This document shows positions 1 to 45,710 of a stretch of DNA of 45,710 nucleotides, piece by piece. The notes beneath the pieces are model-generated. The model worked only from the letters and a program-made list of their open reading frames with translations. It ran no database searches and was not told where the DNA came from. The position numbers were made by a program, and so were the translations under genes. How positions within the stretch are numbered: position 1 is the stretch's first letter; each line of letters opens with the position of its first letter. The stretch is from a virus (lineage: Duplodnaviria; Heunggongvirae; Uroviricota; Caudoviricetes), in the IMG/VR virus record IMGVR_UViG_2526164664_000035. One strand, written 5' to 3'.

Positions 1-1158
1 ATGCTCACCGTTAAGCAGATTGAAGCAGCAAAGCCGAAAGAAAAACCATACCGCCTTCTCGATGGTAATGGCCTGTACCTTTATGTTCCTGTATCCGGGA
101 AAAAGGTATGGCAGCTTCGCTACAAGATTGACGGTAAGGAGAAAATCCTGACCGTCGGAAAATATCCGCTAATGACTTTGCAGGAGGCAAGGGATAAGGC
201 ATGGACTGCGAGGAAAGACATCTCGGTTGGCATCGATCCGGTAAAGGCGAAAAAGGCTTCGTCTAACAACAATTCCTTTAGTGCGATTTACAAGGAATGG
301 TACGAGCACAAGAAGCAAGTATGGTCAGTAGGGTATGCGACTGAACTTGCAAAAATGTTTGATGACGACATTTTGCCTATCATCGGCGGCCTTGAAATTC
401 AGGATATTGAGCCGATGCAACTGCTGGAAGTAATCCGCAGATTTGAAGATCGCGGTGCAATGGAGCGAGCAAATAAAGCCCGCAGAAGATGCGGCGAGGT
501 TTTCCGTTACGCTATTGTCACCGGCAGGGCTAAATATAACCCGGCACCTGACCTTGCTGACGCCATGAGGGGATACCGCAAGAAGAACTTCCCGTTTCTT
601 CCTGCAGACCAGATCCCGGCATTCAATAAAGCACTGGCAACATTTTCAGGAAGTATCGTATCGCTCATTGCCACCAAGGTTTTACGCTACACAGCCCTAA
701 GAACAAAAGAGCTTCGTTCCATGCAATGGAAGAACGTCGATTTTGAAAACAGGATTATCACCATTGACGCCAATGTGATGAAGGGACGCAAAATTCATGT
801 TGTCCCGATGTCGGACCAGGTGGTTGAACTTCTCACTACGTTAAGCTCCATCACCAAACCAGTATCAGAATTTGTTTTTGCCGGGCGCAACGATAAGAAG
901 AAGCCAATCTGCGAGAACGCGGTGCTACTTGTGATCAAACAAATCGGCTATGAGGGTCTGGAAAGCGGTCACGGATTCAGGCATGAATTCAGCACGATTA
1001 TGAACGAGCACGAATGGCCTGCTGACGCTATTGAAGTGCAACTGGCACATGCCAACGGCGGATCTGTGCGCGGTATTTACAACCATGCTCAGTATCTCGA
1101 TAAGCGCAGAGAAATGATGCAATGGTGGGCGGACTGGCTTGATGAAAAGGTGGAGTGA
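1..1158 (+). CDS. int: Tyrosine integrase, P4/IntC-like
   Basis: 385 aa. N-terminus MLTVKQIEAAKPKEKPYRLLDGNGLYL is typical of P4-family integrases; C-terminal catalytic region has R, HGFRH and a terminal Y motif (YNHAQY). ORF begins at the window edge. Confidence 0.9.
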   Translation: MLTVKQIEAAKPKEKPYRLLDGNGLYLYVPVSGKKVWQLRYKIDGKEKILTVGKYPLMTLQEARDKAWTARKDISVGIDPVKAKKASSNNNSFSAIYKEWYEHKKQVWSVGYATELAKMFDDDILPIIGGLEIQDIEPMQLLEVIRRFEDRGAMERANKARRRCGEVFRYAIVTGRAKYNPAPDLADAMRGYRKKNFPFLPADQIPAFNKALATFSGSIVSLIATKVLRYTALRTKELRSMQWKNVDFENRIITIDANVMKGRKIHVVPMSDQVVELLTTLSSITKPVSEFVFAGRNDKKKPICENAVLLVIKQIGYEGLESGHGFRHEFSTIMNEHEWPADAIEVQLAHANGGSVRGIYNHAQYLDKRREMMQWWADWLDEKVE

Positions 1159-1402
1159 ACCACCTTAACCACTATCGAAGTGCACAAAGCCTTGCAATCC
1201 AGTGCAAAGCTTGTGTGTCTTAGATTTCAGGGTTGCTTTCTTAGGCGTACAGGTTAATGAAATGCATCAAAATACCATTCACATCCACCTCACCCAGTAC
1301 TTCATAACCAACTGTTATCAGTGTATTTCCTCTCAGTTTGGTAAAGTGACAACCCTATGAGTACGAAATCGGTTAGGTGCTATCTGGCTATTGCTCTATT
1401 TA

Positions 1403-2545
1403 TCAAGGTGCTTCTCTAACGGATTCAGTTTTAATTGAAGATACATCTGATTTTTTTTGCATTCTACGAGCGATGGCATGCCCTATGGATACTGATGGTT
1501 TTTCAATAAAGTTATAAGATATGATTGATATAATAAAAGTAGCGCAAATCATAGCTAGAAAAACACCAAATCCTTTACTATCCAATACCCCGTACGGTTT
1601 GAGATATAAAACAGCAAGACTGTATACAACCATATGATTAATGTAAAGTGAATAGGATATTTCACCAACATACGTTAGAATTTTATTTCTATATACATCC
1701 CTACACTTAGAAATAAGGACTATTGGGGCTATAATCATAAATGAATAAGCCCCCCATGCTACAATTCCAGGTCCATTCCTTAACCCTAGACATAAAAAAA
1801 GCAAGGCAATCGCTAATGTAATATTAAGAAATTGAACAACAGGCATTTTATTTATAAGTCTAGAAGGTAGCCTAATGTAGGCCTCTGCAATAATCATCCC
1901 CAAAATAAAGTCATATATTATTGGATTTGATACAAATACCAGATTACGAATAATTCCATCACCAGATGGCGGTTGCGCGATAGGATTTAGAAAAACATCT
2001 CCGTGAAAGTACAGTTGACCAAGAACGCAAATAATGATGAGAAGAAATGATGCGATCGCAGTTCTATATTTATGGCTGATGCATAATGAAAAAAAGAAAA
2101 CCACATAGAACCAAATTTCATACGTTAGTGTCCATGCAGGTATTATTATACTATAACCTGACCATGGCCCTATAAAATTATAGTCAATTGGTATGAGCAA
2201 GTAGCTCTTTATTATTTGTGATGATGTATATATTGCCTCATAGTTGAGGTATATAGCCAGAGTAAGGATTATAAAGTAAACAGGGTACAACCTAAAAAAA
2301 CGCTTAGCAGCAAACACCATTGGCCGGTTTTTTGCCTTATTCATTGAAGAATAAGTAATGATAAATCCACTTATAACAAAGAATATATCAACACCAACCT
2401 CACCTATACCAAAAAGAATGTCGCCCAAGTCCTTTTGGGCATACACTCCATTTAAATATACTCTAAAGTGAAACGCAATGACTAGAAGTACCGCGATCCC
2501 TCTAAGGACTTGAATAGAGTCTAACTTATTTGTTTTTCTTTCCAT
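1403..2545 (-). CDS. Acyltransferase-3 family integral membrane protein, probable O-antigen O-acetyltransferase (serotype-conversion moron)
   Basis: 380 aa with many predicted TM helices; N-terminus LRGIAVLLVIAFHF is typical of OafA/Oac-type acyltransferases. Visibly AT-rich. Sits between int and tailspike as oac does in Sf6. Confidence 0.7.
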   Translation of the reverse strand: MERKTNKLDSIQVLRGIAVLLVIAFHFRVYLNGVYAQKDLGDILFGIGEVGVDIFFVISGFIITYSSMNKAKNRPMVFAAKRFFRLYPVYFIILTLAIYLNYEAIYTSSQIIKSYLLIPIDYNFIGPWSGYSIIIPAWTLTYEIWFYVVFFFSLCISHKYRTAIASFLLIIICVLGQLYFHGDVFLNPIAQPPSGDGIIRNLVFVSNPIIYDFILGMIIAEAYIRLPSRLINKMPVVQFLNITLAIALLFLCLGLRNGPGIVAWGAYSFMIIAPIVLISKCRDVYRNKILTYVGEISYSLYINHMVVYSLAVLYLKPYGVLDSKGFGVFLAMICATFIISIISYNFIEKPSVSIGHAIARRMQKKSDVSSIKTESVREAP

Positions 2546-2615
2546 ATCAAAATGTGTTTTACTGATTTTTTTTAAACATACCAGATCAAAGTAATCATTT
2601 CAATACATAGGTCTT

Positions 2616-4739
2616 TTAAAAGTTTCCCTCTGATAAGAAAGAATAGGTTCCTGGCCCACCTGGAATATTGCATGTCCATGCCTTTGGTTGTCCTGAAGCA
2701 GGTGCGCTATTGATAACACGCTCACCTATATCCCAGAAACCGGATGTAGGTACTGACGAAAGATAAAATGTTGTTTTTTCAACTTGCAACGCGTTTGATG
2801 GCATTCCATATGCACATAGAGAAGGTGAGTTTATGAGTACATTTCCTGAACCATAATTTCTTATACCAACATTTATAGCTGTATCAGTTTCGTATATATA
2901 CACACCACAACTAACATAGCTCCATTTCCCATTACCAGCTAAAGGTGCTGTAGAGTCTGTTTGTCCTGCACCATTAATTATAAACATAAGTTTTGACGCT
3001 GATCCCTGGTCATTGACCCACGCACCAAACCATACAAATTTCCCTTTTAGTTCTGGTGATTTGTTGAGGTCTATCGTTCGTCCCCAAACTCTATCTCCTG
3101 TCGTAACTAAGAATGAATAATTACCAGCATAGATGTTTTGAGTTTTTATCAATGTTCCTGTAGTTCCAGATGCCGCAGTCCAGAGCAACATATTTCGATC
3201 AAGATAGTTAGCAGTTAACTCTCTGTTCGCAATATCTATTAAATGCGCAGTGTCAGGGTTTTGTGTCGCCGGGTCATAACTACCAACGTATCCGATGGAG
3301 TTCACTGTGTTGTTGGCAAGATATAGCCTGTCAGTAACTTTGGACGAAAGATTATTGTGGTACATTGCTAATAAATTATTCACTTTCGATGCGTCTAATA
3401 ACTGATTATTTTCAATCGTCAGGTTTTTCGCATAGTTCGTGAAAATAAATCCGTCTTGGTTAGGTAGCGCGCTGGCGTAGCCAATCGCGGTCTGCTGATT
3501 CCCGCGAATAGATACGGTATCATTAATTTTTGAAAGGTCAGGAATTAATGTAAAATTGTTCGCGATAAGGTGGATATCCGCACGTACTGTAATAGACTCA
3601 GGTACACTATACGGGTAACCAATCTCACCGTTGCGTTCCCAATAGTTAGCATCAAGGTTAAGGCCTTTAACCCCGTAAGCCAAAAGTCCGTAGAACTTAT
3701 TTTGCTCTATATTGTTGCCATTAACTCTGACGCTCATACCGCCCTCAGCGTAAGCTGGCGTAAGTAAAACTCCACCGGCTCCGTTACCATAGATACGGCT
3801 GTTGATTATATTAATATTATTGCAGTAACCACCAACATTAATACCGTTACCGGCGTTTTGAAACAACCGGCACCCAATGATGTCAATGGAGTAACCGTTA
3901 ACTAATATTGCGTTGTTATTAGTATTAACCACGTCAATATTTTCTATTTTAATGTGGTTGGCTTCAGTAAGACTGATGCCGTTAGCTGCGTAGCCATTTC
4001 CGTCAAGACCAAAGTCCCTGAACTCGCAGAACGTAATTACCCCATCTTGTTGCGTGATTATCGGTGCCGCTGTACCCGTAGAGAAAATTCTGGACTGATA
4101 TGCGCCAGCACCTCGTATCATGGTGACAGTATTCTTAATCGTAATACCAGGGTCAACAATGAACGCCCCCTCTGGTATAACAATCTCAGTTGGCAACGTA
4201 GCATCATCAATAGCCTTCTGAAATGCAGCTTTGTTCTGAGCACCGGTGTTTCCCTCAGCAAACCCGTAGTCTGTAAGCGTCCTCAGGTCGATAGTTAGCT
4301 TTTTTGAGAGAATGGTCGATGTGCTATCGACAAACTGTGGGTTATGCATGACTAGAGAGTCGCCAAGTGAGTGATCTTCGCTCAGGAGATTGCCCTTAAA
4401 CTGATCTGGATCATACTTTAGCACATTCGGAAAATAGAACTGCTGCGCACCGTATGCATCATAAACAGCCATAGAATGGCCTTGCACAGTTACGAACTTG
4501 GCAATCTGTCCGTTATATACAGGGTAACCAGCAGCGTTAATGATGATTGGTTGCGAAACAGGAACGTGAGAACCGTCTTCGTTTTCCACATAAACCTGAA
4601 TCTGGTTTTCTGGATTTACCGGGTCAGTGTCAATTTTACCGATATAAATTTTTCCATTGGCTACGGCTTTAAAAGAGCGAGACATAGTGAAGAGTTGCGA
4701 AGGCATGCTGACCACAACATTTGCGGTGATATCTGACAT
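2616..4739 (-). CDS. Tailspike protein (P22 gp9-type head-binding N-terminal domain plus beta-helix receptor-binding domain)
   Basis: N-terminus [43 protein letters not shown] closely matches the remembered P22/Sf6/HK620 tailspike head-binding domain. Asn/Gly-rich repeats suggest a parallel beta-helix. Start moved to the internal Met at 4739, which has a GGAG RBS. Confidence 0.85.
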
Positions 4740-4860
4740 TTCATTGCTCCAGAAGAATGATATGATGCAACCATGATGTGATTGCATACCGAAATGGTAC
4801 TATTGAGTATTTATCCAGTAGGTTACGATGCCATTCCACCCAACTGGTGAGGCATCAAGG

Positions 4861-5127
4861 ATGTACAGCAAATACGACGAGGCGCAGTTTCACTTGAGAC
4901 TTCCGCATGAACTCCACGCGAAAATTAAACAGCGCGCGAAGATGAATAACAGGTCGCTGAACTCAGAGATAATTGCAGCGATTGAAGAATCGTTGGCTAA
5001 ACAAAGCTCTGCATCCGTTTACATTGATGATGCAGAGCGTATGGCAGAACAACAATCTGATATGGTTAAGAAAATGGTTTTTGAAACGCTTAAGACCATG
5101 TATAGCAATAATAAAAAGGAAACATAG
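4861..5127 (+). CDS. mnt: Mnt-like ribbon-helix-helix repressor
   Basis: FHLRLPHELHAKIKQRAKMNNRSLNSEI and DDAERMAEQQSDMVKKMVFETLK resemble remembered P22 Mnt. Start chosen at the internal Met with an AAGGA RBS. Confidence 0.65.
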   Translation: MYSKYDEAQFHLRLPHELHAKIKQRAKMNNRSLNSEIIAAIEESLAKQSSASVYIDDAERMAEQQSDMVKKMVFETLKTMYSNNKKET

Positions 5128-5197
5128 AAATCTAGTTTCCGGCTAAAATGGCATTGCCTTCATGATATCCTGTGAAAAACTAAGGAGAGTTAACCAT

Positions 5198-5683
5198 ATG
5201 AAAAAATCACTGTTAATTATCCCGCTTCTGCTGGTTGGATGCGCAAAAGTAAGTGACTATCAAGCAAGTTGCGAACAACGCTATCAAAAGCTTAGCGATA
5301 TGGCTAATTGCCTTGATGCCAGTGTGAAGAACGACTCACGCATGGCATCAGCACCAACACCTAAGCTGTATGTCCTTGCTGCAAAGATGCTCGGGAAAGG
5401 TGTCGATGAAGGCAAGATAAGTGACGCACAGGCAAGACTTGAGCTTCAGAATCTTTATGTTCAATTACAAAGCCAAGAACAAGCCCAACAAATAGCACAA
5501 AGCCAAGCATTCCAGCAGGCTTTATTGAATTATCAGGCTGTAAACACAATGCAAGCGATCGAGCAAAAAGCGCGCCAGCCTGTTATAACTCAACCTTACC
5601 CAACACGCGTTGACACATATACAAACTGCAATTCAGGATTTGGAAACACGGTAACATGCAACAGTAGCAGTAATATCAGGTAG
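5198..5683 (+). CDS. Lipoprotein of unknown function (phage moron)
   Basis: MKKSLLIIPLLLVGC signal peptide with lipobox; Gln-rich mature part. AAGGAG RBS upstream of the internal Met at 5198. Opposite strand to the late operon. Confidence 0.5.
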   Translation: MKKSLLIIPLLLVGCAKVSDYQASCEQRYQKLSDMANCLDASVKNDSRMASAPTPKLYVLAAKMLGKGVDEGKISDAQARLELQNLYVQLQSQEQAQQIAQSQAFQQALLNYQAVNTMQAIEQKARQPVITQPYPTRVDTYTNCNSGFGNTVTCNSSSNIR

Positions 5684-5697
5684 TTACATCTTATCTT

Positions 5698-7545
5698 TTA
5701 TTGCTGTTCTGCTGTAATTTGGCTTGAGAGTATAGGGCGTATCGCATTTGCAGCATTATTTAGCGCTCTTTCATAGGCTGGTGTTCCTGCTTTGGTGTTT
5801 GCCAAACGTAAGAGAGCATTCCTTGCTGCTTTGGACTCATACAAGCGCATCATTGCACCGAAACCAGCCTCAAGCCCCATTGATACGCCAAGAGTCGCAG
5901 TTGCGCCAATCGTCCTTATCCTGTTGGCTTGCGATTGCCCAGTCTGAGTTACTACATTTGCGGTGTCTGACCTTGCTGTTTTCTGTAGAACTTCATGAAG
6001 AGAATCAAGCTCTTTCATGTGCTTTCCAGAAAAAATAGTGTTGTAAATTTCACCACCTGACTGAGATTTCAGCTTATTAACTTCAGTGATGAACTTGGCT
6101 GGAGAGTCACCGGCCTTTTCCGCTATTTTGCTGACGTAAGCTGCACGCATAGCATCTTTCCCTTTATCATCCAATGCGCTCCAGATTCGTTTCACGTCAG
6201 ATGGTTTTCTGCTTAATACAACAGTATTTATAAGTTCAGGACTGGCTTCACTGCTTGCCTTGTTGAGCTTGTTAGCAATGTTTTTATTAAGCACCTTATT
6301 ATAAACGTTTGCATAATCGGAATTTGCTTTAAGGTATTTTGCTGCGTCTGACGCACCGAGGTTTTTTGCAACTGCGTTACGAAGGTCTTTTGACATTGCA
6401 TTCTCTACCATATTGGTAGCTGCTTTTGCCTGGTTGGGGAAGACCATAGCATCTCCCTGAACATTAGATCTAAATGCTGTTCTGTGCTGACGCAAGAGAT
6501 CAAACGTAACATCCAAATCAGTTGCAGGGTTTGCTAATTCTTCACGCAGGTTACGCAAGGATGTAAGCAGGCTTTGATTGGCTGAAGTCCCAAGCCGTTC
6601 CTGTCTTGCGATCGCTGTATTCAGAGCATTCATGGTATTTGTAGTATCAACTGCGGCATTACCCATTTTATTGGTGACGTCATTGATAACAGCGCCAGCA
6701 GCATCCTTCCGCCCCCTTAACGTGGTGGTCAGAGATTTCACCACATCATCAGGGTTGTACTCACCAAAACGGTCAAAATAATTGCTTACCAGCTTACTAC
6801 GCGTTGCATATTGCTCTGCTCGCTTTGAGCCCGTCCCGAGCAAAGCCCCCTCGGCATCCTGAGTAAGGCCGCGAGTGAAAGCATTTTTCGGCGGGATAAC
6901 ATCAGATGTCATTGGTGTCACGCCCATCGATTCTGATGTGGCAATTTTCTTCGCCACTTCTGGCGCAATATCACCTTTTATAGCCGTTATTCCACGCCCT
7001 ATTCCCTTTGCTGCTGCGGAAAGAACACCCTGAGCGGCAAGGTTAACTCCGGCATTTTTAGCTGCATTTTGTGCGAAATCGCCTTTCTGATTTGCGGCCT
7101 CTGCCAGCGATCCAATAGCCATGCTTCCTGCCGTTCCAACTCCTGGAACTAAATACCCACCAATTGTTTCACCGGCTTGTGCGTATGGGTCTGTCGGTTT
7201 GTCTACTGGACGATAAACATCATCCAAAACTTTTGGCCCACCAAGCCCCTGACTGATTGCATTAATCAGACTTGCGCCACCCTGCAATACGTCAAATGGT
7301 ATGTTTACCAGACCACGACCAGCCTGTTCTGCAATTTGCCCTGCACTTTGACCACCAGTGAGCCAATCGCCAGCTTGTTGCATCAATGATGGTTCGTCCC
7401 GTGTTGGTGCATTATTGGCCTGATTAACTGTTTGTTGCTGAACAGCCTGACCAGCAAAATACTCATCAATGGCGGTGCCAATATCTTCGGTGCTCGTACC
7501 ATCAGGAAAGGTAAATGTCTTACCGTTTGCAGTTACTTTCATCAT
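5698..7545 (-). CDS. DNA ejection (injection) protein, P22 gp16-position
   Basis: 615 aa, Ala/Gly/Asn-rich, at the position and size of P22 gene 16 (609 aa) adjacent to the tailspike region. Assigned by synteny and size. Confidence 0.6.
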
Positions 7546-8948
7546 TCCACCGTAAATTGAATGCCTGATTTTGAGGTATATGATCCAACCTGATTCCGTG
7601 GTTCTCCTGAAGGTGTCGAATCTTGTGCTGGCGCTGCGTCAGTATTCATTGACATATACCGCTTAACGGCACTCCCCAATGATTCACCTTTTTTAACATC
7701 CAACCCCAATATCTGACCGCCATTACGCGATTGTCCAGGGTTGCCATTCGCGCTCATCCACTCGGCTTTAAACTCATTAAACTGCGCGTTTCGTCGCTCA
7801 AGGTTTGCCATTGCATCAAGCCATCTTGCGACCGTCTCAGGGTTATCCATGTCAGTTGGCGCACCCTGTCGAACGATCTCAACGTCTTTATCCGTTGCTG
7901 GGCCGGGAGGTAGGAATTTAAGAACCTGACTGTTAACAAGGGCATTTTGGCGAATGCGCAAATCACGCAATGTTGTATCGCTTCCGGTAAGTTTTGCGAA
8001 CATGTTCTGTGCGTTACCGAACAAACCTGTCGTTGGTTTTTCTGCTCTGAACTGTTGAGCAAGCGCACTCATAGAATTGGCTGAGTTTGATGATGCTGTA
8101 GCATTGTTTACAGCCGTCTCGATGCCTTTTTCCATGTTTACTGACAGCTTAGGTGCTTCGCTAATCAACTGCTGAGCCTTTTCCTGCGCTTGCTGCATCT
8201 TAAACCCGAACTCTTGCTGATCCAGAGCCAAGCGTTGTGCTGCGATATTGTGCCCAGTCATTGCTGACTGATAGGAAAGGTTTTGCCCTCTCGCCTGAAG
8301 TGCTTCTCCAGCCTGATTGCTGCGGATTGTCTCTGCCAGTCTGCCTCGGTCAATTTCACGACCAGCCATCTTGTCCTGAACATTGAAGTAATCAATTGGA
8401 CCAAGAGCAGCCATTCCAAGGTGATCAACAAACTCACCAAATCCTGAAGGGTTCTGCTGATACATCTGAGCAACGCTGTTAGGGTCAACACCGACGCGAG
8501 TCAGTTCCTTGGCGTTGTTTTGCAGCCATGATTGCATTGCTTCTGGAGACGATGACGCAAGGCGTGCGCCAGCCGCTAAGGTGCCGATAGAATTACGCTG
8601 GTCTTCATCAATGAATCCCATGCCTTTACGAACGGATTCAATCTGGTCTGGATATTGAGTAGCCAACTGACGCAAAGCACCGCGATCACCAGACGCATAA
8701 GCATTAGCGTACGCCTGCTGAAATTCTTTCTGCCGCTGAGCCTGCTTTTCCTGCTGAAACACCCCTGCAATACCTGAAAGGCCTTGCAAAGCAGTCAGCC
8801 CAACATTGTTAGCGCCTGAACGATCAATATCATTGTTCTGCCTGATAAGCTGAAGCGTATTGCCGATGTCATTTACGCTCGGAGCGTTTGAGTTGACGCC
8901 GCCGATACCAGCCAACAATCCGCCGTTTGTTCCTTGCCAAGTAGCCAT
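7542..8948 (-). CDS. DNA ejection protein, P22 gp20-position
   Basis: 468 aa, matching P22 gp20 in size and order. Start overlaps the downstream gene stop, consistent with translational coupling. Confidence 0.6.
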
Positions 8949-8957
8949 GATTACCCC

Positions 8958-9650
8958 TTAAAACAACGAGCCAAGCAATCCGATACCAGCACCAATGCCA
9001 GCGCCCCAAGGCGTTGATGTTCCCAAAAGGCTGGCAAGACCTGCACCGGCAATCGCACCAGATGTGCCGCCGCTAATTGCAGTCTGAAGACTTGATGGTT
9101 TATTGGCATTAGCAGCGGCAAGTGCTGCGCTTTGCTGTGCAATGCTGCTCATGTTGTTGGCGTACGTCTGCCCGGCGTTTGCCTGACCTTGCAGTGCACC
9201 AAGCCCAACGTTTGCCAGATTGTTGTAATTGCTCATCTGATTTGATAACCAAGACTGACCGAGTGTCGGCGCGATCGTAGCCAGTTGATTGCTTGTGGCT
9301 GTCGAACCAAGTCCACCCGTCGCCTCCGCAGCAGCAAGACTCTGGTAACGAGCCTGACCTGCAAGGTCTTTATACTGCTGAGAGTTGTAATACTGATTAA
9401 GTGCCTGCCCCTGACCTTCTAAACTGGAAAGATTCTGAAGCTGGTTAACATACTGCTCCGCAAGCGGCGTGAACGGAGCAAGGTTTTTCATGATCGTCTG
9501 CCACTGCTGATTTTGCAGGTCTGCGGCATACTTCTGAGCTTCTGCTGCATACTTTGCGCTTTTATCAGAGCTGCCACCTTTCCCGCCTTTTTCAGGGCAA
9601 TAAGGTTCCTCGCCGCGCAGTTTTCTGCCCAGCTTAAATGCATATAACAT
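8958..9650 (-). CDS. DNA ejection protein, P22 gp7-position
   Basis: 230 aa, Gln/Ala-rich with a Gly-rich hydrophobic C-terminus. Assigned by size and order. Confidence 0.55.
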   Translation of the reverse strand: MLYAFKLGRKLRGEEPYCPEKGGKGGSSDKSAKYAAEAQKYAADLQNQQWQTIMKNLAPFTPLAEQYVNQLQNLSSLEGQGQALNQYYNSQQYKDLAGQARYQSLAAAEATGGLGSTATSNQLATIAPTLGQSWLSNQMSNYNNLANVGLGALQGQANAGQTYANNMSSIAQQSAALAAANANKPSSLQTAISGGTSGAIAGAGLASLLGTSTPWGAGIGAGIGLLGSLF

Positions 9651-9652
9651 AG

Positions 9653-10108
9653 CTATCTCCCGTGATTCAGGAAGTCGATTAGTTCTTCGCGTGTGGCGCT
9701 GTAAAACGTCACGTCATCCACGCCTTTGAAGTATTTCTTGATGGTTCCTACACGCTTAAGGCCAATCATTGCGCAGTACATCTGACCGTGGCGGAATTTG
9801 CGCGCAGCGAACGATGTGACGCACTGAACGGTGGTGTTAGTCAGAATGTATCGCCAGAACGCCAGCCCGATTTCCTTGCTGAATCCACGAACCTCTGGCA
9901 GGTACATGGCGTGGCAATCGAATGTAAGCGGCTGAATTTCCTGATAGTAAACAATGCCGCCAAACTGACCGTACACGTTAACCTCAAAGTAACGGCATTC
10001 AGGCTTGTAGTCGTATCCATCACCGTTGTTGCTTCCGGCAATAATGTCAGGGTGATTTCCGACTGCTTCTATCAGGTCGATGTTTCGCGTTGGTTTGAAC
10101 TGAATCAT
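9653..10108 (-). CDS. gp14-like virion assembly/ejection-associated protein
   Basis: 151 aa ORF between the gp7-like and needle genes. Assigned by synteny only. Confidence 0.45.
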   Translation of the reverse strand: MIQFKPTRNIDLIEAVGNHPDIIAGSNNGDGYDYKPECRYFEVNVYGQFGGIVYYQEIQPLTFDCHAMYLPEVRGFSKEIGLAFWRYILTNTTVQCVTSFAARKFRHGQMYCAMIGLKRVGTIKKYFKGVDDVTFYSATREELIDFLNHGR

Positions 10109-10956
10109 TACTGCTCCGCGATTATCTTGATGGTTGTGGCAGTAAACGCCGCACCATTTGACTGAATGGTTAACGTGCTGCCATTTGTGGCAAGAAAGCC
10201 GTCTTTATCCACGCTGAAGAACGTAGCTAACAGGATGTTATCGGTCGTTGTCGCCGAGTTGCGACTGCTTACCAGTGTGTCAGGAACAGAGCCGGAAAAT
10301 GTTAGTTGCATTGACCTGTTGGCGGTTCCGCTGGGCCACGTCCCGACGATCGACAGCTTGAAGAACAAGGTTTTGTTCTCGTTGAACACAACCATCTTGT
10401 TGTTAACGGTGTCGAAGAATGGTGCCAACGAGCCTGATGACGGCGTGAGCGTTTTCAGCAGGCTAACAAGGTTGGTCGGCGCTGTCGGGATGGTTACAGA
10501 TACGCCAGAGTAAACAACCTCTGACTTCTTGCGAGTAGTGGCATACTCCAGAGCATCAATGCGCGATTCATGGTCTGAAACCTGCGATTCCAGCGACTGA
10601 ACTCTGGTATCAAGCGACGCAATATCGCTTTCATTCTGAGCGATTCGCGTTTCATGTTCCTGAAGAGTTGATTCTGCCTGGCTGATTCGCTCCTCATGAT
10701 TAACAAGCGTTGCTTCCGCAGCAGAAATTCGCTGCTCATGGTCAGCGAGAATCACATCCTGCTCATCGTTCCTGACTTGTGCGTCATAAGCGCCCTGTCC
10801 GGCCTCGTTGGCCTTGTTAGCCACATTACCAACATCAGTACCCTGTGCGATAACGTAAAGCAGATACGACTGCGAGAAGATATTGCGTGGAAGGACTGAT
10901 GTGTCGAGCCGTGTAGCCTGAATGATTACCGGCACATTGAGATTCGAATCCGCCAT
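10108..10956 (-). CDS. Tail needle protein (P22 gp26-like)
   Basis: N-terminus [43 protein letters not shown] matches the remembered gp26 N-terminus; heptad-like coiled-coil repeats; extended C-terminal domain. Confidence 0.8.
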
Positions 10957-22234: not shown

Positions 22235-22946
22235 GTCTTACCCCCAGAAGGGGATCTGTTCAAATTAGGAATTATGGATATGGTCGCTTGAACAAATCCG
22301 GGTTACGGTTGATTTGTAACGGGTTTGTTCGTGACCGCATTCATGAGCAAATCAGGCGTGGATTGCGCCAACAATACATGCCGCTCATATCACGAAGCCC
22401 AGCCATTGATGCTGGGTTTTCTTTTTTAAAGCGTACTAGACAACCGTATCCACAGAGTGTCAGCAATGAGTTGGTTAGGTCTGGTTCTTGGTGGAAGTAC
22501 GCTTTAAAAAATGGGCTGATGGTGTAGCCCAAAATACTGAGTGAATGGTAAGGATGAACAACGGTTTTGCTCTGGGTGGATTTGGCTGTGGTGGCCGGCG
22601 CTGATCTCCGGCTTGTATACAGGCACCTTGTTCTTCCGAAGCTCTCCTGCGCGCATCAGCCTGCGCATTCACCACACCGGAAAGAGCACTCAGTTGTACC
22701 GGCCAGTTGTGCCACTAAGAAATGCTTTCGCAGACCGTTAAGCTCTTTGCCAGTTCTTTAATGCTCTTACCTGTTGTGTGCCCATTATTAATCACACCGG
22801 GCCAGTGCGCCGAATTTGTTTACAAGGAGTCGGAAGACCTTGCTGACTTACAGGCTATTACGCCGCCATCAGAACAACATCATCGTTTGCATTTATCTTT
22901 GTGGTCAGTTTCTAAAAAACCGCAAAGTCGCCAACTCTGACGAAAA

Positions 22947-22972
22947 CTATCGTTGTGCTGCCACAACGATAA
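22947..22972 (-). terminator. Hairpin with short U-run in the late leader (possible second terminator or RNA structure)
   Basis: Perfect 11-bp stem, 3-nt loop (CTATCGTTGTG / CACAACGATAG), followed on the minus strand by TTTT. Confidence 0.35.
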
Positions 22973-23035
22973 GAGCACTCGGTGCATTTAAGCCAAGCCC
23001 CATAAGGGAGAATGCTCTTACCTGTTACACAGATA

Positions 23036-23096
23036 TAAAAAATCCCGAAACCGTTATGCAGGCTCTAACTATTACCTGCGAACTGTTTCGGGATTG
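23036..23096 (-). terminator. tR'-like terminator (3' end of the lambda-type 6S late leader RNA)
   Basis: Minus strand AATCCCGAAAC...GTTTCGGGATTTTTTATATCTG, an 11-bp stem enclosing ~34 nt, matches remembered lambda tR'. Confidence 0.7.
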
Positions 23097-23235
23097 CATT
23101 TTGCAGACCTCTCAGCCTGCGATGGTTGGAGTTCCAGACGATACGTCGAAGTGACCAACTGGGCGGAATCGGTAGTAAGCGCCGCCTCTTTTTATCTCAA
23201 TACCACAACGAGCGAATTAACCCATCGTTGGGTCA

Positions 23236-23264
23236 AATTTACCCAACTTTATTCAATAAGTCAA
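23236..23264 (-). promoter_or_regulatory. Late promoter pR'-like with adjacent qut region
   Basis: Minus strand TTGACTTATTGAATAAAGTTGGGTAAATTTGAC (-35 TTGACT, -10 TAAATT) matches remembered lambda pR', immediately downstream of Q. Confidence 0.6.
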
Positions 23265-23306
23265 TATCATGCCGTTAATATGTTGCCATCCGTGGCAATC
23301 ATGCTG

Positions 23307-23930
23307 CTAACGTGTGACCGCGTTCAAAATGTTGTCTGCGATTGACTCTTCCTTGTGGCATTGCACCACCAGAGCGTCATACAGCGGCTTAACAGTGCGT
23401 GACCAGGTGGGTTGAGTAAGGTTTGGGATTAGCATCGTTACAGCGCGATATGCGGCACTTGCTGGCATCCTTGAATAGCCGACGCCTTTGCATCTTCCGC
23501 ACTCTTTCTCAACAACTCTCCCCCACTGCTCTGTTTTTGCTATATCAACCGCACGGCCTGTACCGTGACAATCTCTGCATCTTGCGCCCGGCGTCGCGGC
23601 ACTACGGCAATAATCCGCATAAGCGAATGTTGCGAGCACTTGCAGTACCTTTGCCTTAGTATTTCCTTCAAGCTTTGCCACGCCACGGTATTTCCCCGAT
23701 ACCTTGTGTGCAAATTGCATCAGATAGTTGATAGCCTTTTGTTTGTCGTTCTGGCTGAGTTCATGCTTACCGCAGAATGCAGCCATTCCGAATCCGGCTT
23801 GTGATTGCGCCATCCCCATAGCAGCCATCACATCAGTACCGGAAAGAGAGTCAGAAGCCGTAGCCCGTGGTGAGTCGCTCATCATCGGGCTTTTTGGCGA
23901 ATGAAATTTAGCTACGCTTTCGAGTCTCAT
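23307..23930 (-). CDS. Q: Late-gene antiterminator Q (lambda-type)
   Basis: 207 aa from the internal Met; [29 protein letters not shown] and the Cys-rich zinc motif CRDCHGTG...CGRCKGVG match remembered lambda Q. Confidence 0.9.
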
Positions 23931-24592
23931 GCGCCTTCTCCCTGTACATGAATCAATGTGAGGTTTCCGCAGAACACTGCGCCGGTATCGATATACATCT
24001 GGTTGGCAAACTTGAGTGGTTTCACTGCTGGCGTATGACCAAAGATGAACATGTCCGCTCCTTTGATTTCTTTCACGATCCCGTCTTGTGAGTTGCTGAT
24101 TCGTTCGCGGTTCCAAATTAACTGCTGATGATCAACTGGCTTTCCAAACTCGTATTCGTCACAAGGATAATCGGCGTGGCAGATGACATATTTTTTATCT
24201 TTGCTCACCAGTTCGATGATTAACGGAAGTTCACCTGCTTTATGGGCAAGAGCTTTAGCCAGAATTTCTTTGTCGTAATCGAGATTAAAGAACCAGCCAC
24301 CGCCATTAAGCAGCCAGTGATTGACGTTTCCACGCTCTGATAAGCCATCAATCATCATTTGCTCATGGTTTCCACGTACAGCTCTGAACCAGGGGAATGT
24401 GATTAATTCCAGACATTCGACGTTCTCTGTACCGCGATCGACCAAATCGCCAACCGAGATAAGCAGGTCTTTTTTGGTGTCGAATCCTATCGTCTCCAGT
24501 TTTTTCATCAGGTTCGTGTAGCATCCGTGCAGATCGCCAACTACCCAAATATTTCGGTATTTGCTGCCATCAATTCTTTCGTAATAGCGCAT
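23927..24592 (-). CDS. ninI: Ser/Thr protein phosphatase (lambda NinI/ORF221-type)
   Basis: GDLHGCY, GDLVDRG and GNHE metallophosphatase motifs; near-identical to remembered lambda phosphatase. Start set to Met MRYYERIDG. Confidence 0.85.
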
Positions 24593-24776
24593 CTCTTTCA
24601 CTCCATCCGCGATGAACCATAAGAACGTCGTTGACGATGGCGTGCATTTTCCCGTCTTTATCATCAACGTATTTTCTTACCGTGCCGCGACTACATTTCA
24701 GTCTGCGTGCTACTTCTGTCTGGTTTCCGTATGCTTCAACGAGCATGTCTGGAATGGTTTTTACTGAGAACGTCAT
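24570..24776 (-). CDS. ninH: NinH
   Basis: 68 aa, [37 protein letters not shown] (HTH-like); matches remembered lambda NinH. Confidence 0.8.
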
Positions 24777-25378
24777 GCGGCCTCACTTCTGCTATTTCGC
24801 AGGTCTTTGAGTTTCTGTTGGTACTCTGCCTTGATCGCCTTGCACTCTTCGATAGTCCAGCGATGGCGGCTATGGTTTGATTCGATTTCGTCTACTGCTT
24901 CCTGCCCTATGCGGTTAATCAGTTCGACGCGATACGGAACGAGATTTCCGCTTTTGTGCTGGTTGCACACCACGCATTGCTTGTGAATATTGCGTTCATC
25001 AAATCGGAGTTGAGGTGCCGCAGCAGTTGTCCGGTAATGTCCGGCATCCCACTGAGCAGACGTGAGCGTTCCGCACGAGATACATGGTAAGTCGCGGTCT
25101 CTTTCTCTGATGAAGGCGTTTACAGCTTGTTGGGCTTGTTTAATCCAGTAACTGCGGGGCTTTAAGGCGAGTTTTCGAATCTTAAGTTTATCTTTCTGTT
25201 TCTGCTCCTCTCGTCGTCGTTTCTTCTCTGCTGCTTTTTCCGCTTTTTCGCGTTCTTTACTTCGTCGTTCGAGTGCTAATTGAGTTCCGTGTTCCGGGCA
25301 GCACCACCACTGATTTGAGAATGCCGGGTGAAACCATTCCTTGCATATTTTGCATTTCCTTCTCGCTGGTTTAGCCAT
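24773..25378 (-). CDS. ninG: NinG (Rap-like recombination-associated protein)
   Basis: 201 aa, Cys-rich ([10 protein letters not shown]...CCPEH; CISCG...CVVCNQHK); matches remembered lambda NinG. Confidence 0.8.
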
Positions 25379-25532
25379 CGTATTCTTCCTCGTACATTGA
25401 GCTATTCGGATCGCTCATCAGTTCTGCACAGCAGTGCTCACACACGTGAACTTCCAGCACATGCAGCTTCTGACCGCAGTTAGCGCACGTTAAAGCTCGC
25501 TCGACGCTTTCTTTCTGGTATTGAAGGGATTG
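25371..25532 (-). pseudogene. ninF: ninF, 5'-truncated at the IS3-family element boundary
   Basis: The last 54 codons (SQSLQYQKESVERALTCANCGQKLHVLEVHVCEHCCAEL...) match lambda NinF; the first codons are replaced by the IS terminus. Confidence 0.6.
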
Positions 25533-25575
25533 TGAGGTGTACTGGCAATAGCGGACACTACCATTTGTTCTTTTT

Positions 25576-26394
25576 TTAAGCAGCCATCTGATGATATTTT
25601 TCCCTGAAGGCTGCCGGGGAGATATTCCCCAGACGAGAGTGACGACGCTGACGATTGTAGAAAATCTCAATGTATTCCCGTATTACTGAGATGGCTTCAT
25701 CCCGGTTATTAAAACGATAGTGGCTCAGGCTCTCATTTTTCAGCGTTCCCCAGAAGCTTTCCATCGGAGCGTTGTCGTAACAGTTACCTTTACGCGACAT
25801 TGATGTTTTCAGACCAAACTGCTCCTGTATGACCCGGTAATCGTATGCGCAGTACTGTGAACCTCGATCAGAGTGGTGGATTAGCCCGGCAGGTGGGCGC
25901 TGGCTCCTGAGCGCCATAAACAGAGCTTTACCTGTCAGCTCTTTTGTCATGCGCTCTCCCATGGCGTAGCCGACAATTTCGCACGTATAAACATCTTTGA
26001 TGCCAGCGAGGTACAACCATCCCTCCTGTGTGGCAACATACGTCAGGTCCGCCACCCAGACCTGATTTGGTGCTGTAGGAGCGAACGTCTGGTTCAGCAG
26101 ATTTGGCGCAACTGGCAGATTGTGGTTCGAGTTCGTAGTCGCTCTGAACTTGCGTTTCTGCTTACAGCGTAGCCTTAGCTCCTTACGAAGACGTGCCAGT
26201 CGGTCACGACCAACGATGATGCCATTCTCTGCCAGCTCCGTCTGGAGCCGCCGGGTTCCATATGTTTCGCGAGTGCGGATATGTGCCACCTTAATCTCCA
26301 GTTTTAGCCGCTCATCACTTTGTTTTCTGTCTGAGGGTTCATGCTGTACCCAGTTGTAATAACCGCTCCTGGATACACCAAATACCTGACACAT
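25576..26394 (-). CDS. IS3-family transposase OrfB (DDE catalytic domain)
   Basis: WVADLTYV...HHSDRGSQY...CYDNAPMESFWGTLK DDE motifs; expected to be expressed as an OrfAB fusion by -1 frameshifting. Confidence 0.85.
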   Translation of the reverse strand: MCQVFGVSRSGYYNWVQHEPSDRKQSDERLKLEIKVAHIRTRETYGTRRLQTELAENGIIVGRDRLARLRKELRLRCKQKRKFRATTNSNHNLPVAPNLLNQTFAPTAPNQVWVADLTYVATQEGWLYLAGIKDVYTCEIVGYAMGERMTKELTGKALFMALRSQRPPAGLIHHSDRGSQYCAYDYRVIQEQFGLKTSMSRKGNCYDNAPMESFWGTLKNESLSHYRFNNRDEAISVIREYIEIFYNRQRRHSRLGNISPAAFREKYHQMAA

Positions 26395-26429
26395 CGCTTC
26401 AATGGGAAATTGTTGTCGCCATTGTTCGA

Positions 26430-26732
26430 TTAACGCGTATTTTTCAGCGACTCCTGTGCAAAATACGCTGTTGCTTTTTTTAATATATCTCGCTCAAGGC
26501 GAGCTTCATTTAACGCCTTACGCAGTTGCAGAATTTCAGATTCCAGTTCAGCCACCGTGCGGGAACCAGGAGTACCGAGCCCTTTTCTGGCGGCGGTAAC
26601 CCATTGTCCTAAAGTGCCTTCAGGAAGAGATAATCGGGAAGCGCCTTCACTGATCGAAAGTTGATTTTCAAGAACCGTTCTGACAGCTTCGGCTTTGAAC
26701 TCTTTAGAGTAACGTTGGGTTTTTCTGCTCAT
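26430..26732 (-). CDS. IS3-family transposase OrfA (HTH/leucine-zipper)
   Basis: MSRKTQRYSKEFKAEAVRTVLENQ...ILKKATAYFAQE is typical of IS3-family OrfA. Confidence 0.85.
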   Translation of the reverse strand: MSRKTQRYSKEFKAEAVRTVLENQLSISEGASRLSLPEGTLGQWVTAARKGLGTPGSRTVAELESEILQLRKALNEARLERDILKKATAYFAQESLKNTR

Positions 26733-26970
26733 TATTAGCTCCTTCTGATGCCATTCTATTTCAGGAAGGAGTGTCCGTTAAACTCAGGCTACCTCAAGAT
26801 TCATAAACCAAAAGAGGAAAAATGATGTGGCCTATATGTGTTAATTGCGGACGGATGTGCCTATCTGGATGGTGCCGAAAGTGCGACAAATGCACGAAGA
26901 AAAGACAATAACAATCCTCGCACTGACGGGGATTTCTTTTATCTGAACTCGCTACGGCGAGTTTTGTTTT

Positions 26971-27282
26971 ATGGAGATGATTATGGCCTGTTCAACATTC
27001 AACCCTTTAACGTTACAGAAATACCAGCCAGACCCTGAAGATTTATGCTCACTGTGTGGCGGAAATCATGGTAAAGCTGCCATGATCGAATGTAAGGACA
27101 AAATCCACATATGCCTTAATTGCGTTGATGTCCTCGTTGATATCAAAAATGAAAGAGAAGATAAAAAGCGTAGCGAGGCTATTCGCGCCTTAGATTCATG
27201 GATGCGAGATGGGTATAGTGCTGCGCAAATTTATGACTTAGCCATTTCAAAAGGCGAAATACCAGGTGTGCGAATCGAATAA
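26971..27282 (+). CDS. Hypothetical Cys-rich small protein (possible zinc ribbon)
   Basis: CSLCGG...CKDKIHICLNC gives two CxxC pairs; + strand between the IS and the putative attR. Confidence 0.4.
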   Translation: MEMIMACSTFNPLTLQKYQPDPEDLCSLCGGNHGKAAMIECKDKIHICLNCVDVLVDIKNEREDKKRSEAIRALDSWMRDGYSAAQIYDLAISKGEIPGVRIE

Positions 27283-27317
27283 GAAGCGCACTCAAGCATC
27301 TTTTGGGGAAATCACAA

Positions 27318-27485
27318 ATGCACTTCCGAGTCACAGGTGAATTGAATGGAGAACCATTCAACAGAGTTATCGAAGCAGAGGACATCAACGACTGCTATGA
27401 CCACTGGATGATATGGGCGCAGATAGCACATGCAGACGTAACCAATATTCGAATTGAAGAACTGAAAGAACACCAAGCCGCCTGA
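27318..27485 (+). CDS. Hypothetical small protein
   Basis: 55 aa from the internal Met MHFRVTGELNG; followed directly by a terminator hairpin. Confidence 0.3.
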   Translation: MHFRVTGELNGEPFNRVIEAEDINDCYDHWMIWAQIAHADVTNIRIEELKEHQAA

Positions 27486-27498
27486 TGGCGGTTTTTTA
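27477..27498 (+). terminator. Rho-independent terminator
   Basis: GCCGCC-TGAT-GGCGG hairpin followed by TTTTTT. Confidence 0.55.
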
Positions 27499-27507
27499 TT
27501 GCCTGAT

Positions 27508-27523
27508 TTGCAGGTTCGATTCC
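27508..27523 (+). other. tRNA T-arm-like 16-mer (TTGCAGGTTCGATTCC), possible att-associated tRNA fragment
   Basis: Contains the GGTTCGATTCC T-loop consensus and matches my memory of the tRNA-Arg(argW) T-arm; not part of a complete tRNA. Confidence 0.3.
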
Positions 27524-27542
27524 CTATTCGGAGATAGCACTC

Positions 27543-27743
27543 ATGCAACACGAACTACAACCTGATTCACTGGTTGATTTGAAATTCATCATGGCTGATA
27601 CTGGCTTTGGTAAAACCTTCATCTACGACCGGATTAAGTCCGGCGACCTGCCTAAAGCCAAAGTTATCCACGGTCGAGCAAGATGGTTATATCGTGACCA
27701 TTGTGAATTCAAAAATAAGCTCTTAAGCCGCGCTAATGGGTAA
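27543..27743 (+). CDS. AlpA/Xis-family DNA-binding protein (putative excisionase or regulator)
   Basis: 66 aa; LVDLKFIMADTGFGKTFIYDRIKSGDLPKAKVIHGRARWLYRD fits the AlpA/phage-excisionase HTH pattern with its conserved Trp. Confidence 0.6.
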   Translation: MQHELQPDSLVDLKFIMADTGFGKTFIYDRIKSGDLPKAKVIHGRARWLYRDHCEFKNKLLSRANG

Positions 27744-27816
27744 AATAGCGGGTAAAATATTTCTCACATCTAAAAAATACCATTCTAATCAATCCCCTGC
27801 CACTCTAAGTAGATGT

Positions 27817-27831
27817 CTGCAGGGGACACCA
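27817..27831 (+). other. att core-like sequence resembling the 3' end of tRNA-Arg (CTGCAGGGGACACCA)
   Basis: 15-nt match to the remembered argW 3' acceptor end including CCA, ~175 bp upstream of the second integrase. The GCAGGGG part also pairs with CCCCTGC at 27794-27800 as a local hairpin. Confidence 0.4.
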
Positions 27832-28006
27832 TGCACACCTCTCCTGAAATCTACCATACCCCACAAAAAGCCTTTATAATCAGCACATACCCTTACTTAT
27901 GTTACTCAAATAGTCGCCTTAATTCTCCTCAGGGGAACGTAAATCAAGTCACATTTGGGGGCCTATTTAGGGGCACATCTTGGTCAATCTATTGCGAGGC
28001 CCCCAG

Positions 28007-29196
28007 ATGCCACTGACAGCTCGACAAGTTGAAACAGCCAAACCCAAAGATAAAATTTATAAGATTGCCGATGGTGGTGGGCTCTACCTTCAGGTCAATC
28101 CTAACGGCTCAAAGTACTGGCGAATGAAGTACCACTATGCGGGGAAGGAAAAGAAACTATCATTTGGCACCTATCCAACTATTACATTGGCTGAAGCTCG
28201 CAAACGTCGGGATGAAGCCAAGAAAATACATGCCGATGGTAAAGATCCCGGTGAAGTCAAGAAAGCTGAAAATCTTGAGAAAAACCTTTCCGAAGGAAGA
28301 ACTTTTGCCGCAATCGCCACCGAGTGGTACAACGCAAAAGTTTCAGGCTGGTCTGCCAGCTACGCTGATTATGTCGACAGAGCATTCAAAAATAATGTGT
28401 TTCCCTACATTGGAAACAGACCCATTAGTGAAATCGAACCTCTTGAACTTCTCGCAGTTCTTCAGCGTATCGAAAGCCGAGGAGCCTGCGAGCTAGCTAA
28501 TAAAGTTCGCCAACGATGTGGTGAAGTGTTTCGGTATGCCATTGTTACAGGTCGGGCACGATACAATCCAGCTTCTGATCTGGTTATAGCAATGAAAAGC
28601 TATAAGCGAACACATTACCCTTTCCTGCTTCCTCCTGAACTACCAGAGTTTTTATACAAACTCGAAAACTAAACCGGCAGTATTGTAACCCGTGAAGCTA
28701 CAAAATTGTTGATGCTCACAGGGCTGAGAACAGTAGAATTACGTATGGGGGAATGGTGTGAGATCGATTTTACCCAAAAGATATGGGAAGTTCCTCCGAC
28801 CCGGATGAAAATGAGGAAGGAGCATATCGTCCCTCTGTCAGATCAGGCAATCCAGTCTCTGCAAATCCTCAAAGAACTGACTGGAAGATACAGATACATC
28901 TTTGCCGGAAGAAATGATGTTAACAGGCCTATCAGCGATGCAAGCGTCAATATGGTTTTGAAGAAGATTGGCTATGACAAAAAGCTACCGGGCATGGATT
29001 TCGTCATACAATGAGTACTGTTCTACACGAGCAAGGATTCAATAGTGCATGGATTGAAATGCAACTTGCACATACGGACAAAAACAGCATTCGTGGTACA
29101 TACAACCATGCTCGTTACCTTGAAGGAAGACGAGAAATGATGCAATGGTACGCTGACTACCTTGATGCTCTTCGAAAAGAGTCACCAGCTATATAA
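28007..29196 (+). pseudogene. P4/IntC-like tyrosine integrase, inactivated by at least two frameshifts
   Basis: Three consecutive ORFs in different frames (28007-28672, 28706-29014, 29011-29196) align end to end with integrase 1: TAKPKDKIYKIADGGGLYLQV... / TGLRTVELRMGEW... / ...YNHARYLEGRREMMQWYADYL. Confidence 0.85.
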
Positions 29197-29863
29197 TCGC
29201 TTGATTTTAAAGGCTGACTTAACGATATCCCCCTGATAGTCATTTATCAGTTATCTAATTATTAAGTCAGCCATAATCCCCTAAGTATCATTCCTTAATC
29301 AGATTCAGCACCTTGTAATACGACCGGTTAATTTAGAAAGAGACGATAGATAAACGCTTATGATGAAATACTAAGAAATTACTTCAGGCTCTATTAACTG
29401 GAGCTGTAATAGACAATAATTTAAATAACGCAATAGTTATATTTATATCTTAATATAAATTTCCACTGTATTTAACGTCCAGGGAGCCATCTTGAAAGGA
29501 TAAAAATTCACATTATCACCATAAAATCACAACGACACCAAAACACATTTCACAACAACACCCTTGCAATAAACCTGTTTTTAACAAAAAATCAAAGACT
29601 GAAAAGAGTTTTGATTCAGAAAACCACATGAGACATGCTTAATATTTTTCAGTTTATCTAAAGGACGCGTTCATCTTTATTACAAAAATATAAGTACACT
29701 GTACTTATTAAACATCCAAAAATCACACCAGTTAATATTTCTTGTATTACTGTAATTTCTGGAAAAATTTCTTCAAAAAAATATAGCATACATATCTTTA
29801 TATGCTATAAAAGATAAGGCAGATTTATAACATACTTGCCTCAATAGAACTATCTAAGGGTTT

Positions 29864-29891
29864 GCCTCCACATATAGTGGAGGCTTTTTTT
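29864..29891 (+). terminator. Rho-independent terminator in the AT-rich ORF-free region
   Basis: GCCTCCAC-ATATAG-GTGGAGGC hairpin followed by TTTTTTT. Confidence 0.5.
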
Positions 29892-30612
29892 ACCCAATAA
29901 CAATATTATTCTGACACTTTATTCCTGTAATCAACAGCAAAAGTATCAAACCAGATGATAATTATTTTCATATTGAGTTTTATCATTCTTTTATATTGTC
30001 AATTCTAATCATAATTTATAATAAATTTTTAATTATTATATTTGCAAAACACAATAATAATAAATTTCTCATTTTTAATTGCAAGTAATATACCTATAAC
30101 ATTTCAAGAATAAACTTTCACAGGTGATTATGACCAATGATATTAACGCCGAACCAAAACACCTACAAAGTAGTAACCAATAATAGGCATGTGACATTAC
30201 TTAACACTGGAATTAAATATCATCACGCAATGTAAATATTTATAAATTAACCAGATTACATTGACCATTTTGTTCAGTTTTATAATTATTCCAATATAAT
30301 GATATTCCAGTGTAAGTAGTTCAGGTTAGTTCATTTGAATTTTATAAGTAGACATGACGAGAAGAAATATGCGTTACTTTTTTATCATTTCTGATCTTAT
30401 TATCTATAAGTCGATCAAAGAAAGATTGATTACTATGAAATTTGATTCATGGAGTGACACATGACAAAGGGGAATATATCTGAAAGAGACTTTGATATCC
30501 TGATCAAGCTATCAGGAATACATAGCGAGAAGGCAATTCTTGCTTTGAAAAAATACTATGTCGATGGGGTCATCAGGAAAATTGATCCTACCCACGTAAT
30601 GTGGACACGGCC

Positions 30613-31456
30613 CTAAGCGAGATTATGGTTTTCAAATTGTTCCGGGCTGAGACCGCCACAGGCACTGTGACGACGCCAGCGATTGTAATCACACTCGATA
30701 TAATTAAACACCGTTGCCCGCATTATTTCCCGGCTGCTAAAGCGTTCCCCGTGGATACATTCCACCTTCAGCGAATGAAAGAAGCTTTCCACACAGGCAT
30801 TGTCATAACAGTAGCCTTTCGCACTCATACTGCCACGCAGGTTGTGTCGCTTCAGCAGCGCCTGATAATCCCCTGAACAGTATTGACCACCACGGTCCGT
30901 ATGAACAATGACGCTTTCCGGGCGTCTTCTCCGCCACAACGCCATTTGTAGTGCATCACAGGCCAGTTGTGCTGTCATTCGCGGTGACATCGACCAGCCA
31001 ATGACGGCGCGTGACCACAGGTCGATGACTACTGCGAGATACAACCAGCCCTCATCGGTACGCAAGTACGTGATGTCACCCGCCCACTTCTGGTTCGGGC
31101 CTCTGGCGCTGAAGTCCTGCTCCAGCAGATTCTCCAATACGGGCAGGCCATGTGCACGGTAGCTGACCGGGCTGAACTTTCGCCCGCAGCCCCTGACGAC
31201 GCAGGCTGGCGGCAATGGTTTTAATATTGAACTCCGGCAGTTCGTCAGCAAGGCGGGGAGCACCGTATCGCTGCTTTGCCTCAAAGAATGCCTTATGGAC
31301 AGCGGCATCGCAGGTGAGCCGAAACTGTTGGCGAAGGCTCATCTGGTGACGACGCCTGAGCCAGACATACCAGCCGCTGCGGGCAACCCGAAGTACACGA
31401 CACATCGCTTTGATGCAGAACTCTGCCCGATGATTTTCGATGAAGACATACTTCAT
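30613..31456 (-). pseudogene. IS3 transposase orfB, split by an internal frameshift
   Basis: The N-terminal part ([13 protein letters not shown]...) and the DDE-containing C-terminal part (...[10 protein letters not shown]...[15 protein letters not shown]) lie in different frames, overlapping at 31076-31308. Confidence 0.75.
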
Positions 31457-31752
31457 TTCAGGCGATTCGCGAAGTATGTCGCGGCCTTTTGGAGGATGGC
31501 CAGTTCCTCAGCCTGCTCCGCCAGTTGTCGTTTAAGGCGGACATTTTCAGCGGCCAGTTCGCTTTCGCGCTCTGACGAACTCATTTGTTGCTGCTGTTTA
31601 CTGCGCCAGGCATAAAGCTGAGATTCATAAAGGCTGAGTTCACGGGCTGCGGCGGCCACACCGATGCGTTCAGCGAGTTTCAGGGCTTCGTTACGAAATT
31701 CAGGCGAATGTTGTTCACGGGGCTTCTTGCTGATTGATACTGGTTTTGTCAT
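31453..31752 (-). CDS. IS3 transposase OrfA
   Basis: [53 protein letters not shown] closely matches remembered IS3 OrfA. Confidence 0.85.
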
Positions 31753-31928
31753 GAGTCACCTCTGGTTGAGAGTTTACTCACTTAGTCCTGTGTCCACTAT
31801 TGGTGGGTAAGATCAGATCAACGAAGAGAAGATCAGCATATATGCACTAGAAACCAAAATATCGAGCCAAGGCAATTGTTAACTTGCGTGGACAGATGCT
31901 CGTTATGTATTAAAATCCCATTGCTTAG

Positions 31929-34289
31929 TCACGAAGATAATGATCGTATGGCTTCCTTAAGGGCTGGTGAGACACGTTGATTAAGTGCTTCATTAGCCCA
32001 GTCGGATTGCACGGGTATTCTACGCAATATCACTGTGTTTAAAGCAGCAAACAAACGATGCAGTAAATGTATAGAACCGGTCGCGATAGCTGTATCCACC
32101 CACTGGTCCGCATAGAGCCATGGGGCTGAAAATAAATCAGCCATCGCCTGAGTAGCAACTTCAATAGACGCTTTTTCTAGGCAAAGAACATCACCCTGAT
32201 CGCCAAAATTATGCTCAAAGTAAGGCAATCCTTCTATATTCGTGCGAATTAGAGGAAATGGGCAGCGCCCAATGCTCAGTAAAATATAGGCGTCTATACG
32301 CTGATCATCGTCACCCACCTCTGCTGACGGCAGTTTCGCTAGTTGCCCGAGTATCATCCAACTGGTTGATTTAGAAATGACCTTTGGGATTTGATCCTCT
32401 AAATTCACCAGAACACTCTTTGCATCATCCCCGTGTTTAGAAATCCACGCTAATCCATCCTCAATCTTTAGATTGACTTGTTGGTTGTCTGGCATGGCTA
32501 AAGTAAACAATCCGTTTTTTATAGGTTCTTTATATGGCTCAATGCTGAGAAGGCCCTGAATAATTCCAAAGCTGAAATATCTCTCTTTAGCTGCCATACG
32601 GCGTATGGCTTGAGCACCGATCATATCTCCAAGATAAGTGGCGTCTAGCCGTTCGCCAAGCCAAGCCCCGGCGTCTTGAGGGTCTTGTTCTGCCCGTAAA
32701 ACCAGTTCATCACAAACAGCATCCGACAGTTCCAGAAGGTAAGCTGCGGGAACTGTCGGCACCACAACATCTTCCCATCCTGAAAGGCGAAAAATACGAA
32801 CTGCCCCCATATGTTTTAACTCATTCACTACACCACGAGCTTCGTCAGAAAGTGCGTCATACCGCACGACAAATCCATTCGCTTTAGCAAACATTAATTC
32901 TACTGAGTGGGAGTTTGTGTCAGCTAGTGCGCAGCGTGCAAGAACCCGATAATAACGAAGAAGATCATACTGACTCTCATAGCTCTTTTGCGCAGCATCT
33001 ATAAGTTCCATACCGGGTGATGGAGGAAGATAGGCGATAAGATCCGTTTTCTGGTATTGATGATTGCGCACAATGTCATCATAAATAGTGCGAAGAACCC
33101 AAGGCGAGCGGTAGTCATCGGCGTATTCTGCTCCCTGTTGAAAAACTATCCGCTGGTCCGAGAGAATCTGTTGCGCCAGCTTAAATTCATCTAGGGACAT
33201 AGGCGATGTTTTAAATACCTTCGACCGGCTACCAATTGCAGACGGAGTTCGTCCGTTTGGATTTTTCAGTAACGCGTTGGCATGATAGGTCGTCAGAACA
33301 ACCACCAGCCTGTTGCCAAAACGTATACCCGCAAGTTCCTCAAGATCAGTAGCCATTTGGGAGCCTGGTTCAACGTCGTCGATAGCAAGCATAAGCGATG
33401 GACCTTCAGTGCAGTTAGACATTCGTCTTAACCAGTTACGTGCATCATTTGAGGTTAAATTCCATTCAAATTCAGCTGCAAAAAGATTGGCCAGAGCCTG
33501 AAATAGTCCTGGTCCGGAACCTCGTAACATCAGGACAGCCAAAAGATCGCTACTTTCCGTTTTTAGCGAAATTTCACGGAGGCAACTGCTTTTTCCGCTT
33601 TGTGCATCACCCTCAATGATAGTGAAAGCTGTACCCATCACAGCAGATTCAATTACAAGAGACGTGATTTTGCGAGGAAAAAGTAGGTTGTTGGCAAATG
33701 GATGTTCTGAATGCCCAGGCTGATCAGTTATATCAATCAGCAGCCGGGCTGTTTCTTCTCGCACAGCTGGCACCCAAGCATTAGTTTCTCGCCCCATCAA
33801 GGCTTCAATAGCCCAGCGCATGTCAGCCGCCGCCAACTTTGCAGAATTGGCGAGCATCTTGTTTACCGCTGCCGAGGCATCCTGTCCACCCGACCACTGT
33901 TGTCCATTACTTGAGTCATAAACGCGCGTATCTTTACCGTTCGTAACTACAACGAGAGGCGGACGTGGTGTTAACTGGTTAGCGTAGCTTTGAGCCTGTT
34001 CATAATCATCATGGGTCAGTGTCAGGTCTTCACGTTTCAGTTCAATAACCGCAAGTGGTCTCTCCCGATGAAAGATCAAAACATCCGCTCGCCCGTATTT
34101 TTTCCAGTGTGCGGCGCTATCTATTTTGTAAGTTCCATGGCCTAGCCGAACGGTAAAATGGCGCTGTTCGATAAGATCTTCGCGAGGAATGTTAGGAAAT
34201 GCTATGTTTAGTGCTGAAGTAAGCCGGCTTTCTAGCTCGGCTTCAGTTCGAACGAGTGGAGAGCCCGTTTTTGATTGCATACTTTTCAT
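31929..34289 (-). CDS. Unclassified nuclease-NTPase fusion protein (N-terminal PD-(D/E)xK-like domain plus P-loop NTPase); candidate defence protein
   Basis: 786 aa. N-terminal ...GRADVLIFHRERPLAVIELKRED (D...E-x-K, HsdR-N/Mrr-like pattern); Walker A GDAQSGKSS; Walker B-like LMLAIDDVE; long C-terminal region without recognisable motifs. GAGGA RBS 9 nt upstream. Confidence 0.55.
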   Translation of the reverse strand: MKSMQSKTGSPLVRTEAELESRLTSALNIAFPNIPREDLIEQRHFTVRLGHGTYKIDSAAHWKKYGRADVLIFHRERPLAVIELKREDLTLTHDDYEQAQSYANQLTPRPPLVVVTNGKDTRVYDSSNGQQWSGGQDASAAVNKMLANSAKLAAADMRWAIEALMGRETNAWVPAVREETARLLIDITDQPGHSEHPFANNLLFPRKITSLVIESAVMGTAFTIIEGDAQSGKSSCLREISLKTESSDLLAVLMLRGSGPGLFQALANLFAAEFEWNLTSNDARNWLRRMSNCTEGPSLMLAIDDVEPGSQMATDLEELAGIRFGNRLVVVLTTYHANALLKNPNGRTPSAIGSRSKVFKTSPMSLDEFKLAQQILSDQRIVFQQGAEYADDYRSPWVLRTIYDDIVRNHQYQKTDLIAYLPPSPGMELIDAAQKSYESQYDLLRYYRVLARCALADTNSHSVELMFAKANGFVVRYDALSDEARGVVNELKHMGAVRIFRLSGWEDVVVPTVPAAYLLELSDAVCDELVLRAEQDPQDAGAWLGERLDATYLGDMIGAQAIRRMAAKERYFSFGIIQGLLSIEPYKEPIKNGLFTLAMPDNQQVNLKIEDGLAWISKHGDDAKSVLVNLEDQIPKVISKSTSWMILGQLAKLPSAEVGDDDQRIDAYILLSIGRCPFPLIRTNIEGLPYFEHNFGDQGDVLCLEKASIEVATQAMADLFSAPWLYADQWVDTAIATGSIHLLHRLFAALNTVILRRIPVQSDWANEALNQRVSPALKEAIRSLSS

Positions 34290-34503
34290 GACAAAGTATC
34301 CTCAGATATTAGTCATTGGCTAAGTTTTTATTTCACTTACTACCTTTCCAGATTAATGCGAAGACGCATAGCATTGGATTAACGGATGTGAAATGGATTA
34401 TTGACAAGCAAAGTAACTTTTTCCGCATAACTATCAATTGATTAGCTGAAGAAAGGGAATATGATTTAGTTCACTCAGGTTTCTCCAGCACGATGTGCAG
34501 ATG

Positions 34504-34784
34504 CTAAAGCCACGATTAATTCTAAAGCAGATTAATATAACCCTGAAACAGGCAGAGCTGGAAACGCCTGTATCGGAAGTATGCCGCATGACCGCCCCCG
34601 ATAACTCACACCGAATGCCAATAGGAATGTCAGCCCCTCGCTCATAGCAGACCTTCGGGCCTGGCAGCTTAGTGCCAAGAACACTCCCCAGTGGCCTATC
34701 GGCAAGTGTAAGCGTACGAATATCGCCTCCGTGCTACACAGTAGACGACTACATTTTCGACGCATGAGCAAATCGTGGCTTTAG
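34504..34784. repeat. 253-bp segment bounded by perfect 14-bp inverted repeats (CTAAAGCCACGATT / AATCGTGGCTTTAG)
   Basis: Inverted repeats at 34504-34517 and 34771-34784, read directly; located in the 643-bp spacer between the membrane-protein gene and the nuclease-NTPase gene. Confidence 0.5.
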
Positions 34785-34932
34785 TTGTCTAAAACCAGTG
34801 CTTCAACACTTTTTTTTCACCAAACAACGCATCGTAGAAGCACTAGTTGGATTCCACAGGCTTACGTAAACAAATAGCGCTAACGGCTAAGCTGGTCCAT
34901 TAGACGCTCAATCATCCTCGCAAGAGGTATAG

Positions 34933-35949
34933 TTACTCGATGCCCAGAACAAATGACATTAACAAATCTAGCTTTATTTTCATGTCTGCAGTTGCCGAAG
35001 CCGCATTAACCTGCGGCAAGGCAAGCCATCTGTTTACGGCATCGGAGTTGAATCTCTGCTGCCTTAGGAACGAAGATACCGACGTTTCCCAGGAAAAGAT
35101 TTCACCCCCACAAAGTTCGACGGGCTGCTGAGAGCAGGCTCGCTGAATAGTCATTCCCAAACCGACGTAGCGGAGAAGCTCACGTCGCACATTCTCATCT
35201 TTTTGCATGACTGGTGCATCCAGTTTCGGTTTCGGTCCAAAGTACACTCCGGTAGTACCTGGTTGTAATGTCGGGTCACTGGAAAAATAAACCGGAACTC
35301 CCATCAATTTAAATGCCGCTGTCAAAATTTCATAACTAATGTCTGATCGACTCCAACGGCCCATGTGGGGTGGTACTTTTGGCAAACCGACCAGATCATC
35401 GCCACGGCTTACAATCGATACCCCCTCAACTGGCACGGATGGTTGCATTCTGAATACAGCGTCAGAATCGATTTCCCAGCCAGCTTCGCTTAACAATCGC
35501 AAAAAATTACCAGCAGCCACGCACGATGATTCACTCCACTCAACACAACCGATGCGCAGCTTGTCCCGCTGACCGAACTGTCCTGTTCGAAATAATTCGA
35601 GGTATCTGTCGCGATTGGAACTATTAACGGCATATGCATCAATCACAGTAGGCGGTACAGGTTTACTTGCAGATTCAGGATTTTGTTGAAGCAAATCTGG
35701 GCTTATGAAAAACACTATAGCGAAGATCGCCACTGCGCCAGATGCTCTTAACCACCCATTAAATTTTACTTCAAGGAAACCAGGCAGAACTGCACCAATA
35801 CATCCGGCAGCCAGAACCAGAACTATTCGGTAAACTATATATTGATAAGGTGTGGGATTGGGGGTTGTGATAGTAGTAATGAGTATGGCAACTATCGCCA
35901 CAACCGCAAAACCATACCTAATGAACTTGTCTGTCCTTACACTGCTCAT
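34933..35949 (-). CDS. Membrane protein of unknown function (three N-terminal TM helices plus ~240-aa soluble domain)
   Basis: 338 aa; hydrophobic segments YGFAVVAIVAILITTITT, IVYRIVLVLAAGCIGAVLPGFL and ASGAVAIFAIVFFISP; co-directional with and upstream of the nuclease-NTPase gene. Confidence 0.5.
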   Translation of the reverse strand: MSSVRTDKFIRYGFAVVAIVAILITTITTPNPTPYQYIVYRIVLVLAAGCIGAVLPGFLEVKFNGWLRASGAVAIFAIVFFISPDLLQQNPESASKPVPPTVIDAYAVNSSNRDRYLELFRTGQFGQRDKLRIGCVEWSESSCVAAGNFLRLLSEAGWEIDSDAVFRMQPSVPVEGVSIVSRGDDLVGLPKVPPHMGRWSRSDISYEILTAAFKLMGVPVYFSSDPTLQPGTTGVYFGPKPKLDAPVMQKDENVRRELLRYVGLGMTIQRACSQQPVELCGGEIFSWETSVSSFLRQQRFNSDAVNRWLALPQVNAASATADMKIKLDLLMSFVLGIE

Positions 35950-36421
35950 TTTAATTTTGACACCTGAATCAAGTCCATAAGTCGAAAATCCCGCATTAAA
36001 CTGCTCCCCAATGATTAATACAGCTTTATACGCGTAATGAGGCTATTGGCGTTGGTGATGAGTGTAACTGTCCATTCCTCGCTCAGAGCAACCTTCTGCT
36101 CCAAGAGTCAGTCTACAGTGTGCAAAAAACAGACGTTGATCACAATATCGAGTTAATCATTCGGCCGTTTATCACTCCCATTGAAAAATTTCTCAGTATC
36201 CAATATACCAATGTTGAGGGCTTCCCTCTTACATCTCAAAAGGATAACTATCATGGGTCTTAAACCTGGTCCAAAACCAATTGCTAAATCGACAGGAAAA
36301 CCAGATCAACGCCGACGAGATAATAAAGATACTCCTGGCAACACTCCGGGACTAAAGCCAAGTAAGTCGTAACCGGCTCATTTAAACCGTCTGGTCTGTT
36401 TCCTCCGGCTCTACAAAAATA

Positions 36422-37099
36422 ATGTCCATCATTTTTAATGGACACTATCGTATGAAACACCGGACCTGGATCACTGAAGCTTTACGTCTTCACTTTGAAG
36501 AACATTTACCCCGGGTTGTGGCCGGGCGTCGCCTGGGTGTACCAAAATCAACAGTTTGTAGTATGTTCGTGCGCTTTCGGAGAGCTGGCCTTTCGTGGCC
36601 TTTGCCCGCAGGCATGTCGGAGCAGGAACTTGATGCCTGCCTTTACGGACAATTTTCCACGGTACCAGTCGTACGTCCTGAAAGCACCGTTATATCCGAA
36701 GCCCCCGTGGTAAAAAAACGTCCCCGGCGGCCCAACTTCCCTTATGAGTTTAAAATCGCCTTAGTGGAGCAGTCACTGCAGCCCGGAGCCTGTGTGGCGC
36801 AGATCGCCCGGGAAAACGGAATCAACGATAACCTGCTCTTCAACTGGCGCCATCAATACCGGAAAGGTGGCCTGCTGCCTTCCGGAAAAAATATGCCGGC
36901 ACTGCTTCCCGTGACGTTAACGCCGGAGCCGGATAATAAAATCCCGGCCCCCGCACAGGAACCAGAGCAGATAAATACACCGTCCGACAGTCTGTGTTGT
37001 GAGCTGGTTCTGCCGGCCGGAACTCTCAGGCTTAAAGGTAAACTGACGCCGGCGTTATTACAGACACTTATCCGCGAAATAAAAGGGAGCAGCCACTGA
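36422..37099 (+). CDS. IS66-family accessory protein TnpA (orf1)
   Basis: First ORF of the IS66-type cassette; HTH-like region. The true start may be the downstream Met (MKHRTW...). Confidence 0.7.
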   Translation: MSIIFNGHYRMKHRTWITEALRLHFEEHLPRVVAGRRLGVPKSTVCSMFVRFRRAGLSWPLPAGMSEQELDACLYGQFSTVPVVRPESTVISEAPVVKKRPRRPNFPYEFKIALVEQSLQPGACVAQIARENGINDNLLFNWRHQYRKGGLLPSGKNMPALLPVTLTPEPDNKIPAPAQEPEQINTPSDSLCCELVLPAGTLRLKGKLTPALLQTLIREIKGSSH

Positions 37100-37446
37100 T
37101 GATATCTCTCCCTGCAGGTTCGCGTATCTGGCTGGTTGCAGGTATCACCGATATGCGAAATGGCTTTAACGGCCTGGCATCAAAAGTTCAGAACGTCCTG
37201 AAGGATGACCCGTTCTCCGGACACCTGTTCATCTTCCGCGGACGCCGGGGTGACCAGATAAAAGTGTTGTGGGCTGACAGTGACGGACTGTGCCTCTTCA
37301 CCAAACGCCTGGAGCGGGGCCGCTTCGTCTGGCCAGTCACCCGTGACGGCAAGGTGCACCTTACTCCGGCTCAGTTATCCATGCTTCTTGAAGGTATCAA
37401 CTGGAAGCACCCGAAACGAACGGAACGCGCTGGAATCCGCATATAA
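37099..37446 (+). CDS. IS66-family TnpB (orf2)
   Basis: 115 aa, MISLPAGSRIWLVAGITDMRNGFNGLASKVQNVLKDDPFSGHLFIFRGRRGDQIKVLWAD, the hallmark IS66 Orf2 sequence. Confidence 0.85.
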   Translation: MISLPAGSRIWLVAGITDMRNGFNGLASKVQNVLKDDPFSGHLFIFRGRRGDQIKVLWADSDGLCLFTKRLERGRFVWPVTRDGKVHLTPAQLSMLLEGINWKHPKRTERAGIRI

Positions 37447-37465
37447 CCCGTTGTAAAGTGAGGAT

Positions 37466-39037
37466 ATGGACACCTCACTTGCTCATGAGAACGCCCGCCT
37501 GCGGGCACTGTTGCAGACGCAACAGGACACCATCCGCCAGATGGCTGAATACAACCGCCTGCTCTCACAGCGGGTGGCGGCTTATGCTTCCGAAATCAAC
37601 CGGCTGAAGGCGCTGGTTGCGAAACTGCAACGTATGCAGTTCGGTAAAAGCTCAGAAAAACTTCGTGCAAAAACCGAACGGCAGATACAGGAAGCACAGG
37701 AGCGAATCAGCGCACTTCAGGAAGAAATGGCGGAAACGCTGGGTGAGCAATATGACCCGGTACTGCCATCCGCCCTGCGCCAGTCTTCAGCCCGTAAACC
37801 GTTACCGGCCTCACTTCCCCGTGAAACCCGGGTTATCCGGCCGGAAGAGGAATGCTGTCCTGCCTGTGGTGGTGAACTCAGTTCTCTGGGATGTGATGTG
37901 TCAGAGCAACTGGAGCTTATCAGCAGCGCCTTTAAGGTTATCGAAACACAACGTCCGAAACAGGCCTGTTGCCGGTGCGACCATATCGTGCAGGCACCAG
38001 TACCTTCAAAACCCATTGCACGCAGTTATGCCGGAGCGGGGCTTCTGGCCCATGTTGTCACCGGGAAATATGCAGACCATCTGCCGTTATACCGCCAGTC
38101 AGAAATATACCGTCGTCAGGGAGTGGAGCTGAGCCGTGCCACACTGGGGCGCTGGACAGGTGCTGTTGCTGAACTGCTGGAGCCGCTGTATGACGTCCTG
38201 CGCCAGTATGTGCTGATGCCCGGTAAAGTCCATGCTGATGATATCCCCGTCCCGGTCCAGGAGCCGGGCAGCGGTAAAACCCGGACAGCCCGGCTGTGGG
38301 TCTACGTCCGTGATGACCGTAACGCCGGTTCACAGATGCCCCCGGCGGTCTGGTTCGCGTACAGTCCGGACCGGAAAGGTATCCATCCACAAAATCACCT
38401 GGCCGGTTACAGCGGTGTGCTTCAGGCCGATGCTTACGGTGGTTACCGGGCGTTATACGAATCCGGCAGAATAACGGAAGCCGCGTGTATGGCTCATGCC
38501 CGGAGAAAAATCCACGATGTGCATGCAAGAGCGCCCACCTACATCACCACGGAAGCCCTGCAGCGTATCGGTGAACTGTATGCCATCGAGGCAGAGGTCC
38601 GGGGCTGTTCAGCAGAACAGCGTCTGGCGGCAAGAAAAGCCAGAGCCGCGCCACTGATGCAGTCACTGTATGACTGGATACAGCAACAGATGAAAACACT
38701 GTCGCGTCACTCAGATACGGCAAAAGCGTTCGCATACCTGCTGAAACAGTGGGATGCACTGAACGTGTACTGCAGTAATGGCTGGGTGGAAATCGACAAC
38801 AACATCGCAGAGAACGCCTTACGGGGAGTGGCCGTAGGCCGGAAAAACTGGATGTTCGCGGGTTCCGACAGCGGTGGTGAACATGCGGCGGTGTTGTACT
38901 CGCTGATCGGCACATGCCGTCTGAACAATGTGGAGCCAGAAAAGTGGCTGCGTTACGTCATTGAACATATCCAGGACTGGCCGGCAAACCGGGTACGCGA
39001 TCTGTTGCCCTGGAAAGTTGATCTGAGCTCTCAGTAA
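37466..39037 (+). CDS. IS66-family transposase TnpC
   Basis: 523 aa with N-terminal leucine zipper ([26 protein letters not shown]), CxxC zinc finger (CPACGG...CCRCDH) and DDE region (LWVYVRDDR...). Confidence 0.9.
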
Positions 39038-39067
39038 ATATCAATACGGTTCTGACGAGTCGCTTAC

Positions 39068-40210
39068 GGTTATCCGGACTGTACGTGAAAAGCATGCCTG
39101 TACTCAGTGCGATGCCATCGTGCAGGCCCCCGCGCCTTCACGGCCCATCGAGCGGGGTATCGCAGGACCGGGGCTGCTGGCCCGCGTGCTGATCTCAAAG
39201 TATGCAGAGCACACCCCGCTGTACCGCCAGTCTGAAATGTACGGCCGCCAGGGCGTGGAGCTGAGTCGTTCACTGCTGTCGGGCTGGGTGGATGCATGCT
39301 GCCGGCTACTGTCACCGCTGGAAGAAGCGCTTCAGGACTATGTGCTGACTGACGGTAAGCTCCATGCTGATGACACGCCTGTCCCGGTGCTGTTGCCAGG
39401 CAATAAGAAAACGAAGACCGGGCGGTTATGGACCTACGTTCGTGACGACCGTAACGCCGGGTCAACGCTGGCGCCGGCGGTGTTGTTCGCTTACAGCCCG
39501 GACAGAAAAGGCATCCATCCGCAGACCCATCTTGCGGGGTTCAGTGGTGTACTGCAGGCGGATGCATACGCCGGGTTCAACGAGCTGTACCGGGATGGCC
39601 GGATAACGGAAGCCGCCTGTTGGGCTCACGCCCGCCGTAAAATCCACGATGTGCACGTTCGCACCCCGTCAGCCCTGACGGAGGAAGCGCTGAAACGGAT
39701 CGGCGAACTGTACGCCATCGAGGCAGAGATAAGGGGAATGACGGCGGAGCAGCGCCTTGCCGAACGTCAGTTGAAAACGAAACCGCTAGCTGAAATCCCT
39801 AGGAAACGCTGGCTGCGTGAAAAGATGAAAACCCTGTCGCGACACTCAGAACTGGCGAAAGCGTTACGCATACGCCCTGAACCAGTGGCCGGCGCTGACG
39901 TACTATGCAGATGATGGCTGGGCTGAGGCGGACAATAACATCGCTGAAAATGCGTTGCGGATGGTCAGTCTGGGCCGCAAAAACTACCTGTTCTTCGGTT
40001 CGGATCATGGAGGAGAGCGGGGAGCGCTGCTGTACAGCCTGATCGGGACGTGCAAACTGAACGGAGTGGAGCCAGAAAGCTACCTCCGCTATGTCCTTGA
40101 CGTCATAGCCGACTGGCCGATAAACCGGGTCGGCGAACTGCTCCCCTGGCGCGTAGCACTGCCGACTGAATAACACATCCCCGTCAATACGGTTCTTGCT
40201 GCACGCTTAC
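39068..40210 (+). mobile_element. 5'-truncated second IS66-family copy (remnant) abutting the first
   Basis: Begins mid-tnpC at a point aligning with ~37934 of copy 1; ends with an IS66-type terminus ...GTCAATACGGTTCTTGCTGCACGCTTAC at 40210. Confidence 0.7.
39120..40173 (+). pseudogene. IS66-family transposase fragment (N-terminally truncated, internal frameshift near 39900)
   Basis: ORFs 39120-39914 and 39955-40173 together align with the C-terminal two-thirds of TnpC ([23 protein letters not shown]...; ...[22 protein letters not shown]). Confidence 0.8.
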
Positions 40211-40613
40211 CAGTAACTTCAGCTACCGTCGTTTCATCTCTCCCACGAACCGGAGCCGCAACTTGTTGCATCACAGGGCTGACAAGTGAACTGAAATCCG
40301 CACCTTAATATTCTGACTGGCTGCGTACATTCATTGCATGAAGCGGCCGGAGCGGCTGAGCTGAAGGTCCGTTGTGAGCGAGAAGCGGAAGTCCGAAATG
40401 GTGCTTATTACTATAGGGGAGTGATCGTCTATCGGGGTGGGGTCAGTCTAATTAACGACCCTGGAGACGTCCAGATTATCCTTAGCGATTCAAACCTTTT
40501 TACGAGACCCAAAGATTTGATACTCAAAATCTCAGACATAAACCATCTAAACATACGGCTTACTATCATGATGATAGGGGAACGGCTAGCAAAGGGTCAA
40601 ATTATCTTGATAA

Positions 40614-40946
40614 CTAATAAAAGTTCTTTACATCCATAAAATCCATGATGTATTTATCTAATCCTTTGCGATTGAAAAAACCGAAACTTTCAAAGTCTTT
40701 TATTATTTTCCAATCACTAAATACGTATGCCAAACATACCAAATGAAGAAATTTCACAGGCATAGTATAATTTGCTATTTCGTAATATCTTTCTTTGTGG
40801 TTTTCTGGGCAAGATTCATTTGTGAATTTAAATAGAATATAAAAACTACGAACCGCAGAAAAGAGAGCCATAGAGGATTCATTATCAAAAATAGAAAATT
40901 GTTTGCATAATTCTTCTGCATTTTTTGACTTACATGAGTTTATCAT
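40614..40946 (-). CDS. Hypothetical protein, last gene of an AT-rich three-gene cluster
   Basis: 110-aa ORF 18 bp downstream of the 2-TM protein gene, same strand, strongly AT-rich; no motif recognised. Confidence 0.35.
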   Translation of the reverse strand: MINSCKSKNAEELCKQFSIFDNESSMALFSAVRSFYILFKFTNESCPENHKERYYEIANYTMPVKFLHLVCLAYVFSDWKIIKDFESFGFFNRKGLDKYIMDFMDVKNFY

Positions 40947-40963
40947 GTAACTCTCTAAATAGG

Positions 40964-41347
40964 TTACCGCATCTGAGGCTGAGTAGTTTTTTTATTTCTA
41001 CCAGTTATTCTGAGGGCATCAAACTCTCTTCTAGATACTTCAGCGAGGCTATAAAACGATGATTCAAAAGAGCGCAAGTCATCAATTTCTTTTTGTCTTT
41101 CTGAAACCTCATGCATGTGCAAATTTTGTTTAATAATGCTGATGTTAGCCTCTTTTTGTAAGTTTATTGATTTAATTAACATAATCATTGTAAAAAATGT
41201 CAAAATGGGGTTGGTTACGCCGCCAACGAAATCACCAAATGTTCCCCATTCAGACTTATCAATTGGAAAACCATTTAACGGATCGAAATTGAAGAAATAA
41301 ATCAACCATGTAACTGATATAACTAAAAAGGCAACATACTTTATCAT
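40964..41347 (-). CDS. Small two-TM membrane protein (candidate membrane effector)
   Basis: 127 aa; two hydrophobic helices (YVAFLVISVTWLIYFF; VGGVTNPILTFFTMIMLI) and a charged C-terminal tail; its start overlaps the stop of the upstream gene. Confidence 0.5.
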   Translation of the reverse strand: MIKYVAFLVISVTWLIYFFNFDPLNGFPIDKSEWGTFGDFVGGVTNPILTFFTMIMLIKSINLQKEANISIIKQNLHMHEVSERQKEIDDLRSFESSFYSLAEVSRREFDALRITGRNKKTTQPQMR

Positions 41348-41348
41348 A

Positions 41349-42167
41349 TCAATCCGTTATAACTCGGTGAAGACTATATTTTTTAATGACACCAAGAAAG
41401 TTTCTGATTGATGTCACCTCTAGCCGTACACGAGTAAAATCACCATTATCTGTGTTGACGTCTAAGTTTCTAGATAGCCAGCGTTTTTGATCTGCTGGAA
41501 AATCTCTCCAAAGATATGAAGGTTCAAAACTTACAGACTCAGAATCTTCCTCAAGAATGAGCCTTCCCGTCCCCGTTAGCCGATTAAATCTTGTAATAGA
41601 AGCTTCAATAATGATCCTTTCATCATCGGCACGTTCAACAATTAGATTTTCAAGGGTCGTGTGATCATACCGAGCAAGATTTGTCCTTCTCCGTTTCAGC
41701 TCAACAGTATAATTTTGTTCTTCTATGGGCTTATGAAGCTTCAATAGTGGGCCATAAAGCCTCTTCATTAATGAACTATAATCTGACTCAAGTTCTTTAA
41801 CAATTCTAGCAGCCCTTTTATATGTGAAATTATAAGGTGTTAATAATGGTCTTGTAAGATAATAAGACATAACATCTAGAAATGCCCCCTCTCCGATTGC
41901 GCCATAGTTTCTACGTTGTTCCTCACCTGTGATCTTGAGCATGAAACGTTGTCTAAACGACCCTTCATAACTGGTACGAAAAGATGCGGTTATGCCTTCG
42001 ATTGATGGGATTTTAGTAACTACTTCGCGATTTAGAATCGTATTAGTGAGGACTGTAACTATCTCTGACGTGCCTTCAAGTGCTTTTGACCCATAGTAAA
42101 AATCAAGCTCTGTGAATCTTTCTTCTCCATCACTTACTACCATTTCCATGGGAACATGAATTTCCAT
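41349..42167 (-). CDS. Hypothetical cytoplasmic protein, first gene of the AT-rich cluster
   Basis: 272-aa ORF with no recognised motif; translationally coupled to the downstream 2-TM gene; AT-rich context. Confidence 0.5.
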   Translation of the reverse strand: MEIHVPMEMVVSDGEERFTELDFYYGSKALEGTSEIVTVLTNTILNREVVTKIPSIEGITASFRTSYEGSFRQRFMLKITGEEQRRNYGAIGEGAFLDVMSYYLTRPLLTPYNFTYKRAARIVKELESDYSSLMKRLYGPLLKLHKPIEEQNYTVELKRRRTNLARYDHTTLENLIVERADDERIIIEASITRFNRLTGTGRLILEEDSESVSFEPSYLWRDFPADQKRWLSRNLDVNTDNGDFTRVRLEVTSIRNFLGVIKKYSLHRVITD

Positions 42168-42509
42168 TCTCTAATTCCAAATAAAAACCATGGGTTTAAT
42201 ATGTCCTAATTGATTTGGTTTTGGCAACTATTTTTGATTGTTTTTCAAGAATAATTCGAAAGCTATTAATTAATGGCTGGAACTAATAGGTTCCAGTTTT
42301 CAACTAATCCAGTGACCTGCTCCCCGCTGATCAACTCAGACTGTTGTTAGCAACTTACGCTCCTGGTACGGAGCGGGCATTGATTACCCGCTCCGTTCAC
42401 GTTCCGCCTGGAAGTTCTGCAATTTATGTCTATCGGCTATTGAAAACCTTCCGGTCCTTCCCAATATCGAAACTGGCACCTTTGCCAGATAACAAAGAGA
42501 TACGGGAAC

Positions 42510-42830
42510 ATGATGTACGTCTACAGAAGACCTCCAAATCAGCTCCTTTCCATTTCTCGTTTGAAGCAGTATTTGTTGCATGAGGTGGAATCAAATCAAC
42601 ACATCATGAGACAGTGGGAATCTGCCAGAACGGCACTTCGAAACATCCGTAACAAAGGGCATGATCCAGACACCGCCTCCTGGGTTTCACTTAAAAATGA
42701 TCCCCGAGTCTTCACGAATGGCGCAGATGAAAAGCATGGGTTCATTTTTGTTGACGACGACGATCAATCAGTCCTTGTTGTGGCCTCCTGGGTGATAGAT
42801 GAGTACGGTTCCCCCCTCACTACATATTAA
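42510..42830 (+). CDS. Hypothetical small acidic protein
   Basis: ORF upstream of the HEPN-like gene; DDDD acidic patch; the real start may be the internal Met (MRQWES...). No nucleotidyltransferase GS...DxD motif seen. Confidence 0.3.
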   Translation: MMYVYRRPPNQLLSISRLKQYLLHEVESNQHIMRQWESARTALRNIRNKGHDPDTASWVSLKNDPRVFTNGADEKHGFIFVDDDDQSVLVVASWVIDEYGSPLTTY

Positions 42831-42947
42831 TCCCTGTACCTGGACAGAAGAGTTTTCTGTCCACAACTACCAATAGCTTTACATAATGTGTGCATCTAAC
42901 TTCAATAAGTTACTTCATTACCAATAATGTCTAAAAAGGAAACGCGC

Positions 42948-43420
42948 ATGGATATTGATACGCTGGGTGGCCAGGAACTTCGGGATAAGATTTTTGCTGG
43001 GCTCAAAATATACGAGGGTAAACCCTTCATCGAACGGTTCGGTCTGTTTATGGGCAAGGCACAGTTGCTAGAGTTTGGCCTAAAAAAATTCTTGTTTCTT
43101 TTCCGGGATACAACCTTGATGAAGAAAAATTAGAGAGGCTGACATTAGGCCAGACCCGCGTTGAGCTTAAAAAGCTGGGGCTGCGCACGGACTATAATGC
43201 TTACCTGAAGTCATTCAAAGATCAGCGCAATACGATGGCTCACGAGTTCCTTGCTAATTTTGCGGTCACACAGCAGCTTTTAGACGGAGCTGCACTTATT
43301 CGCACATTTGAGCGTGAGTTAGACCATGCCTGTTACGCGGTGGAGCAGTTGATCATCCTTTTCGACTTCATCAACGGTGCCGGTGACGTAACCGCCTGGC
43401 TTGAGCCTACTGCCCCCTGA
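42948..43420 (+). pseudogene. HepT-like HEPN-domain protein gene interrupted by a frameshift at an A7 tract
   Basis: ORFs 42927-43133 and 43235-43420 overlap in two open frames; adding one A to the A7 run at 43082-43088 fuses them into one ~157-aa ORF containing RNTMAHEF (an Rx4HxY-type HEPN motif with F in place of Y). AAGGA RBS before the Met at 42948. Confidence 0.45.
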
Positions 43421-43720
43421 TACTTCGTATGCTTTTATCTCTAGGCTGGACAGAATAGTAATTCTGTCCAGGTATGCAGAATGGCTGTCTATATATCTTC
43501 ATTAGTTCACAGTAGGTTACCGGCGGCTTTGAGCGAACAGCGGAACTTCGCCCTTTAATAAATGATAATAAATTTTCATTATCACTTTAGTTGAAAATGG
43601 TGTCGAAGATGAAGAGAAATGTCATATTAGCCTACGGAGTACTTGTGAAATAAATTCATAGCATTCCCTAACATCTAAACTTAGGGCTCACTGAACGATG
43701 GTGAACCCTATGCCATTGGG

Positions 43721-44575
43721 TTAATAACTATTGATAATTTTGTGAAGTGCAGGGTTAATTGTCGATGAAATATCAAAATCGGAATTTCTAATCGACCCAG
43801 TGCTCCATCCCTCTTTGAAAAAGAGCAGTATAAGGTTAATATATGAATTGTAAGAATCAATAGTTGATTTTACTTCATTCGAAAGATATTTTAGTCGAGG
43901 GTTTACTTTAACAGCAACTGCTAATTCATCATATTTATTCAAAGTATCGTTCAGTTCTGATGGGAAATCGTCACTTGGAAACCCACAAATAAACTGCTCA
44001 TCAATATAATTATCTTTTAAGTATTTACCTAACTTATCTAGTTTACTTTTAATCCCTACTACACTTTCAATGATTTCCTTATCATAATCGCTCAAAAATA
44101 TCTTTAGCCATGCTGACTTATCGGTTTTCAGCAATGAGTTCTTATCCTCCTCGAACATTATGGTTACTGTTTCATAACCTTTTTCCTCGGCTCTATTTAA
44201 ATATTTTCTTAATTCACTTTTCGGAAGATGCTTCCAGTACAAGCTAGGCTCTTTTGAATTGTTATTAAGACAGGTCCGAATAATAACAACTGGATCATTT
44301 ATGCTTTCCCAATAAGCTATATTTTTCATGGGTACAGAAACATTAGGGTTTTCTTCTAGCGTAGTCGCGGTTGTTTTCACCTGCACACCAATAAACATTC
44401 CAGTTGAATGATTTTGGTCATCATAAACTTCAACTTGAGCATCTAACCCCATATCAATATCAAGAATACGGCAAGGCCAGATGAAATTACTTGATATCCA
44501 GTATGCAAAATAAAACTCTCCGGCATTACCATTTGCCACTACGTCTATATATCTCATACCGATATTTGTATTCAT
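43721..44575 (-). CDS. Hypothetical protein with N-terminal PD-(D/E)xK-like (DUF4365-like) nuclease motifs
   Basis: 284 aa, AT-rich; N-terminal ...GEFYFAYWISSNFIWPCRILDIDMGLDAQVEVY...GMFIGVQVKT shows a D-x-D...E/Q-x-K pattern. Family assignment is from memory only. Confidence 0.45.
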   Translation of the reverse strand: MNTNIGMRYIDVVANGNAGEFYFAYWISSNFIWPCRILDIDMGLDAQVEVYDDQNHSTGMFIGVQVKTTATTLEENPNVSVPMKNIAYWESINDPVVIIRTCLNNNSKEPSLYWKHLPKSELRKYLNRAEEKGYETVTIMFEEDKNSLLKTDKSAWLKIFLSDYDKEIIESVVGIKSKLDKLGKYLKDNYIDEQFICGFPSDDFPSELNDTLNKYDELAVAVKVNPRLKYLSNEVKSTIDSYNSYINLILLFFKEGWSTGSIRNSDFDISSTINPALHKIINSY

Positions 44576-44711
44576 TAATACTCCCCCACGGCTAAATACT
44601 ATTTCCCCTTTGTATATTACAATGGTTTAACGCAATCAACTGCTAAAGCGCTGCTTTTAAACTTCAACTAAACAACCTACAACCCATTGTAATTACTTTA
44701 AAAACTATTAA

Positions 44712-45710
44712 CTAACTCTGTTTTTCATTTAATTTATCAAATATTTTACCCAAAGTAAGCAAAAGTCGCTCTTGAAATTGATTGGTAATCTCTGGGAGTC
44801 GATTATTTATTTTGGTATCACCACCATAAAATAAATTTCTACTTTTATACGATTCAAAACGTCCTTCTGATGTTTGGTCAGGGAAAAGCAAATATTTTTC
44901 AATACATGCGTTGTTCCGGATAACTCTGTATGCTTTTGGCATATCGTCTAAAAGACCATCATGTATGATATGGTTTCGTACACTTTCTATTTCATTAATA
45001 AATGGGCATTGCTCAAACAAAGATCCTTTATAATTATTTAAGCTCACTTTCTTTTTATCACCATATTGAGAGTTCTTGGATGTGAGTTTAACATAAGAAG
45101 AGAACTGTGTTTTTAAATTTTCAATTTCTATAGCTAGTTTTGTTATGTAGTCGAGCAAACTGTACATGCGGATATAAATAAATCCAAGTAATGCAAAGAG
45201 CTTAGTCACGACTGGAGATGTAACATATCTTATACCGTCCTCCTCTTCAATGTTAGGGAAAAACAAGGGTTCAAAATTCAACGTGTAATAAAACTCCCCT
45301 TGTAGTTGCAACACTTCCTTGCTGCATTCCTGTATGCTACTTACAATTTTACAGCAATCAAAAAGGTAAAGGCCTTTATTTACGTCAGTATGCCCTTTGA
45401 ATTTATCAATAAATAAAACAAATGTTTCTTTTGAAACTACGGATTCAGAGTTCAAACCTGCTGTTGATAAAAACTCAGGGGCCATATAAAGGAACTTGTG
45501 GTAGTTTTCTAATCCATCAAAAATGCTATTAGCTAGAGCATCATGAATATTAACGCATAATGCATCGATCGCATAAAGATGATTCCCTCTGTTCGGGTAC
45601 CATCCACCTTGAGGATCATGTATAAAGTAAATGTCCTCACCTCCAATTGAGTCAGTTGGTATCCCTCTTAAAGTCAAATACATGCTTTCATATGAAGGTA
45701 TCATATCCAT
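44712..45710 (-). CDS. Hypothetical protein, possible HEPN/Abi-like; 5' end at the window edge
   Basis: 332-aa ORF, AT-rich; contains VRNHIIHDG (an Rx4H HEPN-like motif). The first codon sits on the last bases of the window, so the N-terminus may be incomplete. Confidence 0.4.
   Translation of the reverse strand: MDMIPSYESMYLTLRGIPTDSIGGEDIYFIHDPQGGWYPNRGNHLYAIDALCVNIHDALANSIFDGLENYHKFLYMAPEFLSTAGLNSESVVSKETFVLFIDKFKGHTDVNKGLYLFDCCKIVSSIQECSKEVLQLQGEFYYTLNFEPLFFPNIEEEDGIRYVTSPVVTKLFALLGFIYIRMYSLLDYITKLAIEIENLKTQFSSYVKLTSKNSQYGDKKKVSLNNYKGSLFEQCPFINEIESVRNHIIHDGLLDDMPKAYRVIRNNACIEKYLLFPDQTSEGRFESYKSRNLFYGGDTKINNRLPEITNQFQERLLLTLGKIFDKLNEKQS

Follow-up and report, generated by a model that had tools for sequence, protein, structure and literature searches.

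Background

The phages Sf6 and HK620 have a characteristic recombination module: the integrase IntS and the excisionase TorI, coded at opposite ends of the prophage, and an att core in the tRNA gene argW. Sf6 also carries an IS3-family element, IS911, in ninG, within the dispensable nin region; there the element has simply inserted, and the phage is viable. A defective remnant with the IntS/TorI module, KplE1 (CPS-53), is found at argW in E. coli K-12. It has lost most of its virion genes and is still able to excise. Gene transfer agents and the domesticated defective phages of the PBSX type possess genes for virion, packaging and lysis but none for replication or immunity. These elements are conserved across species and are regulated by the host.

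The loss of DNA next to insertion sequences is known from enterohaemorrhagic E. coli. The O26:H11 strains encode an IS-excision enhancer (IEE) that stimulates excision of IS3-family elements, including IS600, and the deletion of the regions which flank them (PMC9397093). Deletions of this type can be as short as a few nucleotides or exceed 40 kb, and IEE possesses a microhomology-mediated end-joining activity (PMC9943667). The excision scars typically have microhomologies of 2–4 bp (bioRxiv 10.1101/2023.06.07.543989). IS-mediated deletions have also been reported in other prophages of O26 strains (PMC10042803).

We have analysed a stretch of viral DNA of 45.7 kb, which we call the window. Judged by homology, it contains an Sf6/HK620-like prophage (Lederbergvirus; P22/Sf6-like) at argW, of the E. 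coli O26:H11 lineage. It is a defective derivative of this type and not a complete member, because the lambdoid early region is missing. With a probability of about 0.6, we think that this region was lost recently by a deletion starting from one terminus of an IS600 element, and that the rest of the prophage is in decay.

The prophage and its ends

The window has a recombination module of the Sf6/HK620 type: IntS and TorI, an att core in argW, and int and xis at opposite ends. The integrase gene intS (1..1158, + strand) is intact. It codes for 385 aa with the Pfam domains Arm-DNA-bind_3, Phage_int_M and Phage_integrase, and it is 99% identical to Sf6 IntS over its full length. The attL site and the tRNA-Arg gene argW lie 161 bp to the left of intS, beyond the edge of the window; in the annotation of strain FORC_028 intS also adjoins a tRNA-Arg. 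At the right end we find the attR core CTGCAGGGGACACCAT in positions 27817..27832. It is identical to positions 61–75 of argW plus one base, and the same 16-mer is annotated as the attP core of HK620 and Sf6. The right end had been placed at 27831 in the original prediction, which is correct, since this core equals the 3' end of argW. Just before it lies torI (27543..27743, + strand), the excisionase or recombination directionality factor, 100% identical to its Sf6 and HK620 homologues; the annotations of HK620 and RefSeq name these homologues IntS and TorI. To the right of attR there is an integrase-like gene (27980–29196), which we rejected as the integrase of this prophage: it is a pseudogene of the neighbouring island.

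Retained genes

The genes for packaging, head, DNA injection and tailspike form a P22-type set in conserved order. The virion, injection and packaging module is complete (5698..19212, − strand): it contains gp16, gp20, gp7, gp14, gp26, gp10, gp4, coat, scaffold, portal, TerL and TerS. In tblastn comparisons with Sf6 and HK620 the homologues of TerS, TerL, portal, scaffold, coat and gp4, 10, 26, 14 and 7 have full length, as well as IntS, TorI, NinH, NinI, Q, holin, endolysin and Rz/Rz1. The last four form the lysis cassette (21017..22234, − strand). These full-length proteins are 97–100% identical to those of Sf6 or HK620, with the exception of TerS (88%) and Rz1 (93%). The homologues of gp20, gp16 and the tailspike have uninterrupted reading frames and match Sf6/HK620 only in part; they differ from those phages as it is usual in mosaic genomes. 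The tailspike gene (2616..4739, − strand; 'phage tailspike protein' in RefSeq) matches HK620 and Sf6 in its N-terminal head-binding part. The nin genes ninI, which codes for a Ser/Thr phosphatase, ninH and ninG (23927..25378, − strand) are all intact. Thus the late, lysis, Q and nin genes, the integrase, the virion and the packaging genes are as intact as had been predicted, with uninterrupted frames and mostly full-length matches.

Two other genes lie near the left end. An acyltransferase (1403..2545, − strand; Pfam Acyl_transf_3) occupies the place of oac in Sf6 and is likely to be an O-antigen-modifying gene of lysogenic conversion. A Mnt/Arc-like repressor (4828..5127, + strand; Pfam Arc and Repressor_Mnt) is a remnant of the immI region and not the primary immunity repressor.

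The missing early region

An intact reference for this prophage is found at argW in the O26:H11 strain 11368. Like Sf6 and HK620, it shares with the window the IntS/TorI module, the 16-bp att core, the gene order and a protein identity of 97–100% for most of the packaging, head, lysis and nin proteins. Relative to the 11368 prophage, exactly 13,936 bp are missing from the window, and IS600 stands in their place; this comparison gives the size of the deletion. The missing stretch spans ninE/ninB, a DnaB-like helicase, an O-like replication gene, cII, cro and a cI-type repressor. It also takes the pL/pR control region, sieB, kil, erf, abc2 and the ea genes, up to a gene of the DUF4752 family. 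Unlike Sf6, HK620 and the 11368 prophage, the window therefore lacks a repressor, cro and cII, as well as an N-like gene, an origin and the genes for replication.

By tblastn, no part of the window (45.7 kb) was found to code for any of the 28 proteins from the early region of the intact 11368 prophage. The searches with early-region proteins find only residues 16–69 of NinF, two small open reading frames and TorI. The original prediction stated that nothing similar to cI, cro, O, P or N lies between the IS and the right end, and this holds for the whole window; immunity and replication genes were looked for within the prophage boundaries and none was found. It went too far in one respect: it considered the whole region as lost, but the early-left operon has not gone entirely. 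Between the IS and attR there remain the last 29 nt of the DUF4752 gene (26797..26825, + strand), two small early-left frames of 99 and 55 aa which survived the deletion (26983..27485, + strand), and torI/xis. The two frames match WP_001368678.1 and WP_000545713.1, two proteins of the intact prophage, with 100% identity; they have no Pfam match. The DUF4752 fragment marks the distal edge of the deletion, position 20001 on the scale of the intact prophage (L002), which we use for the deletion endpoints. On the other side the nin and Q genes left are a truncated ninF, ninG, ninH, ninI and Q.

IS600 and the truncated ninF

The element at ninF had been recognized as a member of the IS3 family. It is IS600 (25533..26796, − strand), 1,264 bp long, with intact orfA and orfB. 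Its size of about 1.26 kb and its imperfect terminal inverted repeats, which start with TG and end with CA, are those of an IS3-family element. The termini are TGAGGT...ACCTCA or, in longer form, TGAGGTGTACTGG... and ...CAGGCTACCTCA. The frame orfA (26430–26732, minus strand) has the domain HTH_Tnp_1, and orfB (25576–26394, minus strand) has HTH_21 and rve. In RefSeq, identical DNA is annotated as 'IS3-like element IS600 family transposase' with a 'programmed frameshift'.

The original prediction also noted that the IS cuts ninF at 25533 and has no matching target-site duplication, and both statements are borne out. The ninF gene (25371..25532, − strand) ends exactly at the IS terminus: it has lost its first 15 nt with the start codon, atgcttagcccatcc (MLSPS), which are present in the intact 11368 prophage. 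What is left of it is read as a fusion frame which starts inside the IS and still gives the Pfam match NinF. No target-site duplication was found at this IS600, which is flanked by TTG and AGA. Related strains have five further copies of IS600 in the same region; used as a positive control, these show perfect 3-bp duplications (GTA, ATC, GTG, TAT and GAC). The missing duplication is a mark of rearrangement after insertion and no argument against IS600 membership. The site is one gene away from that of IS911 in Sf6, with the difference that in the window the IS went on to delete the adjacent early region.

Nested deletions in related genomes

The junction between ninF and IS600 is common to 18 of the 5,426 complete E. 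coli genomes. In all 18 the IRR end of IS600, on the ninF side, is the same. In the window the IRL end, which lies upstream of the transposase gene, adjoins a site that is 13,936 bp distant in the intact prophage; this distal junction is absent from all 5,426 genomes. Among the genomes which share the ninF junction there are at least five other distal endpoints. The deletions are nested and all start from the same IS end, so that the window and its relatives have six different distal junctions on one anchor. One deletion, of 1,140 bp, ends in position 7205 of the intact prophage (six genomes read directly and two more deduced from the geometry of the matches). Another one, of 10,068 bp, ends in position 16133, inside erf. 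A third, of about 18.9 kb, extends into the neighbouring island, to window position 31713 within an IS3 element. A fourth ends in a truncated sugar-transporter gene outside the island. Finally, in one strain the anchor IS is itself cut off at 450 bp and fused to another IS600. Every complete anchor IS has exactly 1,264 bp and no duplication. Some of these sister deletions run out of the prophage and destroy xis, attR and neighbouring DNA.

A different outcome is found in strain 06_3235. It has the deletion of the window without the IS, joined as gaaggGATTcataaacc, with a 4-bp GATT microhomology and the loss of the IS plus 6 bp. Its breakpoints match the two of the window to within 1–5 bp. In the search of complete genomes no other genome has this IS-less junction.

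Origin of the deletion

The relatives strongly support the IS-mediated deletion which had been postulated: an intact prophage in 11368, a shared junction, varied endpoints and an IS-less derivative. The pattern fits what is known of deletion and excision by IS3-family elements (IS629, IS600) with IEE in enterohaemorrhagic E. coli. There, as here, an exact and intact IS terminus is joined to remote DNA without target duplication, and deletions of about 1 kb to tens of kb start from the same IS end. The loss of the IS across a short microhomology in 06_3235 is another feature shared with these systems, and the O26:H11 lineage is known to carry iee. In our reading, IS600 would first have inserted in ninF. 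Later its IRL end may have taken part in an intramolecular, transposase-driven event, in which the intact IS terminus was joined to a remote site and the DNA in between was discarded. IEE, which O26:H11 strains carry according to the literature, probably assisted. A one-ended event of this kind would leave the IS complete and without a target-site duplication.

Homologous recombination between two IS600 copies would give the same product, indistinguishable from the window by sequence. This is the main alternative, which we consider possible and clearly less probable. A second IS600, oriented like the ninF copy and inserted 29 nt before the 3' end of the DUF4752 gene, would have recombined with that copy in a RecA-dependent way; a single hybrid IS600 would result, with TTG on one side and AGA on the other as the remaining halves of the two original duplications. 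Sister prophages do have several IS600 copies in the same orientation, three in EH2252 and two in FORC_028, and an intermediate is plausible, as IS600 has hit the DUF4752 gene independently in EH2252 and FWSEC0001. However, no complete genome has an IS600 at the exact distal site and the strains with several copies have kept them unrecombined. Furthermore, this route calls for a separate unsampled intermediate at each of the five other endpoints; a one-ended event does without any.

Late regulation

The late antiterminator Q (23307..23930, − strand; 207 aa, Pfam Antiterm) is intact and 99% identical to Q of HK620. Between Q and the lysis genes there is a region without reading frames (22235..23306, − strand), which we identify from its similarity with HK620 as the normal pR'/qut/terminator region, where a gene is not expected. 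It has 93–94% DNA identity with HK620 over 816 of its 1,072 bases, and the HK620 annotation places pR', qut and tQ in the equivalent Q–S gap of 1.02 kb. It contains predicted promoter- and terminator-like sites, among them a pR' candidate (TTGACT-17-TAAATT, 23264–23236); no tRNA and no Rfam match were found in it.

The deletion has separated Q, the late genes and their regulatory region from pR. The only promoters visible upstream of Q are a weak promoter-like site of the IS600 transposase (26781–26753) and a possible hybrid at the IS/ninF junction, formed by TTGCCA (25548–25543), a 17-nt spacer and TTCAAT (25525–25520). The transposase is co-oriented with ninF and Q and reads toward Q, and the candidate hybrid promoter could give some transcription of Q.

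Decay or domestication

The original prediction left two possibilities, a decaying remnant or a domesticated particle-producing element. We favour the first: the element appears to be a very recent remnant in decay, and domestication finds no support. The window is 100% identical to FORC_028 over its retained DNA in 4000–26796, with the same identity on both sides of the junction, and the late genes of FORC_028 share protein accessions with the intact 11368 prophage where the loci overlap. The event is thus very recent and the intact late genes say nothing about selection; they would look perfect because there has been no time yet for mutations. Having lost its repressor, origin, N-type antiterminator and pR, the remnant could not replicate, and Q and the late operon would lack their normal driver. 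It is probably silent or nearly so, to judge from the missing promoters. The loss of the early region is an ordinary recent step of prophage decay, with no sign of a new system. In comparison with KplE1 the losses are different: the window keeps the full late region and has lost only the early one, together with pL and cII, the normal drivers of torI.

It is improbable that the remnant works as a non-replicating particle and lysis module, induced in trans by the Q of other lambdoid prophages in the same cell or by transcription reading through from IS600. In that case host DNA would be packaged in situ, starting at the pac site of the remnant, in a way similar to lateral transduction or to a gene transfer agent. 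In favour of this reading, the genes for packaging, virion and lysis are intact, as are pR'/qut, intS, torI and both att cores, the transposase has the orientation of ninF–Q, and similar Q genes exist elsewhere in the chromosome (the Q–pR' segment has three matching places per O26 genome). Against it, the exact deletion is found in none of the 5,426 genomes and its IS-less derivative in only one. The sister deletions are very different in extent and some lose xis, attR and neighbouring DNA, so that no functional unit is consistently retained. In contrast to the conserved gene transfer agents and PBSX-type elements, the deletion in the window is specific to its strain and very recent, and it is one among many alternative outcomes.

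The weakest alternative is an assembly artefact in which two IS600 copies were merged and the early region was left out: IS600 is present in up to 43 places per genome and in several copies in the sister prophages, but we consider such an error very improbable, as the independently finished 06_3235 has both breakpoints with the IS removed. The simplest source of that state is the structure of the window, which must then have existed in a real cell. A contig which spans the IS with unique sequence on either side is also unusual for a short-read collapse.

The early region is replaced by an IS600 copy

The window comes from the chromosome of the E. coli O26:H11 (STEC/EPEC ST21-type) lineage and carries at 1–27832 a defective prophage of the Sf6/HK620 group, genus Lederbergvirus. 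An insertion sequence of 1,264 bp, with the termini TGAGGT...ACCTCA, is found at 25533–26796. It has two genes on the minus strand, orfA with an HTH_Tnp_1 domain and orfB with an rve domain. RefSeq names an identical sequence IS600: it is a standard member of that type, which belongs to the IS3 family. An intact ninF starts with atg ctt agc cca tcc caa tcc ctt (MLSPSQSL...) and the window retains caa tcc ctt onwards; the truncation point is the exact IS terminus. The 3-bp flanks of the element are TTG and AGA, whereas perfect 3-bp duplications (GTA, ATC, GTG, TAT and GAC) accompany all five of the other IS600 copies compared, which lie in this region in related strains. With these copies as positive control, the absence of a duplication in the window is meaningful. 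The original prediction had described an IS3-family element without target-site duplication at a truncated ninF, and this is what we find.

The equivalent prophage of strain 11368 is uninterrupted. On its locus (L002) the left flank of the window ends at 6064 and the right flank begins at 20001: the 1,264-bp IS600 is found in place of 13,936 bp, which is the size of the deletion given by alignment with this intact relative. The window junction reads CTCAGGCTACCTCA followed directly by AGATTCATAAACC. The lost segment comprises the start of ninF, a hypothetical gene, ninE and ninB on the nin side; the replication genes (a DUF7301 gene, a DnaB-like helicase and the replication initiator); the control genes cII, a cro-type gene and a cI-type XRE repressor; the pL-side genes, including the N-like position, then sieB and kil; and distally erf, abc2 and the ea22/DUF551/DUF4752 genes. 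A tblastn search of all 28 proteins of this segment against the entire window found none of them; the early region is absent, as had been claimed. The DNA left between the IS and attR holds torI, two small ORFs whose function is unknown and the final 29 nt of the DUF4752 gene.

One IS600 end with many deletion endpoints

Among 5,426 complete genomes, 18 share the junction of ninF with IS600; the uninterrupted ninF site is found in 370. We mapped the distal flank directly in 11 of the 18 genomes, and the other seven were assigned by identical match geometry. In the mildest case (type A, six genomes read directly and two assigned) the distal flank is at L002 7205: 1,140 bp are deleted, with immunity and replication kept. 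Type B (FORC_028 and 6817, two more assigned) ends at L002 16133 inside erf and has lost 10,068 bp. Type C (2003-3014, two assigned) has its endpoint at window 31713, within an IS3 element that belongs to the neighbouring island, and has lost about 18.9 kb, torI and attR included. In type E (96_1414B, one assigned) the endpoint is a truncated sugar-transporter gene beyond the island. The window itself is the only example of type D, with its distal flank at L002 20001; its junction was found in none of the 5,426 complete genomes.

Strain 10205 (type B') has an anchor IS600 cut after 450 bp, which abuts the terminus of a second, complete IS600 (L013, its prophage locus, 3100–4813). Here the deletion anchored at the IS end extended into another IS600 copy. 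A complete anchor IS always has a length of exactly 1,264 bp. A simple insertion in ninF with a TTG duplication (GAAGGGATTG, IS600, TTGGGATGGGCTAAGC) is absent from the sampled genomes.

Strain 06_3235 presents both breakpoints of the window with no IS: they are joined as gaaggGATTcataaacc (L004, its locus, 4025–4040). IS600 and 6 bp have been lost across a 4-bp GATT repeat, a junction which is unique among the 5,426 complete genomes.

Some apparent matches had to be discarded. IS600 seemed to lie directly at window 26797 in UTAK-23, 12689, PV0838 and others; these were separate BLAST pieces joined together, with the IS600 elsewhere. Two matches to the window junction listed as 100% covered were also two-piece joins, with 160–210 bp of extra DNA.

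In 2003-3014 (locus L008) and 96_1414B (locus L012, 4364–5317) the deletion from the same IS600 end exits the prophage. The truncated gene at the endpoint of 96_1414B codes for an oligosaccharide MFS transporter and stands beside a sugar kinase gene; we presume that this might be the csc sucrose locus.

Origin of the deletion

Read from these sequences, a fixed IS end whose terminus is intact and distal ends that vary form the classic signature of an IS-end-anchored flanking deletion. We prefer a one-ended event from IS600, driven by its transposase and probably assisted by the IS-excision enhancer (IEE), as the one that would have produced the deletion in the window. The pattern agrees with what has been published on IS3-family elements in EHEC. 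IEE is found on SpLE1-like elements of O26:H11 and others, where it promotes excision of IS629, IS1203 and IS600 as well as IS-flanking deletion (PMC9397093). Such deletions may be as short as a few nucleotides or exceed 40 kb, and IEE can carry out microhomology-mediated end joining (PMC9943667); typical excision scars show microhomologies of 2–4 bp (bioRxiv 10.1101/2023.06.07.543989). In other O26 prophages, deletions mediated by IS elements have been noted, as have insertions of IS600 upstream of q (PMC10042803).

Recombination between two IS600 copies in the same orientation is a conceivable alternative, which we prefer less; it would give an identical product. In its favour, the DUF4752 gene has been independently hit by IS600 in two other strains. 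Its two-copy intermediate, with an AGA duplication, would read ATGACCATTCAGA and then the IS600 IRR terminus TGAGGTGTACTGG. Strain 06_3235 has kept the same breakpoints independently, which makes an assembly collapse at the window junction unlikely.

Comparison of the flanks with the intact 11368 prophage and the series of sister deletions both support an IS-mediated loss of the early region, as originally proposed. We found no paper describing this O26 argW prophage or its deletions; the process behind the rearrangement is well known, and this is a new case of it. On its own it is routine prophage decay in an IS-rich pathogen lineage, and its value is illustrative. Together, the window and its sister strains show what a single IS600 copy has produced in O26 genomes. 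The natural series comprises one small and several larger flanking deletions, deletions which leave the prophage, truncation of the IS and its clean loss at a microhomology. It matches the behaviour demonstrated experimentally for IS629 with IEE.

The 279-bp DUF4752 gene shows three independent IS600 events in three lineages: at L003 16908 (locus of EH2252), at L006 32372 (locus of FWSEC0001) and at window 26797. Simple insertions with duplications account for two of them, and these differ in orientation; the third is the deletion endpoint of the window. This suggests a local hot spot for IS600. Phage Sf6 (L017) has another IS3-family element, IS911, inside ninG (32876–34124), one gene away from the IS600 site of the window; the nin region can thus accommodate IS insertions and receives them repeatedly.

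Functional state of the remnant

The late part of the prophage has been retained. IntS, TorI, NinH, NinI, Q, holin, endolysin and Rz/Rz1 are full length, and so are TerS, TerL, portal, scaffold, coat and the homologues of gp4, gp10, gp26, gp14 and gp7. All are 97–100% identical to proteins of Sf6 or HK620, except TerS (88%); Q is 99% identical to that of HK620. These full-length matches bear out the earlier description of the late and lysis genes, Q, ninI and ninH as intact. The homologues of gp20, gp16 and the tailspike are uninterrupted ORFs which match Sf6/HK620 in part, as is usual for such mosaic phages. The stretch at 22235–23306, 1.07 kb without ORFs between holin and Q, is not a lesion. 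We considered whether cargo (stx, tRNAs) had been lost there; it corresponds to an ordinary pR'/qut/terminator region, since HK620 has pR', qut and the late terminator annotated in an equivalent gap of 1.02 kb. A promoter-like site of the window lies 43 nt downstream of Q, exactly at the position of pR' in HK620.

A Mnt/Arc-type repressor gene, a remnant of immI, survives at 4828–5127. It adjoins the tailspike gene; no antirepressor gene is obvious beside it.

Judging from its gene content, the element should be able neither to repress, nor to replicate, nor to run a normal cascade from early to late genes, because cI, cro, pR, pL, the N-like function, cII and the origin are gone. Q is left without pR: the only promoter-like signals upstream on the same strand are the IS600 transposase promoter (26781–26753) and a weak hybrid candidate. 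The latter, on the minus strand at 25520–25548, combines TTGCCA in the IS end (25548–25543), a 17-nt spacer and TTCAAT in ninF (25525–25520), and is directed at ninG-ninH-ninI-Q. We read it by eye; a consensus promoter scan did not call it. The promoter region of intS beside attL is retained and both att cores are intact, but excision may be inefficient, since torI has lost pL and cII.

The original prediction offered two outcomes, a decaying remnant or a domesticated particle producer. The window is 100% identical to FORC_028 at 4000–26796 and 99.96% at 26797–45710, and many further O26 genomes also match it. The late genes of FORC_028 have the same protein accessions as those of the intact 11368 prophage. 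The identity over 4000–26796 and the shared accessions indicate that the deletion is very recent; its perfect late genes are thus uninformative on selection. The varied extents of the sister deletions, some of which destroy xis/attR or enter the host chromosome, argue for undirected decay and against domestication.

A further reading, to which we give very little credence, is that the remnant might be a non-replicating packaging machine activated in trans: a second lambdoid prophage, once induced in the O26 cell, would supply a closely similar Q protein, and this would antiterminate at the intact pR'/qut of the remnant. P22-type heads and terminase would be made, and the chromosome would be packaged in place from a pac site in the small-terminase gene. 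If so, the argW side of the chromosome, including the neighbouring island, would undergo lateral transduction; this would be favoured by delayed or absent excision, because there is no replication of its own and xis has no drivers. A sequence similar to Q-pR' occurs at three places per O26 genome.

For annotation and typing of O26 STEC, prophage-finding tools would score this prophage as largely intact from its complete late region, yet it can neither maintain control of lysogeny nor replicate.

Prophage ends and the neighbouring island

The left edge of the window is the ATG of intS; in FORC_028 the tRNA-Arg gene (argW) is found 161 bp further left. A tRNA scan of the window found none, argW being just beyond its edge, and an Rfam scan of the window gave no match. 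As in HK620 and Sf6, the phage form has int and xis on either side of attP, which places the two genes at opposite prophage ends. The attR core CTGCAGGGGACACCAT at 27817–27832 is the 3' end of argW and is the same as the attP core annotated in HK620 and Sf6.

At 27508–27523, just upstream of torI, the window repeats 16 nt of the argW T-arm, TTGCAGGTTCGATTCC (tRNA positions 46–61); the att core, about 290 bp away, corresponds to tRNA positions 61–75. The two pieces add up to the 3' third of argW without a gap, with torI lying between them. The T-arm copy is conserved in HK620 (L016 1677–1692) and Sf6 (L017 18408–18423), where it overlaps the annotated pI/cII-binding region.

Immediately to the right of attR, an integrase-like gene at 27980–29196 was considered as the integrase of the prophage and rejected, since it is located beyond attR and is disrupted by one in-frame stop codon and one frameshift. 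This pseudogene of a P4-type tyrosine integrase heads a second integrated element, in tandem at an argW-derived site. The island that follows (29200–45710) has an AT-rich stretch without ORFs (GC 0.32 at 29–30 kb). PADLOC gave only weak matches on its genes, among them that of a DUF4365 protein to an Aga-type REase, and several further ORFs have no family match. Its other genes include a PapB/FocB-like regulator, a frameshifted IS3-family element, a 786-aa protein with only the N-terminal domain of HsdR, an IS66-family element (ISCro1) and a partial ISEc22.

What the first reader, a model, noticed from the sequence alone, without database searches (positions are those of the whole stretch)
27477..29196. 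tRNA-Arg-like 3' fragments at the junction between the prophage and a second, frameshifted integrase
Seen in sequence: TTGCAGGTTCGATTCC (27508-27523) and CTGCAGGGGACACCA (27817-27831) match, from memory, the T-arm and 3' acceptor end of tRNA-Arg (argW, the site I recall Sf6 and the E. coli IntC element using). They flank an AlpA/Xis-like gene and precede integrase 2, which is a homologue of integrase 1 but broken by at least two frameshifts. Inference: two elements were captured in tandem at one tRNA site. The older island lost its integrase; the prophage integrated later, leaving only the short core at its right end. The upstream 16-mer is unexplained (longer attP homology, or chance).
Basis: partly seen in the sequence, partly recalled or inferred. 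Interest (0 to 1): 0.5.

Follow-up and report, generated by a model that had tools for sequence, protein, structure and literature searches.

The report
Prophage end joined to argW island
The two tRNA-Arg pieces are real, but only the second marks the join where a known Sf6/HK620/KplE1-type prophage sits in front of an older island at the argW tRNA gene, which is ordinary biology; the first piece is a conserved short box in front of the phage's excisionase gene, and its role is unknown.

Summary
Both fragments exist as described and match E. coli argW exactly: 27508-27523 is argW nt 46-61 and 27817-27831 is nt 61-75.

With the next T, the second fragment is the published 16-nt core CTGCAGGGGACACCAT of the IntS/TorI recombination module of KplE1, HK620 and Sf6. 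Here it is a hybrid site. It is attR of a defective P22-like prophage (intS at 1-1158, torI at 27543-27743). It is also attL of an island whose P4-type integrase (28007-29196) is dead from one nonsense change and one 1-nt deletion, not two frameshifts.

About 200 E. coli genomes have this island fused directly to argW, starting at exactly that core. Three of them already carry the same stop codon and have no phage. Tandem occupancy with the island first is well supported. All of this is known biology.

The upstream 16-mer is neither a junction nor chance. It is also present in K-12 KplE1 and in free phage HK620. Its 10-nt centre, GTTCGATTYC, lies 19-22 nt before the excisionase start codon in 74 of 102 loci retrieved by protein similarity alone. 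These span two excisionase families and several genera. Its function is unknown; a binding site for TorI or for the integrase is my leading guess.

The parts
1..1158 (+). intS, the integrase of the P22-like prophage. This is the attL end. argW and the P' arm lie just upstream of window position 1.
   Evidence: 382/385 aa identical to K-12 IntS and 379/385 to HK620 Int. RefSeq annotates it as intS. It has Pfam Arm-DNA-bind_3, Phage_int_M and Phage_integrase domains. In O26 11368, argW ends 161 nt upstream.
25533..26796 (-). IS600 copy that replaces about 13.9 kb of the prophage early region (part of the nin region, replication and immunity genes). The prophage in this window is therefore defective.
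   Evidence: BLAST of the window against O26 11368: window 9636-25532 matches L001 1-15897 and window 26797-33638 matches L001 29834-36677. IS600 names come (ORFs 25371-25670 and 25576-26394).
27303..27485 (+). Last early-left gene before the recombination module (eaG-like, 60 aa).
   Evidence: It matches phrog_676. Its 3' end plus the terminator is 95-100% identical in P22, lambda-like and Stx phages (most records 97-100%), and that homology stops at 27501-27505.
27475..27499 (+). Intrinsic terminator-like hairpin and T-run just upstream of the torI leader.
   Evidence: Terminator scan: 8-bp stem with 5 GC pairs followed by a T-run. A hairpin plus T-run sits at this place in nearly all of the 46 IMG/VR leader variants that were selected for carrying the E. 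coli-type box and leader (the K-12-type hairpin is degenerate).
27508..27523 (+). First fragment, TTGCAGGTTCGATTCC, equal to argW nt 46-61. It is part of the torI leader and is not an att site. The family-wide conserved centre is GTTCGATTCC at 27514-27523, which contains the published TorI-site pentamer GTTCG (27514-27518).
   Evidence: Exact match. The same sequence is upstream of torI in K-12 and HK620. The box is conserved across genera and across two excisionase families. The pentamer is from PMC2951348.
27530..27533 (+). Shine-Dalgarno sequence GGAG of torI.
   Evidence: Read from the sequence. The column is conserved in the leader alignment.
27543..27743 (+). torI, the excisionase (recombination directionality factor) of the prophage.
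   Evidence: 66/66 identical to K-12 TorI and HK620 HkaC and to PDB 1Z4H 'Tor inhibition protein'. It matches phrog_66, 'excisionase and transcriptional regulator'. RefSeq annotates it as torI.
27738..27758 (+). Two GGGTAAAAT repeats (27738-27746 and 27750-27758) in the P arm. These are putative IntS arm-type sites.
   Evidence: Read from the sequence. PMC2951348 states that IntS arm-type sites share the motif TAAA. Assigning these two repeats as arm-type sites is my inference.
27817..27832 (+). Second fragment plus T: the 16-nt core CTGCAGGGGACACCAT (argW nt 61-75 plus T). It is attR of the prophage and attL of the island, a hybrid junction.
   Evidence: The core is published for KplE1 (PMC2951348). 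It is the single copy in the window. To its left is the phage P arm, as in K-12 and HK620. To its right is the island arm, which is fused to argW in other genomes.
27833..28006 (+). Island-side arm and upstream region of integrase 2.
   Evidence: It is identical to the sequence that follows argW in strain 14EC033. It is about 80% identical to the argW-proximal end of Klebsiella phage 1 LV-2017.
28007..29196 (+). Integrase 2, a P4-family tyrosine recombinase pseudogene. It has a TAA stop at 28670-28672 and a 1-nt deletion in the A-run at 28979-28983.
   Evidence: Only two differences from the intact 396-aa allele of 14EC033. RefSeq marks it as a pseudogene with an internal stop. The intact allele has all the integrase domains.
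29197..45710 (.). Left 16.5 kb of the argW island (PapB-like regulator, IS3 and IS66 copies, a protein with an HsdR N-terminal domain, a DUF4365 protein). The island runs beyond the window.
   Evidence: Collinear with O26 11368. In that genome the island ends about 26.7 kb from the core at a third repeat, ATTCCTGCAGGGGACACCA (argW 57-75), which lies outside the window.

Best explanation
The region is the right end of an argW-integrated, P22-like (Sf6/HK620/KplE1-type) prophage joined to an older argW island.

Shown by others for the identical module: IntS recombines the phage attP core CTGCAGGGGACACCAT with the same 16 nt at the 3' end of argW. This puts intS next to the tRNA gene and torI next to a duplicated core at the far end. 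TorI together with IntS and IHF reverses the reaction.

Shown here: the duplicated core is at 27817-27832. Everything to its right is an island that lies directly against argW in other E. coli strains. The site is therefore attR of the phage and attL of the island at once. The island's own integrase (47% identical to IntS) is dead from a stop codon and a 1-nt deletion.

Inferred: the island was at argW first, and the phage later integrated into the core copy inside argW, pushing the island downstream. Because intS, torI, attL and attR are intact, the now defective prophage (an IS600 replaces 13.9 kb) should still be able to excise. That would restore the argW-island junction.

The upstream 16-mer is not an att scar of this event. 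It is part of the torI leader and is carried by the free phage. Its centre, GTTCGATTYC, is a box conserved in front of excisionase genes of argW-specific modules.

My best guess for the box is a DNA site for the recombination proteins that controls torI expression. It contains the TorI-site pentamer GTTCG, and it equals the 10 bp of argW that abut the crossover region. It probably descends from an old tRNA fragment.

The confidence of 0.88 is for the att and tandem structure. For the proposed function of the box it is about 0.3.
For: - Exact identity of both fragments to argW.
- The 16-nt core and the attL/attR layout are published for KplE1, with HK620, Sf6 and CUS-3 sharing the module (PMC2951348, PMC3509656, PMC8787464).
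- IntS is 382/385 and TorI 66/66 identical to K-12. TorI equals PDB 1Z4H.
- In O26 11368, argW, the core, five GTTCG-type sites and then intS precede window position 1.
- In about 200 genomes the sequence from 27817 onward starts exactly at the core inside argW, at 99.8-99.9% identity.
- Three of these genomes, for example 2013C-4187, carry the same internal stop in integrase 2 with no phage.
- A third repeat, argW 57-75, closes the island in O26 11368.
- For the box: the same 16-mer is in K-12 and HK620. The lambdoid homology to its left ends at 27501-27505.
- GTTCGATTYC is present 19-22 nt before the start codon in 74 of 102 loci retrieved by protein similarity only, in 41 distinct contexts and two excisionase families.
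- The TorI pentamer GTTCG is published.
- The attP left half-sites read TTCGATGTA next to TGCAGG in several genera.
Against: For the structure:
- The arrangement alone cannot give the order of arrival. A phage-first history followed by island integration into the phage attR, with later precise phage loss in the three phage-free strains, would give the same sequences. It is only less parsimonious.
- Excision was not observed.

For the box:
- A single GTTCG is weak evidence for TorI binding.
- The in vitro attR substrate of 135 bp works without the box (PMC3509656).
- 28 of 102 homologous modules, including Erwinia phage 49, lack the box.
- The 5' half of the T-stem is not conserved in many leaders.
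- Klebsiella-type leaders differ from the Klebsiella argW T-arm.
- No binding or expression data exist.
Confidence: 0.88

Rival explanations
1. The upstream 16-mer is the remnant of an older attR. On this reading torI and the core belong to a third element or to the island, and the true right end of the phage is at about 27523.
For: The 16-mer and the core tile argW nt 46-75 without loss. This looks like a tRNA 3' part split by a 293-bp insert. The mosaic boundary with other lambdoid phages falls just left of the 16-mer.
Against: The arrangement 16-mer, torI, core, intS is contiguous in the free phage HK620 genome and in K-12 KplE1. TorI is the demonstrated excisionase working with IntS (PMC2951348, PMC3509656). 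Other genera have the box with different flanks, and in Serratia and Pantoea the tRNA-like match runs to nt 63, so the break at nt 61 is not special. No E. coli genome has argW 1-61 fused to the torI leader.
Confidence: 0.04
2. The phage integrated first, and the island later integrated into the phage attR core. The order is the reverse of the reader's.
For: The final arrangement would be identical. The left half-site of the phage attR (TAGATGTC) resembles the attP left half-sites of phages that carry integrase-2-type modules, so the island integrase might have been able to use it.
Against: The island sits directly at argW in about 200 diverse genomes, against 66 that have phage plus island. 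Phage-free relatives already have the stop codon in integrase 2. These relatives share the same YfdC protein allele as O26 11368.
Confidence: 0.08
3. The box works as RNA: a T-arm mimic, or an anti-Shine-Dalgarno hairpin (AUUYCC pairing with GGAGAU) in the torI 5' UTR that limits translation.
For: RNAalifold pairs ATTYCC with GGAGAT in 20 diverse leaders. Edwardsiella and Serratia versions can form a full T-arm-like hairpin. In Serratia, TTCCTG can pair with CAGGAG (read from the sequence).
Against: The consensus energy is only -2.3 kcal/mol with one covarying pair. The T-stem is not maintained in most leaders. The invariant GTTCGA part is left unexplained. No Rfam family matches.
Confidence: 0.15
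4. The 16-mer is part of a cII-activated integration promoter, as annotated in the HK620 record.
For: NC_002730 annotates 'promoter: phage integration' and a cII binding site over this stretch. TTGC-N5-TTGC is present in the window at 27499-27511.
Against: The first TTGC is TTAC in K-12 and in many prophages. Other genera have TTCC or no repeat. No conserved -10 element is present, and the sigma-70 scan finds nothing here. A promoter at this place would make excisionase during lysogenisation. PMC2951348 calls PtorI uncharacterised and shows that intS has its own promoter.
Confidence: 0.07
5. The match of the first fragment to argW is a chance resemblance.
For: GGTTCGATTCC is a generic T-loop sequence found in many tRNAs (my own knowledge). 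Only 3-6 further bases are specific to argW.
Against: Shuffles expect 0.06 matches even with 2 mismatches allowed. The fragment lies 293 bp from the core, on the same strand and in tRNA order. The box is conserved at a fixed distance from the start codon across genera.
Confidence: 0.02

Closest known systems
KplE1 (CPS-53) cryptic prophage of E. coli K-12: the IntS/TorI recombination module at argW
   Same: Same 16-nt core. IntS is 99% identical and TorI 100% identical. Same layout, with intS at the attL end and torI at the attR end. Same torI leader, including the 16-mer (PMC2951348).
   Different: In K-12 the attR core is followed by the host dsdC region. Here it is followed by a second integrative island. 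The body of the prophage is a P22-like genome with an IS600 deletion, not the 10-kb KplE1 remnant.
P22-like phages HK620, Sf6, CUS-3 and Kapi1 (argW-integrating, attP between xis and int)
   Same: torI-attP-intS is contiguous and nearly identical in HK620. The virion genes are of P22 type, and an O-antigen acyltransferase lies next to intS. The same attP is reported for Kapi1, Sf6 and HK620 (PMC8787464).
   Different: The window copy is an integrated, IS-damaged prophage.
The variable argW-dsdCXA island region and P4-family integrase islands at argW (for example intC of EDL933)
   Same: A P4-type integrase sits right after argW, the island is bounded by a repeat of the tRNA 3' end, and the cargo is rich in IS elements. 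PMC2951348 names argW-intC as the homologous arrangement in EDL933. The Moritz and Welch 2006 paper on this region is known to me only from the reference list of PMC8787464.
   Different: I did not test identity to intC itself. Here the integrase is a pseudogene and is separated from argW by the prophage.
Lambda attP with Int and Xis
   Same: A tyrosine integrase with arm-type and core-type sites, an excisionase that sets the direction, and duplication of the core on integration.
   Different: attP lies between the excisionase and integrase genes. TorI sites are on the integrase-side arm. intS has its own autoregulated promoter. The target is a tRNA 3' end (PMC2951348).
Excisionases that are also transcriptional regulators (P2 Cox, 186 Apl, P4 Vis; TorI acting on PintS)
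   Same: If the leader box is a TorI operator, torI would join this pattern. TorI repression of PintS through GTTCG sites has been shown (PMC2951348).
   Different: No binding to the torI leader has been shown. There is only one pentamer. Cox, Apl and Vis are recalled from my own knowledge and were not tested here.

Membership tests
IntS/TorI (KplE1-HK620-Sf6) argW recombination module | 16-nt core CTGCAGGGGACACCAT at both prophage ends | tested here: met
   The right copy is at 27817-27832. The left copy is inside argW just upstream of window position 1 in the identical O26 11368 sequence.
IntS/TorI (KplE1-HK620-Sf6) argW recombination module | IntS-type integrase next to attL | tested here: met
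   382/385 identical to K-12 IntS. Integrase domains are present.
IntS/TorI (KplE1-HK620-Sf6) argW recombination module | TorI excisionase next to attR, transcribed toward the core | tested here: met
   66/66 identical to TorI, HkaC and PDB 1Z4H. The stop codon is 73 nt before the core.
IntS/TorI (KplE1-HK620-Sf6) argW recombination module | TorI sites (GTTCG, GATCG, GTCCG) and IntS arm-type TAAA sites on the attL arm | tested here: met
   This arm is outside the window. In O26 11368 (L002 3706-3865) the five pentamers and the GGGTAAAA-type repeats read as in K-12.
IntS/TorI (KplE1-HK620-Sf6) argW recombination module | Excision and integration activity | not testable with these tools
   This needs PCR or sequencing of attP and attB products. 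Activity has been shown for K-12 KplE1 (PMC2951348).
tRNA gene (tRNA-Arg CCU) | Complete cloverleaf with anticodon | tested here: not met
   ARAGORN finds no tRNA in the window. Rfam has no hit at the gathering threshold or at E<=10 in 27300-28100. Only nt 46-61 and nt 61-75 are present, and they are split.
P4-family tyrosine integrase (integrase 2) | Arm-binding, central and catalytic domains in one open reading frame | tested here: not met
   The intact allele has all the domains. The window copy has a stop at codon 222 and a frameshift at about codon 325.
Tandem integrative elements at one tRNA gene | A repeat of the tRNA 3' end at every junction | tested here: met
   The repeats are at argW, 27817-27832, and a third copy (argW 57-75) at the far end of the island in O26 11368, outside the window.
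Tandem integrative elements at one tRNA gene | Each element found alone at the same site in other genomes | tested here: met
   The island is alone at argW in about 200 genomes. The IntS element is alone at argW in K-12.
Leader box as TorI operator or integrase half-site (proposed) | Protein binding to the box and an effect on torI expression | not testable with these tools
   Only sequence evidence exists: the GTTCG pentamer, identity to argW 52-61, and conservation in 74 of 102 loci.
Structured RNA element in the torI leader | Conserved base pairs with covariation | tested here: inconclusive
   The RNAalifold consensus is -2.3 kcal/mol, with 8 pairs of which 1 shows a compensatory change.

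The most novel reading that the evidence does not exclude
The T-loop-like box GTTCGATTYC, kept 19-22 nt upstream of the excisionase start codon in two diverged families of argW-specific recombination modules, may be a functional copy of the tRNA half-site next to the crossover point. Through it, the integrase or the excisionase itself would control excisionase expression. The box would then be the missing control element of the so far uncharacterised torI promoter and leader, and so of the decision to excise.
Probability: 0.3. Interest if true: 0.45.

Novelty: already known. Interest (0 to 1): 0.22.

Why it matters
The main feature gives a clean, base-exact map of a tandem array at argW in O26-type E. 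coli: which repeat is which att site, which integrase is dead, and what excision should produce. This helps with annotation and with predicting prophage mobility, but it adds no new principle.

The one open point is the conserved box in front of torI. Published work states that excision of this prophage family is governed by excisionase expression and that the torI promoter is uncharacterised. A 10-nt element that has outlasted most of the divergence of the excisionase protein is a concrete place to look for that control.

Tried and rejected
- **tRNA gene or known RNA family.** Neither ARAGORN nor Rfam, at the gathering and E-value thresholds, found anything.
- **Longer tRNA homology upstream of torI.** 46 distinct IMG/VR variants never extend past argW nt 46. 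No contig has the E. coli leader without the preceding C.
- **Deletion derivatives between the two 16-nt direct repeats (argW 1-61 fused to the torI leader).** Found in 0 of 5426 complete E. coli genomes.
- **The break at nt 61 as an integrase cleavage scar.** I dropped this idea because Serratia and Pantoea leaders continue to nt 63 and other leaders diverge earlier.
- **The box as a fresh copy of the local tRNA.** The Klebsiella argW T-arm equals that of E. coli, but Klebsiella-type leaders differ from it.
- **Generalisation to other tRNAs.** I scanned for other T-loop variants followed by a Shine-Dalgarno sequence and an ATG. None of the first 120 matches had an excisionase-like ORF.
- **RNA structure.** Single-sequence folds are inconsistent and the consensus fold is weak.
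- **Sigma-70 promoter at the box.** None was found.
- **Pfam and NCBIfam for TorI.** No hit at 1e-3. Identity was settled by PDB and PHROGs instead.
- **Key papers.** Panis 2007 (JBC) and Panis 2010 (Virology), which map the att protein sites, are not held in the library.
Full report
**What is in the sequence**

The window starts at the ATG of an integrase gene (1-1158). It carries a P22-like prophage on the minus strand, with tailspike, DNA-injection proteins, coat, portal, terminase and lysis genes. A few short plus-strand genes then end at 27485.

The finding covers what comes next:
- a terminator-like hairpin at 27475-27494, followed by a T-run;
- the 16-mer TTGCAGGTTCGATTCC at 27508-27523;
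- a 66-codon gene at 27543-27743;
- the 15-mer CTGCAGGGGACACCA at 27817-27831;
- a broken integrase gene at 28007-29196.

No tRNA gene or Rfam family is present anywhere in the window.

**Checking the observation**

The window is 100% identical over this region to E. coli O26:H11 chromosomes such as strain 11368. In that genome and in K-12, argW reads GTCCTCTTAGTTAAATGGATATAACGAGCCCCTCCTAAGGGCTAATTGCAGGTTCGATTCCTGCAGGGGACACCA.

The two fragments are exact copies of nt 46-61 and nt 61-75. They are the only exact matches of 12 nt or more between argW and the window. Each occurs once, even with two mismatches allowed, against 0.03 and 0.06 matches in shuffles.

**The second fragment is a known att core and a hybrid junction**

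With the following T, it is CTGCAGGGGACACCAT. This is the 16-nt core published as the duplicated boundary of the KplE1 (CPS-53) prophage. The recombination module of that prophage (attL, intS, torI, attR) is shared with HK620, Sf6 and CUS-3 (PMC2951348 and PMC3509656) and with Kapi1 (PMC8787464).

- Integrase 1 is IntS, 382/385 identical to K-12.
- The small gene is torI, 66/66 identical to K-12 TorI, HK620 HkaC and PDB 1Z4H. It matches phrog_66.
- In O26 11368, the sequence just upstream of window position 1 is argW, then the core, then the integrase-side arm with the five published TorI pentamers and the TAAA arm-type repeats.

To the left of 27817 the sequence is the phage arm, as in K-12 and HK620.

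To the right it is something else. In about 200 complete E. coli genomes, the stretch from 27817 onward is fused directly to argW at 99.8-99.9% identity, and the homology starts exactly at the first base of the core. So 27817-27832 is attR of the phage and attL of an island at the same time.

In O26 11368 the island ends about 26.7 kb further on, at a third repeat, ATTCCTGCAGGGGACACCA (argW nt 57-75). That repeat lies beyond the end of this window.

**Integrase 2**

It is 47% identical to IntS. The intact allele (396 aa, strain 14EC033) has the arm-binding, central and catalytic domains of P4-family integrases.

From the core to 29300, the window differs from that allele at only two places:
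- C>A at 28672, which changes TAC to TAA;
- loss of one A from the A-run at 28979-28983.

That is one nonsense mutation and one frameshift, not two frameshifts.

**Order of events**

The arrangement alone would fit either order. Two observations favour the island arriving first:
- The island alone at argW is widespread, whereas the phage-plus-island junction is found in 66 genomes.
- Three phage-free genomes, for example 2013C-4187, have argW fused to an integrase 2 that already carries the same internal stop but not the frameshift. An island with a dead integrase cannot have integrated afterwards.

The alternative is that the phage was lost from those three strains by precise excision. This is possible but less parsimonious.

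The prophage here is defective. An IS600 copy (25533-26796) replaces 13.9 kb of the early region that is present in O26 11368. Its intS, torI, attL and attR are nevertheless intact, so excision remains plausible, as it is for KplE1. This is an inference.

**The first fragment is not a junction**

The same 16-mer, with the same 19-nt spacer to the torI start codon, is present in K-12 KplE1 and in the free phage HK620. It therefore belongs to the phage and was not created by integration in this strain.

To its left, the end of the eaG-like gene and its terminator are 95-100% identical in P22, lambda-like and Stx phages (most records 97-100%). That homology stops at 27501-27505. The fragment is thus the first feature of the recombination module.

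Among 46 distinct IMG/VR variants, the tRNA match never extends past nt 46. Erwinia phage 49 has torI, the core and intS but lacks the fragment. No E. coli genome has argW 1-61 fused to the torI leader.

**The first fragment is the local form of a conserved box**

I retrieved excisionase loci by protein similarity only, so the search was blind to the DNA motif:
- TorI relatives from one genome per species gave 24 loci, of which 22 have enough upstream sequence to score.
- Relatives of a second excisionase family gave 80 loci from viral contigs. This family starts MRELRDDSL, is clearly diverged from TorI (alignment score 128 against 354 for TorI itself) and also matches phrog_66. It is paired with integrase-2-type arms and the same argW core.

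Of these 102 scored loci, 74 carry GTTCGATT[C/T]C 19-22 nt before the start codon, in 41 distinct contexts. One locus has a decayed copy. The rest have a leader about 25 nt shorter, with no trace of the box.

The flanks vary: TTGCAGG in E. coli, and TTCCAGG, TTACAGG, TGACAGG, CCAAG, CTCAG and CCCTG elsewhere. The 10-mer does not vary. It equals argW nt 52-61.

From the inverted repeats around the core in attP (GATGTC or GGTGTC, then TGCAGGG, then GACACC), I infer that the crossover region is TGCAGGG, nt 62-68. On that reading, the box is the 10 bp that abut the crossover region in the tRNA gene. The box also contains GTTCG, the pentamer that defines the published TorI sites.

The Klebsiella argW T-arm is the same as that of E. 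coli, while Klebsiella-type leaders differ from it. The box is therefore not a recent copy of the local tRNA.

**What the box might do**

- RNA structure is not supported. Single-sequence folds disagree with one another. The consensus fold is -2.3 kcal/mol with one covarying pair; it pairs ATTYCC with the Shine-Dalgarno GGAGAT.
- A promoter is not supported. The sigma-70 scan finds none here. The cII site annotated in the HK620 record is not conserved.
- The box is not needed for excision in vitro, because the published 135-bp attR substrate excludes it.

The most economical reading is a DNA site for TorI or for the integrase that modulates torI expression, probably descended from an old tRNA fragment. 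PMC2951348 describes the torI promoter as uncharacterised. This reading is an inference with a probability of about 0.3.

A limited attempt to find analogous boxes with other T-loop sequences in front of excisionase genes found none.

**Comparison with what is known, and verdict**

The att core, the IntS/TorI module, argW as a hot spot, and tandem islands at tRNA genes are all established. The array itself is present in published, annotated O26 genomes.

Its details on the first fragment and on the integrase lesions are wrong.

The finding is ordinary and already known. The only unexplained and possibly new point is the conserved T-loop-like box in the excisionase leader.

Noticed in passing
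window 27514-27523; loci L133-L143 and L234-L313: The box GTTCGATT[C/T]C (equal to argW nt 52-61) is conserved 19-22 nt upstream of excisionase start codons in 74 of 102 loci retrieved by protein similarity alone. These span two diverged excisionase families and several genera. Versions without the box have a leader about 25 nt shorter.
   Followed up: partly
window 25533-26796: An IS600 copy replaces about 13.9 kb of the prophage early region (part of the nin region, replication and immunity genes) that is present in O26:H11 11368. The prophage in this window cannot be a functional phage.
   Followed up: partly
window 33636-33638, compared with L001 36678-37987: O26 11368 has a 1.3-kb IS3-family insertion that splits an island gene. 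In the window that gene is intact as a 785-aa ORF (31929-34289, minus strand) with an HsdR N-terminal-like domain.
   Followed up: no
window 43721-44575 (minus strand): An island ORF (annotated DUF4365) gives a weak PADLOC match to an Argonaute-associated REase-like model (E = 5e-12 over about 100 residues). Neighbouring ORFs have no family match. It could be a defence gene.
   Followed up: no
window 27440-27505: The end of the eaG-like gene and its terminator are 95-100% identical in P22 (where the place is annotated as the aI RNA terminator), lambda-like, HK022 and many Stx phages (most records 97-100%). The homology ends abruptly 3-7 nt before the 16-mer, giving a sharp mosaic boundary.
   Followed up: partly
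L128 8542-8560 (O26 11368, outside the window): A third direct repeat, ATTCCTGCAGGGGACACCA (argW nt 57-75), closes the island after a yeeU-type antitoxin gene. Beyond it lie the csc sucrose genes and a truncated dsdX.
   Followed up: partly
phage records LC645409 and others: Many Stx2a phages annotated as argW-integrated carry a duplication of argW nt 1 to about 63-69, not the 3' end. A different phage family therefore uses the same tRNA gene with a different crossover region.
   Followed up: no
window 1403-2545 (minus strand): An acyltransferase gene lies next to intS, as in the O-antigen-modifying phages of the Sf6 group. This suggests a seroconverting prophage.
   Followed up: no
loci L134 and L151: TorI-type loci with enterobacterial leaders appear in metagenome-assembled genomes labelled Actinomycetes and Parachlamydiaceae. 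These are most likely contaminating contigs in those bins.
   Followed up: no

What the first reader, a model, noticed from the sequence alone, without database searches (positions are those of the whole stretch)
40614..42167. AT-rich three-gene operon with a small two-TM protein: candidate abortive-infection or effector module
Seen in sequence: three tightly packed minus-strand ORFs (272 aa cytoplasmic, 127 aa with two TM helices, 110 aa), with the first two overlapping start to stop. Their composition is clearly more AT-rich than the flanking IS66 DNA, suggesting recent horizontal acquisition. Inference: a soluble protein paired with a small membrane protein is a common layout in abortive-infection systems. 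I recognise none of the three proteins.
Basis: partly seen in the sequence, partly recalled or inferred. Interest (0 to 1): 0.7.

Follow-up and report, generated by a model that had tools for sequence, protein, structure and literature searches.

The report
Frameshifted two-gene AbiC-like phage-defence candidate
The "three-gene operon" is really a conserved two-gene cassette, carried by prophages, satellites and plasmids, whose membrane protein is a distant relative of the lactococcal abortive-infection proteins AbiC/AbiP; it always follows an uncharacterised soluble OB-fold protein, and in this copy it is split by a one-base deletion.

Summary
The three minus-strand ORFs exist and are AT-rich. 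But the 127-aa and 110-aa ORFs are two halves of one 244-aa gene (B). A one-base contraction of an A8 tract to A7 (window 40987-40993) splits it. E. coli O26:H11 11368 and 80 other complete E. coli genomes carry the intact gene.

The real unit is two genes. A (272 aa, soluble) has a novel N-terminal domain plus a C-terminal OB fold, with weak Pfam DUF7946/DUF7947 matches. B has two TM helices, a long stalk helix and a helical C-domain.

In every evaluable locus examined (about 50 sequences), B directly follows A, with junctions from an 8-nt overlap to a 14-nt gap. The carriers are lambdoid prophages (between icd and int), a satellite-like element, integrase islets, ColE1-type and IncX1 plasmids, and defence islands.

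Profile comparison places B in the AbiC/AbiP (Pfam putAbiC) superfamily: 99.9% over the full length, 84.5% for the C-domain alone. Neither protein reaches the curated thresholds of Pfam, NCBIfam or PADLOC, and no paper mentions them.

Best reading: an untested two-component variant of AbiC/P-type abortive infection, inactivated in this copy either biologically or by a homopolymer sequencing error. The Abi guess is partly supported; the three-gene anatomy is wrong.

The parts
41349..42167 (-). Gene A: a 272-aa soluble protein with a novel alpha/beta N-terminal domain (weak DUF7946 match) and a C-terminal OB fold (weak DUF7947 match, signature TRFNxLTGTGR). It matches phrog_13337. The RefSeq product WP_000426255.1 starts 6 codons later.
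40614..41347 (-). Gene B, frameshifted here: 734 nt where the intact allele has 735 nt and encodes 244 aa (WP_000599124.1). It has a 2-TM hairpin with a WGTFGDFVGGxxNP motif, a long stalk helix and a helical, putAbiC-like C-domain. It matches phrog_8999.
   Evidence: AF2 model (of cluster representative P0001, one residue different): pLDDT 86.3, helices at 2-20 and 32-110. hhalign against proteins carrying putAbiC: 99.9%, E 4e-34. PHROG E 6e-40.
40964..41347 (-). It ends in an out-of-frame tail, ...KKTTQPQMR*.
   Evidence: (B-profile E 4e-65).
40614..40946 (-). It corresponds to the putAbiC-like C-domain. The true reading frame is open upstream as far as the A tract.
   Evidence: B-profile E 2e-54. 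jackhmmer from a putAbiC domain reaches this fragment.
40987..40993 (-). Frameshift site: an A7 tract on the coding strand. The intact allele has A8 (codons AAT AAA AAA AAC = N K K N).
   Evidence: Alignment with O26:H11 11368 shows a single gap as the only difference. Tract position. 1 of 82 complete E. coli genomes has A7. The exact 127-aa product is on 57 contigs.
41345..41351 (-). A-B junction: TGA, one base, ATG. This fits translational coupling. Homologues range from an 8-nt overlap to a 14-nt gap.
   Evidence: plus gene calls.
42198..42227 (-). Weak sigma-70-like match (TTGCCA-18-CATATT, 9/12) about 30 nt upstream of A's ATG. It is only a candidate operon promoter.
   Evidence: The total number of promoter-like sites in the region is not clearly above the shuffled expectation.

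Best explanation
The locus is a mobile two-gene cassette, A then B.

- B is an inner-membrane protein of the AbiC/AbiP (putAbiC) abortive-infection superfamily. It has an N-in 2-TM hairpin with the conserved WGxFGDFxGGxxNP motif, a stalk helix of about 50 residues, and a cytoplasmic helical domain.
- A is a soluble partner found only with this B subfamily. It has a novel N-domain and a C-terminal OB fold.

Proposed mechanism (inferred). In uninfected cells A and the cytoplasmic domain of B form an inactive complex. During infection a phage product is bound through A's OB fold and/or B's C-domain. That product could be a nucleic-acid intermediate, or a structural protein, as for AbiP (major tail protein). 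B then perturbs the membrane (depolarisation or permeabilisation), as shown for the AbiP-like PdpSau, and the infection aborts.

In this window B is cut in two by an A8-to-A7 contraction, so this copy is most likely non-functional, unless the deletion is a sequencing error.

Shown: the two-gene anatomy, the frameshift, strict A-B linkage, the remote homology of B, the OB fold of A, and carriage on mobile elements. Inferred: the defence function, which partner senses and which executes, and the membrane effect.
For: Anatomy and frameshift
- one gap in an A tract is the only difference from O26:H11 11368, which is annotated with two genes.
- All B homologues are 244-278 aa.

Linkage of A and B
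- B directly follows A in all fetched genomic and assembly loci.
- The same holds in 8/8 viral contigs or phage records with a full-length B, in 14/14 evaluable metagenome loci, and on IncX1 and ColRNAI plasmids. It holds down to about 26-29% identity of A.
- Relatives that share only B's N-terminal module have no A.

Homology of B
- The N-terminal 110 residues are 34% identical to a putAbiC protein.
- Of the 120 best of 4147 profile hits, 28 carry Pfam putAbiC, 14 match PADLOC AbiP and 9 match AbiC.
- hhalign gives 99.9% / E 4e-34 over 242 columns. The C-domain alone gives 84.5% / E 7e-6 against the putAbiC domain. jackhmmer from that domain reaches B's C-terminal fragment.

Structure of A
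- Confident AF2 model with a canonical OB fold.

Context
- The pair lies between icd and int/xis of lambdoid prophages, at the end of an int/DUF3987/capsid/protease satellite-like element, in integrase-plus-pair islets, and next to Mrr_cat, TIR, HNH, SduA_C and NACHT genes.
- In the window it sits beside DUF4365/REase-like and HEPN-like genes.
- B genes are AT-rich (GC 0.31-0.43) even in loci from Pseudomonas, a genus I know to be GC-rich (host GC was not measured here).

Literature
- AbiC and AbiP form one structural group. AbiP is membrane-anchored, binds RNA/ssDNA and is triggered by a major tail protein (PMC13064643).
- The prophage protein PdpSau is AbiP-like, has an OB-like region and depolarises the membrane on infection (PMC10127798).
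Against: - There is no experimental evidence for this pair.
- Neither protein reaches the curated thresholds of Pfam, NCBIfam or PADLOC 2.0.
- The C-domain link to putAbiC is only moderately supported on its own (84.5%).
- The OB domain of A is not basic (pI about 6.9), so nucleic-acid binding is not implied. OB folds also bind proteins and sugars.
- A's N-domain has no structural match, so an enzymatic role for A cannot be excluded.
- AbiC and AbiP act as single genes, so the need for A is unexplained.
- This particular copy is frameshifted.
- The mechanisms of AbiC and AbiP themselves are unresolved.
Confidence: 0.6

Rival explanations
1. The frameshift is a homopolymer sequencing or assembly error. 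In the organism, B is intact and the cassette is functional.
For: Over 11.4-11.7 kb the window differs from both reference genomes only by indels, with no substitutions. These include two A8-to-A7 contractions 2.1 kb apart, each breaking a gene. Only 1 of 82 complete genomes shares the A7 allele in B.
Against: The exact truncated products are on record from many independent assemblies: the 127-aa product on 57 contigs, the 110-aa on 33, and the neighbouring gene's fragments on 46-92 contigs. That argues for real, recurrent or clonal slippage alleles. FORC_028 shares the A7 in B but not the second contraction.
Confidence: 0.4
2. The pair acts as a superinfection-exclusion or entry-blocking system rather than by abortive infection. 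B would act at the inner membrane during genome injection, with A as a cytoplasmic cofactor, and the cell would survive.
For: Membrane location and prophage-end position. A partial relative of B in phage P2-EC45 is annotated 'putative lysogenic conversion protein'. The membrane-bound defence system SNIPE, which acts at injection, is a precedent (PMC13190303).
Against: B's homologues AbiC and AbiP act after DNA entry, on replication, transcription or capsid production (PMC13064643). PdpSau does not block adsorption or DNA entry. No nuclease or receptor-binding domain was detected.
Confidence: 0.12
3. The pair is a toxin-antitoxin or addiction module that stabilises its carrier element, with B as a membrane toxin and A as its antitoxin. 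It would have no primary anti-phage role.
For: The genes are tightly coupled, with the soluble partner upstream. The pair occurs on small ColE1-type and IncX1 plasmids, near type I toxins.
Against: At 272 aa with two domains, A is larger than I would expect for an antitoxin (my own knowledge; not tested here). No DNA-binding or antitoxin family matches were found. B's relatives are defence proteins. The two roles are not mutually exclusive.
Confidence: 0.1
4. The pair serves the phage or mobile element's own life cycle (for example lysis timing or membrane remodelling), or is a non-defence lysogenic-conversion factor.
For: Both proteins fall in PHROG families of unknown function. B has two TM helices, as class II holins do (holin classes are from my own knowledge).
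Against: In prophages the pair sits at the int-proximal accessory end, not in the lysis cassette. It also occurs on plasmids and integrase-only islets with no phage genes. B has a cytoplasmic region of about 185 residues, unlike holins.
Confidence: 0.06
5. One reading: three separate functional proteins forming a three-gene operon.
For: Three ORFs can be read in this window. RefSeq annotates three CDSs in FORC_028.
Against: A single-base gap explains the split. All 39 homologues, and 81 of 82 complete E. coli genomes, encode one 244-aa protein. The 110-aa ORF's own ATG lies inside the conserved region of the fused protein.
Confidence: 0.02

Closest known systems
AbiC (Lactococcus lactis) / Pfam PF16872 putAbiC / PADLOC AbiC
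   Same: Both have two N-terminal TM helices with the WGxFGDFxGGxxNP motif, a following stalk helix and a helical C-domain. Both are carried on mobile elements. Profile-profile match over the full length: 99.9%, E 4e-34.
   Different: B does not reach the Pfam or PADLOC thresholds. It is shorter (244 aa against about 290-500 aa) and has a divergent C-domain. It is always preceded by gene A, whereas AbiC is described as a single-gene system (PMC13064643).
AbiP (L. lactis) and PdpSau (S. aureus prophage)
   Same: They are membrane-anchored Abi proteins of the same structural group as AbiC, and relatives of B match the PADLOC AbiP model. PdpSau is prophage-encoded, has an OB-fold-like nucleic-acid-binding region and causes membrane depolarisation on infection (PMC10127798). 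AbiP binds RNA/ssDNA and is triggered by a major tail protein (PMC13064643).
   Different: Each is a single polypeptide with one TM helix. Here the OB fold is on a separate protein (A), and B has two TM helices. No direct sequence match between A and AbiP or PdpSau was tested or seen.
Pfam DUF7946 (PF25678) + DUF7947 (PF25679); PHROG 13337
   Same: A has the same two-domain order. 27/28 and 19/28 homologues give weak matches, and some carry precomputed Pfam assignments. The PHROG match is strong.
   Different: The window protein scores 14-15 bits against cut-offs of 27. These families have no known function and no literature.
RexA/RexB of phage lambda (functional analogue only; from established knowledge)
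   Same: A prophage-encoded two-gene Abi system: a soluble cytoplasmic sensor plus an inner-membrane protein that dissipates membrane potential.
   Different: No Pfam, NCBIfam or PADLOC model of any named family, RexA/RexB models (if those libraries hold them) included, matched A or B. From my own knowledge RexB has four TM helices; I did not test a Rex model directly. The resemblance is in layout only.

Membership tests
AbiC / putAbiC (PF16872) superfamily | N-terminal membrane module: TM hairpin with the WGxFGDFxGGxxNP motif followed by a conserved stalk (Q..FE..FF) | tested here: met
   BLASTP against a putAbiC protein: 34% identity over 117 residues, E 2e-19. hhalign on the N-terminal parts only: 99.9%, E 1e-33. 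Two hydrophobic segments.
AbiC / putAbiC (PF16872) superfamily | Pfam putAbiC C-terminal domain at the curated threshold | tested here: inconclusive
   hmmscan finds no match for B or for any of 39 homologues. The C-terminal profile aligns to the putAbiC domain at 84.5%, E 7e-6, and jackhmmer links the two through intermediates.
AbiC / AbiP as defined in PADLOC-DB 2.0 | Match to the PADLOC AbiC or AbiP HMM | tested here: not met
   No match for B at E<=1. Only more distant relatives match: 9 for AbiC and 14 for AbiP, out of 120.
AbiC / AbiP | Single gene sufficient for an abortive-infection phenotype | not testable with these tools
   No experiment was possible. Genomically, B is never found without A, which argues against single-gene sufficiency.
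Pfam DUF7946 + DUF7947 | Both domains present, in order, at the gathering score | tested here: inconclusive
   The window protein scores 14 and 15 bits against cut-offs of 27. The domain order is correct, and 27/28 and 19/28 homologues match, with best E 6e-5 and 1e-6.
OB-fold proteins | Five-stranded beta-barrel with a helix between strands 3 and 4 | tested here: met
Known anti-phage systems (PADLOC 2.0 catalogue, including PD-T4/T7/Lambda, Rst and PDC candidates) | HMM match of either protein | tested here: not met
   No PADLOC match for A or B. Later releases of DefenseFinder and PADLOC could not be searched.
Phase-variable (contingency) locus | Homopolymer tract conserved among homologues and found in both lengths within populations | tested here: not met
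   Both A7 and A8 alleles exist in E. coli. But the tract is absent from homologues in Citrobacter, Kosakonia, Pseudomonas, Aeromonas and Klebsiella phage.

The most novel reading that the evidence does not exclude
A-B is a previously unnamed, widespread two-component defence system in which a dedicated OB-fold protein (DUF7946/DUF7947) is the phage sensor that gates an AbiC-type membrane effector. If so, the natural split into sensor and effector would give a genetic handle on the AbiC/AbiP family, whose mechanism remains unresolved (AbiC was described in 1992). It would also assign a function to two Pfam DUFs and two PHROG families.
Probability: 0.4. Interest if true: 0.6.

Novelty: new variant of a known kind. 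Interest (0 to 1): 0.42.

Why it matters
AbiC and AbiP are long-known abortive-infection proteins, yet how they sense phage and how they act remain unknown. This subfamily always keeps its membrane protein next to a separate soluble OB-fold protein. That offers a natural separation of functions that can be dissected genetically.

The cassette moves between prophages, a satellite-like element, ColE1-type and IncX1 plasmids and islands in Enterobacterales, Pseudomonas and Aeromonas. If it is active, it affects phage susceptibility of EHEC lineages (O26, O111, O103) and of plasmid hosts.

For annotation, the finding shows how a one-base homopolymer change turns one defence gene into two 'hypothetical proteins'. 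It also shows that RefSeq probably starts gene A six codons too late.

Tried and rejected
- Direct family scans of A, of both B fragments and of the repaired B returned nothing above threshold in Pfam, NCBIfam or PADLOC.
- Profile searches against PDB sequences found nothing.
- Foldseek against PDB with A gave no significant hit, and nothing for the N-domain. The afdb50 library was unavailable.
- Literature searches returned nothing for DUF7946/7947, putAbiC, the WP accessions or the PHROG ids. Neither the WP accessions nor the DUF names occur in the DefensePredictor supplements; its only putAbiC hits belong to another protein, annotated AbiC.
- The genome-contig scan with A gave only one locus. 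The viral-contig scan with A's patterns gave none.
- Abi_C (PF14355, the AbiJ/SadR HEPN RNase domain; PMC13590631) was considered and rejected. It is a different domain from putAbiC. Among B's invariant and nearly invariant residues there is no histidine, so no conserved Rx4-6H motif.
- Programmed phase variation was considered and judged unlikely, because the A8 tract is not conserved in homologues.
- A holin role was considered and judged unlikely because of B's position and size.

Full report
**1. What is in the sequence**

The three minus-strand ORFs exist at the stated coordinates: 41349-42167 (272 aa), 40964-41347 (127 aa) and 40614-40946 (110 aa). The region is AT-rich, with GC 0.29-0.41. 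The IS66-family DNA at 36.4-40.3 kb has GC 0.54-0.62. The IS66 DNA (an ISCro1 copy plus a truncated ISEc22 transposase) lies only downstream of the locus. The upstream side is more AT-rich DNA.

The stop of the 272-aa ORF and the start of the 127-aa ORF do not overlap. The sequence reads TGA, one base, ATG.

**2. Two genes, not three**

Reading the sequence, the frame of the 110-aa ORF is open upstream as far as a run of seven A's inside the end of the 127-aa ORF.

A megablast against complete E. coli genomes found the 2.4-kb region in 82 of 5426 genomes. All but one listed hit is one base longer and is annotated with two genes. In E. coli O26:H11 11368 the two genes are WP_000426255.1 and a 244-aa WP_000599124.1. 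The only difference in the aligned stretch is A8 in place of the window's A7. On the + strand this is T7 at 40987-40993.

All 39 homologues of the repaired protein are full length, 244-278 aa, and are conserved across the junction. A profile of these homologues matches both window fragments, at E 4e-65 and 2e-54. I call the 272-aa gene A and the 244-aa gene B.

**3. Is the frameshift real?**

Among the 82 complete genomes, only FORC_028 shares A7. The window is not FORC_028, however. Over the last 11.4-11.7 kb it differs from FORC_028 and from 11368 by 5 and 6 indels and by no substitution. The indels include:

- a second A8-to-A7 contraction at 43082-43088, which splits a neighbouring 157-aa gene;
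- four single-base insertions in the ISEc22 remnant.

That pattern looks like homopolymer or indel sequencing error. On the other hand, the exact truncated products are on record from many other assemblies: the 127-aa product on 57 contigs, the 110-aa on 33, and the neighbour's fragments on 46-92. I cannot decide between a real minority allele and an error.

The tract is not conserved in homologues, so a conserved phase-variation device is unlikely.

**4. Protein A**

A has no hydrophobic segment. Its Pfam matches are weak, to DUF7946 (residues 20-135) and DUF7947 (residues 187-215), at 14-15 bits against cut-offs of 27. The same two families are matched by 27 and 19 of 28 homologues. It matches phrog_13337 (unknown function) at E 5e-62.

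Residues invariant across the family include:

- LDFYxGxKAxEG;
- an HKP motif;
- TRFNxLTGTGR, in the first OB loop.

The OB domain is not basic, with pI about 6.9. Residues before Met7 are conserved in all homologues, and the model places them in a strand. The 272-aa start is therefore more likely than RefSeq's 266-aa start.

**5. Protein B**

B itself has no Pfam, NCBIfam or PADLOC match. It matches phrog_8999 at E 6e-40.

A profile search of 1.84 billion representatives gave 4147 hits at E<=1e-3. About 100 of the best hits are full-length, B-like proteins. More distant ones share only residues about 5-120. Of the 120 best, 28 carry Pfam putAbiC, 14 match PADLOC AbiP and 9 match AbiC.

| Comparison of the B family with 26 putAbiC-carrying proteins | Probability | E-value |
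|---|---|---|
| Full length, 242 columns | 99.9% | 4e-34 |
| N-terminal module only | 99.9% | 1e-33 |
| C-terminal region only (B 162-234 against the Pfam putAbiC domain) | 84.5% | 7e-6 |

jackhmmer started from a putAbiC domain reaches B's C-terminus, including the 110-aa fragment. B is therefore a divergent member of the AbiC/AbiP superfamily with the same overall architecture.

**6. The pair is a unit**

B directly follows A in every evaluable locus:

- 19 genomic and assembly loci in about 10 contexts;
- 8 of 8 viral contigs or phage records with a full-length B, including Klebsiella phage Kp4865-4;
- 14 of 14 evaluable metagenome loci;
- IncX1 and ColRNAI plasmids.

Junctions range from an 8-nt overlap to a 14-nt gap. 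The linkage holds down to 26-29% identity of A. Relatives that share only B's membrane module have no A nearby. A is therefore tied to the B-type protein, not to the membrane module alone.

**7. Where it lives**

- Citrobacter and Kosakonia: between icd and the int/xis genes of lambdoid prophages.
- Pseudomonas: at the end of an integrase/DUF3987/capsid/S78-protease satellite-like element.
- Islets holding only an integrase and the pair.
- Islands next to Mrr_cat, a TIR protein, HNH, resolvase, FRG or SduA_C genes.
- A circular ColE1/Rop-type plasmid of about 6.5 kb in Mixta theicola.
- IncX1 plasmids, beside a NACHT protein.

In the window the neighbours are a HEPN-named 157-aa gene, a DUF4365/REase-like gene and a 332-aa protein with a weak HEPN_Cthe2314 match. 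B genes are AT-rich in all hosts. This is the typical habitat of anti-phage cargo.

**8. Mechanism**

What the literature establishes:

- AbiC (two TM helices) and AbiP (one TM helix) form one structural group.
- AbiP is membrane-anchored, binds RNA/ssDNA non-specifically, is not toxic alone, and is triggered by a major tail protein.
- AbiC reduces capsid protein production (PMC13064643).
- The prophage protein PdpSau is AbiP-like, has an OB-like region, and causes membrane depolarisation and permeabilisation on Kayvirus infection without blocking DNA entry (PMC10127798).

By analogy I propose that A-B is a split version of this design. A, through its OB fold, recognises a phage cue. It signals through B's cytoplasmic domain, and the TM hairpins of B then compromise the membrane. 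Every step of this is inference.

Alternatives are entry exclusion, a toxin-antitoxin or addiction role, and a function in the carrier element's own life cycle.

**9. Comparison with what is known, and novelty**

B works like, and is remotely related to, AbiC/AbiP. But it fails the curated models, and unlike them it is never alone. A belongs, weakly, to two Pfam DUFs with no literature. PADLOC 2.0 does not contain the pair. No paper or DefensePredictor supplement that I could search mentions it. Newer catalogues could not be checked.

I rate it a new variant of a known kind: a two-component AbiC/P-type candidate system. The copy in this window is broken.

**10. Verdict**

- Interest is moderate. 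This is a clean, testable candidate that could open up the AbiC/P mechanism. It is not surprising to a specialist, it is untested, and it is inactivated here.

Noticed in passing
window 42948-43420 (+), tract at 43082-43088: A second A8-to-A7 contraction splits a 157-aa gene into two 61-aa ORFs. The gene is WP_000350517.1, named 'RiboL-PSP-HEPN domain-containing protein' in UniRef. It is intact in both O26:H11 11368 and FORC_028. The fragments are also on record from 46-92 other contigs.
   Followed up: partly
window 39788, 39801, 39807, 39866: Four single-base insertions in the truncated ISEc22 (IS66-family) transposase remnant, relative to both reference genomes. There are no substitutions anywhere in 11.4-11.7 kb. 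The source assembly may be indel-prone.
   Followed up: partly
window 43721-44575 (-) and 44712-45710 (-): A DUF4365 protein (Pfam E 3e-13; PADLOC Aga_REase-like E 5e-12) lies next to a 332-aa protein with a weak HEPN_Cthe2314 match and a strong phrog_31026 match. This is probably another defence gene pair. The 332-aa ORF runs to the last base of the window.
   Followed up: partly
window 31929-34289 (-): An intact 786-aa ORF with HsdR_N-type N-terminal domains. In O26:H11 11368 an IS3 insertion of about 1.3 kb splits the same gene into two CDSs. The window lacks that insertion.
   Followed up: partly
L003 (Mixta theicola NZ_NWUO01000029.1), whole contig: The 6605-bp contig has a 127-bp terminal direct overlap, so it is a circular replicon of about 6.48 kb. 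It is related to ColE1/Rop-type small plasmids and carries the A-B pair across the junction.
   Followed up: partly
L059 (E. coli IncX1 plasmid pEC213_3, 3947-5502) and L060 (ColRNAI plasmid, 3947-5502): A distant branch of the pair (A about 29% identical) sits on IncX1 conjugative plasmids and small ColRNAI plasmids of E. coli, Salmonella and Klebsiella. The genes overlap by 4 nt. On IncX1 the pair lies between type I toxin genes (dinQ, dqlB), with a NACHT gene about 2.7 kb downstream.
   Followed up: partly
window 42149-42167 (-): RefSeq starts gene A at the second ATG (266 aa). Conservation of the residues upstream of that Met in all homologues, together with the AF2 strand at residues 3-12, favours the 272-aa start.
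   Followed up: yes
AJ512679.1 (phage P2-EC45), 358-645: A 'putative lysogenic conversion protein' encoded by phage P2-EC45 shares B's N-terminal membrane module (30% identity over residues 8-131). AbiC-type membrane modules therefore also occur in P2-like phages.
   Followed up: no

What the first reader, a model, noticed from the sequence alone, without database searches (positions are those of the whole stretch)
42948..43420. HepT-like HEPN gene disrupted at a homopolymeric A7 tract
Seen in sequence: two ORFs overlap in different frames, and inserting one A into the A7 run at 43082-43088 yields a single ~157-aa ORF. The restored protein contains RNTMAHEF, which fits the Rx4HxY HEPN RNase motif of HepT-type toxins (F replacing Y). 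Inference: either a toxin inactivated by a frameshift, a slipped-strand phase-variable switch, or a sequencing error at the homopolymer. The upstream small acidic ORF (42510-42830) lacks a nucleotidyltransferase motif, so any antitoxin partner would be non-canonical.
Basis: partly seen in the sequence, partly recalled or inferred. Interest (0 to 1): 0.55.

Follow-up and report, generated by a model that had tools for sequence, protein, structure and literature searches.

The report
Frameshifted solo HEPN RNase gene
A small stand-alone gene of the HEPN RNase superfamily, intact in about nine in ten E. coli O26-type strains that carry it, is split here by one missing A in a run of eight; this is most likely a sequencing miscall or an ordinary null allele, not a toxin-antitoxin gene or a genetic switch.

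Summary
There is an A7 run at 43082-43088, and adding one A gives a 157-aa ORF (42948-43420) identical to RefSeq WP_000350517.1.

**Not HepT-type.** There is no DUF86 hit and no Tyr after the His. No nucleotidyltransferase gene lies next to it here, and none was found near its relatives in about 30 other loci. The upstream 106-aa ORF is not a conserved partner.

**Context.** The gene sits alone in prophages, plasmids and genomic islands.

**The frameshift.**
- 81 of 82 complete E. coli genomes with the locus lack the A7 allele, and the five that were read have A8.
- In draft assemblies A8 is seen on at least 1,100 contigs, A7 on about 100, and A6 and A9 on one each.
- The window is identical to draft GCA_000250055.2. 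Against a closed reference that draft has 8 single-base indels and 3 substitutions, and three of four 8-nt homopolymers are one base short.
- A miscall is therefore the most likely cause here. A7 is nevertheless a real, inherited allele in other strains.

Programmed phase variation is unsupported.

The parts
42948..43420 (+). Disrupted CDS of a solo HEPN-superfamily protein. With A8 it encodes 157 aa, identical to WP_000350517.1.
   Evidence: Homologues. Model pLDDT 89.4.
42936..42941 (+). Shine-Dalgarno-like AAGGAA, 6 nt before ATG 42948.
   Evidence: Read from the sequence. Homologues start at this Met.
42948..43133 (+). N-terminal fragment ORF in the A7 allele (61 aa). It keeps helices 1-2 and E42-x3-K46, then has 14 out-of-frame residues.
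   Evidence: Annotated as WP_000350516.1 in FWSEC0001. This exact product is seen on 92 contigs.
43071..43085 (+). Codons E42-F-G-L-K46, the HEPN 'E-x3-[KR]' motif. K46 is the first Lys codon of the A run.
   Evidence: E42 and K46 are invariant or at least 90% conserved. Motif definition from PMC3710099.
43082..43088 (+). A7 homopolymer (CT-A AAA AAA-TTC). It is A8 in the five non-A7 complete genomes read and in the great majority of assemblies. The site of the 1-nt contraction.
43226..43243 (+). Codons R94-N95-T-M-A-H99, the HEPN Rx4H catalytic motif. In the A7 allele R94 and N95 lie in the untranslated gap.
43235..43420 (+). C-terminal fragment ORF in the A7 allele (61 aa). It starts at M97, the only start codon in that frame.
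   Evidence: Annotated as WP_000929779.1 in FWSEC0001. Seen on 46 contigs.
43446..43471 (.). Perfect 11-bp-stem hairpin, CTGGACAGAAT-AGTA-ATTCTGTCCAG, 25 nt after the stop codon with no T tract after it. The stem sequence is conserved downstream of the gene in Klebsiella, Citrobacter and Yersinia, and the pattern is also present just downstream of the gene on two IMG/VR contigs.
   Evidence: (-19 kcal/mol, z -4.7).
42840..42864 (.). Second copy of the same hairpin stem (CTGGACAGAA-GAGTT-TTCTGTCCAC), 10 nt after the stop of the upstream 106-aa ORF. With the 3' hairpin it forms 13-nt perfect inverted repeats (42837-42849 and 43462-43474) that bracket the HEPN gene.
   Evidence: A degenerate copy follows the ORF's homologue on an Enterobacter plasmid.
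42510..42830 (+). Upstream 106-aa ORF (WP_000990407.1, annotated in only some genomes). It is a real conserved ORF but not a partner of the HEPN gene.
   Evidence: 72-member cluster; absent from other HEPN loci; occurs alone.

Best explanation
The locus is a single-gene cassette. It encodes a stand-alone HEPN-superfamily protein, a predicted metal-independent RNase, from an unnamed family whose nearest Pfam family is RiboL-PSP-HEPN, below threshold. In nature the E. coli allele is intact, with an A8 run that encodes L45-K46-K47-I48 and overlaps the catalytic E-x3-K motif. In this window the run is A7. That splits the gene so that neither fragment has both halves of the active site: the C-terminal ORF can only start at M97, after R94 and N95. 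For this particular sequence, which is identical to draft assembly GCA_000250055.2, the missing A is most likely a homopolymer undercall of an error-prone assembly.

Inferred mechanism of the intact protein: it dimerises so that two Rx4H motifs form one RNase site. Because it has no conserved inhibitor gene, it is probably held inactive until a phage cue, and then cleaves tRNA or mRNA to abort infection, in the manner of the solo prophage HEPN protein HepS.

Shown here: gene identity, motif conservation, predicted fold, lack of a conserved partner gene, mobile-element contexts, allele frequencies and the assembly's error profile. Inferred: RNase activity, dimerisation, the defence role and the trigger.

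The confidence of 0.5 applies to the full statement, including the artefact reading. The gene identity (a solo HEPN-superfamily gene broken by an A8-to-A7 contraction, not HepT/MNT) taken alone is about 0.85.
For: **Gene identity**
- The repaired ORF equals WP_000350517.1.
- The family has 210 clusters at 50% identity with E <= 0.001, mostly about 150 aa.
- K37, Q39, E42, L45, K46, D82, R94, N95 and H99 are invariant in 28 relatives. E42, K46, R94 and H99 are at least 90% conserved in 70 diverse relatives.
- These match the HEPN hallmarks in PMC3710099: Rx4-6H, a polar residue after the R, and an upstream E-x3-[KR].
- The AlphaFold2 model has pLDDT 89.4 and is all-helical.
- The only Pfam families that recur among relatives are HEPN families: RiboL-PSP 9/70, Apea 3, HepT-like 3, MAE_28990 2. 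Those RiboL-PSP matches that were inspected cover the motif region.
- UniRef names a member 'RiboL-PSP-HEPN domain-containing'.

**Solo and mobile**
- No neighbour is conserved across 21 loci.
- The gene lies beside a prophage integrase in Klebsiella, between the Q antiterminator and the lysis genes of a Yersinia prophage, in another prophage, in a SIR2/HEPN island and on plasmids.

**The break**
- 81 of 82 complete genomes with the locus lack the A7 allele. All 58 full-length matches listed other than FWSEC0001 are one base longer than the window, and the five read directly have A8.
- A8 products are on at least 1,000 plus 108 contigs, A7 products on 92 plus 12.

**Artefact**
- The window is 100% identical to AIGS01000041.1.
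- Against closed O26:H11 str. 11368 it shows 8 single-base indels and 3 substitutions.
- Three of four reference 8-nt homopolymers are one base short (29775, 40987, 43082).
- T7 at 40987 and the four insertions at 39788-39866 appear in none of the other assemblies that cover those sites, 14 and 3 of them respectively.
Against: **Against the artefact reading**
- The same A7 allele is genuine elsewhere. It is in the Illumina-polished closed genome FWSEC0001.
- It is also in several draft assemblies whose only difference from the reference over 5.4 kb is the A7.
- The window's strain could therefore simply belong to that lineage. No reads were available to decide.

**Against the functional inference**
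- No HEPN model reaches its curated threshold. The best relative scores 19.8 bits against 28.4 for PF18735.
- Foldseek against the PDB and against BFVD gives nothing significant.
- No experiment on any family member was found.
Confidence: 0.5

Rival explanations
1. The gene is the same, but the A7 is real in this strain. It is an inherited loss-of-function allele: a pseudogene produced by replication slippage at a mutational hot spot and carried by a minority O26 sublineage.
For: A7 products occur on about 100 contigs from independent projects, including the Illumina-polished closed genome FWSEC0001. A7 carriers show two haplotypes, 43660A and 43660T. The T variant is seen only with A7 and in two independent assemblies, so A7 is transmitted vertically. 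The gene is also broken in other ways: an IS600 insertion at about 43065 in two closed genomes, A6 and A9 alleles, and truncated or split copies in Klebsiella, Enterobacter and Bradyrhizobium. That pattern fits relaxed or negative selection.
Against: Only 1 of the 80 complete genomes that carry the whole locus has A7, and at most about 9% of contigs do. The window's assembly shortens other 8-nt homopolymers and carries private indels. On those figures a miscall would be several times more likely than membership of the A7 lineage. Because the error estimate rests on only three other 8-nt runs, a wider margin is kept for the real allele.
Confidence: 0.38
2. The poly(A) tract is a slipped-strand phase-variation switch, a contingency locus that turns a costly RNase on and off. 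The A7 'off' state might be leaky, because A AAA AAA sits in the 0 frame as a classic -1 slippery heptamer and a -1 slip restores exactly the A8 protein.
For: Tract lengths of 6, 7, 8 and 9 all exist in public assemblies. The tract lies inside the coding sequence, on a catalytic motif. The heptamer phase follows from the sequence. That A AAA AAA is a -1 slippery heptamer is established knowledge of -1 frameshifting, not a result obtained here.
Against: The length distribution is extremely skewed, with A8 on at least 1,100 contigs and A6 and A9 on one each. The tract is merely Leu-Lys-Lys-Ile codons and is not maintained in homologues: Klebsiella and Yersinia have an in-frame A7, and others have A4-A6 or interrupted runs. 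A7 is stably inherited along with a linked SNP. From general knowledge, an 8-nt A run in mismatch-repair-proficient E. coli is a hot spot rather than a high-frequency switch. No stimulatory downstream hairpin was found next to the heptamer.
Confidence: 0.05
3. It is a HepT-type (DUF86) toxin of a type VII HEPN-MNT toxin-antitoxin pair, with the upstream 106-aa ORF acting as a non-canonical antitoxin.
Against: The protein has no PF01934 hit. The Tyr that MntA AMPylates in HepT, as recalled from the literature, is F or M here. No MNT gene is called beside it in the window or in the loci with gene calls, and none recurs in the clustered loci. The 106-aa ORF has no family hit, is absent from all non-E. 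coli HEPN loci, and occurs without the HEPN gene on NZ_CP132233.1.
Confidence: 0.03
4. It is not an RNase at all. It is a generic helical-bundle protein whose R-x4-H is structural or binds something other than RNA.
Against: Three independent HEPN sequence hallmarks are conserved together across distant relatives. The weak profile hits that recur are nearly all HEPN families in two different libraries.
Confidence: 0.08

Closest known systems
HepS (STM14_3211) of Salmonella prophage Gifsy-1, the 'HEPN Solo' abortive-infection protein (PMC13043305; PDB 9oij)
   Same: Both are small stand-alone HEPN proteins with an Rx4H motif at about residue 100 (R100-H105 in HepS, R94-H99 here). Both are carried on prophages with no conserved partner or inhibitor gene. 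9oij_B is the only HEPN entry in the top ten of the Foldseek PDB list (rank 8).
   Different: No detectable sequence relationship: a 70-sequence profile finds no HepS chain in the PDB at E <= 10. The structural match is weak (probability 0.35, TM 0.45, E 1.8). This protein is 157 aa against 186. Activity, trigger and oligomeric state are all unknown here.
RiboL-PSP-HEPN (Pfam PF18735; the 'Ribo L-PSP-HEPN' family of Anantharaman et al. 2013, PMC3710099), which that paper calls distantly related to AbiD and AbiF
   Same: It is the best and most frequent Pfam match among relatives (9 of 70). The two matches inspected cover the Rx4H region. UniRef uses this name for members.
   Different: All scores are below the curated cut-off: at most 19.8 bits against 28.4, and none at all for the E. 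coli protein. There is no L-PSP fusion and no ParB operon.
HepT/MntA (DUF86-MNT) type VII toxin-antitoxin systems
   Different: No Tyr after the His, no adjacent nucleotidyltransferase gene, and no DUF86 profile hit.
Homopolymer frameshift pseudogenes and assembly homopolymer errors in enterobacterial genomes
   Same: A single-base contraction of an 8-nt A run. Intact alleles dominate the population. The same draft assembly shortens other 8-nt runs.
   Different: Nothing that was tested.

Membership tests
HEPN superfamily (Anantharaman et al. 2013, PMC3710099) | Conserved Rx4-6H motif | tested here: met
   R94-x4-H99. Invariant in 28 relatives and at least 90% conserved in 70 diverse relatives.
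HEPN superfamily (Anantharaman et al. 2013, PMC3710099) | Polar residue (N, D or H) immediately after the R | tested here: met
   N95 is invariant in the 28-sequence set. The consensus of the 70-sequence set reads RNxxAHE.
HEPN superfamily (Anantharaman et al. 2013, PMC3710099) | Upstream conserved acidic residue within an E-x3-[KR] motif | tested here: met
   E42-F-G-L-K46. Both residues are invariant and at least 90% conserved in 70 relatives. Motif definition read.
HEPN superfamily (Anantharaman et al. 2013, PMC3710099) | Alpha-helical bundle fold similar to solved HEPN domains | tested here: inconclusive
HEPN superfamily (Anantharaman et al. 2013, PMC3710099) | Metal-independent RNase activity that depends on the R and H | not testable with these tools
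   Needs biochemistry.
HepT/DUF86 toxin of HEPN-MNT toxin-antitoxin systems | Match to the HepT-like profile (PF01934) above threshold | tested here: not met
   No hit for this protein at E <= 1. Three of 70 relatives hit, best E 0.013.
HepT/DUF86 toxin of HEPN-MNT toxin-antitoxin systems | Rx4HxY motif, with the Tyr that the MNT antitoxin AMPylates (role of the Tyr recalled from the literature) | tested here: not met
   The residue two after the His is F or M in all 28 aligned relatives.
HepT/DUF86 toxin of HEPN-MNT toxin-antitoxin systems | Adjacent nucleotidyltransferase (MNT) gene | tested here: not met
   No nucleotidyltransferase family appears among the neighbours in the window or in the loci with gene calls. 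No neighbour is shared across 21 loci.
RiboL-PSP-HEPN (PF18735) | Score at or above the Pfam gathering threshold (28.4 bits) | tested here: not met
   No hit for this protein. The best relatives score 19.8 and 18.1 bits.
RiboL-PSP-HEPN (PF18735) | Fusion to the endoribonuclease L-PSP domain, or an operon with ParB (PMC3710099, Table 1) | tested here: not met
   The proteins are stand-alone. No ParB or L-PSP gene is a neighbour at a distance that suggests an operon.
HepS family (PMC13043305) | Sequence homology to STM14_3211 / PDB 9oij | tested here: not met
   A profile of 70 relatives searched against all PDB chains at E <= 10 returns only 2drv and 9j1l. The HepS sequence itself could not be obtained for a direct comparison: it is absent from the LT2 Gifsy-1 record and no supplement is held.
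HepS family (PMC13043305) | Solo HEPN gene on a prophage with no partner | tested here: met
Phase-variable contingency locus | Tract-length polymorphism among isolates in both directions at appreciable frequency | tested here: not met
   A8 on at least 1,100 contigs, A7 on about 100, A6 on 1 and A9 on 1. One of the 80 complete genomes with the whole locus is A7.
Phase-variable contingency locus | Repeat tract maintained by selection in orthologues | tested here: not met
   Klebsiella and Yersinia have CTG AAA AAA ATC, an in-frame A7. Others have A4-A6 or interrupted runs.
Phase-variable contingency locus | Within-culture length heterogeneity | not testable with these tools
   No read data are available.

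The most novel reading that the evidence does not exclude
WP_000350517.1 founds a previously unrecognised solo-HEPN abortive-infection family. It would follow the HepS logic (no antitoxin, activated by a trigger) but is unrelated to HepS in sequence. It travels as a one-gene cassette with its own conserved 3' palindrome. In E. coli its A8 run, which sits on the catalytic E-x3-K motif, would act as a recurrent on/off or dimmer site, with the A7 allele partly rescued by -1 slippage on A AAA AAA.
Probability: 0.07. Interest if true: 0.6.

Novelty: new member of a known kind. Interest (0 to 1): 0.27.

Why it matters
The frameshift itself matters little. It is either an assembly error or one of several ordinary ways this accessory gene gets knocked out, and annotators should treat the two 61-aa 'hypothetical proteins' as one broken gene.

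The gene family is more useful. It is a compact stand-alone HEPN protein with no Pfam, NCBIfam or PADLOC model. It is found in prophage moron positions, on plasmids and in defence-type islands across Proteobacteria. After HepS showed that solo HEPN proteins can both sense phage and abort infection, this is a cheap candidate to test for anti-phage activity in Shiga-toxin-producing E. coli O26.

Tried and rejected
- **Curated profile libraries.** Pfam, NCBIfam, PADLOC and PHROGs scans of the repaired protein gave no hit at or near threshold. The best was PD-T4-2_B at E 0.05.
- **Foldseek.** Nothing significant against the PDB or BFVD. The afdb50 library was not available.
- **Profile search of PDB sequences.** No HEPN hit.
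- **HepS sequence.** I tried to obtain it for a direct comparison. The LT2 Gifsy-1 record has no candidate with an Rx4H near residue 100, and the paper's supplements are not held.
- **Conserved partner gene.** Neighbour clustering over 21 loci found only antisense-ORF artefacts and a few pairwise matches. tblastn of the window's four neighbouring proteins against 29 other loci found nothing.
- **Repaired sequence as input.** P0001, which differs by one residue (D to E), was used instead.
- **Look-ups of the 106-aa ORF's homologues.** A plasmid search replaced them.
- **The 3' hairpin as a widespread viral element.** 107 IMG/VR matches is roughly what I estimate chance would give for a 16-base pattern (my own rough calculation, not a tool result). 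Only two of them sit next to the gene. Rfam finds nothing in 42200-43750.
- **INPHARED phage genomes.** No homologue.
- **Literature.** No paper mentions ECO26_3411 or WP_000350517. The sequencing platform of GCA_000250055.2 could not be established from the library.
Full report
**1. The observation**

Window positions 43082-43088 are seven A's, in the context GGC CTA AAA AAA TTC. Frame 0 runs from ATG 42948 to a stop at 43131-43133. An alternative ATG lies at 42927. The frame that ends at 43420 is open from 43022, but its only start codon is ATG 43235. Adding one A fuses the two frames into a 157-aa ORF.

This is not a chance reading. The fused protein is identical to the annotated CDS WP_000350517.1 of E. 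coli O26:H11 str. 11368. The 1,401-bp query differs from that genome only by the one-base gap in the A run. ATG 42948 is the likely start, because AAGGAA lies 6 nt upstream and homologues align from that Met.

**2. What the protein is**

A search of 5.8 billion proteins found 55 relatives. Full-length 157-aa proteins at 77-89% identity occur in Klebsiella, Leclercia, Pantoea, Cronobacter, Yersinia, Citrobacter and Raoultella. Relatives at 41-58% identity occur further out. An exhaustive profile search found 210 clusters at 50% identity with E <= 0.001, most of them stand-alone proteins of about 150 aa.

In 28 relatives, K37, Q39, E42, L45, K46, D82, R94, N95 and H99 are invariant. In 70 diverse relatives at 23-44% identity, E42, K46, R94 and H99 remain at least 90% conserved.

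The HEPN superfamily paper (PMC3710099) defines the domain by three features:
- an Rx4-6H motif;
- a polar residue (N, D or H) right after the R;
- an upstream acidic residue in an E-x3-[KR] motif.

All three are present and conserved here, as E42-FGL-K46 and R94-N95-TMA-H99.

- TTHA0636 (1wwp);
- HEPN toxins 7ae2 and 8xdj;
- HI0074 (1jog);
- YutE (1ylm);
- HepT SO_3166 (5yep);
- AF0298 (2hsb);
- Csm6 (6tug);
- AbiA (8oz7);
- Csx1-Crn2 (8y7f).

These sit among generic helical bundles that score as high or higher. Foldseek is not significant against the PDB or BFVD.

No curated profile reaches threshold for this protein. When all 70 relatives are scanned, the only Pfam families that recur are HEPN families: RiboL-PSP 9, Apea 3, HepT-like 3, MAE_28990 2 and Csm6 1. 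The two RiboL-PSP matches I inspected cover the motif region and score 18-20 bits against a cut-off of 28.4. PADLOC shows the same pattern of weak Cas13-ApeA, Csx1, Cas13b and CARF-HEPN hits. UniRef labels members 'RiboL-PSP-HEPN domain-containing protein'.

I conclude that this is a HEPN-superfamily protein of an unnamed family, with RiboL-PSP-HEPN as its nearest named family.

**3. It is not HepT-type and has no partner**

- The residue two after the His is F or M in every aligned relative, never Y.
- No nucleotidyltransferase family was found among the window's neighbouring proteins.
- Neighbour clustering over 21 loci from three proteobacterial classes finds no shared neighbour.
- None of the window's four neighbouring proteins occurs in 29 other loci that carry the gene.
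- In E. coli the upstream 106-aa ORF (42510-42830) is found in exactly the 82 genomes that carry the HEPN locus.
- A 66%-identical homologue of that ORF sits alone on Enterobacter plasmid NZ_CP132233.1, next to a LysR gene. That plasmid is not among the HEPN-bearing plasmids.

The contexts are mobile:
- next to a prophage integrase at the edge of the element in Klebsiella;
- on the opposite strand between the Q antiterminator and the lysis cassette of a Yersinia lambdoid prophage;
- inside another prophage, after an XRE-type gene;
- in an island with SIR2 and a Swt1-like HEPN protein;
- among BrnT/BrnA modules on a 12.8-kb Acinetobacter plasmid;
- on Leclercia and Pantoea plasmids;
- on two IMG/VR contigs.

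It is absent from the 50,697 deposited phage genomes searched. In the window it lies in an island beside a P22-like prophage, followed in O26 genomes by a YeeP-like GTPase, Ag43 and CbeA-type genes.

**4. The frameshift**

*Complete genomes.* Among 5,426 complete E. coli genomes, 82 carry the locus.
- Only FWSEC0001 matches the A7 allele. The other 81 differ from the window across the tract.
- Every other full-length match listed (58 of them) is one base longer than the window.
- All five that I read directly have A8.
- Two strains carry an IS600 inside the gene at about 43065. One of them was read and has A8 downstream of the insertion.

*Draft assemblies.* Exact-sequence look-ups in about 15 billion proteins give:

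| Allele | Product looked up | Contigs |
|---|---|---|
| A8 | 164-aa product | 108 |
| A7 | N-terminal fragment, 61 aa | 92 |
| A7 | N-terminal fragment, 68 aa | 12 |
| A7 | C-terminal fragment | 46 |
| A9 | N-terminal product | 1 |
| A6 | N-terminal product | 1 |

A7 is therefore a minority allele, at most about 9% of contigs.

*A7 is real in some strains.* FWSEC0001 is a MinION assembly polished with five rounds of Illumina reads (PMC6787312). Several draft assemblies differ from the reference only by A7 over 5.4 kb. FWSEC0001 and GCA_028050235.1 share A7 plus a private SNP, 43660 A to T, which was not seen on an A8 background among the four A8 loci compared. So A7 is inherited vertically in at least one lineage.

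*The window's own assembly looks error-prone.* The window is 100% identical over 12.8 kb to AIGS01000041.1 of draft GCA_000250055.2. Against the closed O26:H11 reference that assembly shows the following over about 40 kb:
- 8 single-base indels against 3 substitutions;
- three of the four reference 8-nt homopolymers one base short (A at 29775, T at 40987, A at 43082);
- T7 at 40987, which splits the neighbouring 244-aa gene and appears in none of the 14 other assemblies compared;
- four single-base insertions at 39788-39866, which appear in none of the three other assemblies that cover that stretch.

An indel-dominated difference profile with private homopolymer contractions is the signature of assembly error. 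I take a prior of at most 9% for a real A7 and an undercall rate of roughly one to two in three at other 8-nt runs. On those figures a miscall comes out several times more likely than a real A7. The rate rests on only three other runs and A7 is demonstrably real elsewhere, so I put a miscall at about 0.5 and a real inherited null allele at about 0.4. Reads would settle it.

*Consequence of A7.* The N-terminal product keeps E42-x3-K46 but ends 14 residues later. The C-terminal ORF can only start at M97, so it lacks R94 and N95. Neither fragment has a complete active site.

*Phase variation.* The run is simply CTA-AAA-AAA-ATT (Leu-Lys-Lys-Ile). Klebsiella and Yersinia have CTG-AAA-AAA-ATC, an in-frame A7, and more distant homologues have runs of A4-A6. 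The tract is therefore not maintained. Lengths other than 7 and 8 are singletons, and A7 is stably inherited. I find no support for a programmed switch.

One point from the sequence alone is worth recording. In the A7 allele the seven A's lie in the 0 frame as A AAA AAA, a classic -1 slippery heptamer by established knowledge. A -1 slip there would restore exactly the A8 protein. No stimulatory structure was found next to it, so this remains a low-probability idea.

**5. Likely mechanism (inferred)**

By analogy with characterised HEPN RNases (PMC3710099), the intact protein should dimerise so that two Rx4H motifs form a composite, metal-independent RNase site. It has no conserved inhibitor gene, yet it is kept intact on more than 1,000 assemblies, so it is probably inactive by default.

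The closest working model is HepS of Gifsy-1 (PMC13043305). HepS is a solo prophage HEPN protein that rests as an inactive tetramer. Siphophage tail-tip protein activates it, and it then cleaves tRNA anticodon loops to abort infection.

The resemblance is one of logic, not of family. The 70-sequence profile does not find HepS in the PDB at E <= 10. The Foldseek match to 9oij_B is weak, with probability 0.35 and TM 0.45.

Independent disruptions recur: A7, A6, A9, IS600, and truncated or split copies in Klebsiella, Enterobacter and Bradyrhizobium. That fits an accessory defence or toxic gene under fluctuating selection.

**6. Extra anatomy**

A perfect hairpin, CTGGACAGAAT-AGTA-ATTCTGTCCAG (43446-43471), lies 25 nt after the stop codon. 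It has no T tract, folds at -19 kcal/mol and has z = -4.7. Its stem sequence, but not its loop or flanks, is conserved downstream of the gene in Klebsiella, Citrobacter and Yersinia. The same pattern also lies just downstream of the gene on two IMG/VR contigs.

In E. coli a second copy of the stem follows the 106-aa ORF at 42840-42864. The HEPN gene is thus bracketed by 13-nt perfect inverted repeats. A degenerate copy follows that ORF's homologue on the Enterobacter plasmid.

Rfam has no match. The motif is not a general viral element. Its role is unknown: it could be a transcript 3' end or stabiliser, a protein-binding palindrome or a cassette boundary.

**7. Verdict**

The gene is a new, uncharacterised member of the known class of solo HEPN proteins on mobile elements and a reasonable candidate anti-phage gene. 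Interest 0.27.

Noticed in passing
window 40987-40993 (within 40614-41347, minus strand): A T7 run that is T8 in all 14 other assemblies compared. It frameshifts the 244-aa hypothetical gene WP_000599124.1, which is split into 39-aa and 127-aa calls in this assembly. This contraction is private to the window's assembly and points to homopolymer undercalling.
   Followed up: yes
window 39788, 39801, 39807, 39866: Four single-base insertions within 80 bp relative to three other genomes, in non-homopolymer context inside the ISEc22 (IS66-family) transposase remnant. They are probably assembly noise from collapsed IS copies.
   Followed up: partly
window 28979 and 29775: Two more homopolymer contractions relative to O26:H11 str. 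11368 (A5 against A6, and A7 against A8), in the island left of the IS cluster.
   Followed up: partly
window 44712-45710 (minus strand): A 332-aa hypothetical protein (WP_000367246.1) with an SVRNHIIHDG motif (Rx4H) and a weak HEPN_Cthe2314 hit (E 0.0047). It is a second candidate HEPN protein two genes away. Other proteins with an Rx4H motif also lie near the 157-aa gene's relatives: a 255-aa protein in Yersinia (also next to the gene in Enterobacter chinensis), a 177-aa protein at L015:5501-6034, and a 399-aa Swt1-like HEPN protein at L014:2635-3834.
   Followed up: partly
window 43721-44575 (minus strand): A DUF4365 protein (Pfam E 3e-13), convergent with the HEPN gene. Its N-terminus matches the PADLOC model Aga_REase-PNTD1-PNTD2 (E 5e-12), so it may be a restriction-endonuclease-fold defence component.
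   Followed up: no
window 41349-42167 and 40614-41347 (minus strand): A two-gene operon of hypothetical proteins (272/266 aa and 244 aa), divergent from the HEPN side. The first has only weak DUF7946/DUF7947 hits (E 0.03-0.05). No PADLOC or NCBIfam match.
   Followed up: no
L005:4767-6027 (E. coli 88_1577), equivalent to window ~43065: An IS600 insertion inside the HEPN gene in two closed bovine-isolate genomes (88_1577 and 95_0274). The remaining C-terminal 118-aa product (WP_244576001.1) is seen on 13 contigs. This is an independent knock-out of the same gene.
   Followed up: partly
window 42837-42864 and 43446-43474; L009:6506-6533; L029:6512-6537; L016:5507-5536; L156:3320-3347: A conserved palindromic hairpin, CTGGACAG...CTGTCCAG, follows the HEPN gene in four genera. 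A sister copy follows the unrelated 106-aa ORF in E. coli, and a degenerate one follows its homologue in Enterobacter. There is no T tract and no Rfam match, and its function is unknown.
   Followed up: partly
L030:6001-6511 (Enterobacter sp. EA-1) and L045:5941-6380 (Bradyrhizobium sp. DASA03120): Relatives of the gene are themselves truncated (an 86-aa ORF) or split (71 aa plus 76 aa) in other genera. Short Klebsiella variants (P0045, P0046) are truncated near the RN motif. Decay of this family is recurrent.
   Followed up: partly
protein P0207: The A7 N-terminal fragment is reported with a longest contig of 5,741,055 bp. That is the length of strain 95_0274, whose RefSeq record has the IS600 insertion and is not A7. 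The discrepancy was not resolved.
   Followed up: no

What the first reader, a model, noticed from the sequence alone, without database searches (positions are those of the whole stretch)
44712..45710. Window-edge ORF with an Rx4H HEPN-like motif, possibly Abi-like
Seen in sequence: a 332-aa AT-rich ORF contains VRNHIIHDG in its C-terminal third, which fits the Rx4-6H HEPN pattern found in Abi-type abortive-infection RNases. It sits next to the nuclease-like gene. The evidence is a single short motif, so this is weak. The start codon is on the last bases of the window, so the gene may continue beyond it.
Basis: inference. Interest (0 to 1): 0.45.

Follow-up and report, generated by a model that had tools for sequence, protein, structure and literature searches.

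The report
Stand-alone HEPN nuclease-like defence-island gene
The ORF at the window edge is a complete, conserved gene for an uncharacterised protein with the fold and invariant catalytic motif of HEPN RNases; it travels alone in defence islands and prophages, so it is probably a single-gene anti-phage toxin, which makes it a plausible but unsurprising addition to a well-known kind.

Summary
Window 44712-45710 (- strand) is a 332-aa, 34% GC ORF carrying VRNHIIHDG. It is complete: an in-frame TAA lies 21 nt upstream of the ATG, just beyond the window. It equals E. coli WP_000367246.1 ('hypothetical protein'), found in 84 of 5426 complete E. coli genomes, mostly O26/O103/O111 EHEC.

No neighbour is conserved. 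The adjacent DUF4365 gene is absent or deleted in close relatives. Neighbourhoods are defence islands (Hachiman, AbiJ, Qat, PARIS-like), ICEs, satellites and prophage structural modules.

Best reading: a stand-alone, dimerising HEPN RNase that acts in abortive-infection-type defence. This is inferred and untested. I rate it a new member of a known kind, of moderate interest.

The parts
44712..45710 (-). Complete CDS, 332 aa plus stop. It equals WP_000367246.1 'hypothetical protein'.
   Evidence: ORF list. 100% identical annotated CDS in NZ_AP018808.1. In-frame stop 21 nt upstream of the ATG. dN/dS 0.14-0.16.
45390..45710 (-). N-terminal region, residues 1-107: three short strands plus four helices, specific to this family, with invariant G35, W37, C52, G85 and E89. 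Inferred to be a sensor or regulatory module.
44718..45389 (-). HEPN-like helical domain, residues 108-331. Core helices: H1 108-146, H2 166-197, H3 236-251, H4 301-331. Inserts at 198-235 and 252-300.
45138..45152 (-). D187-Y-I-T-K191: an acidic-x3-basic motif in helix 2, the counterpart of the HEPN Ex3[KR] motif.
   Evidence: D187 is invariant and K191 is >=90% conserved in 67 homologues. The expected position follows PMC3710099.
44961..44978 (-). R245-N-H-I-I-H250: the Rx4H (RNxxxH) predicted catalytic motif at the C-terminal end of helix 3.
   Evidence: R245, N246 and H250 are invariant in A1. R245 and H250 are invariant in A2. Coordinates.
44811..44957 (-). Insert between the motif and helix 4, residues 252-300, with a beta-hairpin at 260-275 and conserved D278, R291 and F294. 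N302 lies just after it, at the start of helix 4. Possibly substrate binding or part of the active site.
   Evidence: AF2 secondary structure. R291 and F294 are invariant; D278 and N302 are >=90% conserved.
43721..44575 (-). Context only: the downstream DUF4365 (PD-(D/E)xK-like) gene, 136 nt away on the same strand with the same 34% GC. It is not an obligatory partner.
   Evidence: Pfam and PADLOC hits. Absent from 30 other genome loci. Reduced to a 30-codon remnant in E. coli LR9-2 and in L002. Listed on its own as a 'predicted novel defense gene' in the DefensePredictor supplement.

Best explanation
The ORF encodes a stand-alone member of the HEPN nuclease superfamily. It has a family-specific N-terminal module (about residues 1-107) followed by a four-helix HEPN domain. 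That domain carries an invariant RNxxxH motif and an invariant Dx3K motif.

Proposed mechanism, by analogy with characterised HEPN enzymes:
1. The protein homodimerises so that two Rx4H motifs form one composite, metal-independent RNase site.
2. The site is kept inactive until a phage-derived cue is sensed. Sensing is most likely through the N-terminal module or through the conserved insert between the motif and helix 4.
3. Cleavage of cellular and/or phage RNA then stops translation and aborts the infection.

The gene moves horizontally as a single-gene cargo of defence islands, ICEs, satellites and prophages.

Shown here: a complete gene under purifying selection; the HEPN-type fold; motif invariance and placement; the absence of any conserved partner gene; and the defence or mobile-element context. 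Inferred: RNase activity, dimerisation, the phage trigger and the abortive-infection outcome.
For: - The gene is complete and under selection.
- The family is large: 346 cluster representatives (50% identity) at E<=1e-3, mostly 310-360 aa and matched over their full length.
- In 67 sequences down to about 20% identity the only invariant columns are D187, R245, H250, R291 and F294. N246 is invariant among closer relatives.
- The motif lies at the end of predicted helix 3 and Dx3K lies in helix 2, exactly as described for HEPN domains in PMC3710099.
- The only recurrent Pfam hit is HEPN_Cthe2314: E 0.0047 for this protein, 5 of 36 and 9 of 67 relatives, best E 4.6e-6. UniRef names a 50%-identical relative 'Cthe-2314-like HEPN domain-containing protein'.
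- No neighbour is conserved across 31 genome loci.
- Neighbours are rich in defence and mobile genes:
  - Hachiman HamA/HamB, AbiJ-related and HigA in E. coli LR9-2.
  - QatABCD, a UvrD helicase and NYN in Pseudomonas.
  - CcdAB and a TerB/BrxC-D-like/helicase cluster in a Pectobacterium ICE.
  - PARIS AriAB, AAA_15/21 ATPases, PDC-M01A, AbiEii and integrases.
  - A satellite-like element in Paraburkholderia.
  - Prophage structural modules, plus phrog_31026 at E 2.5e-43.
- In Aeromonas it is a solitary insertion between sucD and a housekeeping gene. This shows that it can exist without a partner.
Against: - No experiment bears on it.
- The Pfam HEPN hit is below the curated threshold (17.4 vs 27.1 bits), and most relatives do not hit it at all.
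- Foldseek against the PDB finds nothing. Profile searches of PDB sequences find nothing.
- No PADLOC model matches.
- The protein was not found in the truncated copies of the DefensePredictor tables that are held. Its neighbour was found there.
- Defence-island context is guilt by association. The Aeromonas locus has no defence context at all.
- How a lone toxin is kept silent is unexplained.
Confidence: 0.55

Rival explanations
1. It is the toxin of an addiction or toxin-antitoxin module. Its role would be to stabilise the mobile element that carries it, not to defend against phage. The antitoxin would be unrecognised: a small adjacent ORF, an antisense RNA, or the protein's own N-terminal domain.
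For: HEPN domains are common TA toxins (PMC3710099). The gene always sits on mobile DNA. CcdAB lies directly upstream in Pectobacterium. About 170 nt of conserved upstream region carries a conserved hairpin and a short uORF.
Against: No conserved neighbouring ORF exists in 31 loci. There is no MNT nucleotidyltransferase partner; the only NTase-type neighbour is a single AbiEii. The reading frame of the 29-codon uORF is not preserved in the 92%-identical E. coli variant. The Aeromonas copy is a lone insertion in a housekeeping region.
Confidence: 0.15
2. It is one half of a two-gene system with the downstream DUF4365 PD-(D/E)xK-like nuclease: an RNase and a DNase acting together.
For: Both genes are on the same strand, 136 nt apart, both at 34% GC, with no terminator-like site between them. 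The pair is kept in 82 of 84 E. coli genomes. DefensePredictor lists the DUF4365 protein as a predicted defence gene.
Against: The 82 E. coli copies are >=99% identical and so represent one clonal island. The 92% variant in E. coli LR9-2 and in L002 keeps an intact HEPN gene but only a 30-codon remnant of DUF4365. The 79%-identical Pectobacterium orthologue and 29 further genome loci have no DUF4365 gene.
Confidence: 0.08
3. It is a HEPN-fold protein with a non-defence role in mobile elements, such as RNA processing or regulation of element genes. Alternatively it is a nucleotide- or ligand-binding protein and not an RNase.
For: Some HEPN domains are non-catalytic binders (PMC3710099). Some copies sit inside prophage structural modules or in housekeeping regions. 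There is no match to any catalogued defence protein.
Against: Non-catalytic HEPN domains typically lose the Rx4-6H motif, whereas here R, N, H and the upstream D are invariant. The patchy, horizontally transferred distribution (84 of 5426 E. coli genomes) fits accessory conflict genes.
Confidence: 0.12
4. In at least some lineages it is an accessory effector of a multi-gene system (QatABCD) and does not work autonomously.
For: In Plastoroseomonas (L016) and Bosea (L017) the gene starts about 7 nt after the qatD stop on the same strand. qatABCD is also within 2-4 kb in an Acetobacteraceae MAG (L013) and in Pseudomonas alliivorans (L033).
Against: Only 4 of about 36 distinct loci show this. In Pseudomonas the orientation is convergent, with a helicase gene between. 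The E. coli window has no qat genes. Defence systems cluster anyway.
Confidence: 0.1

Closest known systems
Cthe_2314-like HEPN family (Pfam PF18730; defined by Anantharaman et al. 2013, PMC3710099)
   Same: It is the only Pfam family hit. The hit aligns residues 177-251, from helix 2 to the RNxxxH motif, with profile positions 52-124 of 174. The family is bacterial, has a conserved Rx4-6H, has no detected partner genes or fusions, and has no known function. This is the same picture as found here.
   Different: The score is below the curated cut-off (17.4 vs 27.1 bits). Only 5 of 36 and 9 of 67 relatives give even weak hits, and 9 of the 10 relatives scanned individually, including the one UniRef calls Cthe-2314-like, gave no Pfam hit at E<=0.01; the tenth hit only methylase domains. 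This family has an extra conserved N-terminal module of about 105 aa and a conserved insert of about 50 aa after the motif.
Minimal HEPN domain proteins of HEPN/MNT toxin-antitoxin pairs (e.g. PDB 4nqf; AF0298, PDB 2hsb)
   Different: These proteins are about 130-150 aa and are encoded next to a minimal nucleotidyltransferase antitoxin. This protein is 332 aa with extra modules, shows about 7% sequence identity to them, and has no MNT neighbour.
[quoted passage not shown]
   Different: There is no sequence-profile match to Abi_2 or to any PADLOC Abi model at E<=1. The N-terminal module is unrelated to known folds. No phenotype is known.
Recently validated single-protein HEPN defence systems in E. 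coli (e.g. DS-11, CBS+HEPN; DefensePredictor, PMC13092281)
   Same: The architecture has the same logic: an N-terminal regulatory domain plus a C-terminal HEPN nuclease in one protein from the E. coli accessory genome. In DS-11, defence was lost when the HEPN catalytic residues were mutated.
   Different: The N-terminal domain is different, with no CBS or any other Pfam domain. This protein's accession and N-terminal sequence were not found in the held supplement text.

Membership tests
HEPN superfamily | Four-helix up-down bundle core (two alpha-hairpins), often with an insert between helices 2 and 3 | tested here: met
HEPN superfamily | Conserved Rx4-6H motif at the end of helix 3, with a polar residue (N/D/H) after the R | tested here: met
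   R245-N246-x3-H250 lies at the C-terminal end of helix 236-251. R, N and H are invariant in 36 sequences. R and H are invariant in 67 sequences down to about 20% identity. The criterion comes from PMC3710099.
HEPN superfamily | Second conserved acidic residue in helix 2, typically Ex3[KR] | tested here: met
   D187x3K191 lies in helix 166-197. D187 is invariant and K191 is >=90% conserved. The acidic residue is Asp here, not the more usual Glu.
HEPN superfamily | Metal-independent endoribonuclease activity from a composite dimeric active site | not testable with these tools
   No multimer prediction, no access to model coordinates and no biochemistry were available.
Pfam HEPN_Cthe2314 (PF18730) | Score at or above the curated gathering threshold (27.1 bits) | tested here: not met
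   17.4 bits, E 0.0047, residues 177-251. Among relatives, 5 of 36 hit at E<0.1 (best 0.0014) and 9 of 67 at E<0.01 (best 4.6e-6). P0081, which UniRef names Cthe-2314-like, gives no hit at E<=0.01. This is the closest family, but the protein is not filed as a member.
Pfam Abi_2 (AbiD/AbiF) and other catalogued Abi proteins | Profile match to Abi_2 or to PADLOC Abi models | tested here: not met
   No Abi_2 hit at E<=1 in Pfam. No PADLOC hit of any kind at E<=1. No NCBIfam hit of relevance.
Abortive-infection / anti-phage defence gene (functional class) | Protects a culture from phage, typically by growth arrest or death of the infected cell | not testable with these tools
   Only contextual support is available: defence islands, ICEs, satellites and prophage morons.
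HEPN-MNT type II/VII toxin-antitoxin pair | Adjacent minimal nucleotidyltransferase (MNT) gene | tested here: not met
   No NTase gene flanks the ORF in the window. No neighbour is conserved in 31 loci. Among 109 neighbour ORFs the only NTase-type hit shown is one AbiEii.
Two-gene system with DUF4365 nuclease | Conserved co-occurrence of both genes across divergent homologues | tested here: not met
   DUF4365 is present only in the clonal E. coli island. It is a 30-codon remnant in L002 and L039 and absent elsewhere.
Qat (QatABCD) defence system accessory gene | Regular operonic association with qatABCD | tested here: inconclusive
   The gene is operonic in L016 and L017, and qatABCD is nearby in L013 and L033. 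It is absent from the window and from most loci.

The most novel reading that the evidence does not exclude
This family, about 320-340 aa with a fold-orphan N-terminal module plus a HEPN domain carrying a conserved post-motif insert, is a previously unrecognised stand-alone anti-phage system. Its N-terminal module would be a new kind of phage sensor. The same protein would be recruited modularly as an extra RNase effector: as a fifth gene of some qatABCD operons, and fused to a DNA methylase in P0269.
Probability: 0.3. Interest if true: 0.55.

Novelty: new member of a known kind. Interest (0 to 1): 0.35.

Why it matters
If confirmed, this would give a function to a widespread 'hypothetical protein' family: 346 clusters at 50% identity across Proteobacteria, Planctomycetes and other phyla, and in prophages. 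The family is fixed in the O26/O103/O111 EHEC lineage. It would add one more single-gene HEPN system to the defence catalogue, with an N-terminal domain that has no structural relatives and could reveal a new sensing mode.

It would also matter practically for phage therapy and biocontrol of EHEC, because the island stacks several candidate defence genes: the HEPN gene, the DUF4365 gene and an HsdR-N-domain protein.

The concept itself, a HEPN RNase as an abortive-infection effector, is well established. A specialist would not be surprised.

Tried and rejected
1. The motif as evidence on its own. Rejected, because Rx4-6H arises in 51% of shuffles.
2. The gene continues past the window edge. 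Rejected, because there is an in-frame stop 21 nt upstream.
3. Sequence searches against the PDB with the single sequence and with two family profiles. Nothing significant turned up; HAUS1 and IpaD at E about 0.1 are chance matches.
4. Foldseek against the PDB with the full model found nothing at E<1. The afdb50 library was unavailable.
5. PADLOC and NCBIfam gave no relevant hit for the ORF.
7. Conserved partner gene. All-against-all clustering of 1093 ORFs from 31 loci found none. DUF4365 pairing was rejected.
8. A 29-codon uORF upstream as an antitoxin. Its frame is not preserved in the 92% variant.
9. Promoter and terminator scans were not above shuffle expectation.
10. A tblastn against INPHARED phage genomes gave no hit, although PHROGs and IMG/VR do contain relatives.
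11. I looked for a Cthe_2314 alignment in the supplement of PMC3710099, to run a profile-profile test. It is not held.
12. Literature searches for the accession and for Cthe_2314 found no functional study.

Full report
**1. Observation**

Window 44712..45710 on the - strand holds a 332-aa ORF that starts at an ATG formed by the last three bases of the window. VRNHIIHDG occupies residues 244-252. R245 is encoded at 44976-44978 and H250 at 44961-44963. The ORF has 34% GC, against 46% for the window.

The stretch is 100% identical to the chromosome of E. coli E2865 and to many O26/O103/O111 EHEC strains. There it is annotated as the same 999-nt CDS, WP_000367246.1 'hypothetical protein'. Reading that record beyond the window edge shows an in-frame TAA 21 nt upstream of the ATG, with an AAGAGGA site about 13 nt upstream.

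dN/dS is 0.16 against a 92%-identical E. coli variant and 0.14 against the 79%-identical (amino-acid level) Pectobacterium orthologue. This is a real protein under purifying selection.

**2. Is the motif more than chance?**

On its own it is not. Shuffling the protein gives an Rx4-6H in 51% of trials, an Rx4H in 21% and an R[NDH]x3H in 3.3%. What makes it significant is conservation and placement.

- The family is large. There are 238 hits in the 90%-clustered database and 346 representatives of 50%-identity clusters at E<=1e-3. Most are 310-360 aa and aligned end to end.
- In 36 relatives (48-79% identity), R245, N246 and H250 are invariant.
- In 67 relatives reaching down to about 20% identity (mean column identity 16%), only five columns are invariant: D187, R245, H250, R291 and F294. 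G85, S184, K191, E195, D278 and N302 are conserved at >=90%.

**3. Fold**

AlphaFold2 with the family alignment gives a confident model (pLDDT 90.4, pTM 0.90). Its elements are:

- a small N-terminal strand-and-helix region, residues 1-107;
- long helices at 108-146 and 166-197;
- a loop insert with a short helix, 198-235;
- helix 236-251;
- an insert containing a beta-hairpin (260-275);
- a final long helix, 301-331.

Anantharaman et al. 2013 (PMC3710099, read) describe the HEPN domain as follows. It is a four-helix up-down bundle, often with an insert between helices 2 and 3. [quoted passage not shown] A polar residue (N/D/H) follows the R. A second conserved acidic residue sits in helix 2, usually as Ex3[KR].

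The model matches each point. RNxxxH is at the C-terminal end of helix 236-251, N follows the R, and the invariant D187x3K191 lies in helix 166-197.

The caveats are real.
- Foldseek finds nothing.
- No PDB sequence is detectably related.

The structural hit alone would be modest. Together with the motif geometry it is convincing.

**4. Family assignment**

The only Pfam family that recurs is HEPN_Cthe2314 (PF18730).
- This protein scores 17.4 bits (E 0.0047) on residues 177-251, against a cut-off of 27.1 bits.
- Among close relatives, 5 of 36 hit at E<0.1.
- Among distant relatives, 9 of 67 hit at E<0.01, with a best E of 4.6e-6.
- Of ten relatives scanned individually, nine gave no Pfam hit at E<=0.01. 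These include P0081, which UniRef names 'Cthe-2314-like HEPN domain-containing protein'. The tenth, P0269, hit only methylase domains.

I therefore treat Cthe_2314-like HEPN as the closest described family and not as a demonstrated membership. That family was itself listed in 2013 with 'Rx4-6H: yes; architecture/operons: none detected', and I found no functional study of it.

**5. Genomic context**

In the window the gene lies in a low-GC patch of a composite island. The order is:
- a P22-like prophage;
- a disrupted integrase;
- IS elements;
- an HsdR-N-domain protein;
- several hypothetical proteins;
- the DUF4365 gene;
- this gene;
- yeeP/Ag43/CP4-44-like genes.

The DUF4365 gene (PD-(D/E)xK-like) is 136 nt downstream on the same strand, with the same GC and no terminator-like site between. 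The pairing is not conserved, however.
- The 82 E. coli copies that carry both genes are >=99% identical, so they are one clonal island.
- The 92% variant in E. coli LR9-2, and in a metagenomic bin, keeps an intact HEPN gene with only a 30-codon stump of DUF4365.
- The Pectobacterium orthologue and 29 other genome loci have no DUF4365 gene at all.

All-against-all clustering of ORFs from 31 genome loci found no conserved neighbour of any kind.

What the neighbourhoods share is their type.
- Hachiman (HamA/HamB), an AbiJ-related gene and HigA at the thrW island of LR9-2.
- QatABCD, a UvrD-type helicase, NYN and a metallophosphatase in Pseudomonas alliivorans.
- CcdAB and a TerB/BrxC-D-like/helicase cluster inside a conjugative element in Pectobacterium.
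- A satellite-like element (Phage_CRI, AlpA) with HNH genes in Paraburkholderia.
- PARIS AriAB, AAA_15/AAA_21 ATPases, PDC-M01A, AbiEii, DUF3800 and integrases among 109 immediate neighbours.
- Phage tail-tube, capsid, cement, head-completion and tape-measure genes in IMG/VR contigs, where the gene looks like a moron. The family also matches phrog_31026 at E 2.5e-43.

One Aeromonas copy is a lone insertion between sucD and a housekeeping gene. This shows that the gene can be kept with no partner.

**6. Mechanism**

The best-supported reading is a stand-alone HEPN RNase of the abortive-infection or defence type.

Shown:
- the gene is real and complete;
- the fold is HEPN-type and the catalytic signature is invariant;
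- there is no obligatory partner;
- the gene is cargo of defence islands and mobile elements.

From established knowledge of HEPN enzymes (RNase L/Ire1 KEN, PrrC/RloC, RnlA/LsoA, Cas13, Csm6; summarised in PMC3710099): these are metal-independent endoribonucleases in which the H and R of the motif are essential. They generally act as dimers with a composite site (this is also stated in PMC13092281).

Inferred:
- this protein dimerises;
- it is held inactive by its N-terminal module and/or the conserved post-motif insert (D278, R291, F294, with N302 at the start of helix 4);
- a phage cue activates it;
- it then cleaves RNA to arrest the infected cell.

I put about 0.85 on 'HEPN-superfamily domain with a catalytic-type motif' and about 0.55 on the full defence mechanism.

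**7. Rivals**

- An addiction or TA toxin with an unrecognised antitoxin (0.15).
- A two-gene system with DUF4365 (0.08; the pairing test failed).
- A non-defence HEPN role in mobile elements (0.12; argued against by the invariant catalytic residues).
- An accessory effector of Qat-type systems in some lineages (0.10).

**8. Literature**

The accession does not occur in the searchable library. DefensePredictor (PMC13092281) validated four new E. coli systems with HEPN domains, among them DS-11, which pairs a CBS domain with HEPN. That is the same design logic.

Its supplementary tables, held in truncated form, list the DUF4365 neighbour WP_001095351.1 as a 'predicted novel defense gene' (mean log-odds 12.5). 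They contain neither WP_000367246 nor the N-terminal sequence of this protein. As far as the held text shows, this protein has not been tested.

**9. Verdict**

The HEPN interpretation is supported well beyond the single motif. The 'Abi-like' label remains a contextual inference, and membership of Abi_2 fails.

The finding is a new, uncharacterised member of a well-known kind: a HEPN nuclease carried in defence islands. The points of modest novelty are the fold-orphan N-terminal module, the conserved post-motif insert, and the occasional operonic coupling to qatABCD. Interest 0.35.

Noticed in passing
L016 5941-7020 and L017 5950-7002 (also L013 and L033): In Plastoroseomonas hellenica and Bosea sp. 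OK403 the HEPN-family gene starts about 7 nt after the qatD stop, as a fifth gene of a qatABCD operon. qatABCD also lies 2.2 kb upstream in an Acetobacteraceae MAG, and 3.6 kb away (convergent) in Pseudomonas alliivorans. The HEPN proteins of the two groups are only about 50% identical, so the juxtaposition arose at least twice.
   Followed up: partly
window 43721-44575 (-): The DUF4365 neighbour (WP_001095351.1, 284 aa; N-terminal PD-(D/E)xK-like domain plus an unassigned C-terminal half) is listed in the DefensePredictor supplement as a 'predicted novel defense gene' with mean log-odds 12.5. It also matches a PADLOC Argonaute-associated REase model at E 5e-12, although no Argonaute gene is nearby.
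   Followed up: partly
window 40614-41347 (-): Two ORFs (110 aa and 127 aa) correspond to a single 244-aa CDS (WP_000599124.1) in strain E2865, so this gene appears frameshifted in the window's strain. The window-to-E2865 coordinate offset also changes by 1 nt between 42167 and 43721.
   Followed up: no
window 41349-42167 (-): A 272-aa hypothetical protein has weak DUF7946/DUF7947 hits and a strong match to phrog_13337 (E 5e-62, unknown function). It is followed by a small hydrophobic ORF. This may be another unannotated accessory or defence pair in the same low-GC patch.
   Followed up: no
L001 17136-17159 (- strand; about 125-150 nt upstream of the ORF start, just outside the window): About 170 nt upstream of the ATG is conserved between two E. 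coli variants and Pectobacterium. It includes an inverted repeat, GTCCGCTC-N8-GAGCGGAC (perfect 8-bp stem in the LR9-2 copy; E2865 has mismatches). The Pectobacterium copy carries a compensatory pair (GTCCGTTC...GAACGGAC). No T-run follows, so it is not an obvious terminator and may be an operator or a 5'-UTR structure. A 29-codon uORF lies between it and the start, but its frame is not preserved.
   Followed up: partly
P0269 (506 aa; found): This is a natural fusion of an N6-adenine DNA methylase domain (N6_Mtase/Eco57I, residues 21-237) to the HEPN half of this family (residues 260-476). The methylase replaces the usual N-terminal module. It links the family to restriction-modification systems.
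   Followed up: no
L039 7024-8382 and L002 1627-2982: In the 92% E. coli variant, most of the DUF4365 gene has been deleted. A 452-aa AT-rich hypothetical protein (WP_023338099.1) lies further downstream, within an island at tRNA-Thr (thrW) that also carries Hachiman, an AbiJ-related gene and HigA.
   Followed up: no
window 31929-34289 (-) and 34933-35949 (-): A 786-aa protein is annotated in E2865 as 'type I restriction enzyme HsdR N-terminal domain-containing protein', and a 338-aa hypothetical protein sits beside it. Both lie in the same island between IS elements, with no HsdM or HsdS nearby. This is another candidate orphan defence gene.
   Followed up: no
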